A stretch of 64,000 nucleotides of DNA, from the NCBI RefSeq assembly GCF_036588685.1, contig NW_026963290.1, forward strand, positions 5,332,001-5,396,000, read 5' to 3'. This document shows, piece after piece, positions 1 to 64,000 of the stretch. Source of the stretch: Mytilus trossulus (Eukaryota). The translations under genes were made by a program, and so were the position numbers. How positions within the stretch are numbered: position 1 is the first letter of the stretch; each line of letters opens with the position of its first letter. The notes under the pieces are model-generated. The model was not told the origin of the DNA. It saw only the letters and a program-made list of their open reading frames with translations, and searched no databases.

Positions 1-708
1 ACGAGTGCAAAAAGTATTTTGGGATAGTATAATGGTATGATGTCCTGGTCTGTGTCGTTGTCGACGTCGTCGTTGTCGTTGTCCAAGACACATAAGGTTT
101 CCAGACAATAACTTTAGTTCAAAAGAATGGATCTCTATGAAATTTGATAAGATGGTACACTACCATAAAGGGAAGGTTGGGATTGATTTTGGGGATGATT
201 GTTTTAACTGTTTAGGAATTAGGGGCCCAACAAGGGGCAAAAACAGGATAAAACTTGTTTATAAGTATTTCAATTGATCTGAAAGTATACCACAATGTTT
301 TCAATACCACAAGTAGATTCATTTTGGGGGTTATAATGCCAACAGCTTAGAAATTAAGGGCCAAAAGGGGGCCAAAATCAAGCATTTTTCTAGTTTCCAG
401 ACAATAACTTGTGTTTAAGAGTATGGATCTCTCTGAAATTGTACTACACGGTTCCATACTACAAAGGAAATACTGAGATTTAGTGTGGGGGTAGTTGCTC
501 AACGGGGGGATTAAAAAGTTTTGTGGGTTCCAATTTGTAAGATATTGACATTTTTTTTTATGTCAGAAACCTATACTCTGTCAAAAATTGGATCACAATC
601 CAAATTCAGACAGTATGAAGCTTGAATGTTGTGTCTTAATTTGCCCCAGCTGTTCAGGGTTCAACCTCTGCGGTCGTATCAGGCTTGCCTCAGCGAAACA
701 GTTTATTT
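1..708 (+). mobile_element. Non-autonomous Helentron/DINE-1-like (HINE) element, degenerate, intronic; 5' end at or just before the window edge
   Basis: (GTC)n-like microsatellite near 50-82, diverged internal repeats (ccagacaataact... at ~101 and ~397), 3' subterminal TGCGGTCGTAT (669-679) followed by a degenerate hairpin and T-rich end. Confidence 0.55.
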
Positions 709-864
709 AGAGAGAATTGTGTTAATTGGAACATTGCTTTTCATTTTAATATCTAAACCTGTGCATTGCATAGAAATACAATGTAAATGACAGACTTTAA
801 AATGACAAACAGACTTAAAATATGTCAATGTTGTTATAGAACTTATGTATGTTTTATTTTACAG

Positions 865-939
865 GCACCCGGTTTAGACTTTGATGAAAATGGTTTACCT
901 AAATTACCAGGGACTCAACAAGGATGTTCAATCATGTGA
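865..939 (+). CDS. PEX19: Terminal coding exon of peroxisomal biogenesis factor 19 (upstream exons outside the window)
   Basis: Polypyrimidine tract + CAG acceptor (ttttattttacag, ends 864), then APGLDFDENGLPKLPGTQQGCSIM*. The PGLxFD motif and C-terminal CaaX box (CSIM) match my recollection of the PEX19 C-terminus (human PPGLNFD...QCLIM). Confidence 0.8.
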   Translation, partial: APGLDFDENGLPKLPGTQQGCSIM

Positions 940-2278
940 TCTCATAACATTCAAAACATGTGACAGCTGTGATATTGATCATGTGATATAAACAATAGAG
1001 CAGAAAGGGCAAGGAGGCATAGTTTTGGTGGATATAAAAATATTCGAAACTGATGTTGGTAGTAAAGCATTCTGGTTGTGGCAAACTTATATTGTCCTAT
1101 TTATAGGAGAGCTGTGTTTGTGATTAAAATAGCATACTGGTCTTTTATTCTTTATTTCTTGTTCTAAAAAACTTATAAAGCATTTGATAAAATAAGCATC
1201 TGATGTTAAAAATGAGCCTCAAATACACTTGGTAAATGTGATTACATTTACTTTATATTATCCTAGATCCCTATGATTAAAAATATTTGAAATAAGTAAA
1301 GGTATAGACAATTCATGTTTTTTAATGTGCATTTTTTTTAGATCATGAAGATGATTTTTTTAATCTAAAATATGCCTTTTTTGAAAAATAGGTGATATCA
1401 TATTGATTCACGGTGTTCATGTTAAAAGTATATCCATTCTTGTTTTCAGTTTGGACCGATATACATGTACTAGTTGAAAATTAAAATTTTTATAAGCGGT
1501 GCAGGGTTTTGAACCTTGTTATACAATTAGTTACACAAATGAGTGTTACCTTCTTTTCTTTGAAATTTAGCTATAAAAAAAACCCGATATATATTATAGG
1601 AATCCAATCAAATGTAATAAAACTTTCTTGTAGTTTTAGTCTATCAGAAATAACCCTTGTCACATTTATATCAGTGGAACTTATTTCATTAATAGTTTTC
1701 AACACAACAGTTTTATTGTTTATCTTGTTTTAATGTTAAGAAATAATATTTTATTCTGTACTTTCTATTTTTTAAAAAAAAATATATTGTGTTTAAAATT
1801 ATCAGTGATTTCACTCTCTAAAATAAAGTGGAAATACTAAATCAACATGAAATTATGTTTATTAAATTTGCATTTGATTAAAATGAATGTGTCTGAATAT
1901 TCTATTTTTTAACAAAATTTTAATATGCTAAAATATACATAGCAACTTTATCATGAACAAGTTATTACAGGTATAATTGCTTAATTATGAATTAAAAAGA
2001 CAACAACATGCATACTCCGATTGATAATCCATGTTATCAACTTGAAATTACAAATATTTTTTTCCATGAACCATTTATTTATAAATCTTGAATTAAAATA
2101 TTTTTAAGTTATTGTAATGTATACCTGTCAAAAAATGGTTTGTAAGTGTAAAATGTTGTATGAATGTTTTACTTATAAATTTCAAAAGAGTAGTTTTTGA
2201 ATGGATGAAAGATTTTTTATTGGAAAGTGAAAACACTAGCATGTTTGATAAAAGATTTTATTCTGCTTAACAGTTTCC

Positions 2279-3189
2279 ATTTATATACGCCCAGGACAGG
2301 ACGTATTATGGTATACTGTTGTCCGTCCGTCCGTCCGTCTGTCGTCCATTCTAACAATAACACAAAAACACCTTCACCAATTTCCATGAAACTTTAGTGA
2401 ATTGTTTATATCTATTGACGTAAGCTCCCTTTCGTTTTTTTTTAATTTCAGATTTTAAGTTTTGGATTTATGGGTCTTTATTCATAAAAAAGGGGGGATT
2501 TTCAACACTTCGGACAATAACACAAAAAGGCTTTCACCAATGTCCATGAAACTTTTGTGAATTCTTTATATCTATTGATGTGAGCTCCCTTTCGTTTTTT
2601 TTTTATTTCAGATTTTAAGGTTTTGGATTTATGGGTCTTTATTCATAAAAAAGGGGGAATTTTCAACACTTCGGACAATAACTCAAAAAGGCTTTCACCA
2701 ATGTCCATGAAACTTTGGTGAATTGTTTATATCTATTGATGTAAGCTCCCTTTCGGTTTTTTTAAATTTCAGATTTTAAGTTTTGGATTTATGGGGCTTT
2801 ATTCATAAAAAAAGGGGGATTTTTAACACTTTGGACAATAACTCAAAAAGTCTTTCACCAATGTCCATAAATTTTATAAATTTCAGATTTAACATTTCCA
2901 TGTTATGAATTTTTATGCTTAAAAAAGGGGTGATTTTTCCAATTTTGGGACAATAACTAACACTTTAACAAAATTTTATGTATGGATGAAAAATTAAGAC
3001 AACAAACATAGTTAAATTTGAGGTAGCCTTAATAGTGCCAATTTTTTTGTGCATTTTTATTTATTATTTAGGGGGGGTATTTGACAGGGCTCACACTATT
3101 TCTAGTTGATCATATAAATTCATTTAAAGCATAAAAGACAAGTTAAAAGAGCAACGGGCGTTTCATGCGCTAAAACGCAGCCCTTTATT
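2279..3189 (+). mobile_element. Non-autonomous Helentron/DINE-1-like element with internal ~159-bp tandem repeats
   Basis: 5' TACGCCC and 3' GGGCGT subterminal inverted repeats, (GTCC)n microsatellite, ~3.5 internal repeats, 3' hairpin TGCGctaaaaCGCA, T-rich ends; same family as 9304-15250. Confidence 0.75.
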
Positions 3190-3790
3190 CTTAGAAGTTT
3201 AAAGGCTTTGCTTTTGAATTGAAAATGTTGGTGTACATAAATTTCCAAAACTGATACATTTTCTCCTGTTTAAAATTTGGTTATCCAACCTTCTATAATT
3301 AGTTAAAGTTATTTTGTGACATTTTGAAACTTTTGTTTATGTTTTATAAATTGAGAATGTGTGAGTAATTGTGAACTGAATGAACATTTCAGGATTCGAT
3401 TGTACTGCCTGACTGATGAAGTTAAAACAAATTGTTATTGATTATTAGTAAAAGAGAAAAAATTAAAACATGCAATCAAATTATATGTTTATGATTTCTC
3501 TGAAGTAATTCATATAGATTGAGTTTGACCTTGCCATATGAATCTTGTTAGCTCTGATAAAGCACTTCTGGGTGAAATATTTACTACACACTGTCAAGTC
3601 TTATGGTCTGATTAGTCCCACAAACTTTACAGATTAATATTTAATCAACTAATGCTGTCAGAGTTTCGAAGTTAGTTACCTAGAATTGTATCTGGTTATT
3701 TTTATTATTGTCGGGGATATCTGGAATGACATTGCTGATTTTAGGAATAAAAAGTATATTGAAAAAAAAAAACTCCAAGGTAAATTCTAA

Positions 3791-3944
3791 ATGTGGGAGT
3801 CCATAAAAAGTGACAAAATTAAATATTATCAACCAATGAAAAGTGGAATTCCATTAAAACTGAATAAATTAAATACAATCAACCAATGAAAAGTGGAAGT
3901 CCATAAAAACTGACAAAATTAAATATTATCAACCAATGGAAAGT
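3791..3944. repeat. 50-bp tandem repeat x3
   Basis: aaccaatg recurs at 3831, 3881 and 3931. Confidence 0.8.
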
Positions 3945-3996
3945 AAAATGACCAAAAAAAAACTGAACTCAGAGGAAAATATAAAGCAAAAAATCC

Positions 3997-4209
3997 TTAA
4001 TCAAATGGCAAAATCAAAAGCTCAAACACATCAAACAAATGGATAACACCTGTCATATTCCTGAATTGGTACTGGCATTTTCTAATGTAGAAAATGGTGG
4101 ATTTAATCAAATGGCAAAATCAAAAGCTCAAACACATCAAACAAATGGATAACAACTGTCATATTCCTGAATTGGTGCAGGCATTTTCTTGTGTAGAAAA
4201 TGGTGGATT
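3997..4209. repeat. ~106-bp tandem duplication within an interspersed repeat fragment
   Basis: ttaatcaaatggcaaaatcaaaagctcaaacacatc...aatggtggatt occurs twice in tandem. Confidence 0.75.
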
Positions 4210-4384
4210 GAACCTGGTTTAATAGATAGCTAAACCTCTCGATTGTATGACAGTCACATCAAATTCCATTATATTGACAAAGATGTGTGATCAAAACAAA
4301 TAGACATAATAGGTAAAAGTCACAAATAGGAGTACACCAGTCAACATTGTGTTACAATCTTAATCACTATAAAAGACAAGAATT

Positions 4385-6840
4385 AATTAACTATACAAAT
4401 GAAATTGAACACTCTCTGAAAATGAATAAATCATCATTTGATAAATGGAAACTGGAAGGAAAACCAACGACTGGCGAAACTATGCAAGAAAGGAAAAAAA
4501 TAAAAAGCAACTGTGCAAAGCGGGAAGACAAGCAATTGCGCGGCAATGAGATGAATCGCTACAGAAGATCATGAACGCTAAGCAAAGAGATAGCAAAATA
4601 TTTCGTAGACTTGTAAAAGCACAAAGGAAAACCAAAAAAAATTCCATATCAGACCTGACTGCAGAAGACAAAACCTATTCTTCTCGGGAAGAAATACTTC
4701 AAGGTTGGAACGAGCATTTCATCAAGCTCGCAACACCTGAGTCTAATACCACAAACTGTGACCATAGCAACACAGAATTTGATAAAGACATTATTGAAGA
4801 AATTTGCAAACAAAATGCTGTACCATTAACTTTCACAGCTGAAGAAATTAACAAAGCCATAAACTAACTGAATACCAACAATGCACCTGATATATTCGGT
4901 ATTACAGCAGAACATATCAAATATGGTGGAGATACATTACTGCAGGCAATTACGTCTATAATCAACAACATCTGTTTCTCTGCAACCATACCAGACTGCA
5001 TAAACCATGGAATTTTAACACCAATATTCAAAAACAAAGGACTACCAAATGAGACAAAACATTATAGAGGAATCACTGTACTCCCAATTATTGAAAAAAT
5101 CCTTGAAATACTACTGAGCAAATTGCTAAGAGACATCATTGATATTATACAAATCGATTACAAAGAGGTTTCACTCCTGGGGTATCTCCTCTATACAGTG
5201 CCCTCATACTTCTACAATCCATAGCAGAATCAATGGATCAAAAGATGCCTGTTTTTGTTGCTCTGCTAGACTCCAAATCTGCATTTGATGTTGTATTGGA
5301 CCAATTAGAAAACAGCGGCCTTGGTACCTACATCGGAAATATATACTGTGGATCCCGGACTTGCTTAGATGATGTTGCCCTCATTGACAATTCTCCTAAT
5401 CACCTCCAAACAATTATAAGTACGGTTGAGAATTACAGCATGCAAGAGAAATACTCACTCCAACCAACCAAAAATGTTATATTAAAACATGAACCACCTT
5501 CAAAAGATACAGTCTTCAACTTCAAAATTAATAATATAGAAATGAATGAGCCAGATTCAGCTGTGCTGATTGGCATAAAACACAGCTCTGATTAAAAAAA
5601 AAACTATCAACATCCATGTTGATGAAAATATCTCAAAGGCAAGACGAACTATGTATAGCCTGATTGGGGCTGATCTGCATGGAAAGAACGGGCTAAACCC
5701 AATAACATGTCTTTACATTTTTAACGTTTATGTTCTTCCAGTTCTGATCTATGGAATTGACATTCTTCTTCCAGACAATACACATTTAGAGCCACTAGAA
5801 GTATTCTATCGAAAATCAATCAAACAGATCTTCTCGCTTCCCACCAACACTGCGGATGCAGCTATTTATACTATAGCAGGAGTTATACCACTCCAAGGCA
5901 TTAAACACAAAGCAGCTTTAAACATATACAACAAAATTTGTGGTATGGAATCATCCGTCGAAAAAGATATGGCAGAAAGACAAATCTACGTATCCGGATT
6001 TAACTCCAAAACTGGTTCTCTAAAATACGCTGCTTACTGGCACACTATTATCTGCCATCAGGTCATGAACTTATACAGAACCTGGTCAGTAGATACAGAT
6101 GGAAAGCAAATGTTCAGAAAACAGTGGACAAAGTGTATTATGCACAACTCAGGACAAAAGTATCTTTATTCAACTCTCTTCGCAATTTATCTGCAATATA
6201 ATATTTCATGGCACAATATTCATCCATGTCTTGCAAGTGTTGGTACCTCTGCACAATATATTAGCCGTCTACATCCAAAATTAAAACTTTTAACAGGAAC
6301 TTATTATCTGCAAAGCAATAAGGCTGCATTTAACCAAAATTCAACAGATCCAACTTGTCTTCTCTGCAATGAAAATTCAGAAACTGTTAAACATTTTATT
6401 CTAGATTTTAAATCTCTTAATAATACTCGTATACCATACCTGCATGAATTAGACTGCTTTCTTCGTAGCATTAAAAACTGTGATAAATGCTTAAACCTTA
6501 CCAGCTTAGTAATAAATAAACAGCTTATCTTAAACCCAAGTAGAATATTTTGTGCATGTGGCTGTAGATGCAAATGTATGGATAACTGCTTCAAAGTAGA
6601 GTATATAAATGGTAAACTGTGCTATGCTTTTGAAAGCTCTGCCGTCTAACAAACGAATGGCCATTGAATGTAACCAACATTCACTCCACGGGCGTAGATT
6701 TTTGCATTTTTTGTATATCGAAGACCCCTGTAAATATATATTGTGAACTTTTAAACCGATTCTGAAAAGAAGTGCTCCTTTGAAGGAGAGTTTTTTTTTT
6801 ACAGATACAGAATAGCACCATATCGGAATCATTAATTATT
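4385..6840 (+). mobile_element. Decayed, 5'-truncated non-LTR retrotransposon (RTE-X-like) ORF2 remnant
   Basis: Fragmented ORFs with RT motifs (PIFKNKG..YRGIT, LDSKSAFDVV, CLDDVAL), post-RT YSLIGADLHGKNGLNP and C-terminal CLLC-x8-H; stops, frameshifts and an internal deletion; homologous to the ORF at 26051-27418. Confidence 0.8.
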
Positions 6841-7209
6841 AGATGGAAAACAAATGTCATATTCCTGTCTTAATACTTACAAACCTTATTGAAAAAAAGA
6901 TGAAATTGTACTGTCTGTGATAAAAAAAGACATTAACAAAAATACCTTAATACCGGTAGCAAAAAACTGAATAAAGTGATATTTGTAAACTAGCAAATCA
7001 TTGTAGTTATAGTTTATTTGAGTTTCAAGAAAAAAGCCCACTTTGGATGCAATAAATTTATAAACAGGATCTGCTTACTCTTCCGGATCACATGAAACCA
7101 GTTACTTTGTTATTTTTCGCCTGTCTTTTACACAGTAAAAAATACAAAATCTAATAAAAGTTATAGACACTTCATTATCTTTATTATATGTAAGCATGCT
7201 AGAATTTTA

Positions 7210-9303
7210 AAAGACTTCGATTTAAGCAGTGAGGCTACTGAAACAAAACGTGATTTATGAACAAATTAATTATATGAATTGGTAAAGAATATATATAAAG
7301 ACCAGTATGTACCAAGTATTTCTTATACCTATACCAAATCTATTGCAACTAAAATTTTCAATAACAAACACGTTTTGCAGGATCTCGATATTGACGACTT
7401 CAAGTCTAAACCTCATGATTGCACTTGTGCTAGTTCCCAATTCACATATAATCCTGCTGGCCACGTTATTACCGGTGACTTCAACGTTGTTTATAACACT
7501 TCTCTACGAAATGTGTTATCGAAAGGTCCGAAATATCGTGAGCCTTAATCCATCAATTGGAAATACAACTTTAAGATTTTGATGGATTCAGTCGAGAATT
7601 ATGCCAGGTAATGGGCTAAGCGCGAGAAGGAAGACGTAGACACTCTTTCCGAATGGATAAAGGCAGTGAGGTCGTTGATACAAATCAGAATCAAGAAACT
7701 GAATGGGTCTATCAATGCCCATGCTACGTCAATCTTTAAAGACCCAAATGTTGCAAAACATCTATCCTACCTCCATGACAAATATGTTGTTGTCTCCGCA
7801 GACAAAGCCCCAAACAACATCGTTTTTGTGTGTAAAACTCATTACATGAACTGCTTGACAAACGAATTAGGTATTGACAATTCACTTGGAAACTCAACAT
7901 ATACCCTCACGACACTTACCAAAGAGGAAATCTTGGATAATCATAGGTCTGTTCTATGTTCCTTTGGAATTCCAACCAAAGATGAAGAACTGGATCTTCC
8001 ATCACTACATAAGTGTCCTTACAAACAACGGTATATTGCTGGGTCTTCCATGTGCTCCACGAAACATTTTTCTAAATTATTAACATCTATTTTATCAGCA
8101 ATCAAAGAAGGGCTTCAAAGTTATTGTGAAACTACCTTTTCTAGAGGTGTCGTGAATCAAATGTGGATACTTAAAAATTCAAAGGATATTTTAGAGTACA
8201 TACAATCTAACTCTCTTTCATCTTGTAACAGTATTAAACTATTTGACTTTTCTACTATTTACACAAGTATTCCACATTCCAAACTATTGCTTTGCTTCAT
8301 AAAAAAGAATGGCCAAAGTAGATACAAGTATCTTGTATTGGGGAGGGATAAATCCTACTTTGTAAAGGATCACTCTGATTCAAAGAAAAATTTCTCTGAA
8401 ACTGATATTATCAAGATGCTTGAAATCTTGATTGACAACATATTTGTTACGTTCGGAGGACGTGTTTTTCAACAGACTATCTGCATTCCAATGGGAACAA
8501 ACTGTTTCTGTATTATTATGAGGCTGACTTCATGCAGGAACTTCTTAGGAAGAAAGATAAGAAGTTAGCAATATCCTTTACCTTTACTTTCCGCTATATA
8601 GATAATGTTCTTTCACTTAATAATTCCAAATTTGGTGACTATGTGGAACGCATATATCCCATCGAACTAGAGATAAAGGATACAACATATACAGTTAAGT
8701 CGACCTCATATCTTGACTTTCATCTAGAAATTGACAATGAAGGTCGGTTGAAAACAAAACTTTGCGACAAAAGAGATGATTTCAGCGAAAATTGCGAATT
8801 TTCCATTTCTAAGTAGCAACATTCTATCAGCACCTGCATGAGGGGGTATATATATATCCCAATTGATACGATATTCCCGTGCTTGCATTTCCTATCATGA
8901 TTTTCTTGATAGAGGGTTGCTGCTCACAAGAAAGCTATTAAAGCCAAGAGTTCCAAATGGTGAAGTTGAAATCATCCCTTCGTAAATTTTACTGCCGCCA
9001 TCACGAGTTGGTTGACCGTTATGGAATAACCGTTTCACAAATGATATCGGATATGTTCCTTACGTCGTAACTACAATCCCCTTCCTGTTCATGAATGCTC
9101 CCTACCGAATTAGACTATTTACCGTATTTGTTATAACATGAGCAACACGACGTGTGCCACATGTGGAGCAGGATCTGCTTACCCTTCCGGAGCACCTGAG
9201 ATCACCACTAGTTTTTGGTGGGGTTCGTGTTGCTTATTCGTTAGTTTTCTATGTTGTGTCACGTGTACTGTTGTGTGTCTGTTTGTCTGTTTGTTTTGTT
9301 CAT
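7210..9303 (+). mobile_element. Decayed Penelope-like retroelement RT region; its 3' end continues at 15251-15322 after a nested insertion
   Basis: PLE-type RT motifs KGPKYREP, ADKAPNN, FDFSTIYTSIPH, IPMGTNC, FRYIDNV, SYLDFHL across frameshifted ORFs; the 3' tail ttcattttt|agccatggcg is split by the HINE and is seen intact at ~17608-17626. Confidence 0.8.
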
Positions 9304-9994
9304 TTTTATACGCCCGGGACGGGACGTATTATGGTATACCGTTGTCCGTCCGTCCTTCCGTCTGTCCGTCCGTCGTCCACACTTGGACAATAACTCAAAA
9401 AGGCTTTCACCAATGTCCTTGAAACTTTGGTGAATTGTTTATATCTATTGACGTAAGCTCCCTTTCGGTTTTTTTAATTTCAGATTTAAGTTTTGGATTT
9501 ATGGGGCTTTATTCATAAAAAAGGGGGGATTTTCAACACTTCGGACAATAACTCAAAAAGGCTTTCACCAATGTCCATGAAACTTTGGTGAATTGTTTAT
9601 ATCTATTGACGTAAGCTCCCTTTCGGTTTTTTTAATTTCAGATTTAAGTTTTGGATTTATGGGGCTTTATTCATAAAAAAAGGGGGGATTTTCAACACTT
9701 CGGACAATAACTCAAAAAGGCTTTCACCAATGTCCATGAAACTTTGGTGAATTGTTTATATCTATTGATGTAAGCTCCCTTTCGTTTGTTTTTAATTTCA
9801 GATTTTAAGTTTTGGATTTATGGGGCTTTATTCATAAAAAAGGGGGATTTTTAACACTTCGGACAATCACTCAAAAAGGCTTTCGCCAATGTCCATGAAA
9901 CTTTGGTGAATTGTTTATATCTATTGATGTAATCTCCCTTTCAATTTTTATAAATTTCAGATTTTAAGTTTTGGATTTATGGGGCTTTATTCAT

Positions 9995-12900
9995 AAAATA
10001 GTTATCAAAGGTACCAGGATTATAATTTAGTACGCCAGACGCTCGTTTCGTCTACATAAGACTCATCAGTGACGCTCATGTCAAAATATTTATAAAGCCA
10101 AACAAGTACGAAGTTGTTGAGCATTGAGGATCCAAAATTCCAAAAAGTTGTGCCAAATACGGCTAAGGTAATCTATTCCTGGGATAAGAAAATCCTTAGT
10201 TTTTCGAAAATTCAAAGTTTTATATTCAGGAAATTTATAAAAATGACCACATAATTGATATTAATGTCAACACCGAAGTGCTGACTACTGGGCTGGTGGT
10301 ACCCTCGGGGACGAAACGTCCACCAGCAGTGGCATCAACCCAGTGGTGTAAATAGTTATCAAAGGTACCAGGATTATAATTTAGTACGCCAGACGCGCGT
10401 TTCGTCTACATAAGACTCATCAGTGACGCTCATATCAAAATATTTATAAAGCCAAACAAGTACGAAGTTGTAGAGCATTGAGGATCCAAAATTCCAAAAA
10501 GTTGTGCCAAATACGGCTAAGGTAATCTATTTCTGGGATAAGAAAATCCTTAGTTTTTCGAAAATTCAAAGTTTTATATTCAGGAAATTTATAAAAATGA
10601 CCACATAATTGATATCCATGTCAACACCGAAGTGCTGACTACTGGGCTGGTGATACCCTCGGGGACGAAACGTCCACCAGCAGTGGCATCGACCCAGTTG
10701 TGTAAATAGTTATCAAAGGTACCAGGATTATAATTTAGTACGCCAGACGCGCGTTTCGTCTACATAAGACTCATCAGTGACGCTCATATCAAAATATTTA
10801 TAAAGCCAAACCAGTACGAAGTTGTAGAGCATTGAGGATCCAAAATTCCAAAAAGTTGTGCCAAATACGGCAAAGGTAATCTATTTCTGGGATAAGAAAA
10901 TCCTTAGTTTTTCGAAAATTCAAAGTTTTATATTGAGGAAATTTATAAAAATGACCACATAATTGATATCCATGTCAACACCGAAGTGCTGACTACTGGG
11001 CTGGTGATACCCTCGGGGACGAAACGTCCACCAGCAGTGGCATCGACCCAGTTGTGTAAATAGTTATCAAAGGTACCAGGATTATAATTTAGTACGCCAG
11101 ATGCGCGTTTCGTCTACATAAGACTCACCAGTGACGCTCATATCAAAATATTCATAAAGCCAAACAAGTACGAAGTTGTAGAGCATTAAGGATCCAAAAT
11201 TCCAAAAAGTTGTGCCAAATACGGCTAAGGCAATCTATTCCTGGGATAAGAAAATCCTTAGTTTTTCGAAAATTCAAAGTTTTATATTCAGGAAATTTAT
11301 AAAAATGACCACATAATTGATATTCATGTCAACACCGAAGTGCTGACAACTGAGCTGGTGATACCCTCGGGGACGAAACGTCCACCAGCAGTGGCATCGA
11401 CCCAGTGGTGTAAATAGTTATCAAAGGTACCAGGATTATAATTTAGTACGCCAGACGCGCGTTTCGTCTACATAAGACTCATCAGTGACGCTCATATCAA
11501 AATATTTATAAAGCCAAACAAGTACGAAGTTGTAGAGCATTGAGGATCCATAATTCCAAAAAGTTGTGCCAAATACGGCTAAGGTAATCTATTCCTGGGA
11601 TAAGAAAATCCTTAGTTTTTCGAAAATTCAAAGTTTTATATTCAGGAAATTTATAAAAATGACCACATAATTGATATTAATGTCAACACCGAAGTGCTGA
11701 CTACTGGGCTGGTGATACCCTCGGGGACGAAACGTCCACCAGCAGTGGCATCAACCCAGTGGTGTAAATAGTTATCAAAGGTACCAGGATTATAATTTAG
11801 TACGCCAGACGCGCGTTTCGTCTACATAAGACTCATCAGTGACGCTCATATCAAAATATTTATAAAGCCAAACAAGTACGAAGTTGTAGAGCATTGAGGA
11901 TCCAAAATTCCAAAAAGTTGTGCCAAATACGGCTAAGGTAATCTATTTCTGGGATAAGAAAATCCTTAGTTTTTCGAAAATTCAAAGTTTTATATTCAGG
12001 AAATTTATAAAAATGACCACATAATTGATATCCATGGCATCACCGAAGTGCTGACTACTGGGCTGGTGATACCCTCGGGGACGAAATGTCCACCAGCAGT
12101 GGCATCGATCCAGTTGTGTAAATAGTTATCAAAGGTACCAGGATTATAATTTAGTACGCCAGACGCGCGTTTCGTCTACATAAGACTCATCAGTGACGCT
12201 CATATCAAAATATTTATAAAGCCAAACCAGTACGAAGTTGTAGAGCATTGAGGATCCAAAATTCCAAAAAGTTGTCCCAAATACGGCTAAGGTAATCTAT
12301 TTCTGGGATAAGAAAATCCTTAGTTTTTCGAAAATTCAAAGTTTTATATTCAGGAAATTTATAAAAATGACCACATAATTGATATCCATGTCAACACCGA
12401 AGTGCTGACTACTGGGCTGGTGATACCCTCGGGGACGAAACGTCCACCAGCAGTGGCATCGACCCAGTTGTGTAAATAGTTATCAAAGGTACCAGGATTA
12501 TAATTTAGTACGCCAGATGCGCGTTTCGTCTACATAAGACTCACCAGTGACGCTCATATCAAAATATTCATAAAGCCAAACAAGTACGAAGTTGTAGAGC
12601 ATTGAGGATCCAAAATTCCAAAAAGTTGTGCCAAATACGGCTAAGGCAATCTATTCCTGGGATAAGAAAATCCTTAGTTTTTCGAAAATTCAAAGTTTTA
12701 TATTCAGGAAATTTATAAAAATGACCACATAATTGATATTCATGTCAACACCGAAGTGCTGACTACTGAGCTGGTGATACCCTCGGGGACGAAACGTCCA
12801 CCAGCAGTGGCATCGACCCAGTGGTGTAAATAGTTATCAAAGGTACCAGGATTATAATTTAGTACGCCAGACGCGCGTTTCGTCTACATAAGACTCATCA

Positions 12901-14648
12901 GTGACGCTCATATCAAAATATTTATAAAGCCAAACAAGTACGAAGTTGTAGAGCATTAAGGATCCAAAATTCCAAAAAGTTGTGCCAAATACGGCTAAGG
13001 TAATCTATTCCTGGGATAAGAAAATCCTTAGTTTTTCGAAAATTCAAAGTTTTATATTCAGGAAATTTATAAAAATGACCACATAATTGAAATCCATGTA
13101 CACACCGAAGTGCTGACTACTGGGCTGGTGATACCCTCGGGGACGAAACGTCCACCAGCAGTGGCATCGACCCAGTGGTGTAAATAGTTATCAAAGGTAC
13201 CAGGTTTATAATTTAGTACGCCAGACGCGCGTTTCGTCTACATCAGACTCATCAGTGACGCTCATATCAAAATATTTATAAAGCCAAACAAGTACGAAGT
13301 TGTAGAGCATTGAGGATCCAAAATTCCAAAAAGTTGTGCCAAATACGGCTAAGGTAATCTATTCCTGGGATAAGAAAATCCTTAGTTTTTCGAAAATTCA
13401 AAGTTTTATATTCAGGAAATTTATAAAAATGACCACATAATTGATATCCATGTCAACACCGAAGTGCTGACTACTGGGCTGGTGATACCCTCGGGGACGA
13501 AACGTCCACCAGCAGTGGCATCGACCCAGTTGTGTAAATAGTTATCAAAGGTACCAGGATTATAATTTAGTACGCCAGATGCGCGTTTCGTCTACATAAG
13601 ACTCACCAGTGACGCTCATATCAAAATATTCATAAAGCCAAACAAGTACGAAGTTGTAGAGCATTGAGGATCCAAAATTCCAAAAAGTTGTGCCAAATAC
13701 GGCTAAGGCAATCTATTCCTGGGATAAGAAAATCCTTAGTTTTTCGAAAATTCAAAGTTTTATATTCAGGAAATTTATAAAAATGACCACATAATTGATA
13801 TTCATGTCAACACCGAAGTGCTGACTACTGAGCTGGTGATACCCTCGGGGACGAAACGTCCACCAGCAGTGGCATCGACCCAGTGGTGTAAATAGTTATC
13901 AAAGGTACCAGGATTATAATTTAGTACGCCAGACGCGCGTTTCGTCTACATAAGACTCATCAGTGACGCTCATATCAAAATATTTATAAAGCCAAACAAG
14001 TACGAAGTTGTAGAGCATTAAGGATCCAAAATTCCAAAAAGTTGTGCCAAATACGGCTAAGGTAATCTATTCCTGGGATAAGAAAATCCTTAGTTTTTCG
14101 AAAATTCAAAGTTTTATATTCAGGAAATTTATAAAAATGACCACATAATTGAAATCCATGTACACACCGAAGTGCTGACTACTGGGCTGGTGATACCCTC
14201 GGGGACGAAACGTCCACCAGCAGTGGCATCGACCCAGTGGTGTAAATAGTTATCAAAGGTACCAGGTTTATAATTTAGTACGCCAGACGCGCGTTTCGTC
14301 TACATCAGACTCATCAGTGACGCTCATATCAAAATATTTATAAAGCCAAACAAGTACGAAGTTGTAGAGCATTGAGGATCCAAAATTCCAAAAAGTTGTG
14401 CCAAATACGGCTAAGGTAATCTATTCCTGGGATAAGAAAATCCTTAGTTTTTCGAAAATTTAAAGTTTTATATTCAGGAAATTTATAAAAATGACCACAT
14501 AATTGATATTCATGTCAACACCGAAGTGCTGACTACTGGGCTGGTGATACCCTCGGGGACGAAACGTCCACCAGCAGTGGCATCGACCCAGTGGTGTAAA
14601 TAGTTATCAAAGGTACCAGGATTATAATTTAGTACGCCAGACGCGCGT
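9995..14648 (-). repeat. 354-bp tandem array (13 units plus a partial unit) of hammerhead-containing non-LTR retrozyme
   Basis: gttatcaaaggtacc recurs every 354 bp from 10001 to 14603; each unit has a type I hammerhead on the minus strand. Confidence 0.9.
10386..10429 (-). ncRNA. Type I hammerhead ribozyme (unit 2 shown; repeats every 354 bp from 10032-10075 to 14280-14323)
   Basis: Minus strand GCGTCA-CTGATGA-GTCT(tatgt)AGAC-GAA-ACGCGCGT-C^TGGCGT: canonical core, stems I and II, palindromic stem III, GUC cleavage triplet. Confidence 0.9.
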
Positions 14649-15555
14649 ATAAAAAAATGGGGATTTGTAACACTTCGGACAATAACTCAAAAAGGCTTTC
14701 ACCAATGTCCATGAAACTTTGGTGAATTGTTTATAACTATTGATGTAAGCTCTCTTTCATTTTTTATAAATTTCAGATTTAAAGTTTTGGATTTATGGGG
14801 CTTTATTCATAAATAAAGGGGGATTTTTAACACTTCGGACAATTACTCAAAAAGGCTTTCACCAATGTCCATGAAACTTTGGTGAATTGTTTATATCTAT
14901 TGATGTAAGCTCCCTTTCAATTTTTATAAATTTCAGGTTTTTACATTTCCGTGTTATGAATTTTAATGCTTAAAAAAGGGGGGGATTTTTAATTTTGGGA
15001 CAATAACTAACACTTTCACAAAATTTTATATATGGATGAAAAATTAAGACAACAAACTTTGTTAAATTTGAGGTAGCTTTAATAGTGCTTATTTTTTTGT
15101 GCATTTTTATTTATTATTTGGGGGGGGGGGGGGGGTGGTATATGACAGGGCTCACACTATTTCTAGTTGATCATATGAATTCATTTAAAGCATAAAAGAC
15201 AAGTTAAAAGAGCAACGGGCGTATCTTGCGCTAAAGCGCAGCCCTTTATTAGCCATGGCGTTGTCAATTTATTTTCGATTGATGAGTTTGACTGTCCTTC
15301 TGGTATCTTTCGTCCCTCTTTTAAAAAGTTCTAGTCAACTGAGATGACTAATTGAAAGAAACGAAATTTAAATCAAAACTAATTATAATTACTTTTCTAT
15401 AGATAGAGGCAATCTGATTAAATTTAAATCTAAGATTTAATTTTAATTAGATTGAAGATAGAGGCAACAGTAGTTTTATCGCTGTTCAAAAGTCATAAAT
15501 CGATTGAAAGATTGAGATTGTACGTTATGTTTTTATCTTATAAAGAAGAGGCAAC

Positions 15556-16864
15556 AAGTAATCAAAAGGGATGAAAATGATATATTTAAGGCATCGCCAA
15601 CCACACAAGGATTCGATAAAGATCGACCACAAGCAATGCCTTCATCTGAAAAATATTTAACAAAAATAAGACTTGATGTTGAACTAAAAGCACTTCTTGG
15701 GTTTTTATTTCAAATATACATTTAATTGATGAATTCAACAACAATTATCGTTAACTTAATGATATTTTTTCGTTAAATAACAAGAATTCTATAAATAAAC
15801 TGCTGAAATTTACGCAAAGGAACCTACTTTGAACAAATCAAATGTTTACAAGTCCTTAAAATAGGAACGAAATATACCAAATGGACAGTCAAACTCATAA
15901 ATCTAAAACAAATTGACAACGCCATGGCTAAAATGAAACAGACAAAAAGACAAACAATAGTACACATGACACAACATGGAAAACCAAAGAATAAACAACA
16001 CAAACCCACCAAAAACTAGGTGTGATCTCAAGTGCTCAGAATTTTTCAGTGATGTTAACCGACACAGGAACTGCGAGTACTCTAGATCTGTACTCAGACT
16101 CTCAGATCTGTTACTAGTGCCTTCTTTGTTGTAAAGGGATGAGGGCTGAATACAGACCATACCATGTGCGATCTGTGTTTTGGTTTGTTTCATAAAATAT
16201 GTCCTGTACCAAGTCAGGAATATGGAAGTTGTTATCAAATAGCCCGCTTCTATGATCGATGGAGTTTGTTTTTGTAGTAGTTCAGTGCCTCTGTAGTTCC
16301 GTTCTTTCCCTCTTATAGTTGATGTGTTTCCCTTGGATTTGGTTTGTGACCCAGATTGGTTTTAGTTAAATCAATTTATGACTATTATTCAGCTGTACAC
16401 TACTTTTTGCATCCCCTTCATTTGGTGTATAATTGTCAATTTGGCAATCATACCACCTCTCATTTTTTTGATATTGCCAAAATCTTTCGAAAACAAAATC
16501 TTCATTTTCTTAGGCCCTTTTCAAAAGAAAGTTCAAAACTTTTTACATCGTCTAAATATCAAAGACATCTTCCAATCGATAGCATTTTAAAACAATTTTG
16601 ATAATTCTTTCAAAAACAACAAGGTACATTTCACAGGTTAAAATGCATTATTTTTATTTAAAACAATCAATAATGGTAAGTAAAAATGGTTTCGTTTTCA
16701 TCAACTAAACAATAACCGAAATCTAGGTCGATCGTACTAAACCATTTATTCTAAAAAAAAATATGGAAAACGTATCTATTAGGTACAAAGGATAACCATC
16801 CATGCTAGTCATGAGAGTTAGATCCCTATAGTCAGTACAGAACCCTCAAAAACTCTAGAGACTA
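15556..16864 (+). repeat. Left arm of a ~1.3-kb inverted repeat
   Basis: Reverse complement of 17690-19012; mirrored near-identical ORFs in the track (15903-16238 minus vs 18358-18666 plus; 16378-16590 plus vs 17934-18197 minus). Confidence 0.9.
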
Positions 16865-17263
16865 TAACTATACTCACTTTCAACGTTCAACATTTTAATA
16901 TTTTTTTTATTATTCATTTATTTCTGTTTCAGACAAACTGTGGAGGAATCTGTCATCACAAGTACATATGGTGTGCTTAACTGTCAGTGTGGTATTATAA
17001 TAAATAAGGCAAAAATATGTCTTAAAATTTAAAAATGAGTCTCTCTATATCCTCTTTGTTTGCTCGCAAAATTTAGAGGAAACTTTGCAAAATATATGAT
17101 TTGTTGAACTCCAAAGGCTAATAATTTAATTTTGGAAGTAACGCGTCTCCTGATTGGCTGACGTTATTTTGTTATGAGCCCATATACATAATTCAGTCAT
17201 GTGACCGTGACGTCGTTTTTTCATGGTTTTCTACGGTTTAAAATGGAATTTAGAATTAAATTA

Positions 17264-17412
17264 TAAGAATTGTCTGTAATATTTTTTCTGTCTATTCGAA
17301 ATAACATAAAAAATGCACCTGTTAAATAACCCGCTACGCGCGTTATTCAGTGTGCACCAAATTTTTTATGTTATTTCTTCATAGACAGAAAAAATATTAC
17401 AGTCATTCCTTA
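17264..17412. mobile_element. ~150-bp palindromic MITE-like hairpin
   Basis: ctgtaatattttttctgtctat...aaataacataaaaaat pairs with attttttatgttattt...atagacagaaaaaatattacag. Confidence 0.6.
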
Positions 17413-17454
17413 CAGAAATTTTACCTAGGTATTAATTTTTTCCTATGTGTAATC

Positions 17455-17689
17455 ACATAAGCAACACGACGGATGCTACATGTGGAGCAGGATCTGCTTA
17501 CCTTTCCGGAGCACATGAGATCACCCCTAGTGAGGTGGGGTTCGTGTTGTTTATTCTTAAGTTTTCTATGTTGTGTCACGAGTACTATTGTTTTTCTGTT
17601 TGTCTCTTTCATTTTTAGCCATGGCGTTGTCAGTTTGTTTTAGATTTATGAGTTTGACTGTCCCTTTGGTATCTTTCGTCCCTCTTTTT
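17455..17689 (+). mobile_element. 3'-end fragment of the Penelope-like family
   Basis: Matches 9138-9303 + 15251-15322 (gcaacacgac..acatgtggagcaggatctgcttacc..tcgtccctctttt). Confidence 0.7.
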
Positions 17690-19012
17690 TAGTCTCTAGA
17701 GTTTTACTCTGTCAATGGTCAGACATGAGGGTTCTGTACTGACTATAGGGATCTAACTCTCATGACTCACATGGATGGTTACCTTTTGTACCTGATAGAT
17801 ACGTTTTCCATTTTTTTTTTTTAGAATAAATGGTTTAGTACGATCGACCTGGATTCCGGTTATTGTTTAGTTGATGAAAACGAAACCATTTTTACTTACC
17901 ATTATTGATTGTTTTAAATAAAAATAATGCATTTTAACCTGTGAAATGTACCTTGTTGTTTTTGAAAGAATTATCAAAACTGTTTTTAAATGCTATCGAT
18001 TGGAAGATGTCTATGATATTTAGACGATGTAAAAAGTTTTGAACTTTCTTGTGAAAAGGGCCTAAGAAAATGAAGATTTTGTTTTCGAAAGATTTAGGCA
18101 ATATCAAAAAAATGAGAGGTGGTATGATTGCCAAATTGACAATTATACACCAAATGAAGTGGATGCAAAAAGTAGTTAACAGCTGAATAATAGTCATAAA
18201 TTGATTTAACTAAAACCAATCTGGGTCACAAATCAAGGGAAACACATCAACTATAAGAGGGAAAGAACGGAACAACAAAGACACTGAACTACTACAAAAA
18301 ACAAACTCCATCGATCATAGAAGCGGGCTATTTGATAACAACTTCCATATTCCTGACTTGGTACAGAACATATTTTATGAAACAAACCAAAACACAGATC
18401 GCACATGGTATGGTATGTATTCATCCCTCATCCCTAACAACAAAGAAGGCACTAGTAACAGATCTGAGAGTCTGAGTACAGATCTAGAGTACTCGCAGTT
18501 CCTGTGTCGGTTAACATCACTGAAAAATTATGAGCACCTGAGATCACACCTACTTTTTGGTGGGTTTGTGTTGTTTATTCTTTGGTTTTCCATGTTGTGT
18601 CATGTGTACTATTGTTTGTCTGTTTGTCTTTTTCATTTTAGCAACGGCGTGGTCAATTTGTTTTAGATTTATGAGTTTGACTGTCCCTTTGGTATATTTC
18701 GTTCCTCTTTTAAGGACTTGTAAACATTTGATTTGTTCAAAGTAGGTTCCTTTGCGTAAATTTCAGCAGTTTATTTATAGAATTCTTGTTATTTAACGAA
18801 AAATATCATTAAGTTAACGGTAATTGTTGTTGAATTTATCAATTAAATGTATATTTGAAATAAAAACCCAAGAAGTGCTTTTAGTTCAACATTAAGTCTT
18901 ATTTTTGTTAAATCTTTTTCAGATGAAGGCATTGCTTGTGGTCAATCTTTATCGAATCCTTGTATGGTTGGCGATGCCTTAAATATATAATTTTCATCCC
19001 CTTTGATTACTT
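17690..19012 (-). repeat. Right arm of the ~1.3-kb inverted repeat, abutting the tRNA array
   Basis: Reverse complement of 15556-16864 with scattered substitutions and small indels. Confidence 0.9.
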
Positions 19013-19318
19013 TTTCAAGTGACAATAACCTTAGGCGCTAAAACTTTGTTCACCTTTAGTACCCCAGAGCCAAACCTTTGGTAGAAATTATTCATGTTCG
19101 ACTTCTTGTTATCCGCTATTCAACAATTTATTTTTAAATAAAGCAGTCCCAATAGATAGTGTTTAAACCATTCAACTGATTGCTTAGTAGGCTTACAAAC
19201 CAGTGTAACTAATCGAGATGTACTTTATGAAAGTTCTTAATGCTATCAGCAATAGGGGGGATGAATTAAGAGTAAGTGTATTTGAGGCTAACTAGAAGAA
19301 ACTGATAGCAAAAAAAGT

Positions 19319-19392
19319 AGCCTTCAGAGAGAGTCGAACTCTCGACCTCCAGTTTACTAGACTGGCGCTCTAACCAACTGAGCTATGAAGGC
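19319..19392 (-). tRNA. trnT: tRNA-Thr(AGT)
   Basis: GCCTTCA TA GCTC AGTTGGTTA GAGC G CCAGT CT-AGT-AA ACTGG AGGTC GAGAG TTCGACT CTCTC TGAAGGC T: perfect cloverleaf, U73, T7 terminator 2 nt downstream. Confidence 0.97.
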
Positions 19393-19420
19393 TCCATGAT
19401 AAAAGATTTGAAATATTCAA

Positions 19421-19433
19421 TATTTATATCTAG
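19421..19433 (-). promoter_or_regulatory. TATA-like upstream motif of tRNA-Thr (CTAGATATAAATA), repeated in the array units
   Basis: Located -41..-29 from the tRNA 5' end; near-identical motif lies upstream of the tRNA-like element. Confidence 0.55.
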
Positions 19434-19749
19434 ACTTACTCTTCCGTGATCTATGGACAAGTATATACAGGTGCACACTAATAGGCAGAGAAAAACTAGC
19501 ATTGTAGACATTATGCAGTTGCTTCTGTTTCATTTTATCTAAGTATGAGACGACACGGTCGATTTTATGTTGATACATCGATTTGTCTTCCTATTGTGTT
19601 ATCTTATCATATTTACTATTTCTGTTTCTAGGAATATATACTGATAGATGAATTTACAAAACACAATTTCCAATTACCTGCAATTTGTGATGACGCTAAA
19701 TAACCATAACGAAACACTTTGCATGTTTTTTGACGGTCGAATGTTACCG

Positions 19750-19762
19750 CTAGATATAAGTA
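19750..19762 (+). promoter_or_regulatory. TATA-like upstream motif of the tRNA-like element (CTAGATATAAGTA)
   Basis: Located -40..-28 from inferred start 19790; 12/13 identical to the tRNA-Thr upstream motif. Confidence 0.55.
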
Positions 19763-19789
19763 TACAATTCTGATGTCTGAAACTATTCT

Positions 19790-19865
19790 GTCGCCATAGC
19801 TCAGTCGGTTGACGGCCAGACAGGGAATACCGAGGACCGCAGTTCGAATCTCACAATGGGTTTTT
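19790..19865 (+). ncRNA. tRNA-derived Pol III element (pseudo-tRNA or candidate ncRNA); first of 36 copies, starting 471 bp after the low coordinate of the tRNA in uninterrupted units
   Basis: A box TAGCTCAGTCGG, B box GTTCGAATC at tRNA spacing, T5 terminator; colinear with tRNA-Thr (about 48/74 identities by hand) but stems do not pair. Confidence 0.7.
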
Positions 19866-20274
19866 GAATTTGAGAGCGATATTTTTCTCATTGAACTCAA
19901 TGTTTTTGACCTGTGCTATAAGCCAGATCAAACGTTCAATTCACATTTCTGAATTTGCCCGTATAGATTTTCAAGTGACAATAACCGTAGGCGCTAAAAC
20001 TTTGTTCACCTTTAGTACCCCCGAGCCAAACCTTTGGTAGAAATTATTCATGTTCGACTTCTTGTTATCCGCTATTCAACAATTTATTTTCAAATAAAGC
20101 AGTCCCAATAGATAGTGTTTAAACCATTCAACTGATTGCTTAGTAGGCTTACAAACCAGTGTAACTAATCGAGATGTACTTTATGAAAGTTCTTAATGCT
20201 ATCAGCAATAGGGGGGATGAATTGACAGTAAGTGTATTTGAGGCTAACTAGAAGAAACTGATAGCAAAAAAAGT

Positions 20275-20348
20275 AGCCTTCAGAGAGAGTCGAACTCTCG
20301 ACCTCCAGTTTACTAGACTGGCGCTCTAACCAACTGAGCTATGAAGGC
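20275..20348 (-). tRNA. trnT: tRNA-Thr(AGT)
   Basis: Identical array copy. Confidence 0.96.
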
Positions 20349-21230
20349 TCCATGATAAACGATTTGAAATATTCAATATTTATATCTAGACTTACTCTTC
20401 CCTGATCTATGGGCAAGTATATACAGGTGCACACTAATAGGCAGAGAAAAACTAGCATTGTAGACATTATGCAGTTGCTTCTGTTTCATTTTACCTAAGT
20501 ATGAGACGACACGGTCGATTTTATGTTGATACATCGATTTGTCTTCCTATTGTGTTATCTTATCATATTTACTATTTCTGTTTCTAGGAATATATACTGA
20601 TAGATGAATTTACAAAACAGAATTTCCAATTACCTGCAATTTGTGATGACGCTAAATAACCATAACGAAACACTTTGCATGTTTTTTGACGGTCGAATGT
20701 TACCTCTAGATATAAGTATACAATTCTGATGTCTGAAACTATTCTGTCGCCATAGCTCAGTCGGTTGACGGCCAGACAGGGAATACCGAGGACCGCAGTT
20801 CGAATCTCACAATGGGTTTTTGAATTTGAGAGCGATATTTTTCTCATTGAACTCAATGTTTTTGACCTGTGCTATAAGCCAGATCAAACGTTCAATTCAC
20901 ATTTCTGAATTTGCCCGTATAGATTTTCAAGTGACAATAACCGTAGGCGCTAAAACTTTGTTCACCTTTAGTACCCCCGAGCCAAACCTTTGGTAGAAAT
21001 TATTCATGTTCGACTTCTTGTTATCCGCTATTCAACAATTTATTTTCAAATAAAGCAGTCCCAATAGATAGTGTTTAAACCATTCAACTGATTGCTTAGT
21101 AGGCTTACAAACCAGTGTAACTAATCGAGATGTACTTTATGAAAGTTCTTAATGCTATCAGCAATAGGGGGGATGAATTGACAGTAAGTGTATTTGAGGC
21201 TAACTAGAAGAAACTGATAGCAAAAAAAGT

Positions 21231-21304
21231 AGCCTTCAGAGAGAGTCGAACTCTCGACCTCCAGTTTACTAGACTGGCGCTCTAACCAACTGAGCTATGA
21301 AGGC
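21231..21304 (-). tRNA. trnT: tRNA-Thr(AGT)
   Basis: Identical array copy. Confidence 0.96.
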
Positions 21305-22186
21305 TCCATGATAAACGATTGGAAATATTCAATATTTATATCTAGACTTACTCTTCCCTGATCTATGGGCAAGTATATACAGGTGCACACTAATAGGCAG
21401 AGAAAAACTAGCATTGTAGACATTATGCAGTTGCTTCTGTTTCATTTTACCTAAGTATGAGACGACACGGTCGATTTTATGTTGATACATCGATTTGTCT
21501 TCCTATTGTGTTATCTTATCATATTTACTATTTCTGTTTCTAGGAATATATACTGATAGATGAATTTACAAAACACAATTTCCAATTACCTGCAATTTGT
21601 GATGACGCTAAATAACCATAACGAAACACTTTGCATGTTTTTTGACGGTCGAATGTTACCGCTAGATATAAGTATACAATTCTGATGTCTGAAACTATTC
21701 TGTCGCCATAGCTCAGTCGGTTGACGGCCAGACAGGGAATACCGAGGACCGCAGTTCGAATCTCACAATGGGTTTTTGAATTTGAGAGCGATATTTTTCT
21801 CATTGAACTCAATGTTTTTGACCTGTGCTATAAGCCAGATCAAACGTTCAATTCACATTTCTGAATTTGCCCGTATAGATTTTCAAGTGACAATAACCGT
21901 AGGCGCTAAAACTTTGTTCACCTTTAGTACCCCCGAGCCAAACCTTTGGTAGAAATTATTCATGTTCGACTTCTTGTTATCCGCTATTCAACAATTTATT
22001 TTCAAATAAAGCAGTCCCAATAGATAGTGTTTAAACCATTCAACTGATTGCTTAGTAGGCTTACAAACCAGTGTAACTAATCGAGATGTACTTTATGAAA
22101 GTTCTTAATGCTATCAGCAATAGGGGGGATGAATTGACAGTAAGTGTATTTGAGGCTAACTAGAAGAAACTGATAGCAAAAAAAGT

Positions 22187-22260
22187 AGCCTTCAGAGAGA
22201 GTCGAACTCTCGACCTCCAGTTTACTAGACTGGCGCTCTAACCAACTGAGCTATGAAGGC
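22187..22260 (-). tRNA. trnT: tRNA-Thr(AGT)
   Basis: Identical array copy. Confidence 0.96.
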
Positions 22261-23142
22261 TCCATGATAAATGATTTGAAATATTCAATATTTATATCTA
22301 GACTTACTCTTCCGTGATCTATGGGCAAGTATATACAGGTGCACACTAATAGGCAGAGAAAAACTAGCATTGTAGACATTATGCAGTTGCTTCTGTTTCA
22401 TTTTACCTAAGTATGAGACGACACGGTCGATTTTATGTTGATACATCGATTTGTCTTCCTATTGTGTTATCTTATCATATTTACTATTTCTGTTTCTAGG
22501 AATATATACTGATAGATGAATTTACAAAACAGAATTTCCAATTACCTGCAATTTGTGATGACGCTAAATAACCATAACGAAACACTTTGCATGTTTTTTG
22601 ACGGTCGAATGTTACCGCTAAATATAAGTATACAATTCTGATGTCTGAAACTATTCTGTCGCCATAGCTCAGTCGGTTGACGGCCAGACAGGGAATACCG
22701 AGGACCGCAGTTCGAATCTCACAATGGGTTTTTGAATTTGAGAGCGATATTTTTCTCATTGAACTCAATGTTTTTGACCTGTGCTATAAGCCAGATCAAA
22801 CGTTCAATTCACATTTCTGAATTTGCCCGTATAGATTTTCAAGTGACAATAACCGTAGGCGCTAAAACTTTGTTCACCTTTAGTACCCCCGAGCCAAACC
22901 TTTGGTAGAAATTATTCATGTTCGACTTCTTGTTATCCGCTATTCAACAATTTATTTTCAAATAAAGCAGTCCCAATAGATAGTGTTTAAACCATTCAAC
23001 TGATTGCTTAGTAGGCTTACAAACCAGTGTAACTAATCGAGATGTACTTTATGAAAGTTCTTAATGCTATCAGCAATAGGGGGGATGAATTGACAGTAAG
23101 TGTATTTGAGGCTAACTAGAAGAAACTGATAGCAAAAAAAGT

Positions 23143-23216
23143 AGCCTTCAGAGAGAGTCGAACTCTCGACCTCCAGTTTACTAGACTGGCGCTCTAACCA
23201 ACTGAGCTATGAAGGC
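23143..23216 (-). tRNA. trnT: tRNA-Thr(AGT)
   Basis: Identical array copy. Confidence 0.96.
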
Positions 23217-24098
23217 TCCATGATAAATGATTTGAAATATTCAATATTTATATCTAGACTTACTCTTCCGTGATCTATGGGCAAGTATATACAGGTGCAC
23301 ACTAATAGGCAGAGAAAAACTAGCATTGTAGACATTATGCAGTTGCTTCTGTTTCATTTTACCTAAGTATGAGACGACACGGTCGATTTTATGTTGATAC
23401 ATCGATTTGTCTTCCTATTGTGTTATCTTATCATATTTACTATTTCTGTTTCTAGGAATATATACTGATAGATGAATTTACAAAACACAATTTCCAATTA
23501 CCTGCAATTTGTGATGACGCTAAATAACCATAACGAAACACTTTGCATGTTTTTTGACGGTCGAATGTTACCGCTAGATATAAGTATACAATTCTGATGT
23601 GTGAAACTATTCTGTCGCCATAGCTCAGTCGGTTGACGGCCAGACAGGGAATACCGAGGACCGCAGTTCGAATCTCACAATGGGTTTTTGAATTTGAGAG
23701 CGATATTTTTCTCATTGAACTCAATGTTTTTGACCTGTGCTATAAGCCAGATCAAACGTTCAATTCACATTTCTGAATTTGCCCGTATAGATTTTCAAGT
23801 GACAATAACCGTAGGCGCTAAAACTTTGTTCACCTTTAGTACCCCCGAGCCAAACCTTTGGTAGAAATTATTCATGTTCGACTTCTTGTTATCCGCTATT
23901 CAACAATTTATTTTCAAATAAAGCAGTCCCAATAGATAGTGTTTAAACCATTCAACTGATTGCTTAGTAGGCTTACAAACCAGTGTAACTAATCGAGATG
24001 TACTTTATGAAAGTTCTTAATGCTATCAGCAATAGGGGGGATGAATTGACAGTAAGTGTATTTGAGGCTAACTAGAAGAAACTGATAGCAAAAAAAGT

Positions 24099-24172
24099 AG
24101 CCTTCAGAGAGAGTCGAACTCTCGACCTCCAGTTTACTAGACTGGCGCTCTAACCAACTGAGCTATGAAGGC
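24099..24172 (-). tRNA. trnT: tRNA-Thr(AGT); upstream TATA motif split by a Helentron-type insertion
   Basis: Identical array copy; insertion begins 33 bp upstream. Confidence 0.95.
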
Positions 24173-24204
24173 TCCATGATAAATGATTTGAAATATTCAA
24201 TATT

Positions 24205-25143
24205 TAGGTCTTTCCACTTTTCCGTGGAAAGACCTATTGAATTTGTTCTGATTATTATTTTTTTTTTTTTTTTTTTTCTTCCGCCTAATTTTTTTTCTTG
24301 CGTAGTATTGATGTTTCAAAAGATGTCGCTTAGATATTTGGAATATGATATCGTATAGTTTATACGCTTTAAAAATTTACAACAACATAACAAAAAACTT
24401 TACGTTGTAAGAGTTATCTCCCCAAACACTGTTTCTCTTGTGGCCACTACTCCTTCGTAACCGTAAAGGATTATGACAAATTTATTTTACCAAATTGCTC
24501 GTTACGTCTTAAAGATTAGGGTATTCATTTGGACCGAAGCTTTACGGAGACTCCATATGAGAGTTATTCCCCCTTTTTCATTTGATTCAAGTGATATGCA
24601 TTTCTAACTAGTAAACCATAAGTGATAGAGACCTAGGGTCCTCAGATTTGAGGTCCTTGGTCCAAAAAAATTAAAATGAGGTCAAGGTCAAAGGTCAAGG
24701 TCATATTCTAAATTTTGATTTTGGCTTATTTTCACTTATTTTCAAATACGTTATGACATATCGACAAATAATTTTTCATAAATTGTTAGTTGCGACATCT
24801 CCTTACTTGTATATTCTGGTTGAAAGGGTGCGCAGACAATAAATGGGAATTTTTGCCCATCTTACATTTAGAATAACGCGTCAAGTGATATTACTCATTA
24901 ACCAAACATATTAAAGACCTAGGGTCTTTTGATTTAAGGTCCTTGGTTTGTGAACTTAAAATTGAGGTCAAGGTCATAGGTTAAAGGACGTTCTAGATTT
25001 TGACCCTTGCTTTAAATTCATATTAATACATCCTAAAGCCATAGGAACTAACATTTTAAACTGATTTTTCATATTTCAATATCAAAATAGAACTTTACTA
25101 GTGGAAAGACCTTCAATTGTTCTCTGAACAATTGGTTTTTAAT
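24205..25143 (+). mobile_element. 939-bp non-autonomous Helentron (HINE/DINE-1-like) element
   Basis: Inserted at T|T with no TSD (caatatt|tatatctag); 5' hairpin TAGGTCTTTCCAC/GTGGAAAGACCTA; 3' subTIR GTGGAAAGACCT (25101-25112) followed by palindrome CAATTGTTC-tct-GAACAATTG and a T-run. Confidence 0.85.
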
Positions 25144-26050
25144 TATATCTAGACTTACTCTTCCGTGATCTATGGGCAAGTATATACAGGTGCACACTAA
25201 TAGGCAGAGAAAAACTAGCATTGTAGACATTATGCAGTTGCTTCTGTTTCATTTTACCTAAGTATGAGACGACACGGTCGATTTTATGTTGATACATCGA
25301 TTTGTCTTCCTATTGTGTTATCTTATCATATTTACTATTTCTGTTTCTAGGAATATATACTGATAGATGAATTTACAAAACACAATTTCCAATTACCTGC
25401 AATTTGTGATGACGCTAAATAACCATAACGAAATGCTTTGCATGTTTTTTGACGGTCGAATGTTACCGCTAGATATAAGTATACAATTCTGATGTCTGAA
25501 ACTATTCTGTCGCCATAGCTCAGTCGGTTGACGGCCAGACAGGGAATACCGAGGACCGCAGTTCGAATCTCACAATGGGTTTTTGAATTTGAGAGCGATA
25601 TTTTTCTCATTGAACTCAATGTTTTTGACCTGTGCTATAAGCCAGATCAAACGTTCAATTCACATTTCTGAATTTGCCCGTATAGATTTTCAAGTGACAA
25701 TAACCGTAGGCGCTAAAACTTTGTTCACCTTTAGTACCCCCGAGCCAAACCTTTGGTAGAAATTATTCATGTTCGACTTCTTGTTATCCGCTATTCAACA
25801 ATTTATTTTCAAATAAAGCAGTCCCAATAGATAGTGTTTAAACCATTCAACTGATTGCTTAGTAGGCTTACAAACCAGTGTAACTAATCGAGATGTACTT
25901 TATGAAAGTTCTTAATGCTATCAGCAATAGGGGGGATGAATTGACAGTAAGTGTATTTGAGGCTAACTAGAAGAAACTGATAGCAAAAAAAGTAGCCTTC
26001 AGAGAGAGTCGAACTCTCGACCTCCAGTTTACTAGACTGGCGCTCTAACC

Positions 26051-27418
26051 GCTTATAAGATTTTCATAAACTCTCTTCTCACTACACTCGAAACCTATCG
26101 CTTAGGTTCTCATATTGGCTCAATCTACGTAGGAATTCCGACAGTCGCAGATGATGTCACCTTAGTTTCAAACTGTCCATACGAAATACAGTCTATGTTA
26201 GATTTACAAACTTTTCATGCTAATAAATTTCGTTATCTTATTAGTAGCCAAAAATCATGTGTATTAAACTATAGATGTGCTGACTCTTTCGACTGGTCTA
26301 TTAATGGTGAAATTTTGGATACTCCGGAAAACGCAGTTCATCTCGGTATTAAACGTGATAAACTTTCCCGTTTAGGCACTAAAGAAGTTGTCCCAGGTCG
26401 CATTCAACTAGCCAGACAGACTGTCTACTCACTGATGGGTGCTGGACTTTATGGACTAAATGGAGTCAACCCTAAGGTTTCACTTCATCTTATCCGCTGC
26501 TACGTGATTCCCAGGCTTTTATATGGACTTGAGGTCATACTGCTTTCAAAAACAGACATTAGTAATATTACAATATATTTTGTGAAACTTTTAAAACGTA
26601 TTCAACATTTACCGGACCGTACAGCAAATGCTGCTGTTCTACTATTAATTGGACAAATTCCTATTGAAGCAGAAATCCACAAAAGAATCCTTGGTATTTT
26701 TAGAAACATTATTGATAATGATAACTCTGTCGAACGTGACTTAGCATTCCGTCAACTTGCAATGAAAACCGAGTCATCAAACAGCTGGTTTCGTAAAGTA
26801 GTTACAATTACAGAATTATATGATCTGCCGTCACCTCATGATCTACTTGTCAACCCTCCTTCAAAGTCAAAATGGAAAAAACTGGTTAACTCCTTAGTAA
26901 ACTATTACTGGATAACTAAACTAAAATCTGAAGCGTCAGAAAAATCATCTTTAAACCTTTTAAACTATACTGATGCTGAATTTGGAAGCATTCATTCTAT
27001 TTGGAATACTTGTGGATCTGAACCTTACTCTACCTTACGTGCCTGTATCAAATCTAAGTTAGCATGTAACACTTATACTCTACAATGTGATAAGTCTAAA
27101 TTTAGTAAACGACAAATTAGTGCAATCTGTCCGCTATGTGGAACTGAGGATGAGAATCGGTTACATTTTATCTTGAGATGCAGTAGTTTAGATAATGTGA
27201 GAAACAGTTTTATACAGAGTCTAAAAACTTTTATTAAAGATGTTGTAACTACTAAACTTTATGATGAACTATTTAGTTCCGAAATCAACACTTTACAGTT
27301 AATTATCGACTGCAGTGTATTTCATTTTCTGTCCAGAGGCGATGTTTTTAAAGTGGAATGTATTACTAGAGGACTATGTTTTAAGTTACATCAGGTGCGA
27401 TCGAATTTATTGAGGTAG
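26051..27418 (+). CDS. Partial ORF2: C-terminal half of reverse transcriptase plus CCHC zinc finger
   Basis: Frame open from the first inserted base: AYKIFIN...GIPTVADDVTL...HLGI...YSLMGAGLYGLNGVNP...CPLC-x8-H-x4-C (track ORF 26195-27418). Confidence 0.85.
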   Translation, partial: AYKIFINSLLTTLETYRLGSHIGSIYVGIPTVADDVTLVSNCPYEIQSMLDLQTFHANKFRYLISSQKSCVLNYRCADSFDWSINGEILDTPENAVHLGIKRDKLSRLGTKEVVPGRIQLARQTVYSLMGAGLYGLNGVNPKVSLHLIRCYVIPRLLYGLEVILLSKTDISNITIYFVKLLKRIQHLPDRTANAAVLLLIGQIPIEAEIHKRILGIFRNIIDNDNSVERDLAFRQLAMKTESSNSWFRKVVTITELYDLPSPHDLLVNPPSKSKWKKLVNSLVNYYWITKLKSEASEKSSLNLLNYTDAEFGSIHSIWNTCGSEPYSTLRACIKSKLACNTYTLQCDKSKFSKRQISAICPLCGTEDENRLHFILRCSSLDNVRNSFIQSLKTFIKDVVTTKLYDELFSSEINTLQLIIDCSVFHFLSRGDVFKVECITRGLCFKLHQVRSNLLR

Positions 27419-27718
27419 TACTAATAAATCAATATCAAATAGCTTAATGAATAAGTGTGCAAATGTGACAATTGATAATTTGAAATGGAGCAACGAACTT
27501 TTTAGAGTCCAATGACTTGCGCTCCAGTTTCGGTCATGTATATATTCATGGGATGTATTCATTCTCGTGTGTAAATAGAGGTGGTGGTTAATGTGTATAA
27601 ACAATCAATACTAGTGCATTGGATTAACTGATAATATATATACGTATGATATTCACACTGAAAAGTGGGTCGTCTGATATAGGCGGAACAGTACAGACTA
27701 AAGTAAAGTAAAGTAAAG
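26051..27718 (+). mobile_element. 5'-truncated RTE-X-like non-LTR retrotransposon
   Basis: TSD TCTAACC (26044-26050 / 27719-27725), (TAAAG)4 tail, uninterrupted RT C-terminal frame. Confidence 0.88.
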
Positions 27719-28625
27719 TCTAACCAACTGAGCTATGAAAGCTCCATGATAAATGATTTGAAATATTCAATATTTATATCTAGACTTACTCTTCCGTGAT
27801 CTATGGGCAAGTATATACAGGTGCACACTAATAGGCAGAGAAAAACTAGCATTGTAGACATTATGCAGTTGCTTCTGTTTCATTTTACCTAAGTATGAGA
27901 CGACACGGTCGATTTTATGTTGATACATCGATTTGTCTTCCTATTGTGTTATCTTATCATATTTACTATTTCTGTTTCTAGGAATATATACTGATAGATG
28001 AATTTACAAAACACAATTTCCAATTACCTGCAATTTGTGATGACGCTAAATAACCATAACGAAACACTTTGCATGTTTTTTTAACGGTCGAATGTTACCG
28101 CTAGATATAAGTATACAATTCTGATGTCTGATACTATTCTGTCGCCATAGCTCAGTCGGTTGACGGCCAGACAGGGAATACCGAGGACCGCAGTTCGAAT
28201 CTCACAATGGGTTTTTGAATTTGAGAGCGATATTTTTCTCATTGAACTCAATGTTTTTGACCTGTGCTATAAGCCAGATCAAACGTTCAATTCACATTTC
28301 TGAATTTGCCCGTATAGATTTTCAAGTGACAATAACCGTAGGCGCTAAAACTTTGTTCACCTTTAGTACCCCCGAGCCAAACCTTTGGTAGAAATTATTC
28401 ATGTTCGACTTCTTGTTATCCGCTATTCAACAATTTATTTTCAAATAAAGCAGTCCCAATAGATAGTGTTTAAACCATTCAACTGATTGCTTAGTAGGCT
28501 TACAAACCAGTGTAACTAATCGAGATGTACTTTATGAAAGTTCTTAATGCTATCAGCAATAGGGGGGATGAATTGACAGTAAGTGTATTTGAGGCTAACT
28601 AGAAGAAACTGATAGCAAAAAAAGT

Positions 28626-28699
28626 AGCCTTCAGAGAGAGTCGAACTCTCGACCTCCAGTTTACTAGACTGGCGCTCTAACCAACTGAGCTATGAAGGC
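28626..28699 (-). tRNA. trnT: tRNA-Thr(AGT)
   Basis: Identical array copy. Confidence 0.96.
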
Positions 28700-29797
28700 T
28701 CCATGATAAATGATTTGAAATATTCAATATTTATATCTAGACTTACTCTTCCGTGATCTATGGGCAAGTATATACAGGTGCACACTAATAGGCAGAGAAA
28801 AACTAGCATTGTAGACATTATGCAGTTGCTTCTGTTTCATTTTACCTAAGTATGAGACGACACGGTCGATTTTATGTTGATACATCGATTTGTCTTCCTA
28901 TTGTGTTATCTTATCATATTTACTATTTCTGTTTCTAGGAATATATACTGATAGATGAATTTACAAAACACAATTTCCAATTACCTGCAATTTGTGATGA
29001 CGCTAAATAACCATAACGAAACACTTTGCATGTTTTTTTAACGGTCGAATGTTACCGCTAGATATAAGTATACAATTCTGATGTCTGATACTATTCTGTC
29101 GCCATAGCTCAGTCGGTTGACGGCCAGACAGGGAATACCGAGGACCGCAGTTCGAATCTCACAATGGGTTTTTGAATTTGAGAGCGATATTTTTCTCATT
29201 GAACTCAATGTTTTTGACCTGTGCTATAAGCCAGATCAAACGTTCAATTCACATTTCTGAATTTGCCCGTATAGATTTTCAAGTGACAATAACCGTAGGC
29301 GCTAAAACTTTGTTCACCTTTAGTACCCCCGAGCCAAACCTTTGGTAGAAATTATTCATGTTCGACTTCTTGTTATCCGCTATTCAACAATTTATTTTCA
29401 AATAAAGCAGTCCCAATAGATAGTGTTTAAACCATTCAACTGATTGCTTAGTAGGCTTACAAACCAGTGTAACTAATCGAGATGTACTTTATGAAAGTTC
29501 TTAATGCTATCAGCAATAGGGGGGATGAATTGACAGTAAGTGTATTTGAGGCTAACTAGAAGAAACTGATAGCAAAAAAAGTAGCCTTCAGAGAGAGTCG
29601 AACTCTCGACCTCCAGTTTACTAGACTGGCGCTCTTTTTTTTTTTCTCTTGATAAAATTTTATTCAGATAATACATATAAAAAGAATAATCAGGCTATAC
29701 TCCTGAAAATTCACATTATCACAATATAAGCTTGTAAGATTACAACTTCAATCATATATAATATATTCACAATTAACATCACATGATAATTATCACA

Positions 29798-32700
29798 CTA
29801 GAAATCAATTTGAATTTGATTGTCTCTAATAATTAATACTGGATTATTTTCATTATAATACTTTTCAAATAATTGTAGCGCATTGTTGCGTTTATAATGT
29901 TCATAAGCATAGTTCACATTTTTAACAAGAGTAGACTTAAAGTATTGTTCTATGTCTATAATCTTATTTTCTAACATTGCAATATTTCGTCTTTTTACAA
30001 TACAAAATCTTCTTATTGCTAATACACTATTTACAAAATAGTAATTAATATATTTATTTTGTTTTGTCAAACCAAACATACACATGAACTCAAAACTAAG
30101 GTCATTTATATAACTGCCCGAACTCTTATACAAAATATTGTGTAAAAAATTCTTTACAAAATCATTGAAGCGAGTTAACATCGTACACTCTAAAATCAGG
30201 TGATTTAAATTCTCAGGTAGAGTTGAGCAAATAGGACAAAGTGAGTCCTTTGTAATACGGCATTTAAATAGCCTTTCTTTTGTAAATATAATACGGTGAA
30301 AAACTTTAAATGCCACCTCGCGACAATCGCTTTGTAAAAAAGAAAAATTCATGATTTTCTGGATCTTTCTTAGGTCAAAATCTGCGTACATCAAACGCCA
30401 TCGTGATACAGATTTAGGTTCTCTAGAAAGCTTTGATACAAGCATTCGATAATAAAAATTCGTCGTGGATGGAAGTGAACAAATTTGGACGCCATCTTTA
30501 ATCATGGGTTTTAACATAGGAGTTTTACTAACATGCACATTTGCTTCAACTAGCACTTTATACTCATCAGGTATTGTTTCTAACACATTTCTAACTGCAT
30601 GTAACATTTTATTTTCCGAAACTTCCGGAAATTTTTCTAATACAATCTCTTGAATATAACTTTCTTTCAAGAAACCTGGTTTACATTCATATGCGATATC
30701 TTTTATTTTACATACACCTGCTTCAATAAATGTCTTAAGATATAACATTTTATTACCATTTGTAATATTTGGATTTAGAAAAAGCGGAATATCAAAAACA
30801 TTTTCTGAATTAACTTCAATATCTACATTTTCACAAATACTTTGCCATGACAAAATCAGACTTTGATAAAATTCTGGTAATGCATCTATTTTTCTATTTC
30901 GGAGATCACAGAATAAAATTTCAATTCCAAGATTCATGTTTTCAAACTTAGAAAAGAAATAAAGACAAGTTTGTTTCCATAAAGCACAATAGTTTTCATC
31001 CAACAGTCTACTCAAATATTTTAATCTAAAAGCATACATTTTCTGCATAATATCAGGAAAATTCAATCCTCCGTCAACTACTTTATTGATAATAACCTCA
31101 TATGCTACAAGAGGAGGTTTATTATTCCATAAAAATTCTAAACATTTCTTTTTTATAAGTATGCAATACTTTTCAGGTATATTTACAACCATTAATGTAT
31201 ACCACAGTTTACTCATAAGTAAGGCACTAATAACACTTACTCTTCCATGAAGAGTTAAATGCCTCATTTTCCAAAAATTCAGGAGTTTTGTAATTGATTG
31301 TACTTTACCTTCCCAATTCAATTTTTCACATAATGTTTTATTTTTTCCCACCCATATTCCTAATAACTGTAAGACTTCATCACATTCTTTTATTTTCCAA
31401 ATTTTTAAATCATTTGAACAAATTTTCCCTTTTCCAAGTGCTAAAACTTCTGATTTTTCTTTATTCAATTTTGCACCCGATGCTTTTTCGTACAATTCTA
31501 GTACCCGAAATGTTTCACTAACTGAATTTTTGTCCACTAAGGTCAAAGTTGTATCGTCAGCATGTACAAAAACCTTTTCTTCAACATTTGTATTTGGTAT
31601 TACAACACCTCTAATCTCACAATTTTTCTTAATAGCAATACTCAATGGTTCTGCTAACAAAACATATAACAGAGCCGAAATGGGACACCCCTGTTTGACA
31701 GAGTTTTTCAATCTAAAGTATGGAGTCAAAAATCCATTACATTTAACTGAACTAAAAATGTTGGTGTAAAATATTTTTATCCATTTTTTGAATTTATTAC
31801 CAAATCCAAATTTATCCAAAACTGCAAAAAGATACTCGTGTCCAGCTCTGTCAAAAGCTTTTTCTTGATCTAATTTTAATAAATAACATTCTATATCATC
31901 CATTTCTACTAAATCCATAAAATCCCTAACACTAACAACTGTGTCAGATATATCTTTTCCTAGAATACAACAGCTTTGATTTGGTGAAATAACTTTTGGT
32001 AGTACATACTTAAATCTATTTGCCATTACTCTGGCAAGTATTTTGTAGTCAACATTCAACAAGCTAATTGGCCTAAAGTTTTTCAAATCTGATTGATCAC
32101 CTTTGTTTTTAAAAATTATATTTATATTCCCATATCTCATAGATCTAGATAATTCTTCATTTTCCTCAATACTTTGATAAATATAGAGTAATACATGCTT
32201 TAATTCATTGAAAAAATACAAATAAAATTCTGCAGTTATACCATCTGGTCCAGGTGTTTTCCCTTTTTTCATACCTTTTAAGGATTTTTCAATTTCCTCA
32301 ATACTAATTTCATCTTCACACATTTCTACATCTTCATCATCAATTTTTACATTAACATTATTCAATAATTCATCAACTGAATGCATATCAATACTAACAC
32401 AAGAAAACAAATGTTTATAATAATCATGTATAACATCAAGTAAATCATTTGTTTCTGTAACAATTTTCCCATCACAATCTTTTATTTCACTTATCACATT
32501 CTTATTCTGTCGATACTTTTCTAATTTCAAAAAATATGCAGTATTTCTATCACTTTCTAAAGCCCACTGTGACTTTGATCTTAAAATTGCACCTTGACAT
32601 TTGTACGTTTCAATATCTTCTAATTGCGTTTGCAATTCTAAAAAATGTTCACTGTTTATCTGAATACCATTTGCAGATTTTACTGATAATTCTTGAATTT

Positions 32701-33703
32701 TATTCTGCAATTTATAATATTCCCTGTTTAAATCTTTTTGCTTTTCTTTGCCATAAATTTGGCTTAATCTTTTAATTGTAAATTTTAAATTATCCCACCA
32801 AATTAAGGGATTTGACACATAAAAATCTGACCCAATTTCATTTGCAAATAATCTCTTCATTTTATCAATAAATAACTCATCTTGTAAAAATGAATTATTA
32901 AAAACCCACACACCTGGACCTCTTTCTACATTACAAAAATCTATCTTCATGCTGACGATACTATGATCACTAAAACTAGTATCCTTATAATGAATATTCT
33001 TAATACATGATTTTAAATCTAATGACACTAGAAAATAGTCTATTCTGCTTTGGGTTAAAAACCCTTGTACAACCTGTTTTCTAGAAAAAACTTTTGTATT
33101 AACATTTCTATTTCTCCAAATATCATATAAGTCTTTTTCTTGCATAAAAGTACATAAGGATTTTACAGCCTTATCATTACAATGCATGGTTTTACCACTC
33201 TTATCCAAACTTGATAATGTAGTATTAAAATCTCCAGCAACTAATACATATTTTCCTTTACTAATTTTTTGTTTACACTTTAAGAAAAACTCATATCTTT
33301 CATTTACATTATTTGGTGCATATATATTATAAATGTCAATCAATTTATCATTAATTGTCCCTTTTATATGAATAAATCTTCCATTATCATTTTCCACTTC
33401 TACAAAAATGTTTTTTAATTTCTTACTAACAAGAATAGCAACACCTTGACGGTTATTACCACTATTACTATAAAAAATATCTCCATCCCAAATAGTTTTA
33501 TCTCTTTTAATTCTTTCTACAAACAAATCATTCCAAAATGTTTCTTGTAAACATATAATATCATAAAATCTTTCATTACACAATGAAAAAATACAATTCC
33601 TCTTATTGCTATCACAAAGTCCGTTACAATTAAGACTTATAACATTAAACATAGCCATTACTATATAAAATATATTGAATATTATATAATATTTACAATC
33701 CAT
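29798..33703 (-). CDS. Tx1-like ORF2p: APE endonuclease, reverse transcriptase and C-terminal CCHC (1301 aa, intact)
   Basis: SLNCNGL, LQET, IYAPN, GDFN, SRIDY, SDH (APE); PGPDG, FRPISLLNVDYKIL, LDQEKAFD, QGCPIS, HADD (RT); CPIC-x8-H-x4-C. Confidence 0.95.
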   Translation of the reverse strand: MDCKYYIIFNIFYIVMAMFNVISLNCNGLCDSNKRNCIFSLCNERFYDIICLQETFWNDLFVERIKRDKTIWDGDIFYSNSGNNRQGVAILVSKKLKNIFVEVENDNGRFIHIKGTINDKLIDIYNIYAPNNVNERYEFFLKCKQKISKGKYVLVAGDFNTTLSSLDKSGKTMHCNDKAVKSLCTFMQEKDLYDIWRNRNVNTKVFSRKQVVQGFLTQSRIDYFLVSLDLKSCIKNIHYKDTSFSDHSIVSMKIDFCNVERGPGVWVFNNSFLQDELFIDKMKRLFANEIGSDFYVSNPLIWWDNLKFTIKRLSQIYGKEKQKDLNREYYKLQNKIQELSVKSANGIQINSEHFLELQTQLEDIETYKCQGAILRSKSQWALESDRNTAYFLKLEKYRQNKNVISEIKDCDGKIVTETNDLLDVIHDYYKHLFSCVSIDMHSVDELLNNVNVKIDDEDVEMCEDEISIEEIEKSLKGMKKGKTPGPDGITAEFYLYFFNELKHVLLYIYQSIEENEELSRSMRYGNINIIFKNKGDQSDLKNFRPISLLNVDYKILARVMANRFKYVLPKVISPNQSCCILGKDISDTVVSVRDFMDLVEMDDIECYLLKLDQEKAFDRAGHEYLFAVLDKFGFGNKFKKWIKIFYTNIFSSVKCNGFLTPYFRLKNSVKQGCPISALLYVLLAEPLSIAIKKNCEIRGVVIPNTNVEEKVFVHADDTTLTLVDKNSVSETFRVLELYEKASGAKLNKEKSEVLALGKGKICSNDLKIWKIKECDEVLQLLGIWVGKNKTLCEKLNWEGKVQSITKLLNFWKMRHLTLHGRVSVISALLMSKLWYTLMVVNIPEKYCILIKKKCLEFLWNNKPPLVAYEVIINKVVDGGLNFPDIMQKMYAFRLKYLSRLLDENYCALWKQTCLYFFSKFENMNLGIEILFCDLRNRKIDALPEFYQSLILSWQSICENVDIEVNSENVFDIPLFLNPNITNGNKMLYLKTFIEAGVCKIKDIAYECKPGFLKESYIQEIVLEKFPEVSENKMLHAVRNVLETIPDEYKVLVEANVHVSKTPMLKPMIKDGVQICSLPSTTNFYYRMLVSKLSREPKSVSRWRLMYADFDLRKIQKIMNFSFLQSDCREVAFKVFHRIIFTKERLFKCRITKDSLCPICSTLPENLNHLILECTMLTRFNDFVKNFLHNILYKSSGSYINDLSFEFMCMFGLTKQNKYINYYFVNSVLAIRRFCIVKRRNIAMLENKIIDIEQYFKSTLVKNVNYAYEHYKRNNALQLFEKYYNENNPVLIIRDNQIQIDF

Positions 33704-33705
33704 TT

Positions 33706-35337
33706 TTATTTGTTTCTATTTTTTTTTTGATGTGCCAACATAGCAGCCTTTACATTAACCTTAACTTTCAATGACTTTCGTCTTGCATTTTTTTTAAATA
33801 TATTTTTGCATTTGTCTTCTACACTAGCCCACTCACTTTCTTCATCAGCCAATGGGTCAGTGTCCATACTTATTTCATCTAATTCACCAAATACACCATC
33901 ATCTCCTCCCTGGCTGCATTTTTGTTCCAGAGAGGGGATGTTACTAATTTTCTCATCATTAACATTTGTTTCACATGAAACATTTTCATTCATGATTTCA
34001 TTTGTACTTAACAAAACATTACATTTACTAATATTGCTACTAACAGTTACAATATGTCCTTCTGATATCTGCTCACTGTCTTTAATCGTCATCTCGGTCG
34101 CGATCTTTGTCTTTACACCATTGTCGGTCGCGATCTTTGTCTGCTCACTATTGTCAGTCGCGATCTTTGTCTTTTCACCATTTTCGGACGCGTTATCAAC
34201 GGTATCTGTTACATCATCTGCCATGGCTTCATCAGCGTCTGTATATTCATCATCATCATCTTCATATCCATTACCAATACCATCACCAATTATTCCATCT
34301 CCATTACCATTACCATTATCTTTAACGTCATCTTCATTCCAATCCTCACCATTAGCTTCTATATCATCACACATGATATCACTTGTGTGTACATCTGCAA
34401 CAACTTTTACCACCTTTGACTTTTTCACATCATCACTGGTTCCCTGTTCCGAACTTATGACTGAGGGACCAACATCTGACGTATTCCCACTAATCAAGTC
34501 ATTTTCACTTTCTTTTAATTCTGTATTGTTTTCTTCACTACTGGTGATAATTTCTTGATATTTTCTTTTGTGGTCCGAAACTCTGCCCCAAGGTGTTTTT
34601 CTTTTTCCTTCGGGTATATGACCAAATCCTTCTCCGAAATAACGCTTTCTCGTTAAACAATCGCAATCACTGTATGGCCTTAGGCAACTCTTACATTTAT
34701 TCTCTAAACAGTTTTTACTAATATGTCCTTGTTGACCACATTTAAAACATTTAAATTCTGGACAATCTTTGTATAAATGTTCAGCACTATAACAACCCGA
34801 ACAAACTTTGACCTGGTCATTATGAATAACTCTATAATATGCTGTTTCCTTCCCGCTAACTGTAAATTTCATAGAATACGGTATTGAGGCAAGTGTAGGT
34901 GGTAATTTTACTTTAAAAACCCTAGTACCATCATATACATTCGATCTACTGCTCATTTTTCTTTTCCTAATGTCAGTTACTATTTCAACACCCATTCTAT
35001 CAAATCTATCAATTATTTCTTCATCTGTTACGTACATGCTCATATTGAAAATTGACACAATTCTAAATACTGATACTAGTTCATTTACACTAATGGATTT
35101 ACCTTGTATAAATAAACCGTCTCCTGATATTTCTCCTACATTTCTCCTTTACCGCATTACTACTTCATAATTGTTATCATTCTTGGGAACACACGCTAAC
35201 ACGGATCCAACACCACATTTCTTTTCAATTTCATCTATCACTAATTCTGGGGTAATCACTTTAGTACTGCCAACATTCACACGAACAGTTTGTTCCTTTG
35301 AATAATTGTCATCCAAAGGGTACGTTTTGTCACCCAT
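33706..35337 (-). CDS. Tx1-like ORF1p (gag-like, CCHC zinc knuckles), interrupted by one in-frame TAA at 35149-35151
   Basis: Track ORFs 35149-35349 and 33706-35058 are in the same frame with 30 sense codons between; knuckles CSGCYSAEHLYKDC and CFKCGQQGHISKNC; acidic low-complexity C-terminus. Confidence 0.88.
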
Positions 35338-36447
35338 CCTGGGTGACAAAACAAAGTCTTTTTCAACAAAAAAGTTGAAAAAATCAAACGTAATTAAGGT
35401 ATATTATCACATTCTGACACAAAATATACAAATTCACATATACGATGACTTGGAAAAACACAGTTTTTGAATTAGATTGACTCTCTCGATATAAACACCT
35501 GTTTACTCTTTCATAGGTCAACCGGAAGTCCAGACTGGCGCTCTAACCAACTGAGCTATGAAGGCTCCATGATAAATTATTTGAAATATTCAATATTTAT
35601 ATCTAGACTTACTCTTCCGTGATCTATGGGCAAGTATATACAGGTGCACACTAATAGGCAGAGAAAAACTAGCATTGTAGACATTATGCAGTTGCTTCTG
35701 TTTCATTTTACCTAAGTATGAGACGACACGGTCGATTTTATGTTGATACATCGATTTGTCTTCCTATTGTGTTATCTTATCATATTTACTATTTCTGTTT
35801 CTAGGAATATATACTGATAGATGAATTTACAAAACAGAATTTCCAATTACCTGCAATTTGTGATGACGCTAAATAACCATAACGAAACACTTTGCATGTT
35901 TTTTGACGGTCGAATGTTACCGCTAGATATAAGTATACAATTCTGATGTCTGAAACTATTCTGTCGCCATAGCTCAGTCGGTTGACGGCCAGACAGGGAA
36001 TACCGAGGACCGCAGTTCGAATCTCACAATGGGTTTTTGAATTTGAGAGCGATATTTTTCTCATTGAACTCAATGTTTTTGACCTGTGCTATAAGCCAGA
36101 TCAAACGTTCAATTCACATTTCTGAATTTGCCCGTATAGATTTTCAAGTGACAATAACCGTAGGCGCTAAAACTTTGTTCACCTTTAGTACCCCCGAGCC
36201 AAACCTTTGGTAGAAATTATTCATGTTCGACTTCTTGTTATCCGCTATTCAACAATTTATTTTCAAATAAAGCAGTCCCAATAGATAGTGTTTAAACCAT
36301 TCAACTGATTGCTTAGTAGGCTTACAAACCAGTGTAACTAATCGAGATGTACTTTATGAAAGTTCTTAATGCTATCAGCAATAGGGGGGATGAATTGACA
36401 GTAAGTGTATTTGAGGCTAACTAGAAGAAACTGATAGCAAAAAAAGT

Positions 36448-36521
36448 AGCCTTCAGAGAGAGTCGAACTCTCGACCTCCAGTTTACTAGACTGGCGCTCT
36501 AACCAACTGAGCTATGAAGGC
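36448..36521 (-). tRNA. trnT: tRNA-Thr(AGT)
   Basis: Identical array copy. Confidence 0.96.
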
Positions 36522-37403
36522 TCCATGATAAATGATTTGAAATATTCAATATTTATATCTAGACTTACTCTTCCGTGATCTATGGGCAAGTATATACAGG
36601 TGCACACTAATAGGCAGAGAAAAACTAGCATTGTAGACATTATGCAGTTGCTTCTGTTTCATTTTACCTAAGTATGAGACGACACGGTCGATTTTATGTT
36701 GATACATCGATTTGTCTTCCTATTGTGTTATCTTATCATATTTACTATTTCTGTTTCTAGGAATATATACTGATAGATGAATTTACAAAACAGAATTTCC
36801 AATTACCTGCAATTTGTGATGACGCTAAATAACCATAACGAAACACTTTGCATGTTTTTTGACGGTCGAATGTTACCGCTAAATATAAGTATACAATTCT
36901 GATGTCTGAAACTATTCTGTCGCCATAGCTCAGTCGGTTGACGGCCAGACAGGGAATACCGAGGACCGCAGTTCGAATCTCACAATGGGTTTTTGAATTT
37001 GAGAGCGATATTTTTCTCATTGAACTCAATGTTTTTGACCTGTGCTATAAGCCAGATCAAACGTTCAATTCACATTTCTGAATTTGCCCGTATAGATTTT
37101 CAAGTGACAATAACCGTAGGCGCTAAAACTTTGTTCACCTTTAGTACCCCCGAGCCAAACCTTTGGTAGAAATTATTCATGTTCGACTTCTTGTTATCCG
37201 CTATTCAACAATTTATTTTCAAATAAAGCAGTCCCAATAGATAGTGTTTAAACCATTCAACTGATTGCTTAGTAGGCTTACAAACCAGTGTAACTAATCG
37301 AGATGTACTTTATGAAAGTTCTTAATGCTATCAGCAATAGGGGGGATGAATTGACAGTAAGTGTATTTGAGGCTAACTAGAAGAAACTGATAGCAAAAAA
37401 AGT

Positions 37404-37477
37404 AGCCTTCAGAGAGAGTCGAACTCTCGACCTCCAGTTTACTAGACTGGCGCTCTAACCAACTGAGCTATGAAGGC
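37404..37477 (-). tRNA. trnT: tRNA-Thr(AGT)
   Basis: Identical array copy. Confidence 0.96.
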
Positions 37478-38359
37478 TCCATGATAAATGATTTGAAATA
37501 TTCAATATTTATATCTAGACTTACTCTTCCGTGATCTATGGGCAAGTATATACAGGTGCACACTAATAGGCAGAGAAAAACTAGCATTGTAGACATTATG
37601 CAGTTGCTTCTGTTTCATTTTACCTAAGTATGAGACGACACGGTCGATTTTATGTTGATACATCGATTTGTCTTCCTATTGTGTTATCTTATCATATTTA
37701 CTATTTCTGTTTCTAGGAATATATACTGATAGATGAATTTACAAAACACAATTTCCAATTACCTGCAATTTGTGATGACGCTAAATAACCATAACGAAAC
37801 ACTTTGCATGTTTTTTGACGGTCGAATGTTACCGCTAGATATAAGTATACAATTCTGATGTGTGAAACTATTCTGTCGCCATAGCTCAGTCGGTTGACGG
37901 CCAGACAGGGAATACCGAGGACCGCAGTTCGAATCTCACAATGGGTTTTTGAATTTGAGAGCGATATTTTTCTCATTGAACTCAATGTTTTTGACCTGTG
38001 CTATAAGCCAGATCAAACGTTCAATTCACATTTCTGAATTTGCCCGTATAGATTTTCAAGTGACAATAACCGTAGGCGCTAAAACTTTGTTCACCTTTAG
38101 TACCCCCGAGCCAAACCTTTGGTAGAAATTATTCATGTTCGACTTCTTGTTATCCGCTATTCAACAATTTATTTTCAAATAAAGCAGTCCCAATAGATAG
38201 TGTTTAAACCATTCAACTGATTGCTTAGTAGGCTTACAAACCAGTGTAACTAATCGAGATGTACTTTATGAAAGTTCTTAATGCTATCAGCAATAGGGGG
38301 GATGAATTGACAGTAAGTGTATTTGAGGCTAACTAGAAGAAACTGATAGCAAAAAAAGT

Positions 38360-38433
38360 AGCCTTCAGAGAGAGTCGAACTCTCGACCTCCAGTTTACTA
38401 GACTGGCGCTCTAACCAACTGAGCTATGAAGGC
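38360..38433 (-). tRNA. trnT: tRNA-Thr(AGT)
   Basis: Identical array copy. Confidence 0.96.
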
Positions 38434-39315
38434 TCCATGATAAATGATTTGAAATATTCAATATTTATATCTAGACTTACTCTTCCGTGATCTATGGGCA
38501 AGTATATACAGGTGCACACTAATAGGCAGAGAAAAACTAGCATTGTAGACATTATGCAGTTGCTTCTGTTTCATTTTACCTAAGTATGAGACGACACGGT
38601 CGATTTTATGTTGATACATCGATTTGTCTTCCTATTGTGTTATCTTATCATATTTACTATTTCTGTTTCTAGGAATATATACTGATAGATGAATTTACAA
38701 AACACAATTTCCAATTACCTGCAATTTGTGATGACGCTAAATAACCATAACGAAACACTTTGCATGTTTTTTGACGGTCGAATGTTACCGCTAGATATAA
38801 GTATACAATTCTGATGTCTGAAACTATTCTGTCGCCATAGCTCAGTCGGTTGACGGCCAGACAGGGAATACCGAGGACCGCAGTTCGAATCTCACAATGG
38901 GTTTTTGAATTTGAGAGCGATATTTTTCTCATTGAACTCAATGTTTTTGACCTGTGCTATAAGCCAGATCAAACGTTCAATTCACATTTCTGAATTTGCC
39001 CGTATAGATTTTCAAGTGACAATAACCGTAGGCGCTAAAACTTTGTTCACCTTTAGTACCCCCGAGCCAAACCTTTGGTAGAAATTATTCATGTTCGACT
39101 TCTTGTTATCCGCTATTCAACAATTTATTTTCAAATAAAGCAGTCCCAATAGATAGTGTTTAAACCATTCAACTGATTGCTTAGTAGGCTTACAAACCAG
39201 TGTAACTAATCGAGATGTACTTTATGAAAGTTCTTAATGCTATCAGCAATAGGGGGGATGAATTGACAGTAAGTGTATTTGAGGCTAACTAGAAGAAACT
39301 GATAGCAAAAAAAGT

Positions 39316-39389
39316 AGCCTTCAGAGAGAGTCGAACTCTCGACCTCCAGTTTACTAGACTGGCGCTCTAACCAACTGAGCTATGAAGGC
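39316..39389 (-). tRNA. trnT: tRNA-Thr(AGT)
   Basis: Identical array copy. Confidence 0.96.
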
Positions 39390-40271
39390 TCCATGATAAA
39401 TGATTTGAAATATTCAATATTTATATCTAGACTTACTCTTCCGTGATCTATGGGCAAGTATATACAGGTGCACACTAATAGGCAGAGAAAAACTAGCATT
39501 GTAGACATTATGCAGTTGCTTCTGTTTCATTTTACCTAAGTATGAGACGACACGGTCGATTTTATGTTGATACATCGATTTGTCTTCCTATTGTGTTATC
39601 TTATCATATTTACTATTTCTGTTTCTAGGAATATATACTGATAGATGAATTTACAAAACACAATTTCCAATTACCTGCAATTTGTGATGACGCTAAATAA
39701 CCATAACGAAACACTTTGCATGTTTTTTGACGGTCGAATGTTACCGCTAAATATAAGTATACAATTCTGATGTCTGAAACTATTCTGTCGCCATAGCTCA
39801 GTCGGTTGACGGCCAGACAGGGAATACCGAGGACCGCAGTTCGAATCTCACAATGGGTTTTTGAATTTGAGAGCGATATTTTTCTCATTGAACTCAATGT
39901 TTTTGACCTGTGCTATAAGCCAGATCAAACGTTCAATTCACATTTCTGAATTTGCCCGTATAGATTTTCAAGTGACAATAACCGTAGGCGCTAAAACTTT
40001 GTTCACCTTTAGTACCCCCGAGCCAAACCTTTGGTAGAAATTATTCATGTTCGACTTCTTGTTATCCGCTATTCAACAATTTATTTTCAAATAAAGCAGT
40101 CCCAATAGATAGTGTTTAAACCATTCAACTGATTGCTTAGTAGGCTTACAAACCAGTGTAACTAATCGAGATGTACTTTATGAAAGTTCTTAATGCTATC
40201 AGCAATAGGGGGGATGAATTGACAGTAAGTGTATTTGAGGCTAACTAGAAGAAACTGATAGCAAAAAAAGT

Positions 40272-40345
40272 AGCCTTCAGAGAGAGTCGAACTCTCGACC
40301 TCCAGTTTACTAGACTGGCGCTCTAACCAACTGAGCTATGAAGGC
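40272..40345 (-). tRNA. trnT: tRNA-Thr(AGT)
   Basis: Identical array copy. Confidence 0.96.
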
Positions 40346-41227
40346 TCCATGATAAATGATTTGAAATATTCAATATTTATATCTAGACTTACTCTTCCGT
40401 GATCTATGGGCAAGTATATACAGGTGCACACTAATAGGCAGAGAAAAACTAGCATTGTAGACATTATGCAGTTGCTTCTGTTTCATTTTACCTAAGTATG
40501 AGACGACACGGTCGATTTTATGTTGATACATCGATTTGTCTTCCTATTGTGTTATCTTATCATATTTACTATTTCTGTTTCTAGGAATATATACTGATAG
40601 ATGAATTTACAAAACACAATTTCCAATTACCTGCAATTTGTGATGACGCTAAATAACCATAACGAAACACTTTGCATGTTTTTTGACGGTCGAATGTTAC
40701 CGCTAAATATAAGTATACAATTCTGATGTCTGAAACTATTCTGTCGCCATAGCTCAGTCGGTTGACGGCCAGACAGGGAATACCGAGGACCGCAGTTCGA
40801 ATCTCACAATGGGTTTTTGAATTTGAGAGCGATATTTTTCTCATTGAACTCAATGTTTTTGACCTGTGCTATAAGCCAGATCAAACGTTCAATTCACATT
40901 TCTGAATTTGCCCGTATAGATTTTCAAGTGACAATAACCGTAGGCGCTAAAACTTTGTTCACCTTTAGTACCCCCGAGCCAAACCTTTGGTAGAAATTAT
41001 TCATGTTCGACTTCTTGTTATCCGCTATTCAACAATTTATTTTCAAATAAAGCAGTCCCAATAGATAGTGTTTAAACCATTCAACTGATTGCTTAGTAGG
41101 CTTACAAACCAGTGTAACTAATCGAGATGTACTTTATGAAAGTTCTTAATGCTATCAGCAATAGGGGGGATGAATTGACAGTAAGTGTATTTGAGGCTAA
41201 CTAGAAGAAACTGATAGCAAAAAAAGT

Positions 41228-41301
41228 AGCCTTCAGAGAGAGTCGAACTCTCGACCTCCAGTTTACTAGACTGGCGCTCTAACCAACTGAGCTATGAAGG
41301 C
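41228..41301 (-). tRNA. trnT: tRNA-Thr(AGT)
   Basis: Identical array copy. Confidence 0.96.
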
Positions 41302-42183
41302 TCCATGATAAATGATTTGAAATATTCAATATTTATATCTAGACTTACTCTTCCGTGATCTATGGGCAAGTATATACAGGTGCACACTAATAGGCAGAGA
41401 AAAACTAGCATTGTAGACATTATGCAGTTGCTTCTGTTTCATTTTACCTAAGTATGAGACGACACGGTCGATTTTATGTTGATACATCGATTTGTCTTCC
41501 TATTGTGTTATCTTATCATATTTACTATTTCTGTTTCTAGGAATATATACTGATAGATGAATTTACAAAACACAATTTCCAATTACCTGCAATTTGTGAT
41601 GACGCTAAATAACCATAACGAAACACTTTGCATGTTTTTTGACGGTCGAATGTTACCGCTAAATATAAGTATACAATTCTGATGTCTGAAACTATTCTGT
41701 CGCCATAGCTCAGTCGGTTGACGGCCAGACAGGGAATACCGAGGACCGCAGTTCGAATCTCACAATGGGTTTTTGAATTTGAGAGCGATATTTTTCTCAT
41801 TGAACTCAATGTTTTTGACCTGTGCTATAAGCCAGATCAAACGTTCAATTCACATTTCTGAATTTGCCCGTATAGATTTTCAAGTGACAATAACCGTAGG
41901 CGCTAAAACTTTGTTCACCTTTAGTACCCCCGAGCCAAACCTTTGGTAGAAATTATTCATGTTCGACTTCTTGTTATCCGCTATTCAACAATTTATTTTC
42001 AAATAAAGCAGTCCCAATAGATAGTGTTTAAACCATTCAACTGATTGCTTAGTAGGCTTACAAACCAGTGTAACTAATCGAGATGTACTTTATGAAAGTT
42101 CTTAATGCTATCAGCAATAGGGGGGATGAATTGACAGTAAGTGTATTTGAGGCTAACTAGAAGAAACTGATAGCAAAAAAAGT

Positions 42184-42257
42184 AGCCTTCAGAGAGAGTC
42201 GAACTCTCGACCTCCAGTTTACTAGACTGGCGCTCTAACCAACTGAGCTATGAAGGC
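42184..42257 (-). tRNA. trnT: tRNA-Thr(AGT)
   Basis: Identical array copy. Confidence 0.96.
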
Positions 42258-43139
42258 TCCATGATAAATGATTTGAAATATTCAATATTTATATCTAGAC
42301 TTACTCTTCCGTGATCTATGGGCAAGTATATACAGGTGCACACTAATAGGCAGAGAAAAACTAGCATTGTAGACATTATGCAGTTGCTTCTGTTTCATTT
42401 TACCTAAGTATGAGACGACACGGTCGATTTTATGTTGATACATCGATTTGTCTTCCTATTGTGTTATCTTATCATATTTACTATTTCTGTTTCTAGGAAT
42501 ATATACTGATAGATGAATTTACAAAACACAATTTCCAATTACCTGCAATTTGTGATGACGCTAAATAACCATAACGAAACACTTTGCATGTTTTTTGACG
42601 GTCGAATGTTACCGCTAGATATAAGTATACAATTCTGATGTCTGAAACTATTCTGTCGCCATAGCTCAGTCGGTTGACGGCCAGACAGGGAATACCGAGG
42701 ACCGCAGTTCGAATCTCACAATGGGTTTTTGAATTTGAGAGCGATATTTTTCTCATTGAACTCAATGTTTTTGACCTGTGCTATAAGCCAGATCAAACGT
42801 TCAATTCACATTTCTGAATTTGCCCGTATAGATTTTCAAGTGACAATAACCGTAGGCGCTAAAACTTTGTTCACCTTTAGTACCCCCGAGCCAAACCTTT
42901 GGTAGAAATTATTCATGTTCGACTTCTTGTTATCCGCTATTCAACAATTTATTTTCAAATAAAGCAGTCCCAATAGATAGTGTTTAAACCATTCAACTGA
43001 TTGCTTAGTAGGCTTACAAACCAGTGTAACTAATCGAGATGTACTTTATGAAAGTTCTTAATGCTATCAGCAATAGGGGGGATGAATTGACAGTAAGTGT
43101 ATTTGAGGCTAACTAGAAGAAACTGATAGCAAAAAAAGT

Positions 43140-43213
43140 AGCCTTCAGAGAGAGTCGAACTCTCGACCTCCAGTTTACTAGACTGGCGCTCTAACCAACT
43201 GAGCTATGAAGGC
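43140..43213 (-). tRNA. trnT: tRNA-Thr(AGT)
   Basis: Identical array copy. Confidence 0.96.
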
Positions 43214-44095
43214 TCCATGATAAATGATTTGAAATATTCAATATTTATATCTAGACTTACTCTTCCGTGATCTATGGGCAAGTATATACAGGTGCACACT
43301 AATAGGCAGAGAAAAACTAGCATTGTAGACATTATGCAGTTGCTTCTGTTTCATTTTACCTAAGTATGAGACGACACGGTCGATTTTATGTTGATACATC
43401 GATTTGTCTTCCTATTGTGTTATCTTATCATATTTACTATTTCTGTTTCTAGGAATATATACTGATAGATGAATTTACAAAACACAATTTCCAATTACCT
43501 GCAATTTGTGATGACGCTAAATAACCATAACGAAACACTTTGCATGTTTTTTGACGGTCGAATGTTACCGCTAGATATAAGTATACAATTCTGATGTCTG
43601 AAACTATTCTGTCGCCATAGCTCAGTCGGTTGACGGCCAGACAGGGAATACCGAGGACCGCAGTTCGAATCTCACAATGGGTTTTTGAATTTGAGAGCGA
43701 TATTTTTCTCATTGAACTCAATGTTTTTGACCTGTGCTATAAGCCAGATCAAACGTTCAATTCACATTTCTGAATTTGCCCGTATAGATTTTCAAGTGAC
43801 AATAACCGTAGGCGCTAAAACTTTGTTCACCTTTAGTACCCCCGAGCCAAACCTTTGGTAGAAATTATTCATGTTCGACTTCTTGTTATCCGCTATTCAA
43901 CAATTTATTTTCAAATAAAGCAGTCCCAATAGATAGTGTTTAAACCATTCAACTGATTGCTTAGTAGGCTTACAAACCAGTGTAACTAATCGAGATGTAC
44001 TTTATGAAAGTTCTTAATGCTATCAGCAATAGGGGGGATGAATTGACAGTAAGTGTATTTGAGGCTAACTAGAAGAAACTGATAGCAAAAAAAGT

Positions 44096-44169
44096 AGCCT
44101 TCAGAGAGAGTCGAACTCTCGACCTCCAGTTTACTAGACTGGCGCTCTAACCAACTGAGCTATGAAGGC
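44096..44169 (-). tRNA. trnT: tRNA-Thr(AGT)
   Basis: Identical array copy. Confidence 0.96.
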
Positions 44170-44602
44170 TCCATGATAAATGATTTGAAATATTCAATAT
44201 TTATATCTAGACTTACTCTTCCGTGATCTATGGGCAAGTATATACAGGTGCACACTAATAGGCAGAGAAAAACTAGCATTGTAGACATTATGCAGTTGCT
44301 TCTGTTTCATTTTACCTAAGTATGAGACGACACGGTCGATTTTATGTTGATACATCGATTTGTCTTCCTATTGTGTTATCTTATCATATTTACTATTTCT
44401 GTTTCTAGGAATATATACTGATAGATGAATTTACAAAACACAATTTCCAATTACCTGCAATTTGTGATGACGCTAAATAACCATAACGAAACACTTTGCA
44501 TGTTTTTTGACGGTCGAATGTTACCGCTAGATATAAGTATACAATTCTGATGTCTGAAACTATTCTGTCGCCATAGCTCAGTCGGTTGACGGCCAGACAG
44601 GG

Positions 44603-46255
44603 GAAAAAGTCGAGTACACCTTTAACGGATATAGACGTATATTTTGCTTGTCCTGTTTTGAAGTTATATTTTTCTATTGGATTTGGATATTACCAGCCGG
44701 AATAGTTAAAAACGCTTTCATAACAGTAATGTAAGTTTTATTACTGACATTTTTGCAAAAATAATGCCTTAATTTGATATTTGAGTGAACTTTACTTCTT
44801 CATGTGTAAATATTGAGGTACGAAGAAGGGATATTGTAATGGAGAAATTACCAAAACCATTAGTTGCGCTTATTAACAGTATAGTAGACGAATATGAACA
44901 TTTTAATTGGAATTCGAATTACTTAGGTGATAAAATGAGAATTTCGTTGATTTGGACCAGAGGTGAATATGTGAATACAAACAAAGGTGTAAAACACAAG
45001 TCGAAATCAAGTAAAGCCAGGGACACTAAACGGTTAAAAACGTGGCAAGATAAGAAAGAAAATTTACATAACGACGATGATATAGATACTAGTGATATAG
45101 ATACTGATAGTTCAGAGGAAGATATGAGCGAATCAAGTGATGAAAATCAACAAATCGACAAGGTAGATATCCCGCTGGTAACCCCCGAAAAAGTAAACAT
45201 TAGACCGGTTACGAAAATTACTCACCCGGTACGAGTGTCTATTAATAAGTCAATCAATAAAAACAATCATGAATCGCCACCAGAAAAAAGAGTGTGTCGT
45301 AGTTCGATATATGGAACGAGTGTGGAAGTTCAAAAACAAAGTGTACACACAAATATAAAGGAATGTGAACATGTAGAAATAGATGACGAAATAAAAACAG
45401 TCGCATCTAAATCGATAATAACCGGGAACAGTCCATGTAATGACAGCCACTATCAGAAAATAGTGTTTAATAGACGATCAGAAGGTGATCTCGTGTTAGG
45501 AAAAATTAAAAAGAGAGATACAATAGTTATTTGTAATACAACAAAGAAGAAAATAAATCATGTGAATCTTGATACGAACAAATCAGGTTATGAAGACACA
45601 ATGTATTATATTAATAGATATAAAGATTTGAGAAAAACGGACGATGAAGAAATAAGTAGTTATGTTTTTCATGTTCCGAAATTAGAAAGATACGCGGAAG
45701 TTCACAAACTTTGTCCGTGGTGTTTTTTGGAATGAACAGTTATTTGGGGAAAAACCAAGATCCGTTTCATGCGTGAATTAACTCTTTAATTATATTGTTT
45801 ATTATGTATCAAAACTTAGGTTTGGAAACCAACCTATTTTTGTTAGGACTTAAAAATATTAGTTAAATATAACATTTGCGTATGCTAACATTTTGTGTAT
45901 TTTTTTCTTGTAATAGTTCAAAGGCTATTTTATTGTTTTATATATAAAAAAGAAAATATAAAAAAAAGGAAGTATATTCATACAATTAGTCTATCATAGG
46001 ATAGATTTATTAAAAAAGTGACATTAATATAATCAGTTTGGTATATGAGAATTTGATGACTTAGAGTAAATGAGCGATTTGTTGAATTGAGTAAATGAGC
46101 GAGCTGTTGACTTAGAGTAAATGAGCGATTTGTTGTTGTTGTTTTTTTCTTTTCAGGGAAAAATGACAATAATTGACATAAATGTTTGATATATGTGTAA
46201 TTGTAATCTGTGATATGTATATAGAAGTGAGATTATAATAAAGATAAAAAAAAAA
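44603..46255 (+). mobile_element. 1,653-bp RT-less, protein-coding retroposed element inserted in the tRNA-like gene (copy 1)
   Basis: 15-bp TSD GACGGCCAGACAGGG (44588-44602 / 46256-46270), AATAAA 46237-46242, A10 tail, single ORF. Confidence 0.9.
44839..45735 (+). CDS. Hypothetical protein, 298 aa from the first ATG (316 aa from GTG at 44785), no recognisable domain
   Basis: Long intact ORF in very AT-rich DNA; basic KHKSKSSKARDTKR segment, acidic D/E/S tract, C-terminal CPWC. Confidence 0.75.
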   Translation: MEKLPKPLVALINSIVDEYEHFNWNSNYLGDKMRISLIWTRGEYVNTNKGVKHKSKSSKARDTKRLKTWQDKKENLHNDDDIDTSDIDTDSSEEDMSESSDENQQIDKVDIPLVTPEKVNIRPVTKITHPVRVSINKSINKNNHESPPEKRVCRSSIYGTSVEVQKQSVHTNIKECEHVEIDDEIKTVASKSIITGNSPCNDSHYQKIVFNRRSEGDLVLGKIKKRDTIVICNTTKKKINHVNLDTNKSGYEDTMYYINRYKDLRKTDDEEISSYVFHVPKLERYAEVHKLCPWCFLE

Positions 46256-46719
46256 GACGGCCAGACAGGGAATACCGAGGACCGCAGTTCGAATCTCACA
46301 ATGGGTTTTTGAATTTGAGAGCGATATTTTTCTCATTGAACTCAATGTTTTTGACCTGTGCTATAAGCCAGATCAAACGTTCAATTCACATTTCTGAATT
46401 TGCCCGTATAGATTTTCAAGTGACAATAACCGTAGGCGCTAAAACTTTGTTCACCTTTAGTACCCCCGAGCCAAACCTTTGGTAGAAATTATTCATGTTC
46501 GACTTCTTGTTATCCGCTATTCAACAATTTATTTTCAAATAAAGCAGTCCCAATAGATAGTGTTTAAACCATTCAACTGATTGCTTAGTAGGCTTACAAA
46601 CCAGTGTAACTAATCGAGATGTACTTTATGAAAGTTCTTAATGCTATCAGCAATAGGGGGGATGAATTGACAGTAAGTGTATTTGAGGCTAACTAGAAGA
46701 AACTGATAGCAAAAAAAGT

Positions 46720-46793
46720 AGCCTTCAGAGAGAGTCGAACTCTCGACCTCCAGTTTACTAGACTGGCGCTCTAACCAACTGAGCTATGAAGGC
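46720..46793 (-). tRNA. trnT: tRNA-Thr(AGT)
   Basis: Identical array copy. Confidence 0.96.
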
Positions 46794-47675
46794 TCCATGA
46801 TAAATGATTTGAAATATTCAATATTTATATCTAGACTTACTCTTCCGTGATCTATGGGCAAGTATATACAGGTGCACACTAATAGGCAGAGAAAAACTAG
46901 CATTGTAGACATTATGCAGTTGCTTCTGTTTCATTTTACCTAAGTATGAGACGACACGGTCGATTTTATGTTGATACATCGATTTGTCTTCCTATTGTGT
47001 TATCTTATCATATTTACTATTTCTGTTTCTAGGAATATATACTGATAGATGAATTTACAAAACACAATTTCCAATTACCTGCAATTTGTGATGACGCTAA
47101 ATAACCATAACGAAACACTTTGCATGTTTTTTGACGGTCGAATGTTACCGCTAGATATAAGTATACAATTCTGATGTCTGAAACTATTCTGTCGCCATAG
47201 CTCAGTCGGTTGACGGCCAGACAGGGAATACCGAGGACCGCAGTTCGAATCTCACAATGGGTTTTTGAATTTGAGAGCGATATTTTTCTCATTGAACTCA
47301 ATGTTTTTGACCTGTGCTATAAGCCAGATCAAACGTTCAATTCACATTTCTGAATTTGCCCGTATAGATTTTCAAGTGACAATAACCGTAGGCGCTAAAA
47401 CTTTGTTCACCTTTAGTACCCCCGAGCCAAACCTTTGGTAGAAATTATTCATGTTCGACTTCTTGTTATCCGCTATTCAACAATTTATTTTCAAATAAAG
47501 CAGTCCCAATAGATAGTGTTTAAACCATTCAACTGATTGCTTAGTAGGCTTACAAACCAGTGTAACTAATCGAGATGTACTTTATGAAAGTTCTTAATGC
47601 TATCAGCAATAGGGGGGATGAATTGACAGTAAGTGTATTTGAGGCTAACTAGAAGAAACTGATAGCAAAAAAAGT

Positions 47676-47749
47676 AGCCTTCAGAGAGAGTCGAACTCTC
47701 GACCTCCAGTTTACTAGACTGGCGCTCTAACCAACTGAGCTATGAAGGC
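47676..47749 (-). tRNA. trnT: tRNA-Thr(AGT)
   Basis: Identical array copy. Confidence 0.96.
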
Positions 47750-48631
47750 TCCATGATAAATGATTTGAAATATTCAATATTTATATCTAGACTTACTCTT
47801 CCGTGATCTATGGGCAAGTATATACAGGTGCACACTAATAGGCAGAGAAAAACTAGCATTGTAGACATTATGCAGTTGCTTCTGTTTCATTTTACCTAAG
47901 TATGAGACGACACGGTCGATTTTATGTTGATACATCGATTTGTCTTCCTATTGTGTTATCTTATCATATTTACTATTTCTGTTTCTAGGAATATATACTG
48001 ATAGATGAATTTACAAAACACAATTTCCAATTACCTGCAATTTGTGATGACGCTAAATAACCATAACGAAACACTTTGCATGTTTTTTGACGGTCGAATG
48101 TTACCGCTAGATATAAGTATACAATTCTGATGTCTGAAACTATTCTGTCGCCATAGCTCAGTCGGTTGACGGCCAGACAGGGAATACCGAGGACCGCAGT
48201 TCGAATCTCACAGTGGGTTTTTGAATTTGAGAGCGATATTTTTCTCATTGAACTCAATGTTTTTGACCTGTGCTATAAGCCAGATCAAACGTTCAATTCA
48301 CATTTCTGAATTTGCCCGTATAGATTTTCAAGTGACAATAACCGTAGGCGCTAAAACTTTGTTCACCTTTAGTACCCCCGAGCCAAACCTTTGGTAGAAA
48401 TTATTCATGTTCGACTTCTTGTTATCCGCTATTCAACAATTTATTTTCAAATAAAGCAGTCCCAATAGATAGTGTTTAAACCATTCAACTGATTGCTTAG
48501 TAGGCTTACAAACCAGTGTAACTAATCGAGATGTACTTTATGAAAGTTCTTAATGCTATCAGCAATAGGGGGGATGAATTGACAGTAAGTGTATTTGAGG
48601 CTAACTAGAAGAAACTGATAGCAAAAAAAGT

Positions 48632-48705
48632 AGCCTTCAGAGAGAGTCGAACTCTCGACCTCCAGTTTACTAGACTGGCGCTCTAACCAACTGAGCTATG
48701 AAGGC
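48632..48705 (-). tRNA. trnT: tRNA-Thr(AGT)
   Basis: Identical array copy. Confidence 0.96.
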
Positions 48706-49138
48706 TCCATGATAAATGATTTGAAATATTCAATATTTATATCTAGACTTACTCTTCCGTGATCTATGGGCAAGTATATACAGGTGCACACTAATAGGCA
48801 GAGAAAAACTAGCATTGTAGACATTATGCAGTTGCTTCTGTTTCATTTTACCTAAGTATGAGACGACACGGTCGATTTTATGTTGATACATCGATTTGTC
48901 TTCCTATTGTGTTATCTTATCATATTTACTATTTCTGTTTCTAGGAATATATACTGATAGATGAATTTACAAAACACAATTTCCAATTACCTGCAATTTG
49001 TGATGACGCTAAATAACCATAACGAAACACTTTGCATGTTTTTTGACGGTCGAATGTTACCGCTAGATATAAGTATACAATTCTGATGTCTGAAACTATT
49101 CTGTCGCCATAGCTCAGTCGGTTGACGGCCAGACAGGG

Positions 49139-50791
49139 GAAAAAGTCGAGTACACCTTTAACGGATATAGACGTATATTTTGCTTGTCCTGTTTTGAAGT
49201 TATATTTTTCTATTGGATTTGGATATTACCAGCCGGAATAGTTAAAAACGCTTTCATAACAGTAATGTAAGTTTTATTACTGACATTTTTGCAAAAATAA
49301 TGCCTTAATTTGATATTTGAGTGAACTTTACTTCTTCATGTGTAAATATTGAGGTACGAAGAAGGGATATTGTAATGGAGAAATTACCAAAACCATTAGT
49401 TGCGCTTATTAACAGTATAGTAGACGAATATGAACATTTTAATTGGAATTCGAATTACTTAGGTGATAAAATGAGAATTTCGTTGATTTGGACCAGAGGT
49501 GAATATGTGAATACAAACAAAGGTGTAAAACACAAGTCGAAATCAAGTAAAGCCAGGGACACTAAACGGTTAAAAACGTGGCAAGATAAGAAAGAAAATT
49601 TACATAACGACGATGATATAGATACTAGTGATATAGATACTGATAGTTCAGAGGAAGATATGAGCGAATCAAGTGATGAAAATCAACAAATCGACAAGGT
49701 AGATATCCCGCTGGTAACCCCCGAAAAAGTAAACATTAGACCGGTTACGAAAATTACTCACCCGGTACGAGTGTCTATTAATAAGTCAATCAATAAAAAC
49801 AATCATGAATCGCCACCAGAAAAAAGAGTGTGTCGTAGTTCGATATATGGAACGAGTGTGGAAGTTCAAAAACAAAGTGTACACACAAATATAAAGGAAT
49901 GTGAACATGTAGAAATAGATGACGAAATAAAAACAGTCGCATCTAAATCGATAATAACCGGGAACAGTCCATGTAATGACAGCCACTATCAGAAAATAGT
50001 GTTTAATAGACGATCAGAAGGTGATCTCGTGTTAGGAAAAATTAAAAAGAGAGATACAATAGTTATTTGTAATACAACAAAGAAGAAAATAAATCATGTG
50101 AATCTTGATACGAACAAATCAGGTTATGAAGACACAATGTATTATATTAATAGATATAAAGATTTGAGAAAAACGGACGATGAAGAAATAAGTAGTTATG
50201 TTTTTCATGTTCCGAAATTAGAAAGATACGCGGAAGTTCACAAACTTTGTCCGTGGTGTTTTTTGGAATGAACAGTTATTTGGGGAAAAACCAAGATCCG
50301 TTTCATGCGTGAATTAACTCTTTAATTATATTGTTTATTATGTATCAAAACTTAGGTTTGGAAACCAACCTATTTTTGTTAGGACTTAAAAATATTAGTT
50401 AAATATAACATTTGCGTATGCTAACATTTTGTGTATTTTTTTCTTGTAATAGTTCAAAGGCTATTTTATTGTTTTATATATAAAAAAGAAAATATAAAAA
50501 AAAGGAAGTATATTCATACAATTAGTCTATCATAGGATAGATTTATTAAAAAAGTGACATTAATATAATCAGTTTGGTATATGAGAATTTGATGACTTAG
50601 AGTAAATGAGCGATTTGTTGAATTGAGTAAATGAGCGAGCTGTTGACTTAGAGTAAATGAGCGATTTGTTGTTGTTGTTTTTTTCTTTTCAGGGAAAAAT
50701 GACAATAATTGACATAAATGTTTGATATATGTGTAATTGTAATCTGTGATATGTATATAGAAGTGAGATTATAATAAAGATAAAAAAAAAA
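49139..50791 (+). mobile_element. 1,653-bp RT-less, protein-coding retroposed element (copy 2)
   Basis: Same TSD (49124-49138 / 50792-50806), same A10 tail, offset 4,536 bp from copy 1. Confidence 0.9.
49375..50271 (+). CDS. Hypothetical protein identical to 44839-45735
   Basis: Identical translation in the ORF track (49321-50271). Confidence 0.75.
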   Translation: MEKLPKPLVALINSIVDEYEHFNWNSNYLGDKMRISLIWTRGEYVNTNKGVKHKSKSSKARDTKRLKTWQDKKENLHNDDDIDTSDIDTDSSEEDMSESSDENQQIDKVDIPLVTPEKVNIRPVTKITHPVRVSINKSINKNNHESPPEKRVCRSSIYGTSVEVQKQSVHTNIKECEHVEIDDEIKTVASKSIITGNSPCNDSHYQKIVFNRRSEGDLVLGKIKKRDTIVICNTTKKKINHVNLDTNKSGYEDTMYYINRYKDLRKTDDEEISSYVFHVPKLERYAEVHKLCPWCFLE

Positions 50792-51255
50792 GACGGCCAG
50801 ACAGGGAATACCGAGGACCGCAGTTCGAATCTCACAATGGGTTTTTGAATTTGAGAGCGATATTTTTCTCATTGAACTCAATGTTTTTGACCTGTGCTAT
50901 AAGCCAGATCAAACGTTCAATTCACATTTCTGAATTTGCCCGTATAGATTTTCAAGTGACAATAACCGTAGGCGCTAAAACTTTGTTCACCTTTAGTACC
51001 CCCGAGCCAAACCTTTGGTAGAAATTATTCATGTTCGACTTCTTGTTATCCGCTATTCAACAATTTATTTTCAAATAAAGCAGTCCCAATAGATAGTGTT
51101 TAAACCATTCAACTGATTGCTTAGTAGGCTTACAAACCAGTGTAACTAATCGAGATGTACTTTATGAAAGTTCTTAATGCTATCAGCAATAGGGGGGATG
51201 AATTGACAGTAAGTGTATTTGAGGCTAACTAGAAGAAACTGATAGCAAAAAAAGT

Positions 51256-51329
51256 AGCCTTCAGAGAGAGTCGAACTCTCGACCTCCAGTTTACTAGACT
51301 GGCGCTCTAACCAACTGAGCTATGAAGGC
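51256..51329 (-). tRNA. trnT: tRNA-Thr(AGT)
   Basis: Identical array copy. Confidence 0.96.
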
Positions 51330-52211
51330 TCCATGATAAATGATTTGAAATATTCAATATTTATATCTAGACTTACTCTTCCGTGATCTATGGGCAAGTA
51401 TATACAGGTGCACACTAATAGGCAGAGAAAAACTAGCATTGTAGACATTATGCAGTTGCTTCTGTTTCATTTTACCTAAGTATGAGACGACACGGTCGAT
51501 TTTATGTTGATACATCGATTTGTCTTCCTATTGTGTTATCTTATCATATTTACTATTTCTGTTTCTAGGAATATATACTGATAGATGAATTTACAAAACA
51601 CAATTTCCAATTACCTGCAATTTGTGATGACGCTAAATAACCATAACGAAACACTTTGCATGTTTTTTGACGGTCGAATGTTACCGCTAGATATAAGTAT
51701 ACAATTCTGATGTCTGAAACTATTCTGTCGCCATAGCTCAGTCGGTTGACGGCCAGACAGGGAATACCGAGGACCGCAGTTCGAATCTCACAATGGGTTT
51801 TTGAATTTGAGAGCGATATTTTTCTCATTGAACTCAATGTTTTTGACCTGTGCTATAAGCCAGATCAAACGTTCAATTCACATTTCTGAATTTGCCCGTA
51901 TAGATTTTCAAGTGACAATAACCGTAGGCGCTAAAACTTTGTTCACCTTTAGTACCCCCGAGCCAAACCTTTGGTAGAAATTATTCATGTTCGACTTCTT
52001 GTTATCCGCTATTCAACAATTTATTTTCAAATAAAGCAGTCCCAATAGATAGTGTTTAAACCATTCAACTGATTGCTTAGTAGGCTTACAAACCAGTGTA
52101 ACTAATCGAGATGTACTTTATGAAAGTTCTTAATGCTATCAGCAATAGGGGGGATGAATTGACAGTAAGTGTATTTGAGGCTAACTAGAAGAAACTGATA
52201 GCAAAAAAAGT

Positions 52212-52285
52212 AGCCTTCAGAGAGAGTCGAACTCTCGACCTCCAGTTTACTAGACTGGCGCTCTAACCAACTGAGCTATGAAGGC
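52212..52285 (-). tRNA. trnT: tRNA-Thr(AGT)
   Basis: Identical array copy. Confidence 0.96.
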
Positions 52286-53167
52286 TCCATGATAAATGAT
52301 TTGAAATATTCAATATTTATATCTAGACTTACTCTTCCGTGATCTATGGGCAAGTATATACAGGTGCACACTAATAGGCAGAGAAAAACTAGCATTGTAG
52401 ACATTATGCAGTTGCTTCTGTTTCATTTTACCTAAGTATGAGACGACACGGTCGATTTTATGTTGATACATCGATTTGTCTTCCTATTGTGTTATCTTAT
52501 CATATTTACTATTTCTGTTTCTAGGAATATATACTGATAGATGAATTTACAAAACAGAATTTCCAATTACCTGCAATTTGTGATGACGCTAAATAACCAT
52601 AACGAAACACTTTGCATGTTTTTTGACGGTCGAATGTTACCGCTAGATATAAGTATACAATTCTGATGTCTGAAACTATTCTGTCGCCATAGCTCAGTCG
52701 GTTGACGGCCAGACAGGGAATACCGAGGACCGCAGTTCGAATCTCACAGTGGGTTTTTGAATTTGAGAGCGATATTTTTCTCATTGAACTCAATGTTTTT
52801 GACCTGTGCTATAAGCCAGATCAAACGTTCAATTCACATTTCTGAATTTGCCCGTATAGATTTTCAAGTGACAATAACCGTAGGCGCTAAAACTTTGTTC
52901 ACCTTTAGTACCCCCGAGCCAAACCTTTGGTAGAAATTATTCATGTTCGACTTCTTGTTATCCGCTATTCAACAATTTATTTTCAAATAAAGCAGTCCCA
53001 ATAGATAGTGTTTAAACCATTCAACTGATTGCTTAGTAGGCTTACAAACCAGTGTAACTAATCGAGATGTACTTTATGAAAGTTCTTAATGCTATCAGCA
53101 ATAGGGGGGATGAATTGACAGTAAGTGTATTTGAGGCTAACTAGAAGAAACTGATAGCAAAAAAAGT

Positions 53168-53241
53168 AGCCTTCAGAGAGAGTCGAACTCTCGACCTCCA
53201 GTTTACTAGACTGGCGCTCTAACCAACTGAGCTATGAAGGC
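53168..53241 (-). tRNA. trnT: tRNA-Thr(AGT)
   Basis: Identical array copy. Confidence 0.96.
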
Positions 53242-54123
53242 TCCATGATAAATGATTTGAAATATTCAATATTTATATCTAGACTTACTCTTCCGTGATC
53301 TATGGGCAAGTATATACAGGTGCACACTAATAGGCAGAGAAAAACTAGCATTGTAGACATTATGCAGTTGCTTCTGTTTCATTTTACCTAAGTATGAGAC
53401 GACACGGTCGATTTTATGTTGATACATCGATTTGTCTTCCTATTGTGTTATCTTATCATATTTACTATTTCTGTTTCTAGGAATATATACTGATAGATGA
53501 ATTTACAAAACACAATTTCCAATTACCTGCAATTTGTGATGACGCTAAATAACCATAACGAAACACTTTGCATGTTTTTTGACGGTCGAATGTTACCGCT
53601 AGATATAAGTATACAATTCTGATGTCTGAAACTATTCTGTCGCCATAGCTCAGTCGGTTGACGGCCAGACAGGGAATACCGAGGACCGCAGTTCGAATCT
53701 CACAGTGGGTTTTTGAATTTGAGAGCGATATTTTTCTCATTGAACTCAATGTTTTTGACCTGTGCTATAAGCCAGATCAAACGTTCAATTCACATTTCTG
53801 AATTTGCCCGTATAGATTTTCAAGTGACAATAACCGTAGGCGCTAAAACTTTGTTCACCTTTAGTACCCCCGAGCCAAACCTTTGGTAGAAATTATTCAT
53901 GTTCGACTTCTTGTTATCCGCTATTCAACAATTTATTTTCAAATAAAGCAGTCCCAATAGATAGTGTTTAAACCATTCAACTGATTGCTTAGTAGGCTTA
54001 CAAACCAGTGTAACTAATCGAGATGTACTTTATGAAAGTTCTTAATGCTATCAGCAATAGGGGGGATGAATTGACAGTAAGTGTATTTGAGGCTAACTAG
54101 AAGAAACTGATAGCAAAAAAAGT

Positions 54124-54197
54124 AGCCTTCAGAGAGAGTCGAACTCTCGACCTCCAGTTTACTAGACTGGCGCTCTAACCAACTGAGCTATGAAGGC
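54124..54197 (-). tRNA. trnT: tRNA-Thr(AGT)
   Basis: Identical array copy. Confidence 0.96.
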
Positions 54198-54391
54198 TCC
54201 ATGATAAATGATTTGAAATATTCAATATTTATATCTAGACTTACTCTTCCGTGATCTATGGGCAAGTATATACAGGTGCACACTAATAGGCAGAGAAAAA
54301 CTAGCATTGTAGACATTATGCAGTTGCTTCTGTTTCATTTTACCTAAGTATGAGACGACACGGTCGATTTTATGTTGATACATCGATTTGT

Positions 54392-55089
54392 CTTCCTATT
54401 GTGTTATCTTATCATATTTACTATTTCTGTTTCTAGGAATATATACTGATAGATGAATTTACAAAACAGAATTTCCAATTACCTGCAATTTGTGATGACG
54501 CTAAATAACCATAACGAAACACTTTGCATGTTTTTTGACGGTCGAATGTTACCGCTAGATATAAGTATACAATTCTGATGTCTGAAACTATTCTGTCGCC
54601 ATAGCTCAGTCGGTTGACGGCCAGACAGGGAATACCGAGGACCGCAGTTCGAATCTCACAATGGGTTTTTGAATTTGAGAGCGATATTTTTCTCATTGAA
54701 CTCAATGTTTTTGACCTGTGCTATAAGCCAGATCAAACGTCTTCCTATTGTGTTATCTTATCATATTTACTATTTCTGTTTCTAGGAATATATACTGATA
54801 GATGAATTTACAAAACAGAATTTCCAATTACCTGCAATTTGTGATGACGCTAAATAACCATAACGAAACACTTTGCATGTTTTTTGACGGTCGAATGTTA
54901 CCGCTAGATATAAGTATACAATTCTGATGTCTGAAACTATTCTGTCGCCATAGCTCAGTCGGTTGACGGCCAGACAGGGAATACCGAGGACCGCAGTTCG
55001 AATCTCACAATGGGTTTTTGAATTTGAGAGCGATATTTTTCTCATTGAACTCAATGTTTTTGACCTGTGCTATAAGCCAGATCAAACGT
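54392..55089. repeat. 349-bp internal tandem duplication containing the tRNA-like element
   Basis: Junction gatcaaacGT|cttcctattg at 54740 with 2-bp microhomology. Confidence 0.9.
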
Positions 55090-55428
55090 TCAATTCACAT
55101 TTCTGAATTTGCCCGTATAGATTTTCAAGTGACAATAACCGTAGGCGCTAAAACTTTGTTCACCTTTAGTACCCCCGAGCCAAACCTTTGGTAGAAATTA
55201 TTCATGTTCGACTTCTTGTTATCCGCTATTCAACAATTTATTTTCAAATAAAGCAGTCCCAATAGATAGTGTTTAAACCATTCAACTGATTGCTTAGTAG
55301 GCTTACAAACCAGTGTAACTAATCGAGATGTACTTTATGAAAGTTCTTAATGCTATCAGCAATAGGGGGGATGAATTGACAGTAAGTGTATTTGAGGCTA
55401 ACTAGAAGAAACTGATAGCAAAAAAAGT

Positions 55429-55502
55429 AGCCTTCAGAGAGAGTCGAACTCTCGACCTCCAGTTTACTAGACTGGCGCTCTAACCAACTGAGCTATGAAG
55501 GC
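55429..55502 (-). tRNA. trnT: tRNA-Thr(AGT)
   Basis: Identical array copy. Confidence 0.96.
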
Positions 55503-55696
55503 TCCATGATAAATGATTTGAAATATTCAATATTTATATCTAGACTTACTCTTCCGTGATCTATGGGCAAGTATATACAGGTGCACACTAATAGGCAGAG
55601 AAAAACTAGCATTGTAGACATTATGCAGTTGCTTCTGTTTCATTTTACCTAAGTATGAGACGACACGGTCGATTTTATGTTGATACATCGATTTGT

Positions 55697-56394
55697 CTTC
55701 CTATTGTGTTATCTTATCATATTTACTATTTCTGTTTCTAGGAATATATACTGATAGATGAATTTACAAAACAGAATTTCCAATTACCTGCAATTTGTGA
55801 TGACGCTAAATAACCATAACGAAACACTTTGCATGTTTTTTGACGGTCGAATGTTACCGCTAGATATAAGTATACAATTCTGATGTCTGAAACTATTCTG
55901 TCGCCATAGCTCAGTCGGTTGACGGCCAGACAGGGAATACCGAGGACCGCAGTTCGAATCTCACAATGGGTTTTTGAATTTGAGAGCGATATTTTTCTCA
56001 TTGAACTCAATGTGTTTGACCTGTGCTATAAGCCAGATCAAACGTCTTCCTATTGTGTTATCTTATCATATTTACTATTTCTGTTTCTAGGAATATATAC
56101 TGATAGATGAATTTACAAAACAGAATTTCCAATTACCTGCAATTTGTGATGACGCTAAATAACCATAACGAAACACTTTGCATGTTTTTTGACGGTCGAA
56201 TGTTACCGCTAGATATAAGTATACAATTCTGATGTCTGAAACTATTCTGTCGCCATAGCTCAGTCGGTTGACGGCCAGACAGGGAATACCGAGGACCGCA
56301 GTTCGAATCTCACAATGGGTTTTTGAATTTGAGAGCGATATTTTTCTCATTGAACTCAATGTTTTTGACCTGTGCTATAAGCCAGATCAAACGT
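55697..56394. repeat. Second copy of the 349-bp internal tandem duplication
   Basis: Same junction at 56045. Confidence 0.9.
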
Positions 56395-56733
56395 TCAATT
56401 CACATTTCTGAATTTGCCCGTATAGATTTTCAAGTGACAATAACCGTAGGCGCTAAAACTTTGTTCACCTTTAGTACCCCCGAGCCAAACCTTTGGTAGA
56501 AATTATTCATGTTCGACTTCTTGTTATCCGCTATTCAACAATTTATTTTCAAATAAAGCAGTCCCAATAGATAGTGTTTAAACCATTCAACTGATTGCTT
56601 AGTAGGCTTACAAACCAGTGTAACTAATCGAGATGTACTTTATGAAAGTTCTTAATGCTATCAGCAATAGGGGGGATGAATTGACAGTAAGTGTATTTGA
56701 GGCTAACTAGAAGAAACTGATAGCAAAAAAAGT

Positions 56734-56807
56734 AGCCTTCAGAGAGAGTCGAACTCTCGACCTCCAGTTTACTAGACTGGCGCTCTAACCAACTGAGCTA
56801 TGAAGGC
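56734..56807 (-). tRNA. trnT: tRNA-Thr(AGT)
   Basis: Identical array copy. Confidence 0.96.
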
Positions 56808-57689
56808 TCCATGATAAATGATTTGAAATATTCAATATTTATATCTAGACTTACTCTTCCGTGATCTATGGGCAAGTATATACAGGTGCACACTAATAGG
56901 CAGAGAAAAACTAGCATTGTAGACATTATGCAGTTGCTTCTGTTTCATTTTACCTAAGTATGAGACGACACGGTCGATTTTATGTTGATACATCGATTTG
57001 TCTTCCTATTGTGTTATCTTATCATATTTACTATTTCTGTTTCTAGGAATATATACTGATAGATGAATTTACAAAACACAATTTCCAATTACCTGCAATT
57101 TGTGATGACGCTAAATAACCATAACGAAACACTTTGCATGTTTTTTGACGGTCGAATGTTACCGCTAGATATAAGTATACAATTCTGATGTCTGAAACTA
57201 TTCTGTCGCCATAGCTCAGTCGGTTGACGGCCAGACAGGGAATACCGAGGACCGCAGTTCGAATCTCACAATGGGTTTTTGAATTTGAGAGCGATATTTT
57301 TCTCATTGAACTCAATGTTTTTGACCTGTGCTATAAGCCAGATCAAACGTTCAATTCACATTTCTGAATTTGCCCGTATAGATTTTCAAGTGACAATAAC
57401 CGTAGGCGCTAAAACTTTGTTCACCTTTAGTACCCCCGAGCCAAACCTTTGGTAGAAATTATTCATGTTCGACTTCTTGTTATCCGCTATTCAACAATTT
57501 ATTTTCAAATAAAGCAGTCCCAATAGATAGTGTTTAAACCATTCAACTGATTGCTTAGTAGGCTTACAAACCAGTGTAACTAATCGAGATGTACTTTATG
57601 AAAGTTCTTAATGCTATCAGCAATAGGGGGGATGAATTGACAGTAAGTGTATTTGAGGCTAACTAGAAGAAACTGATAGCAAAAAAAGT

Positions 57690-57763
57690 AGCCTTCAGAG
57701 AGAGTCGAACTCTCGACCTCCAGTTTACTAGACTGGCGCTCTAACCAACTGAGCTATGAAGGC
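57690..57763 (-). tRNA. trnT: tRNA-Thr(AGT)
   Basis: Identical array copy. Confidence 0.96.
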
Positions 57764-58645
57764 TCCATGATAAATGATTTGAAATATTCAATATTTATAT
57801 CTAGACTTACTCTTCCGTGATCTATGGGCAAGTATATACAGGTGCACACTAATAGGCAGAGAAAAACTAGCATTGTAGACATTATGCAGTTGCTTCTGTT
57901 TCATTTTACCTAAGTATGAGACGACACGGTCGATTTTATGTTGATACATCGATTTGTCTTCCTATTGTGTTATCTTATCATATTTACTATTTCTGTTTCT
58001 AGGAATATATACTGATAGATGAATTTACAAAACACAATTTCCAATTACCTGCAATTTGTGATGACGCTAAATAACCATAACGAAACACTTTGCATGTTTT
58101 TTGACGGTCGAATGTTACCGCTAGATATAAGTATACAATTCTGATGTCTGAAACTATTCTGTCGCCATAGCTCAGTCGGTTGACGGCCAGACAGGGAATA
58201 CCGAGGACCGCAGTTCGAATCTCACAATGGGTTTTTGAATTTGAGAGCGATATTTTTCTCATTGAACTCAATGTTTTTGACCTGTGCTATAAGCCAGATC
58301 AAACGTTCAATTCACATTTCTGAATTTGCCCGTATAGATTTTCAAGTGACAATAACCGTAGGCGCTAAAACTTTGTTCACCTTTAGTACCCCCGAGCCAA
58401 ACCTTTGGTAGAAATTATTCATGTTCGACTTCTTGTTATCCGCTATTCAACAATTTATTTTCAAATAAAGCAGTCCCAATAGATAGTGTTTAAACCATTC
58501 AACTGATTGCTTAGTAGGCTTACAAACCAGTGTAACTAATCGAGATGTACTTTATGAAAGTTCTTAATGCTATCAGCAATAGGGGGGATGAATTGACAGT
58601 AAGTGTATTTGAGGCTAACTAGAAGAAACTGATAGCAAAAAAAGT

Positions 58646-58719
58646 AGCCTTCAGAGAGAGTCGAACTCTCGACCTCCAGTTTACTAGACTGGCGCTCTAA
58701 CCAACTGAGCTATGAAGGC
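58646..58719 (-). tRNA. trnT: tRNA-Thr(AGT)
   Basis: Identical array copy. Confidence 0.96.
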
Positions 58720-59601
58720 TCCATGATAAATGATTTGAAATATTCAATATTTATATCTAGACTTACTCTTCCGTGATCTATGGGCAAGTATATACAGGTG
58801 CACACTAATAGGCAGAGAAAAACTAGCATTGTAGACATTATGCAGTTGCTTCTGTTTCATTTTACCTAAGTATGAGACGACACGGTCGATTTTATGTTGA
58901 TACATCGATTTGTCTTCCTATTGTGTTATCTTATCATATTTACTATTTCTGTTTCTAGGAATATATACTGATAGATGAATTTACAAAACACAATTTCCAA
59001 TTACCTGCAATTTGTGATGACGCTAAATAACCATAACGAAACACTTTGCATGTTTTTTGACGGTCGAATGTTACCGCTAGATATAAGTATACAATTCTGA
59101 TGTCTGAAACTATTCTGTCGCCATAGCTCAGTCGGTTGACGGCCAGACAGGGAATACCGAGGACCGCAGTTCGAATCTCACAATGGGTTTTTGAATTTGA
59201 GAGCGATATTTTTCTCATTGAACTCAATGTTTTTGACCTGTGCTATAAGCCAGATCAAACGTTCAATTCACATTTCTGAATTTGCCCGTATAGATTTTCA
59301 AGTGACAATAACCGTAGGCGCTAAAACTTTGTTCACCTTTAGTACCCCCGAGCCAAACCTTTGGTAGAAATTATTCATGTTCGACTTCTTGTTATCCGCT
59401 ATTCAACAATTTATTTTCAAATAAAGCAGTCCCAATAGATAGTGTTTAAACCATTCAACTGATTGCTTAGTAGGCTTACAAACCAGTGTAACTAATCGAG
59501 ATGTACTTTATGAAAGTTCTTAATGCTATCAGCAATAGGGGGGATGAATTGACAGTAAGTGTATTTGAGGCTAACTAGAAGAAACTGATAGCAAAAAAAG
59601 T

Positions 59602-59675
59602 AGCCTTCAGAGAGAGTCGAACTCTCGACCTCCAGTTTACTAGACTGGCGCTCTAACCAACTGAGCTATGAAGGC
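59602..59675 (-). tRNA. trnT: tRNA-Thr(AGT)
   Basis: Identical array copy. Confidence 0.96.
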
Positions 59676-60557
59676 TCCATGATAAATGATTTGAAATATT
59701 CAATATTTATATCTAGACTTACTCTTCCGTGATCTATGGGCAAGTATATACAGGTGCACACTAATAGGCAGAGAAAAACTAGCATTGTAGACATTATGCA
59801 GTTGCTTCTGTTTCATTTTACCTAAGTATGAGACGACACGGTCGATTTTATGTTGATACATCGATTTGTCTTCCTATTGTGTTATCTTATCATATTTACT
59901 ATTTCTGTTTCTAGGAATATATACTGATAGATGAATTTACAAAACACAATTTCCAATTACCTGCAATTTGTGATGACGCTAAATAACCATAACGAAACAC
60001 TTTGCATGTTTTTTGACGGTCGAATGTTACCGCTAGATATAAGTATACAATTCTGATGTCTGAAACTATTCTGTCGCCATAGCTCAGTCGGTTGACGGCC
60101 AGACAGGGAATACCGAGGACCGCAGTTCGAATCTCACAATGGGTTTTTGAATTTGAGAGCGATATTTTTCTCATTGAACTCAATGTTTTTGACCTGTGCT
60201 ATAAGCCAGATCAAACGTTCAATTCACATTTCTGAATTTGCCCGTATAGATTTTCAAGTGACAATAACCGTAGGCGCTAAAACTTTGTTCACCTTTAGTA
60301 CCCCCGAGCCAAACCTTTGGTAGAAATTATTCATGTTCGACTTCTTGTTATCCGCTATTCAACAATTTATTTTCAAATAAAGCAGTCCCAATAGATAGTG
60401 TTTAAACCATTCAACTGATTGCTTAGTAGGCTTACAAACCAGTGTAACTAATCGAGATGTACTTTATGAAAGTTCTTAATGCTATCAGCAATAGGGGGGA
60501 TGAATTGACAGTAAGTGTATTTGAGGCTAACTAGAAGAAACTGATAGCAAAAAAAGT

Positions 60558-60631
60558 AGCCTTCAGAGAGAGTCGAACTCTCGACCTCCAGTTTACTAGA
60601 CTGGCGCTCTAACCAACTGAGCTATGAAGGC
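60558..60631 (-). tRNA. trnT: tRNA-Thr(AGT)
   Basis: Identical array copy. Confidence 0.96.
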
Positions 60632-61514
60632 TCCATGATAAATGATTTGAAATATTCAATATTTATATCTAGACTTACTCTTCCGTGATCTATGGGCAAG
60701 TATATACAGGTGCACACTAATAGGCAGAGAAAAACTAGCATTGTAGACATTATGCAGTTGCTTCTGTTTCATTTTACCTAAGTATGAGACGACACGGTCG
60801 ATTTTATGTTGATACATCGATTTGTCTTCCTATTGTGTTATCTTATCATATTTACTATTTCTGTTTCTAGGAATATATACTGATAGATGAATTTACAAAA
60901 CACAATTTCCAATTACCTGCAATTTGTGATGACGCTAAATAACCATAACGAAACACTTTGCATGTTTTTTTAACGGTCGAATGTTACCGCTAGATATAAG
61001 TATACAATTCTGATGTCTGATACTATTCTGTCGCCATAGCTCAGTCGGTTGACGGCCAGACAGGGAATACCGAGGACCGCAGTTCGAATCTCACAATGGG
61101 TTTTTGAATTTGAGAGCGATATTTTTCTCATTGAACTCAATGTTTTTGACCTGTGCTATAAGCCAGATCAAACGTTCAATTCACATTTCTGAATTTGCCC
61201 GTATAGATTTTCAAGTGACAATAACCGTAGGCGCTAAAACTTTGTTCACCTTTAGTACCCCCGAGCCAAACCTTTGGTAGAAATTATTCATGTTCGACTT
61301 CTTGTTATCCGCTATTCAACAATTTATTTTCAAATAAAGCAGTCCCAATAGATAGTGTTTAAACCATTCAACTGATTGCTTAGTAGGCTTACAAACCAGT
61401 GTAACTAATCGAGATGTACTTTATGAAAGTTCTTAATGCTATCAGCAATAGGGGGGATGAATTGACAGTAAGTGTATTTGAGGCTAACTAGAAGAAACTG
61501 ATAGCAAAAAAAGT

Positions 61515-61588
61515 AGCCTTCAGAGAGAGTCGAACTCTCGACCTCCAGTTTACTAGACTGGCGCTCTAACCAACTGAGCTATGAAGGC
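61515..61588 (-). tRNA. trnT: tRNA-Thr(AGT)
   Basis: Identical array copy. Confidence 0.96.
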
Positions 61589-62470
61589 TCCATGATAAAT
61601 GATTTGAAATATTCAATATTTATATCTAGACTTACTCTTCCGTGATCTATGGGCAAGTATATACAGGTGCACACTAATAGGCAGAGAAAAACTAGCATTG
61701 TAGACATTATGCAGTTGCTTCTGTTTCATTTTACCTAAGTATGAGACGACACGGTCGATTTTATGTTGATACATCGATTTGTCTTCCTATTGTGTTATCT
61801 TATCATATTTACTATTTCTGTTTCTAGGAATATATACTGATAGATGAATTTACAAAACACAATTTCCAATTACCTGCAATTTGTGATGACGCTAAATAAC
61901 CATAACGAAACACTTTGCATGTTTTTTGACGGTCGAATGTTACCGCTAGATATAAGTATACAATTCTGATGTCTGAAACTATTCTGTCGCCATAGCTCAG
62001 TCGGTTGACGGCCAGACAGGGAATACCGAGGACCGCAGTTCGAATCTCACAATGGGTTTTTGAATTTGAGAGCGATATTTTTCTCATTGAACTCAATGTT
62101 TTTGACCTGTGCTATAAGCCAGATCAAACGTTCAATTCACATTTCTGAATTTGCCCGTATAGATTTTCAAGTGACAATAACCGTAGGCGCTAAAACTTTG
62201 TTCACCTTTAGTACCCCCGAGCCAAACCTTTGGTAGAAATTATTCATGTTCGACTTCTTGTTATCCGCTATTCAACAATTTATTTTCAAATAAAGCAGTC
62301 CCAATAGATAGTGTTTAAACCATTCAACTGATTGCTTAGTAGGCTTACAAACCAGTGTAACTAATCGAGATGTACTTTATGAAAGTTCTTAATGCTATCA
62401 GCAATAGGGGGGATGAATTGACAGTAAGTGTATTTGAGGCTAACTAGAAGAAACTGATAGCAAAAAAAGT

Positions 62471-62544
62471 AGCCTTCAGAGAGAGTCGAACTCTCGACCT
62501 CCAGTTTACTAGACTGGCGCTCTAACCAACTGAGCTATGAAGGC
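62471..62544 (-). tRNA. trnT: tRNA-Thr(AGT)
   Basis: Identical array copy. Confidence 0.96.
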
Positions 62545-63426
62545 TCCATGATAAATGATTTGAAATATTCAATATTTATATCTAGACTTACTCTTCCGTG
62601 ATCTATGGGCAAGTATATACAGGTGCACACTAATAGGCAGAGAAAAACTAGCATTGTAGACATTATGCAGTTGCTTCTGTTTCATTTTACCTAAGTATGA
62701 GACGACACGGTCGATTTTATGTTGATACATCGATTTGTCTTCCTATTGTGTTATCTTATCATATTTACTATTTCTGTTTCTAGGAATATATACTGATAGA
62801 TGAATTTACAAAACAGAATTTCCAATTACCTGCAATTTGTGATGACGCTAAATAACCATAACGAAACACTTTGCATGTTTTTTTACGGTCGAATGTTACC
62901 GCTAGATATAAGTATACAATTCTGATGTCTGAAACTATTCTGTCGCCATAGCTCAGTCGGTTGACGGCCAGACAGGGAATACCGAGGACCGCAGTTCGAA
63001 TCTCACAATGGGTTTTTGAATTTGAGAGCGATATTTTTCTCATTGAACTCAATGTTTTTGACCTGTGCTATAAGCCAGATCAAACGTTCAATTCACATTT
63101 CTGAATTTGCCCGTATAGATTTTCAAGTGACAATAACCGTAGGCGCTAAAACTTTGTTCACCTTTAGTACCCCCGAGCCAAACCTTTGGTAGAAATTATT
63201 CATGTTCGACTTCTTGTTATCCGCTATTCAACAATTTATTTTCAAATAAAGCAGTCCCAATAGATAGTGTTTAAACCATTCAACTGATTGCTTAGTAGGC
63301 TTACAAACCAGTGTAACTAATCGAGATGTACTTTATGAAAGTTCTTAATGCTATCAGCAATAGGGGGGATGAATTGACAGTAAGTGTATTTGAGGCTAAC
63401 TAGAAGAAACTGATAGCAAAAAAAGT

Positions 63427-63500
63427 AGCCTTCAGAGAGAGTCGAACTCTCGACCTCCAGTTTACTAGACTGGCGCTCTAACCAACTGAGCTATGAAGGC
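63427..63500 (-). tRNA. trnT: tRNA-Thr(AGT)
   Basis: Identical array copy. Confidence 0.96.
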
Positions 63501-64000
63501 TCCATGATAAATGATTTGAAATATTCAATATTTATATCTAGACTTACTCTTCCGTGATCTATGGGCAAGTATATACAGGTGCACACTAATAGGCAGAGAA
63601 AAACTAGCATTGTAGACATTATGCAGTTGCTTCTGTTTCATTTTACCTAAGTATGAGACGACACGGTCGATTTTATGTTGATACATCGATTTGTCTTCCT
63701 ATTGTGTTATCTTATCATATTTACTATTTCTGTTTCTAGGAATATATACTGATAGATGAATTTACAAAACACAATTTCCAATTACCTGCAATTTGTGATG
63801 ACGCTAAATAACCATAACGAAACACTTTGCATGTTTTTTAACGGTCGAATGTTACCGCTAGATATAAGTATACAATTCTGATGTCTGATACTATTCTGTC
63901 GCCATAGCTCAGTCGGTTGACGGCCAGACAGGGAATACCGAGGACCGCAGTTCGAATCTCACAATGGGTTTTTGAATTTGAGAGCGATATTTTTCTCATT

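What the first reader, a model, noticed from the sequence alone, without database searches (positions are those of the whole stretch)
19750..19865. Divergent tRNA-derived partner gene keeps all Pol III signals but no cloverleaf
Seen: GTCGCCATAGCTCAGTCGGTTGACGGCCAGACAGGGAATACCGAGGACCGCAGTTCGAATCTCACAATGGGTTTTT aligns to tRNA-Thr with one gap (about 65% by hand). A box, B box, terminator and a 13-bp upstream motif (CTAGATATAArTA at -40 vs -41) are kept, while acceptor, anticodon and T stems no longer pair. Inference: an old inverted duplicate retained as a Pol III ncRNA, a TFIIIC-binding or insulator site, or a decoy target for tRNA-specific retrotransposons, since it keeps the GGTT|GAnnGCCAG target and has taken an insertion. 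Concerted evolution alone can explain within-array identity.
Basis: partly seen in the sequence, partly recalled or inferred. Interest (0 to 1): 0.7.

Follow-up and report, generated by a model that had tools for sequence, protein, structure and literature searches.

The report
tRNA relic kept in tRNA array
Each repeat of a roughly 90-copy threonine-tRNA gene array, likely from a mussel, carries a second, ruined tRNA gene that can no longer fold but keeps its promoter and stop signals and barely differs in a related animal, so it likely survives as a docking site for the tRNA-transcription machinery rather than for its RNA.

Summary
Confirmed. The 956-bp unit of the only tRNA-Thr(AGT) array found in the genome holds a divergent 76-nt tRNA relic (90 copies, 81 uninterrupted). 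It has a consensus A box, B box, T5 and a TATA-like motif at -40. Its cloverleaf is lost (9 of 21 pairs), and it has no Rfam match. It is Thr-derived but equally close to Thr(TGT) and Thr(AGT), so 'inverted duplicate of its neighbour' is not shown. It fills the second-gene slot seen in 5 of 5 other arrays. New evidence: contigs of a relative differ at 48 of 644 spacer sites but at 0-1 of 116 sites here (P about 0.001). The low divergence extends 120 bp downstream, so a conversion or introgression tract remains a rival. tRNA-targeting retroelements hit it three times, but they hit many tRNAs, so a decoy role is unsupported. Transcription and occupancy are untested. Best reading (0.42): a retained, ZOD1-like Pol III factor site. 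Rivals are a neutral hitch-hiker (0.30) and a functional ncRNA (0.20).

The parts
19790..19865 (+). tRNA-Thr-family relic ('partner'), 76 nt including terminator; first of 90 copies in the array (81 uninterrupted)
19750..19762 (+). Upstream TATA-like motif CTAGATATAAGTA at -40 (predicted TFIIIB site)
19797..19808 (+). A box
19842..19850 (+). B box
19861..19865 (+). T5 Pol III terminator (T6 in one relative contig)
19810..19811 (+). Retroelement cut site GGTT|GACGG; used by three independent poly(A) insertions in other copies of the array
19866..19986 (+). Downstream stretch that also shows low divergence from the relative (3 of 121); role unexplained
19319..19392 (-). Intact tRNA-Thr(AGT), divergent neighbour; this array is the only locus found for it in the genome
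19421..19433 (-). Matching upstream motif of tRNA-Thr(AGT) at -41
19012..64000 (.). 956-bp tandem array (continues to about 59 kb beyond the window's end; G000:C15 about 5,351,000-5,455,000)
44603..46255 (+). 1.65-kb poly(A) element inserted in a relic copy, 15-bp target duplication
49139..50791 (+). Identical duplicate of the 1.65-kb insertion
29636..35531 (-). Full-length L1/Tx1-type retrotransposon (endonuclease + RT + zinc knuckle ORF1) inserted at the matching D-loop site of a tRNA-Thr copy

Best explanation
The element is an old tRNA-Thr-family gene that lost its cloverleaf but kept a complete type-2 Pol III promoter, and it is likely still bound by TFIIIC/TFIIIB and likely kept for that binding rather than for its RNA. 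Shown: Thr ancestry, selective retention of boxes, TATA-like motif and terminator, loss of stems without compensation, position in the second-gene slot of the unit, low divergence from a relative. Inferred: factor occupancy; weak transcription of an unstable RNA of about 80 nt ending in the T run; a benefit to the array (two back-to-back Pol III complexes per unit keeping chromatin open or phased, or supporting the neighbouring tRNA-Thr(AGT), for which this is the only locus found). Concerted evolution then keeps all copies alike.
For: Boxes 19/21 vs non-box 33/52 matches to mussel Thr tRNAs (P 0.017); stems 9/21 pairs, no stable fold. A dispersed orphan copy on C3 has decayed about equally in spacer and relic parts (6/66 after removing 4 sites where it shares the relative's allele, vs 4/67), so the sequence is not an intrinsic cold spot. 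Within the array, terminal copies dropped: body 1 variable site/76 (tRNA 2/74), upstream 4/40 (tRNA upstream 4/45), spacer 19/599; raised flank variation is the pattern reported for transcribed tRNA genes (PMC6130373, abstract), but here P is only 0.05-0.07. All 5 other arrays examined have two tRNA genes per unit, and the Thr(TGT)/Cys unit has a divergent gap of 396 bp vs 397 here. The conserved block is wider than the RNA (upstream 40 bp, downstream 121 bp), which fits a DNA-level role better than an RNA-level one.
Against: No transcript or occupancy data. The four runs share derived differences, so they are one comparison, not four. Low divergence continues 121 bp past the terminator (3/121, P 0.018), and some 116-bp window with <=1 difference arises somewhere in the unit in 19% of random placements, so a conversion/introgression tract or chance is not excluded. 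Body variation within the array is not significantly below spacer (P 0.72). 9 of 90 copies are interrupted or truncated, and interrupted copies have been amplified (6 with a 222-bp stub, 2 with the 1.65-kb element); 5 of 90 carry a change in the upstream motif. The 397-bp gap is far longer than the about 104 bp needed in the trypanosomatid case (PMC4950102). No distant mussel could be reached.
Confidence: 0.42

Rival explanations
1. Neutral hitch-hiker: a dead tRNA gene copied along with the essential tRNA-Thr(AGT) by concerted evolution; boxes survive by chance or because they decayed little, and the similarity to the relative is a gene-conversion or introgression tract about 240 bp long.
For: Low divergence runs 19750-19986, beyond the gene; scan statistic 0.19 for a 116-bp window; one effective species comparison; interrupted copies tolerated and amplified; no structure; absent beside the same tRNA in three records of other animals.
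Against: Box retention against about 37% change elsewhere in the body (P 0.017) plus a kept TATA-like motif and terminator at the right distances; the region was named before the comparison (P about 1e-3); a 237-bp window with <=4 differences arises in only 1% of random placements, which argues against chance but not against a tract. The orphan differs from the array at 4/67 relic sites vs 10/66 spacer sites (P 0.07).
Confidence: 0.3
2. A functional small Pol III RNA (about 76-80 nt) exapted from tRNA-Thr, like rodent 4.5SI or BC1 in origin (recalled), acting through sequence or as a La/protein-bound RNA rather than through a cloverleaf.
For: Non-box body positions are also unchanged in the relative (0-1 of 53, expected 4; P 0.016-0.087); body nearly invariant within the array (1/76); clean terminator; about 81 intact copies.
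Against: No stable or significant fold (z +1.36, -0.23, -0.55); the closing stem of a 101-nt read-through form is broken by the relative's change at 19878; no Rfam family; conservation is not confined to the RNA; RNA-library contigs cover spacer too and show no transcript.
Confidence: 0.2
3. Kept as a decoy target that draws tRNA-specific retrotransposons away from the real tRNA gene.
For: Three independent poly(A) insertions at GGTT|GACGG vs one at the matching tRNA site.
Against: 3 vs 1 is not significant (P 0.31) and insertions in the tRNA may be purged; both families checked insert in many tRNA types; with 86 intact tRNA copies the gain from a decoy is small (inference).
Confidence: 0.05
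4. Head of a SINE or solo LTR of a Helenus-type element captured in the unit.
For: An 18-letter A-box match to one dispersed tRNA-like repeat copy (L046; 42/73 overall); bivalve Helenus LTRs can carry tRNA-Thr-like parts (PMC10886601, passages).
Against: Not dispersed: 90 of 94 genome matches lie in the array, one is an orphan piece of the unit itself, three are the unrelated repeat; terminator directly after the tRNA-length body, no tail, flanks unlike L045-L047.
Confidence: 0.03

Closest known systems
ZOD1 and the YGR033C-region tRNA relics of Saccharomyces cerevisiae (PMC5356446, PMC5911963; passages seen)
   Same: Ancient tRNA gene that no longer is a tRNA; the reviews report full Pol III machinery occupancy, weak transcription, and that Ty3 still inserts at ZOD1. 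Here: kept boxes, lost cloverleaf, still hit by tRNA-targeting retroelements.
   Different: ZOD1 is single-copy with measured occupancy; this is a 90-copy member of a homogenised array in an animal, Thr-derived, occupancy untested.
tRNA-like elements upstream of trypanosomatid U2/U4 snRNA genes (PMC4950102; abstract and passages seen)
   Same: Divergently oriented, A and B boxes kept, no cloverleaf, transcribed at low level there; acts through DNA on the neighbour.
   Different: There the neighbour lacks its own full promoter and box A lies about 104 bp away; here the neighbour is a complete tRNA gene 397 bp away.
ETC (extra TFIIIC) sites of yeast (PMC5356446, passage seen)
   Same: Retained TFIIIC-type signal without a tRNA product.
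   Different: ETC sites are occupied by TFIIIC only; this element keeps A box, TATA-like motif and terminator, i.e. a whole transcription unit.
Vault RNA (Rfam RF00006)
   Same: Type-2 promoter, short Pol III unit with upstream TATA-like element.
   Different: No match to the model; real vault-like genes lie elsewhere in this genome with longer 3' parts.
Two-gene tRNA tandem units of this genome, e.g. Thr(TGT)/Cys(GCA) 921-bp unit on C3
   Same: Two Pol III genes per unit, divergent gap 396 vs 397 bp.
   Different: Both genes are intact there; spacer middles show no homology.

Membership tests
Functional tRNA gene (RF00005) | Cloverleaf with paired acceptor, D, anticodon and T stems | tested here: not met
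   9 of 21 pairs; no ARAGORN or Rfam call
Functional tRNA gene (RF00005) | Internal A and B boxes, downstream T run | tested here: met
ZOD1-like retained tRNA relic | Descent from a tRNA gene with loss of tRNA structure | tested here: met
ZOD1-like retained tRNA relic | Promoter elements conserved across species above neutral background | tested here: inconclusive
   0-1/116 vs 48/644 in one close relative, but the block extends downstream
ZOD1-like retained tRNA relic | Occupancy by TFIIIC, TFIIIB and Pol III; weak transcript | not testable with these tools
   only contigs were served; no raw or small-RNA reads
Trypanosomatid-type extragenic tRNA-like promoter | Divergent orientation with box A about 104 bp from the neighbour's start | tested here: not met
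   divergent, but 397 bp between 5' ends
Trypanosomatid-type extragenic tRNA-like promoter | Neighbour's transcription depends on its boxes | not testable with these tools
   needs reporter mutagenesis
Vault RNA (RF00006) | Match to the covariance model; terminal panhandle, about 20 nt or more between B box and terminator | tested here: not met
   no hit; 10 nt between B box and T run; 19 over-cut-off hits elsewhere
SINE / Helenus TRIM | Dispersed copies with body or tail, or LTR ends, and target duplications | tested here: not met
   confined to one array plus one orphan piece; target duplications around the relic itself were not searched for separately

The most novel reading that the evidence does not exclude
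Mussel tRNA arrays need two back-to-back Pol III complexes about 397 bp apart per unit, so that when the second tRNA gene lost its product it was kept as a purely architectural gene (or became a new lineage-specific Pol III RNA): an 80-copy, selected, structure-less tRNA relic in an animal, giving a natural test of whether tRNA genes are maintained for factor binding apart from their RNA.
Probability: 0.3. Interest if true: 0.65.

Novelty: new variant of a known kind. Interest (0 to 1): 0.38.

Why it matters
Extra-transcriptional roles of tRNA genes (insulation, chromatin organisation) are hard to separate from tRNA supply. A relic that keeps the whole promoter but makes no tRNA, sits one-to-one beside a real tRNA gene in about 90 identical units, and exists in natural interrupted and duplicated versions would separate the two. 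If it is instead a stable RNA, it is an unannotated multicopy Pol III RNA that tRNA finders and Rfam miss. If neutral, it is a clean example of a pseudogene carried by concerted evolution.

Tried and rejected
Vault RNA: rejected. Evidence of transcription from the 6-kb Tx1-type copy whose 56-bp duplication ends at the relic's T run: rejected, because three other full-length copies begin with GGTTTTT (microhomology) and their 5' junctions also lie away from the cut site. RNA-library contigs as evidence of expression: rejected; X17 is one contig over the whole unit including spacer, and X19/X20 were found by the words they share, which favours the conserved part; X20 ends in the T run but extends 150 nt upstream. 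A 101-nt read-through RNA with a closing stem: z -0.23 and the relative's change at 19878 breaks a central pair. Common ancestry of this unit with the Thr(TGT)/Cys unit: whole-spacer z about 2-3 appears in both orientations and vanishes for the middle. First within-array count (5/76 in the body) was inflated by the truncated last copy; recounted after dropping 3 of 100 aligned pieces (left partial, first full unit, right truncated). Distant relatives: 3 metagenome loci with the same tRNA core carry no relic; viral and prokaryote collections gave 0. Literature: 10 searches listed no paper on this element or on a mussel tRNA-Thr array; the library lacks most subscription journals and Repbase, and no supplements were read, so repeat catalogues may already hold the Tx1-type families.

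Full report
Setting. The window lies at G000:C15:5,332,001-5,396,000 of a 1.3-Gb genome; the label 'mussel' comes from the scan's earlier notes and was not tested. From 19012 onward the window is a tandem array with a 956-bp unit, copies about 99-100% alike. ARAGORN finds 32 tRNA-Thr(AGT) genes in the window. A 29-letter pattern with up to 3 mismatches finds 87 matches in the genome, all in this array, so it is the only locus found for this tRNA.

Observation. The 76-mer is at 19790-19865 (+), divergent from the tRNA with 397 bp between 5' ends. It matches the array tRNA at 47 of 74 columns (score 59; 5000 shuffles 6.6+/-6.4, max 33). A box, B box and T5 are at tRNA spacing; 0 of 50000 shuffles give such a set. 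In tRNA register only 9 of 21 stem pairs form, against 21 of 21 in the tRNA; a shifted 4-bp acceptor remnant remains. It folds no better than shuffles and has no Rfam hit at E<=10. The array holds 90 relic 5' halves, 81 uninterrupted, and 86 intact tRNAs. Of 94 genome matches to its 5' 20-mer (<=2 mismatches), 90 are in the array, one is an orphan piece of the unit on C3, and three belong to an unrelated dispersed repeat.

Ancestry. Among the tRNA types collected (Thr AGT/TGT/CGT, Cys, Ile, Gln, Arg, Asp, Gly; not the full set) the Thr genes fit best: Thr(TGT) 46/73, Thr(AGT) 47/74, Thr(CGT) 44/73, another animal's Thr(AGT) 50/75, Cys 39/73. The upstream 45 nt resemble Thr(TGT) most (z 4.0), then Thr(AGT) (2.7) and one Ile (2.6), of 18 upstream regions compared. 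CTAGATATAA at this distance from an A box occurs as a gene feature only in this array among the first 100 of 182 matches listed, but TATA-like motifs precede several other tRNA and vault genes. So it is a Thr-family relic of uncertain isoacceptor, not demonstrably a duplicate of its neighbour. All five other arrays seen carry two tRNA genes per unit (Thr(CGT)+Gly, Ile+Ile, Gln+Gln, Arg+Asp, Thr(TGT)+Cys); the last has a divergent gap of 396 bp. Spacer homology between the two units is not supported.

Selection over long time. Against the three mussel Thr tRNAs together, 19 of 21 box positions match but only 33 of 52 others (Fisher P 0.017; 20/21 vs 34/52 with two outside Thr genes, P 0.006), with no compensation in stems: the promoter was kept while the RNA shape decayed.

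Selection over short time. Contigs in four public runs hold the same unit from a relative. From X17's record totals by subtraction, the spacer differs at 51 of 644 sites, 48 after removing three private variants of the window's first unit (7.5%); one search listed only 40 of 71 difference rows, so the totals rest on its per-record counts and assume none in the tRNA. Against this: the four runs share derived changes and count as one comparison; the next 121 bp are also quiet (3; P 0.018); and some 116-bp window that quiet arises in 19% of random placements, a 237-bp one in 1%. A conversion or introgression tract would look the same. The C3 orphan shares the relative's allele at four spacer sites and has otherwise decayed about equally in spacer and relic (6/66 vs 4/67), so the relic is not an intrinsic cold spot. 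Within the array (97 of 100 pieces; terminal ones dropped) variable sites are 1/76 in the body, 2/74 in the tRNA, 19/599 in spacer, 4/40 and 4/45 just upstream of relic and tRNA (P 0.05 and 0.07; body P 0.72). Raised flank variation is reported as a mark of transcribed tRNA genes (PMC6130373, abstract read); here it is a hint only.

Retroelements. Three independent poly(A) insertions use GGTT|GACGG in the relic: a 1.65-kb element (2 identical copies), a 6-kb Tx1-type LINE, and a 222-bp stub (6 copies); one Tx1-type LINE uses the matching tRNA site and another element a site 7 bp away ('Tx1' is my recalled label for the endonuclease-RT-zinc-knuckle layout). Of the 7 other near-identical copies of the 6-kb family, 5 sit in intact tRNA genes (Thr(CGT), Ile, Gln, Arg twice as a duplicate), one in a degenerate tRNA-like sequence and one elsewhere. 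Of 12 other loci of the 1.65-kb family looked at (14 loci from 49 matches), 7 are in tRNA D loops by eye. The relic is thus treated like any tRNA gene; 3 vs 1 is not a preference (P 0.31). Whether targeting needs bound factors, as for Ty3 at ZOD1 or TRE5-A (PMC5911963, passages), or only the sequence is unknown. The 56-bp duplication ending at the T run is explained by microhomology and is no sign of transcription.

Mechanism. Most likely (0.42) TFIIIC binds the kept boxes and loads TFIIIB on the -40 motif, giving two back-to-back complexes per unit; any RNA is a short-lived by-product; selection acts on the site. Ancestry, box retention, loss of structure and low divergence are shown; occupancy, transcription and benefit are inferred. 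Rivals: neutral hitch-hiker with a conversion tract (0.30), functional RNA (0.20; non-box body also unchanged, 0-1 of 53, P 0.016-0.087), decoy (0.05), SINE/Helenus remnant (0.03).

Comparison. It works most like yeast ZOD1 (PMC5356446, PMC5911963; passages) and resembles the divergent tRNA-like elements of trypanosomatid snRNA genes (PMC4950102; abstract and passages), but fails the latter's 104-bp spacing, and occupancy could not be tested. It is not a tRNA, vault RNA or dispersed SINE. PMC4494074, PMC10294476 and PMC10886601 were seen as passages only; all other papers as search listings. Ten searches listed no description of this element; coverage is limited and no supplements were read.

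Verdict. Real, modestly surprising, function unproven: a new variant (multicopy, animal, array-embedded) of a known kind of retained tRNA relic. Interest 0.38.

Noticed in passing
G000 C1:5.66-6.02 Mb, C2:51.6-51.7 Mb, C4:60.0 and 62.7-62.8 Mb, C6, C14 (L034-L043): 19 Rfam Vault (RF00006) matches above the gathering score, clustered, with conserved ends, variable middles, T-run terminators and a shared upstream CAGGTA...TATA motif in most of the ten read: a likely family of mollusc vault RNA genes.
   Followed up: partly
L012 (G000:C15 about 5,407,460-5,413,435); L063, L065, L067, L069: A young, intact 6-kb Tx1-type LINE family (copies 98-100% alike) inserting in the D loop of several tRNA types; full-length copies have 5' junctions tens to hundreds of bases from the cut site instead of short target duplications.
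   Followed up: partly
window 44603-46255 and 49139-50791; ORF 44785-45735: 1.65-kb poly(A) element with a 316-aa frame with no Pfam match, sharing its extreme 3' end with the 6-kb LINE and often inserted in tRNA D loops: likely a non-autonomous partner.
   Followed up: partly
window 54390-55089 and 55695-56394: 349-bp internal duplications give two units with two complete relic copies each (54595/54944 and 55900/56249).
   Followed up: no
window 26051-27718: Non-LTR-like fragment with a (TAAAG)n tail inserted in a tRNA-Thr copy, 7-bp duplication; 460-aa frame without Pfam match.
   Followed up: no
window 24227-25139: 0.9-kb element with inverted-repeat ends (GGTCTTTCCAC / GTGGAAAGACC) inserted in the upstream motif of a tRNA-Thr copy.
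   Followed up: no
L066:6960-7850 (G000:C1 near 112,337,000-112,337,850): Another degenerate tRNA-like sequence, solitary, starting ATCGCCGTAGCTC and hit by the same LINE family at its D loop.
   Followed up: no
L070-L072 (G000:C3:46.31-46.51 Mb): 921-bp Thr(TGT)/Cys(GCA) array with inverted blocks; divergent gap 396 bp, one base from the gap here.
   Followed up: partly
window 19012-19393: The partial copy at the array's left edge keeps alleles shared with the relative (at unit sites equal to 19987, 20224, 20226), i.e. escapes homogenisation.
   Followed up: partly
   Followed up: no

Follow-up and report, generated by a model that had tools for sequence, protein, structure and literature searches.

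The locus examined here raises the question of how an element that codes for a single protein and has a poly(A) tail, with no RT of its own, came to lie inside a tRNA-like gene in the same register as a Tx1-like LINE. It is located in Mytilus trossulus (assembly GCF_036588685.1), within 64,000 nucleotides of contig NW_026963290.1 (positions 5,332,001 to 5,396,000 of the forward strand); this whole stretch is referred to as the window, and its first nucleotide is position 1. The likely answer is that the element is a protein-coding, non-autonomous retroposon of the poly(A) type that parasitises tRNA-specific LINEs, although its mobilisation in trans and the role of its protein are inferred.

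Copy 1, a full-length member of what we call subfamily A, spans positions 44603-46255 on the plus strand (1,653 bp) and is flanked by the two copies of a 15-bp target-site duplication (TSD), gacggccagacaggg, at 44588-44602 and 46256-46270. Alignment with a clean 956-bp unit of the surrounding array places the interruption at unit positions 509/495, i.e., a 15-bp duplication. The 5' UTR (44603-44838) opens with (G)A5 followed by GTCGAGTACACC, a 5'-terminal motif conserved across subfamilies A to D. Downstream lies the only ORF of note (44839-45735), which codes for 298 amino acids from the ATG, plus the stop, or 316 codons if counted from an upstream GTG; all remaining ORFs are shorter than 80 amino acids. 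The protein is laid out as a conserved N-terminal domain, a basic KHKSKS..RD.KR patch, a disordered acidic linker and a conserved C-terminal domain. The 3' UTR (45736-46245) finishes with a conserved tail module (46145-46245), which shares homology with the 3' end of a single clade of Tx1-like LINEs. This module contains an AATAAA signal (46237-46242), followed by GAT and then by the A10 tail (46246-46255). A Pfam search of the ORF detected no RT, no EN and no other domain. The anatomy claimed in an earlier, sequence-only reading (1,653 bp, AATAAA, A10, 15-bp TSD, one ORF, neither RT nor EN) held in full. When a Pol III head of the SINE type (one originating from tRNA, 5S or 7SL) was sought, no tRNA appeared within the element, nor did any Rfam family at E <= 0.1, and the element does not qualify as a SINE. 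Runs of T4-T7 start at nucleotide 40 of the element, so that Pol III read-through from the tRNA promoter would end early; judged by these early runs, an inference from sequence alone, the element would not be transcribed from that promoter.

The target gene is tRNA-derived. Its 5' part (44570-44602, plus strand), with box A, TAGCTCAGTCGG, ends in the left TSD, and its 3' part (46256-46310, plus strand) retains box B, GTTCGAATC, and a T5 terminator; it was recognised as a tRNA neither by ARAGORN nor by the Rfam tRNA model. A second copy, overlooked in the sequence-only reading, lies at 49139-50791 on the same strand (ORF at 49375-50271, TSD copies at 49124-49138 and 50792-50806) and is 100% identical to copy 1, as is its TSD. 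A block of 4,536 bp, made up of the element and three array units, occurs twice with 1 mismatch between the repeats. Since copy 2 lies within this repeated block, it derives from unequal crossing-over in the array and not from an independent insertion, and both window copies represent one insertion event.

DNA and protein searches of the Mytilus genome assembly showed that the element belongs to a family of four or more subfamilies (A/A', B, C and D), with identities of 97-100% for A, 89-91% for A', ~67% for B, ~69% for C and, at the protein level, 18-25% for D; protein identity across subfamilies covers the range 18-100%. Copies measure 1.5-1.75 kb, and each is a transcription unit complete in itself, with a ~235-nt 5' UTR that begins with the conserved motif GTCGAGTGCACC, an ORF of 281-313 amino acids and a 3' UTR of ~0.4-0.5 kb that closes with ~100 nt of conserved tail sequence followed by AATAAAGAT and some 10 A. 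Conservation is strongest in the ~20 nt at the 5' end and the ~100 nt at the 3' end. The tail remains 80-88% identical between subfamilies, where proteins fall as low as 18-25%, and subfamilies A and D cannot be aligned (0.3-0.45 identity) save at their ends, where identity rises to 0.60 over the first 50 nt and to 0.64-0.84 over the last 100 nt. A conserved RNA structure in the tail was not supported (RNAalifold, -0.3 kcal/mol). The 62 representative homologues are all stand-alone proteins of at most 325 amino acids. In Mytilus gene annotations the homologues appear as hypothetical proteins, and the family is restricted to Mytilus. Exact matches to the family 3' terminus number 173 genome-wide, against 4 for a control, ~14 of the former resembling unrelated minisatellites; the census is incomplete, as only part of the copies were retrieved and examined. 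A single processed mRNA, which would have refuted the original proposal, is contradicted by these 173 matches and by the presence of several diverged subfamilies.

Nor do the insertions lie at random sites, the other outcome that would have refuted it. Once arrays had been collapsed and events told apart by distinct TSDs, distinct 5' junctions or distinct tRNA species, ~22 of the 29 insertion events examined were found at the LINE register in tRNA genes, tRNA-like genes or 5S rDNA. The targets include about 16 tRNA types plus 5S, with the register constant at the D-loop/D-stem border (nt 21/22). The reconstructed empty sites are intact tRNA genes (Gln-TTG, Leu-TAG, Val-TAC, Ile-AAT, Thr-CGT, Phe-GAA and Lys-TTT) in which the TSD begins at tRNA nt 21-23. 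Further copies were located in Glu, Lys-CTT, His and Met tRNA genes and in 5S rDNA, and ~105 of the 173 terminus matches run directly into the 3' part of a tRNA, a tRNA-like gene or 5S. The family carries the hallmarks of target-primed reverse transcription (TPRT), i.e., a 3' A tail, TSDs (from 0 to >200 bp) and 5' truncation (seen at three loci, L015, L026 and L028, and in a tRNA-Asp array on C14), and there are extra bases at some 5' junctions. The other 7 events, about a quarter, fall outside tRNA genes and several of them have long A tails of 26-28, so it is possible that a second, less specific machinery also mobilises the family.

A full-length APE+RT LINE occupies a tRNA-Thr(AGT) gene of the window (29636-35531, minus strand) in the same register as the retroposon. 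Its ORF1 (33706-35058, minus strand) contains a zf-CCHC domain and its ORF2 (29798-33703, minus strand) Exo_endo_phos, RVT_1 and zf-RVT domains, all by Pfam. The TSD copies (29623-29635 and 35532-35544, 12-13 bp) read (A)GAGCGCCAGTCT and come after ..GGTTA of the tRNA, which confirms the junction claimed for this LINE, and its tail ends in ..CAAGAG(A)n. An APE endonuclease, an RT with a C-terminal zinc motif and a CCHC knuckle in ORF1 make up the architecture of the Tx1 clade. The label "Tx1-like" that we use for the partner LINEs rests on this architecture and on target specificity only; there is no RT phylogeny behind it, and the names of homologues were uninformative.

Several Tx1-like LINE families of the Mytilus genome have junctions that are nucleotide-identical to those of the retroposon, and the 3' junctions of LINE and element coincide in Thr-CGT, Ile, Lys-TTT, Gln, Glu and 5S. 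At Thr-CGT and Gln sites, 19 poly(A) junctions were sampled, and every one belongs either to a LINE tail or to a tail of the retroposon family, with no other mRNA among them. A generic A8+GAGC pattern was dropped, its matches being no commoner than in the control. The tail of the element has no similarity to the window LINE or to LINE families L038-L041. However, related LINE families end in AATAAAGAT(A)n, identical to the terminus of the element, and the comparison of its tail with the clade formed by L045-L049/L042 gave z values of up to 10.1 (L045), a score reached by 0 of 300 shuffles, and of 4-5.5 for L046-49/L042. This homology is short (about 45-70 nt, AT-rich and with one indel), the shuffles were mononucleotide only, and 36 of 9,346 LINE candidates were scored. 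Between the 5' UTR of the element and LINE 5' ends there are short co-linear matches, not significant against shuffles (z mostly below 3-4). Because of the common terminus and the significant tail homology, the probable driver is to be found among the LINE families with AATAAAGAT(A)n ends and not in the family of the window LINE, mobilisation in trans being again an inference. The proposal of a satellite mobilised by the window's Tx1 LINE or a related one is therefore largely supported, with the related LINEs favoured. The accompanying claim of no extended homology to the Tx1 element held for the window LINE, but a related clade shares the 3' tail, which makes the element partly LINE-like at that end.

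Nearly all full-length copies retain an intact ORF, and dN/dS among subfamilies is 0.19-0.39, which indicates selection on the protein. Neither the sequence of this protein nor its predicted fold gives a clue to what it does. A sequence profile search of the PDB returned a chance match only (E 0.14), a search of the ESM Atlas nothing usable, Foldseek a best E of 0.25 with weak PWWP/Tudor-like rows that were not usable, and a wide VIA-align search with two models a best Z of 4.0 (polo-box), not usable either. A zinc site (C200, H204, H241 and the C-terminal CxxC) was discarded as a family feature, as these Cys and His residues are not conserved in distant members.

In the mechanism that we envisage, the polyadenylated RNA of the element, probably a Pol II product, would be copied into DNA by TPRT. 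This step would fall to an ORF2 protein (ORF2p) with APE endonuclease and RT domains, encoded by Tx1-like LINE families of the Mytilus genome. These LINEs would nick tRNA genes where D-loop and D-stem meet (nt 21/22), one of the families nicking 5S rDNA instead. Recognition of the element would depend on its 3' tail, homologous to the tail of one LINE clade; imprecise cleavage of the second strand would account for TSD lengths between 0 and >200 bp, and the 5' junction would gain a small number of untemplated bases. The ORF is maintained by purifying selection along master lineages, and this selection suggests that the protein is probably required for the element's own propagation. One possible example is that it replaces ORF1p, packaging the RNA of the element and capturing ORF2p. 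Transcription by Pol II, expression, the action of ORF2p in trans and the function of the protein are inferences only, with no experiment and no RNA data behind them. A bolder reading, which we put forward tentatively and would not favour over its negation, is that of a hyperparasite whose own novel, non-ORF1 protein captures ORF2p from several LINE lineages specific to tRNA genes and 5S. In it, the protein would be made of two small folded domains and an acidic disordered linker between them, and a site-specific LINE system would ferry into tDNA arrays a gene that is foreign and under selection.

Among the alternatives, it could be argued that the copies are retrocopies from a family of normal host genes without introns and with high expression, whose mRNAs were taken up by chance by tRNA-specific LINEs, the conservation of the ORF reflecting selection on the host parents and not on the copies. 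A dN/dS below 1 between subfamilies would also be expected if copies sampled an evolving host parent, and the protein has no TE-related domain and is called hypothetical in Mytilus annotations. We consider this unlikely. No intron-bearing parent gene, the search for which had been proposed in the sequence-only reading, was found (only the Mytilus assembly was searched and not all copies were inspected), all protein matches are single-frame, and every full-length copy inspected has an A tail together with a TSD or tRNA junction. Two candidate parents were rejected. The "split" copy on C5 (21.29 Mb) owes its two gaps to later insertions, one a 3.3-kb TIR transposon and the other ~435 bp long, which show an overlap of 4-5 bp each; with a tail of its own and a TSD of 15 bp, it is itself a retrocopy; the partial match on C7 (L035) is an old, stop-riddled fragment. 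Besides, at least five lineages with young copies coexist, which would call for five intronless parents sharing a 5' start and a 3' tail. The homology of that tail to a LINE tail and the absence of any other mRNA from the 19 sampled tRNA junctions also speak against a host gene.

It is also improbable, in our view, that the element arose from a Tx1-like LINE by internal deletion, in the manner of HAL1, and that its ORF is a highly diverged ORF1, an alternative that concerns origin and is compatible with mobilisation in trans. In its favour, the ORF sits in the ORF1 position, straight after a ~235-nt 5' UTR, and the tail is homologous to that of a LINE clade. There is also a weak co-linear likeness at the 5' end, where TCGAATGCACC (5' end of the L037 LINE) can be compared with TCGAGTGCACC, and TGGACGTGT lies equally far from the 5' end in subfamily D and in the L057 LINE. 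However, this 5' similarity does not significantly exceed that of shuffles. BLASTP of the ORF against two LINE ORF1s gave no match (E > 0.1), and a comparison by hhalign of the family profile with aligned ORF1 sequences gave a probability of 0.2%, ruling out the ORF as a detectable relative of ORF1. The zf-CCHC knuckles present in LINE ORF1 are absent from the element protein (Pfam), and the folds predicted by model for both proteins differ. Finally, amplification of a few chance insertions in tandem arrays could account for the two window copies, which are one event, and for the array repeats on C14 (~36 copies at 68.09-68.15 Mb), C3, C10, C112 and C19 (several), but as an explanation of copy number and tRNA association it is all but excluded by the ~22 events that survive array collapse, in one register and in about 16 tRNA types plus 5S.

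Among known systems, SINEU and Tx1-Mar of crocodilians (Kojima 2015, PMC4494074) offer a parallel, in that a non-autonomous retroposon inserts with the same uncommon preference as a target-specific group of Tx1 LINEs. There too, trans-mobilisation was inferred from the common target, and SINEU has stretches of oligo-T and is probably a Pol II transcript (PMC4494074). In contrast, SINEU is short and non-coding, with a head derived from snRNA and a Mariner target, whereas the Mytilus family is coding, 1.5-1.75 kb long and directed to tRNA and 5S genes. HAL1 of mammals and HeT-A of Drosophila are coding poly(A) retroelements that lack an RT and use that of a LINE in trans; HAL1 is mentioned in PMC4494074 and PMC5753468. 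The analogy with both, already drawn in the sequence-only reading, held for the lifestyle only, namely an RT-less coding family dependent on a LINE RT. Their proteins are homologues of the ORF1/Gag of the helper LINE, and that of Mytilus has no detectable relation to ORF1.

Several autonomous non-LTR elements are target-specific, such as Keno of the Tx1 clade (U2 snRNA), NeSL-1_TV (tRNA-Pro) and LIN15_SM and LIN25_SM (tRNA-Arg and tRNA-Glu) (PMC4494074, PMC4640811). They also insert with nucleotide precision in small multicopy RNA genes, a safe-haven strategy, but the Mytilus element is a non-autonomous rider. Moreover, the tRNA-specific ones in those papers have a restriction-like endonuclease and use one tRNA species each, whereas the Mytilus LINEs are of the APE type and use many species at one register. 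Dada DNA transposons (PMC3706591, PMC8869645) insert at fixed positions within tRNA and snRNA genes as well; however, they encode a DDE transposase and have TIRs, and they neither pass through RNA nor have a tail or use TPRT. L1-made processed pseudogenes, retrogenes and SVA are alike in that a Pol II poly(A) RNA is copied in trans, with TSDs and 5' truncation. They differ in having no LINE-derived tail, and retrogenes come from an intron-bearing parent, whereas the Mytilus family has no parent found, conserved terminal cis sequences, several lasting lineages and a selected ORF.

Riders of LINEs are usually either non-coding (SINEs, SVA) or equipped with the LINE's own ORF1 (HAL1, HeT-A). A rider with an unrelated, selected protein in several deep lineages raises the question of what such an element needs beyond ORF2p and a matching tail. 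The system is also tractable, as the element is short, its helper LINEs are young and intact, and insertion at one nucleotide position in many tRNA genes makes new events easy to score. The data also document APE-type LINEs at a single register, adjoining box A, in many tRNA species, and these tRNA-targeting LINEs are relevant to safe-harbour gene delivery and to the evolution of tDNA arrays in bivalves.

The element (44603-46255, forward strand, 1,653 bp) lies in a tandem array of 956-bp units that occupies the window from 19012 onward. Each unit contains a tRNA-Thr(AGT) gene on the reverse strand and one tRNA-derived gene on the forward strand (e.g., 43613-43683), which retains box A, box B and a T5 terminator and was not called as a tRNA by ARAGORN or by the Rfam tRNA model. 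Sequence inspection placed a 15-bp target-site duplication (TSD), gacggccagacaggg, on both flanks and a 3' end made of AATAAA, GAT and A10, while the ORF scan gave a sole ORF (44839-45735, +, 298 aa) in which Pfam detected no RT, endonuclease or other domain. The sequence-only reading had described the same span, TSD, AATAAA, A10 and single ORF, all of which held exactly, as did its claim that RT and EN are absent. Alignment of a clean array unit to the element locus broke at unit positions 509/495. An identical copy on the same strand (49139-50791) lies within a 4,536-bp block that recurs with a single mismatch and therefore derives from array duplication, not from a second insertion event. 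Two units of the array are longer, at 1,305 bp; their extra segments (54739-55089 and 56044-56394) are internal duplications of unit positions 269-619, not insertions. A 913-bp insertion in the array spacer (24227-25139) is bounded by terminal inverted repeats, GGTCTTTCCAC ... GTGGAAAGACC, and is probably a DNA transposon of the non-autonomous type. Two ORFs upstream of the array (5651-6649 and 7666-8568), one with a weak zf-RVT match, are likely remains of another LINE.

The family was searched for in the assembly (1.3 Gb, 541 contigs), and the copies examined are only part of those in the genome. By DNA identity to the window copy, they fall into subfamilies A (97-100%; 1.65 kb, ORF of 298 aa), A' (89-91%; ca. 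1.6-1.66 kb, 298 aa), B (ca. 67%; 1.53-1.55 kb, 281-289 aa) and C (ca. 69%; 1.56 kb, 289-292 aa), plus D (1.75 kb, ca. 313 aa), alignable only at its two ends and with 18-25% protein identity. A pattern search recovered the conserved tail block 108 times (control, 0) and the terminal motif ATAATAAAGAT followed by at least A8 173 times (control, 4), although about 14 of the latter resemble unrelated minisatellites and many others are array repeats. One such array, of ca. 36 tandem copies with a period of 1,703 bp (contig C14, 68.09-68.15 Mb), joins a tRNA-Asp unit to a 5'-truncated subfamily C element, so that copy numbers are inflated by array amplification. Named protein homologues come solely from Mytilus galloprovincialis, M. 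edulis and M. coruscus, the range being known only through named database entries.

Fetched copies were oriented, their TSDs searched and the empty sites rebuilt before running ARAGORN. Seven rebuilt sites are intact tRNA genes (Gln-TTG, Leu-TAG, Val-TAC, Ile-AAT, Thr-CGT, Phe-GAA and Lys-TTT), and the TSD of each begins at nt 21-23 of the tRNA. More copies sit in Glu-CTC, Lys-CTT, His-GTG, Met-CAT and 5S rDNA. Other targets, which we take to be Ala-TGC, Asp-GTC, Trp-CCA, Pro and a Ser-type tRNA, are less secure, resting on 9-15-nt census flanks compared with known tRNA sequences. With array duplicates collapsed, the examined copies represent ca. 22 events at tRNA, 5S or tRNA-like sites and 7 at other sites (L006, L007, L008, L012, L051, L053 and a copy on contig C5). 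Insertion marks are variable: TSDs of 0-1 bp (L032), 12-16 bp, 35-70 bp and up to about 240 bp (L010), 1-7 additional bases at 5' junctions, and 5' truncation in several copies. Copies L032 and L034, at first without an obvious TSD, proved on closer look to be tRNA-associated retrocopies. The A tails are of 9-14 at tRNA sites versus 26-28 in three non-tRNA copies, a partial trend that hints at a second, unspecific mobilizing machinery. The box A segment is all that the non-canonical array gene has in common with real tRNAs, and the element still enters this gene at the tRNA register, which suggests, by inference, that this segment or factors bound there, and not the whole tRNA, are recognized.

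The window itself contains a LINE (29636-35531, reverse strand) with a CCHC knuckle in ORF1 and APE, RT and zf-RVT domains (Pfam) in ORF2. Its insertion point in tRNA-Thr follows ..GGTTA and corresponds to nt 21/22 in standard numbering (alignment to the Rfam tRNA model); the TSD measures 12-13 bp. The genome has many intact relatives, ca. 8 nearly identical copies and several families at 43-45% ORF2 identity. Of twelve LINE 3' ends fetched, 9 or 10 fall within tRNA genes, at that register (Gln, two Thr types, Lys-TTT, Glu, Ile and, for L048, an intron-bearing tRNA of uncertain type) and one (L041) is in 5S rDNA; the targets of L040 and L042 could not be identified as tRNAs. Since single families occur in different tRNA species, these LINEs recognize tRNA genes in general. 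In all targets for which both are known (Thr-CGT, Ile, Lys-TTT, Gln, Glu and 5S), LINE and element junctions coincide to the nucleotide. The L041 LINE (C1:26289296-26289995) and a subfamily B element (L019, contig C442) occupy the identical 5S position, the tail being followed by ccggttctcgtccg; 5S-specific LINEs thus exist and, as inferred from the shared site, would also move the element. All 19 poly(A) junctions that the pattern search could show at Thr-CGT and Gln sites carry a LINE or element-family tail, with no other mRNA among them; the machinery is therefore selective, and the family passes its filter. The label "Tx1-like" rests on domain architecture and target specificity, not on a phylogeny, and homologue names were uninformative. 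Nested or adjacent insertions occur in these tRNA arrays: at L043 (C5:66952888-66953587, from ca. 225), a subfamily D-like copy begins ca. 25 bp past the end of a tRNA-Gln gene, directly behind a LINE 3' junction. Another LINE in the window, 5'-truncated and of another type (26051-27718, +; ORF 26195-27418, weak zf-RVT match, TAAAG-repeat tail), lies antisense in the D-arm of a tRNA-Thr gene with a 7-bp TSD (tctaacc), possibly a second, unrelated lineage aiming at the same part of the gene.

Subfamilies A and D align at noise level (0.3-0.45 identity) except in the first 50 nt (0.60) and the last 100 nt (0.64-0.84). All subfamilies start with GTCGAGTG(C/G)ACC (GTCGAGTACACC in subfamily A of the window) and end with ..CTGTGATATGTA.ATA..ATAATAAAGAT(A)n. 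The terminus AATAAAGAT(A)n is also found in LINE families L042-L049, and is absent from the 3' ends of the window's LINE and families L038-L041. In gap-tolerant local alignments, judged by mononucleotide shuffles of AT-rich sequence, element tails matched LINE L045 with a z of 10.1 (subfamily D; 0/300 shuffles attained the score) and L046-49 and L042 with z of 4-5.5; the window's LINE gave no match. Such sharing is the classical pattern of a non-autonomous element and its LINE, and points to L042 and L045-L049, rather than the window's LINE, as the probable main helpers, an inference from sequence alone. The sequence-only reading had named "this or a related Tx1" as driver; the tail match favors the related families. 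Similarity to LINE 5' ends was not significant, and the tail showed no conserved RNA structure. At the start of the conserved tail (46120-46150, with equivalents in all subfamilies), CAG|G follows a polypyrimidine run, an arrangement resembling a splice acceptor, and a similar TTTTCAG|G lies ca. 60 nt before the tail of the window's LINE.

Nearly every full-length copy retains an intact ORF. Between subfamilies dN/dS is 0.19-0.39; within the youngest ones, which show few differences, it is about 0.35-1.7. This pattern fits selected master lineages that give rise to neutral daughter copies. When 1.84 billion representative proteins were searched exhaustively with a profile, only 62 relatives were returned, all stand-alone and of no more than 325 aa. 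From the family alignment and an AlphaFold model, the protein is predicted to have an N-terminal helix and beta-hairpin (residues 6-40), a basic motif K-S-K-S-x3-R-D-x-K-R that continues into a helix (56-75), an acidic disordered linker (79-199) and a C-terminal domain, modeled with confidence (pLDDT >90), that combines four strands with three helices. No usable match appeared in Pfam, PDB sequences, Atlas, Foldseek or VIA-align, and neither BLASTP nor profile-profile comparison related it to two LINE ORF1 proteins.

An intron-containing parent gene, which the sequence-only reading had proposed to look for, was not found among protein matches in the M. trossulus genome, all of them single-frame. 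A fragment on contig C7 was rejected as a decayed copy. The split copy on C5 (L031, C5:21289000-21298999) was also rejected: it is an old retrocopy of subfamily A that has a tail and TSD of its own and was interrupted by two later transposon insertions, a nested 3.3-kb element (terminal inverted repeats starting GAAGTGGGACATTAAA) and one of ca. 435 bp.

The element contains neither a Pol III head nor an Rfam family, and T runs begin at its nt 40, because of which a full-length RNA would need Pol II or an internal promoter; this is inferred without RNA data. We found no description of the family or its helper LINEs in the literature searched (Repbase not covered). The closest published logic is that of SINEU and Tx1-Mar, for which trans-mobilization was argued from a common target preference (PMC4494074). 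HAL1 and HeT-A have the closest lifestyles, but their protein is the LINE's own ORF1/Gag, unlike that of the element. The earlier proposal of a protein-coding satellite mobilized in trans is supported as the best explanation, with the trans-mobilization itself inferred: the element would be copied by the machinery of tRNA- or 5S-specific Tx1-like LINEs (clade unconfirmed), and its family most likely consists of protein-coding non-autonomous retroposons that ride on them.
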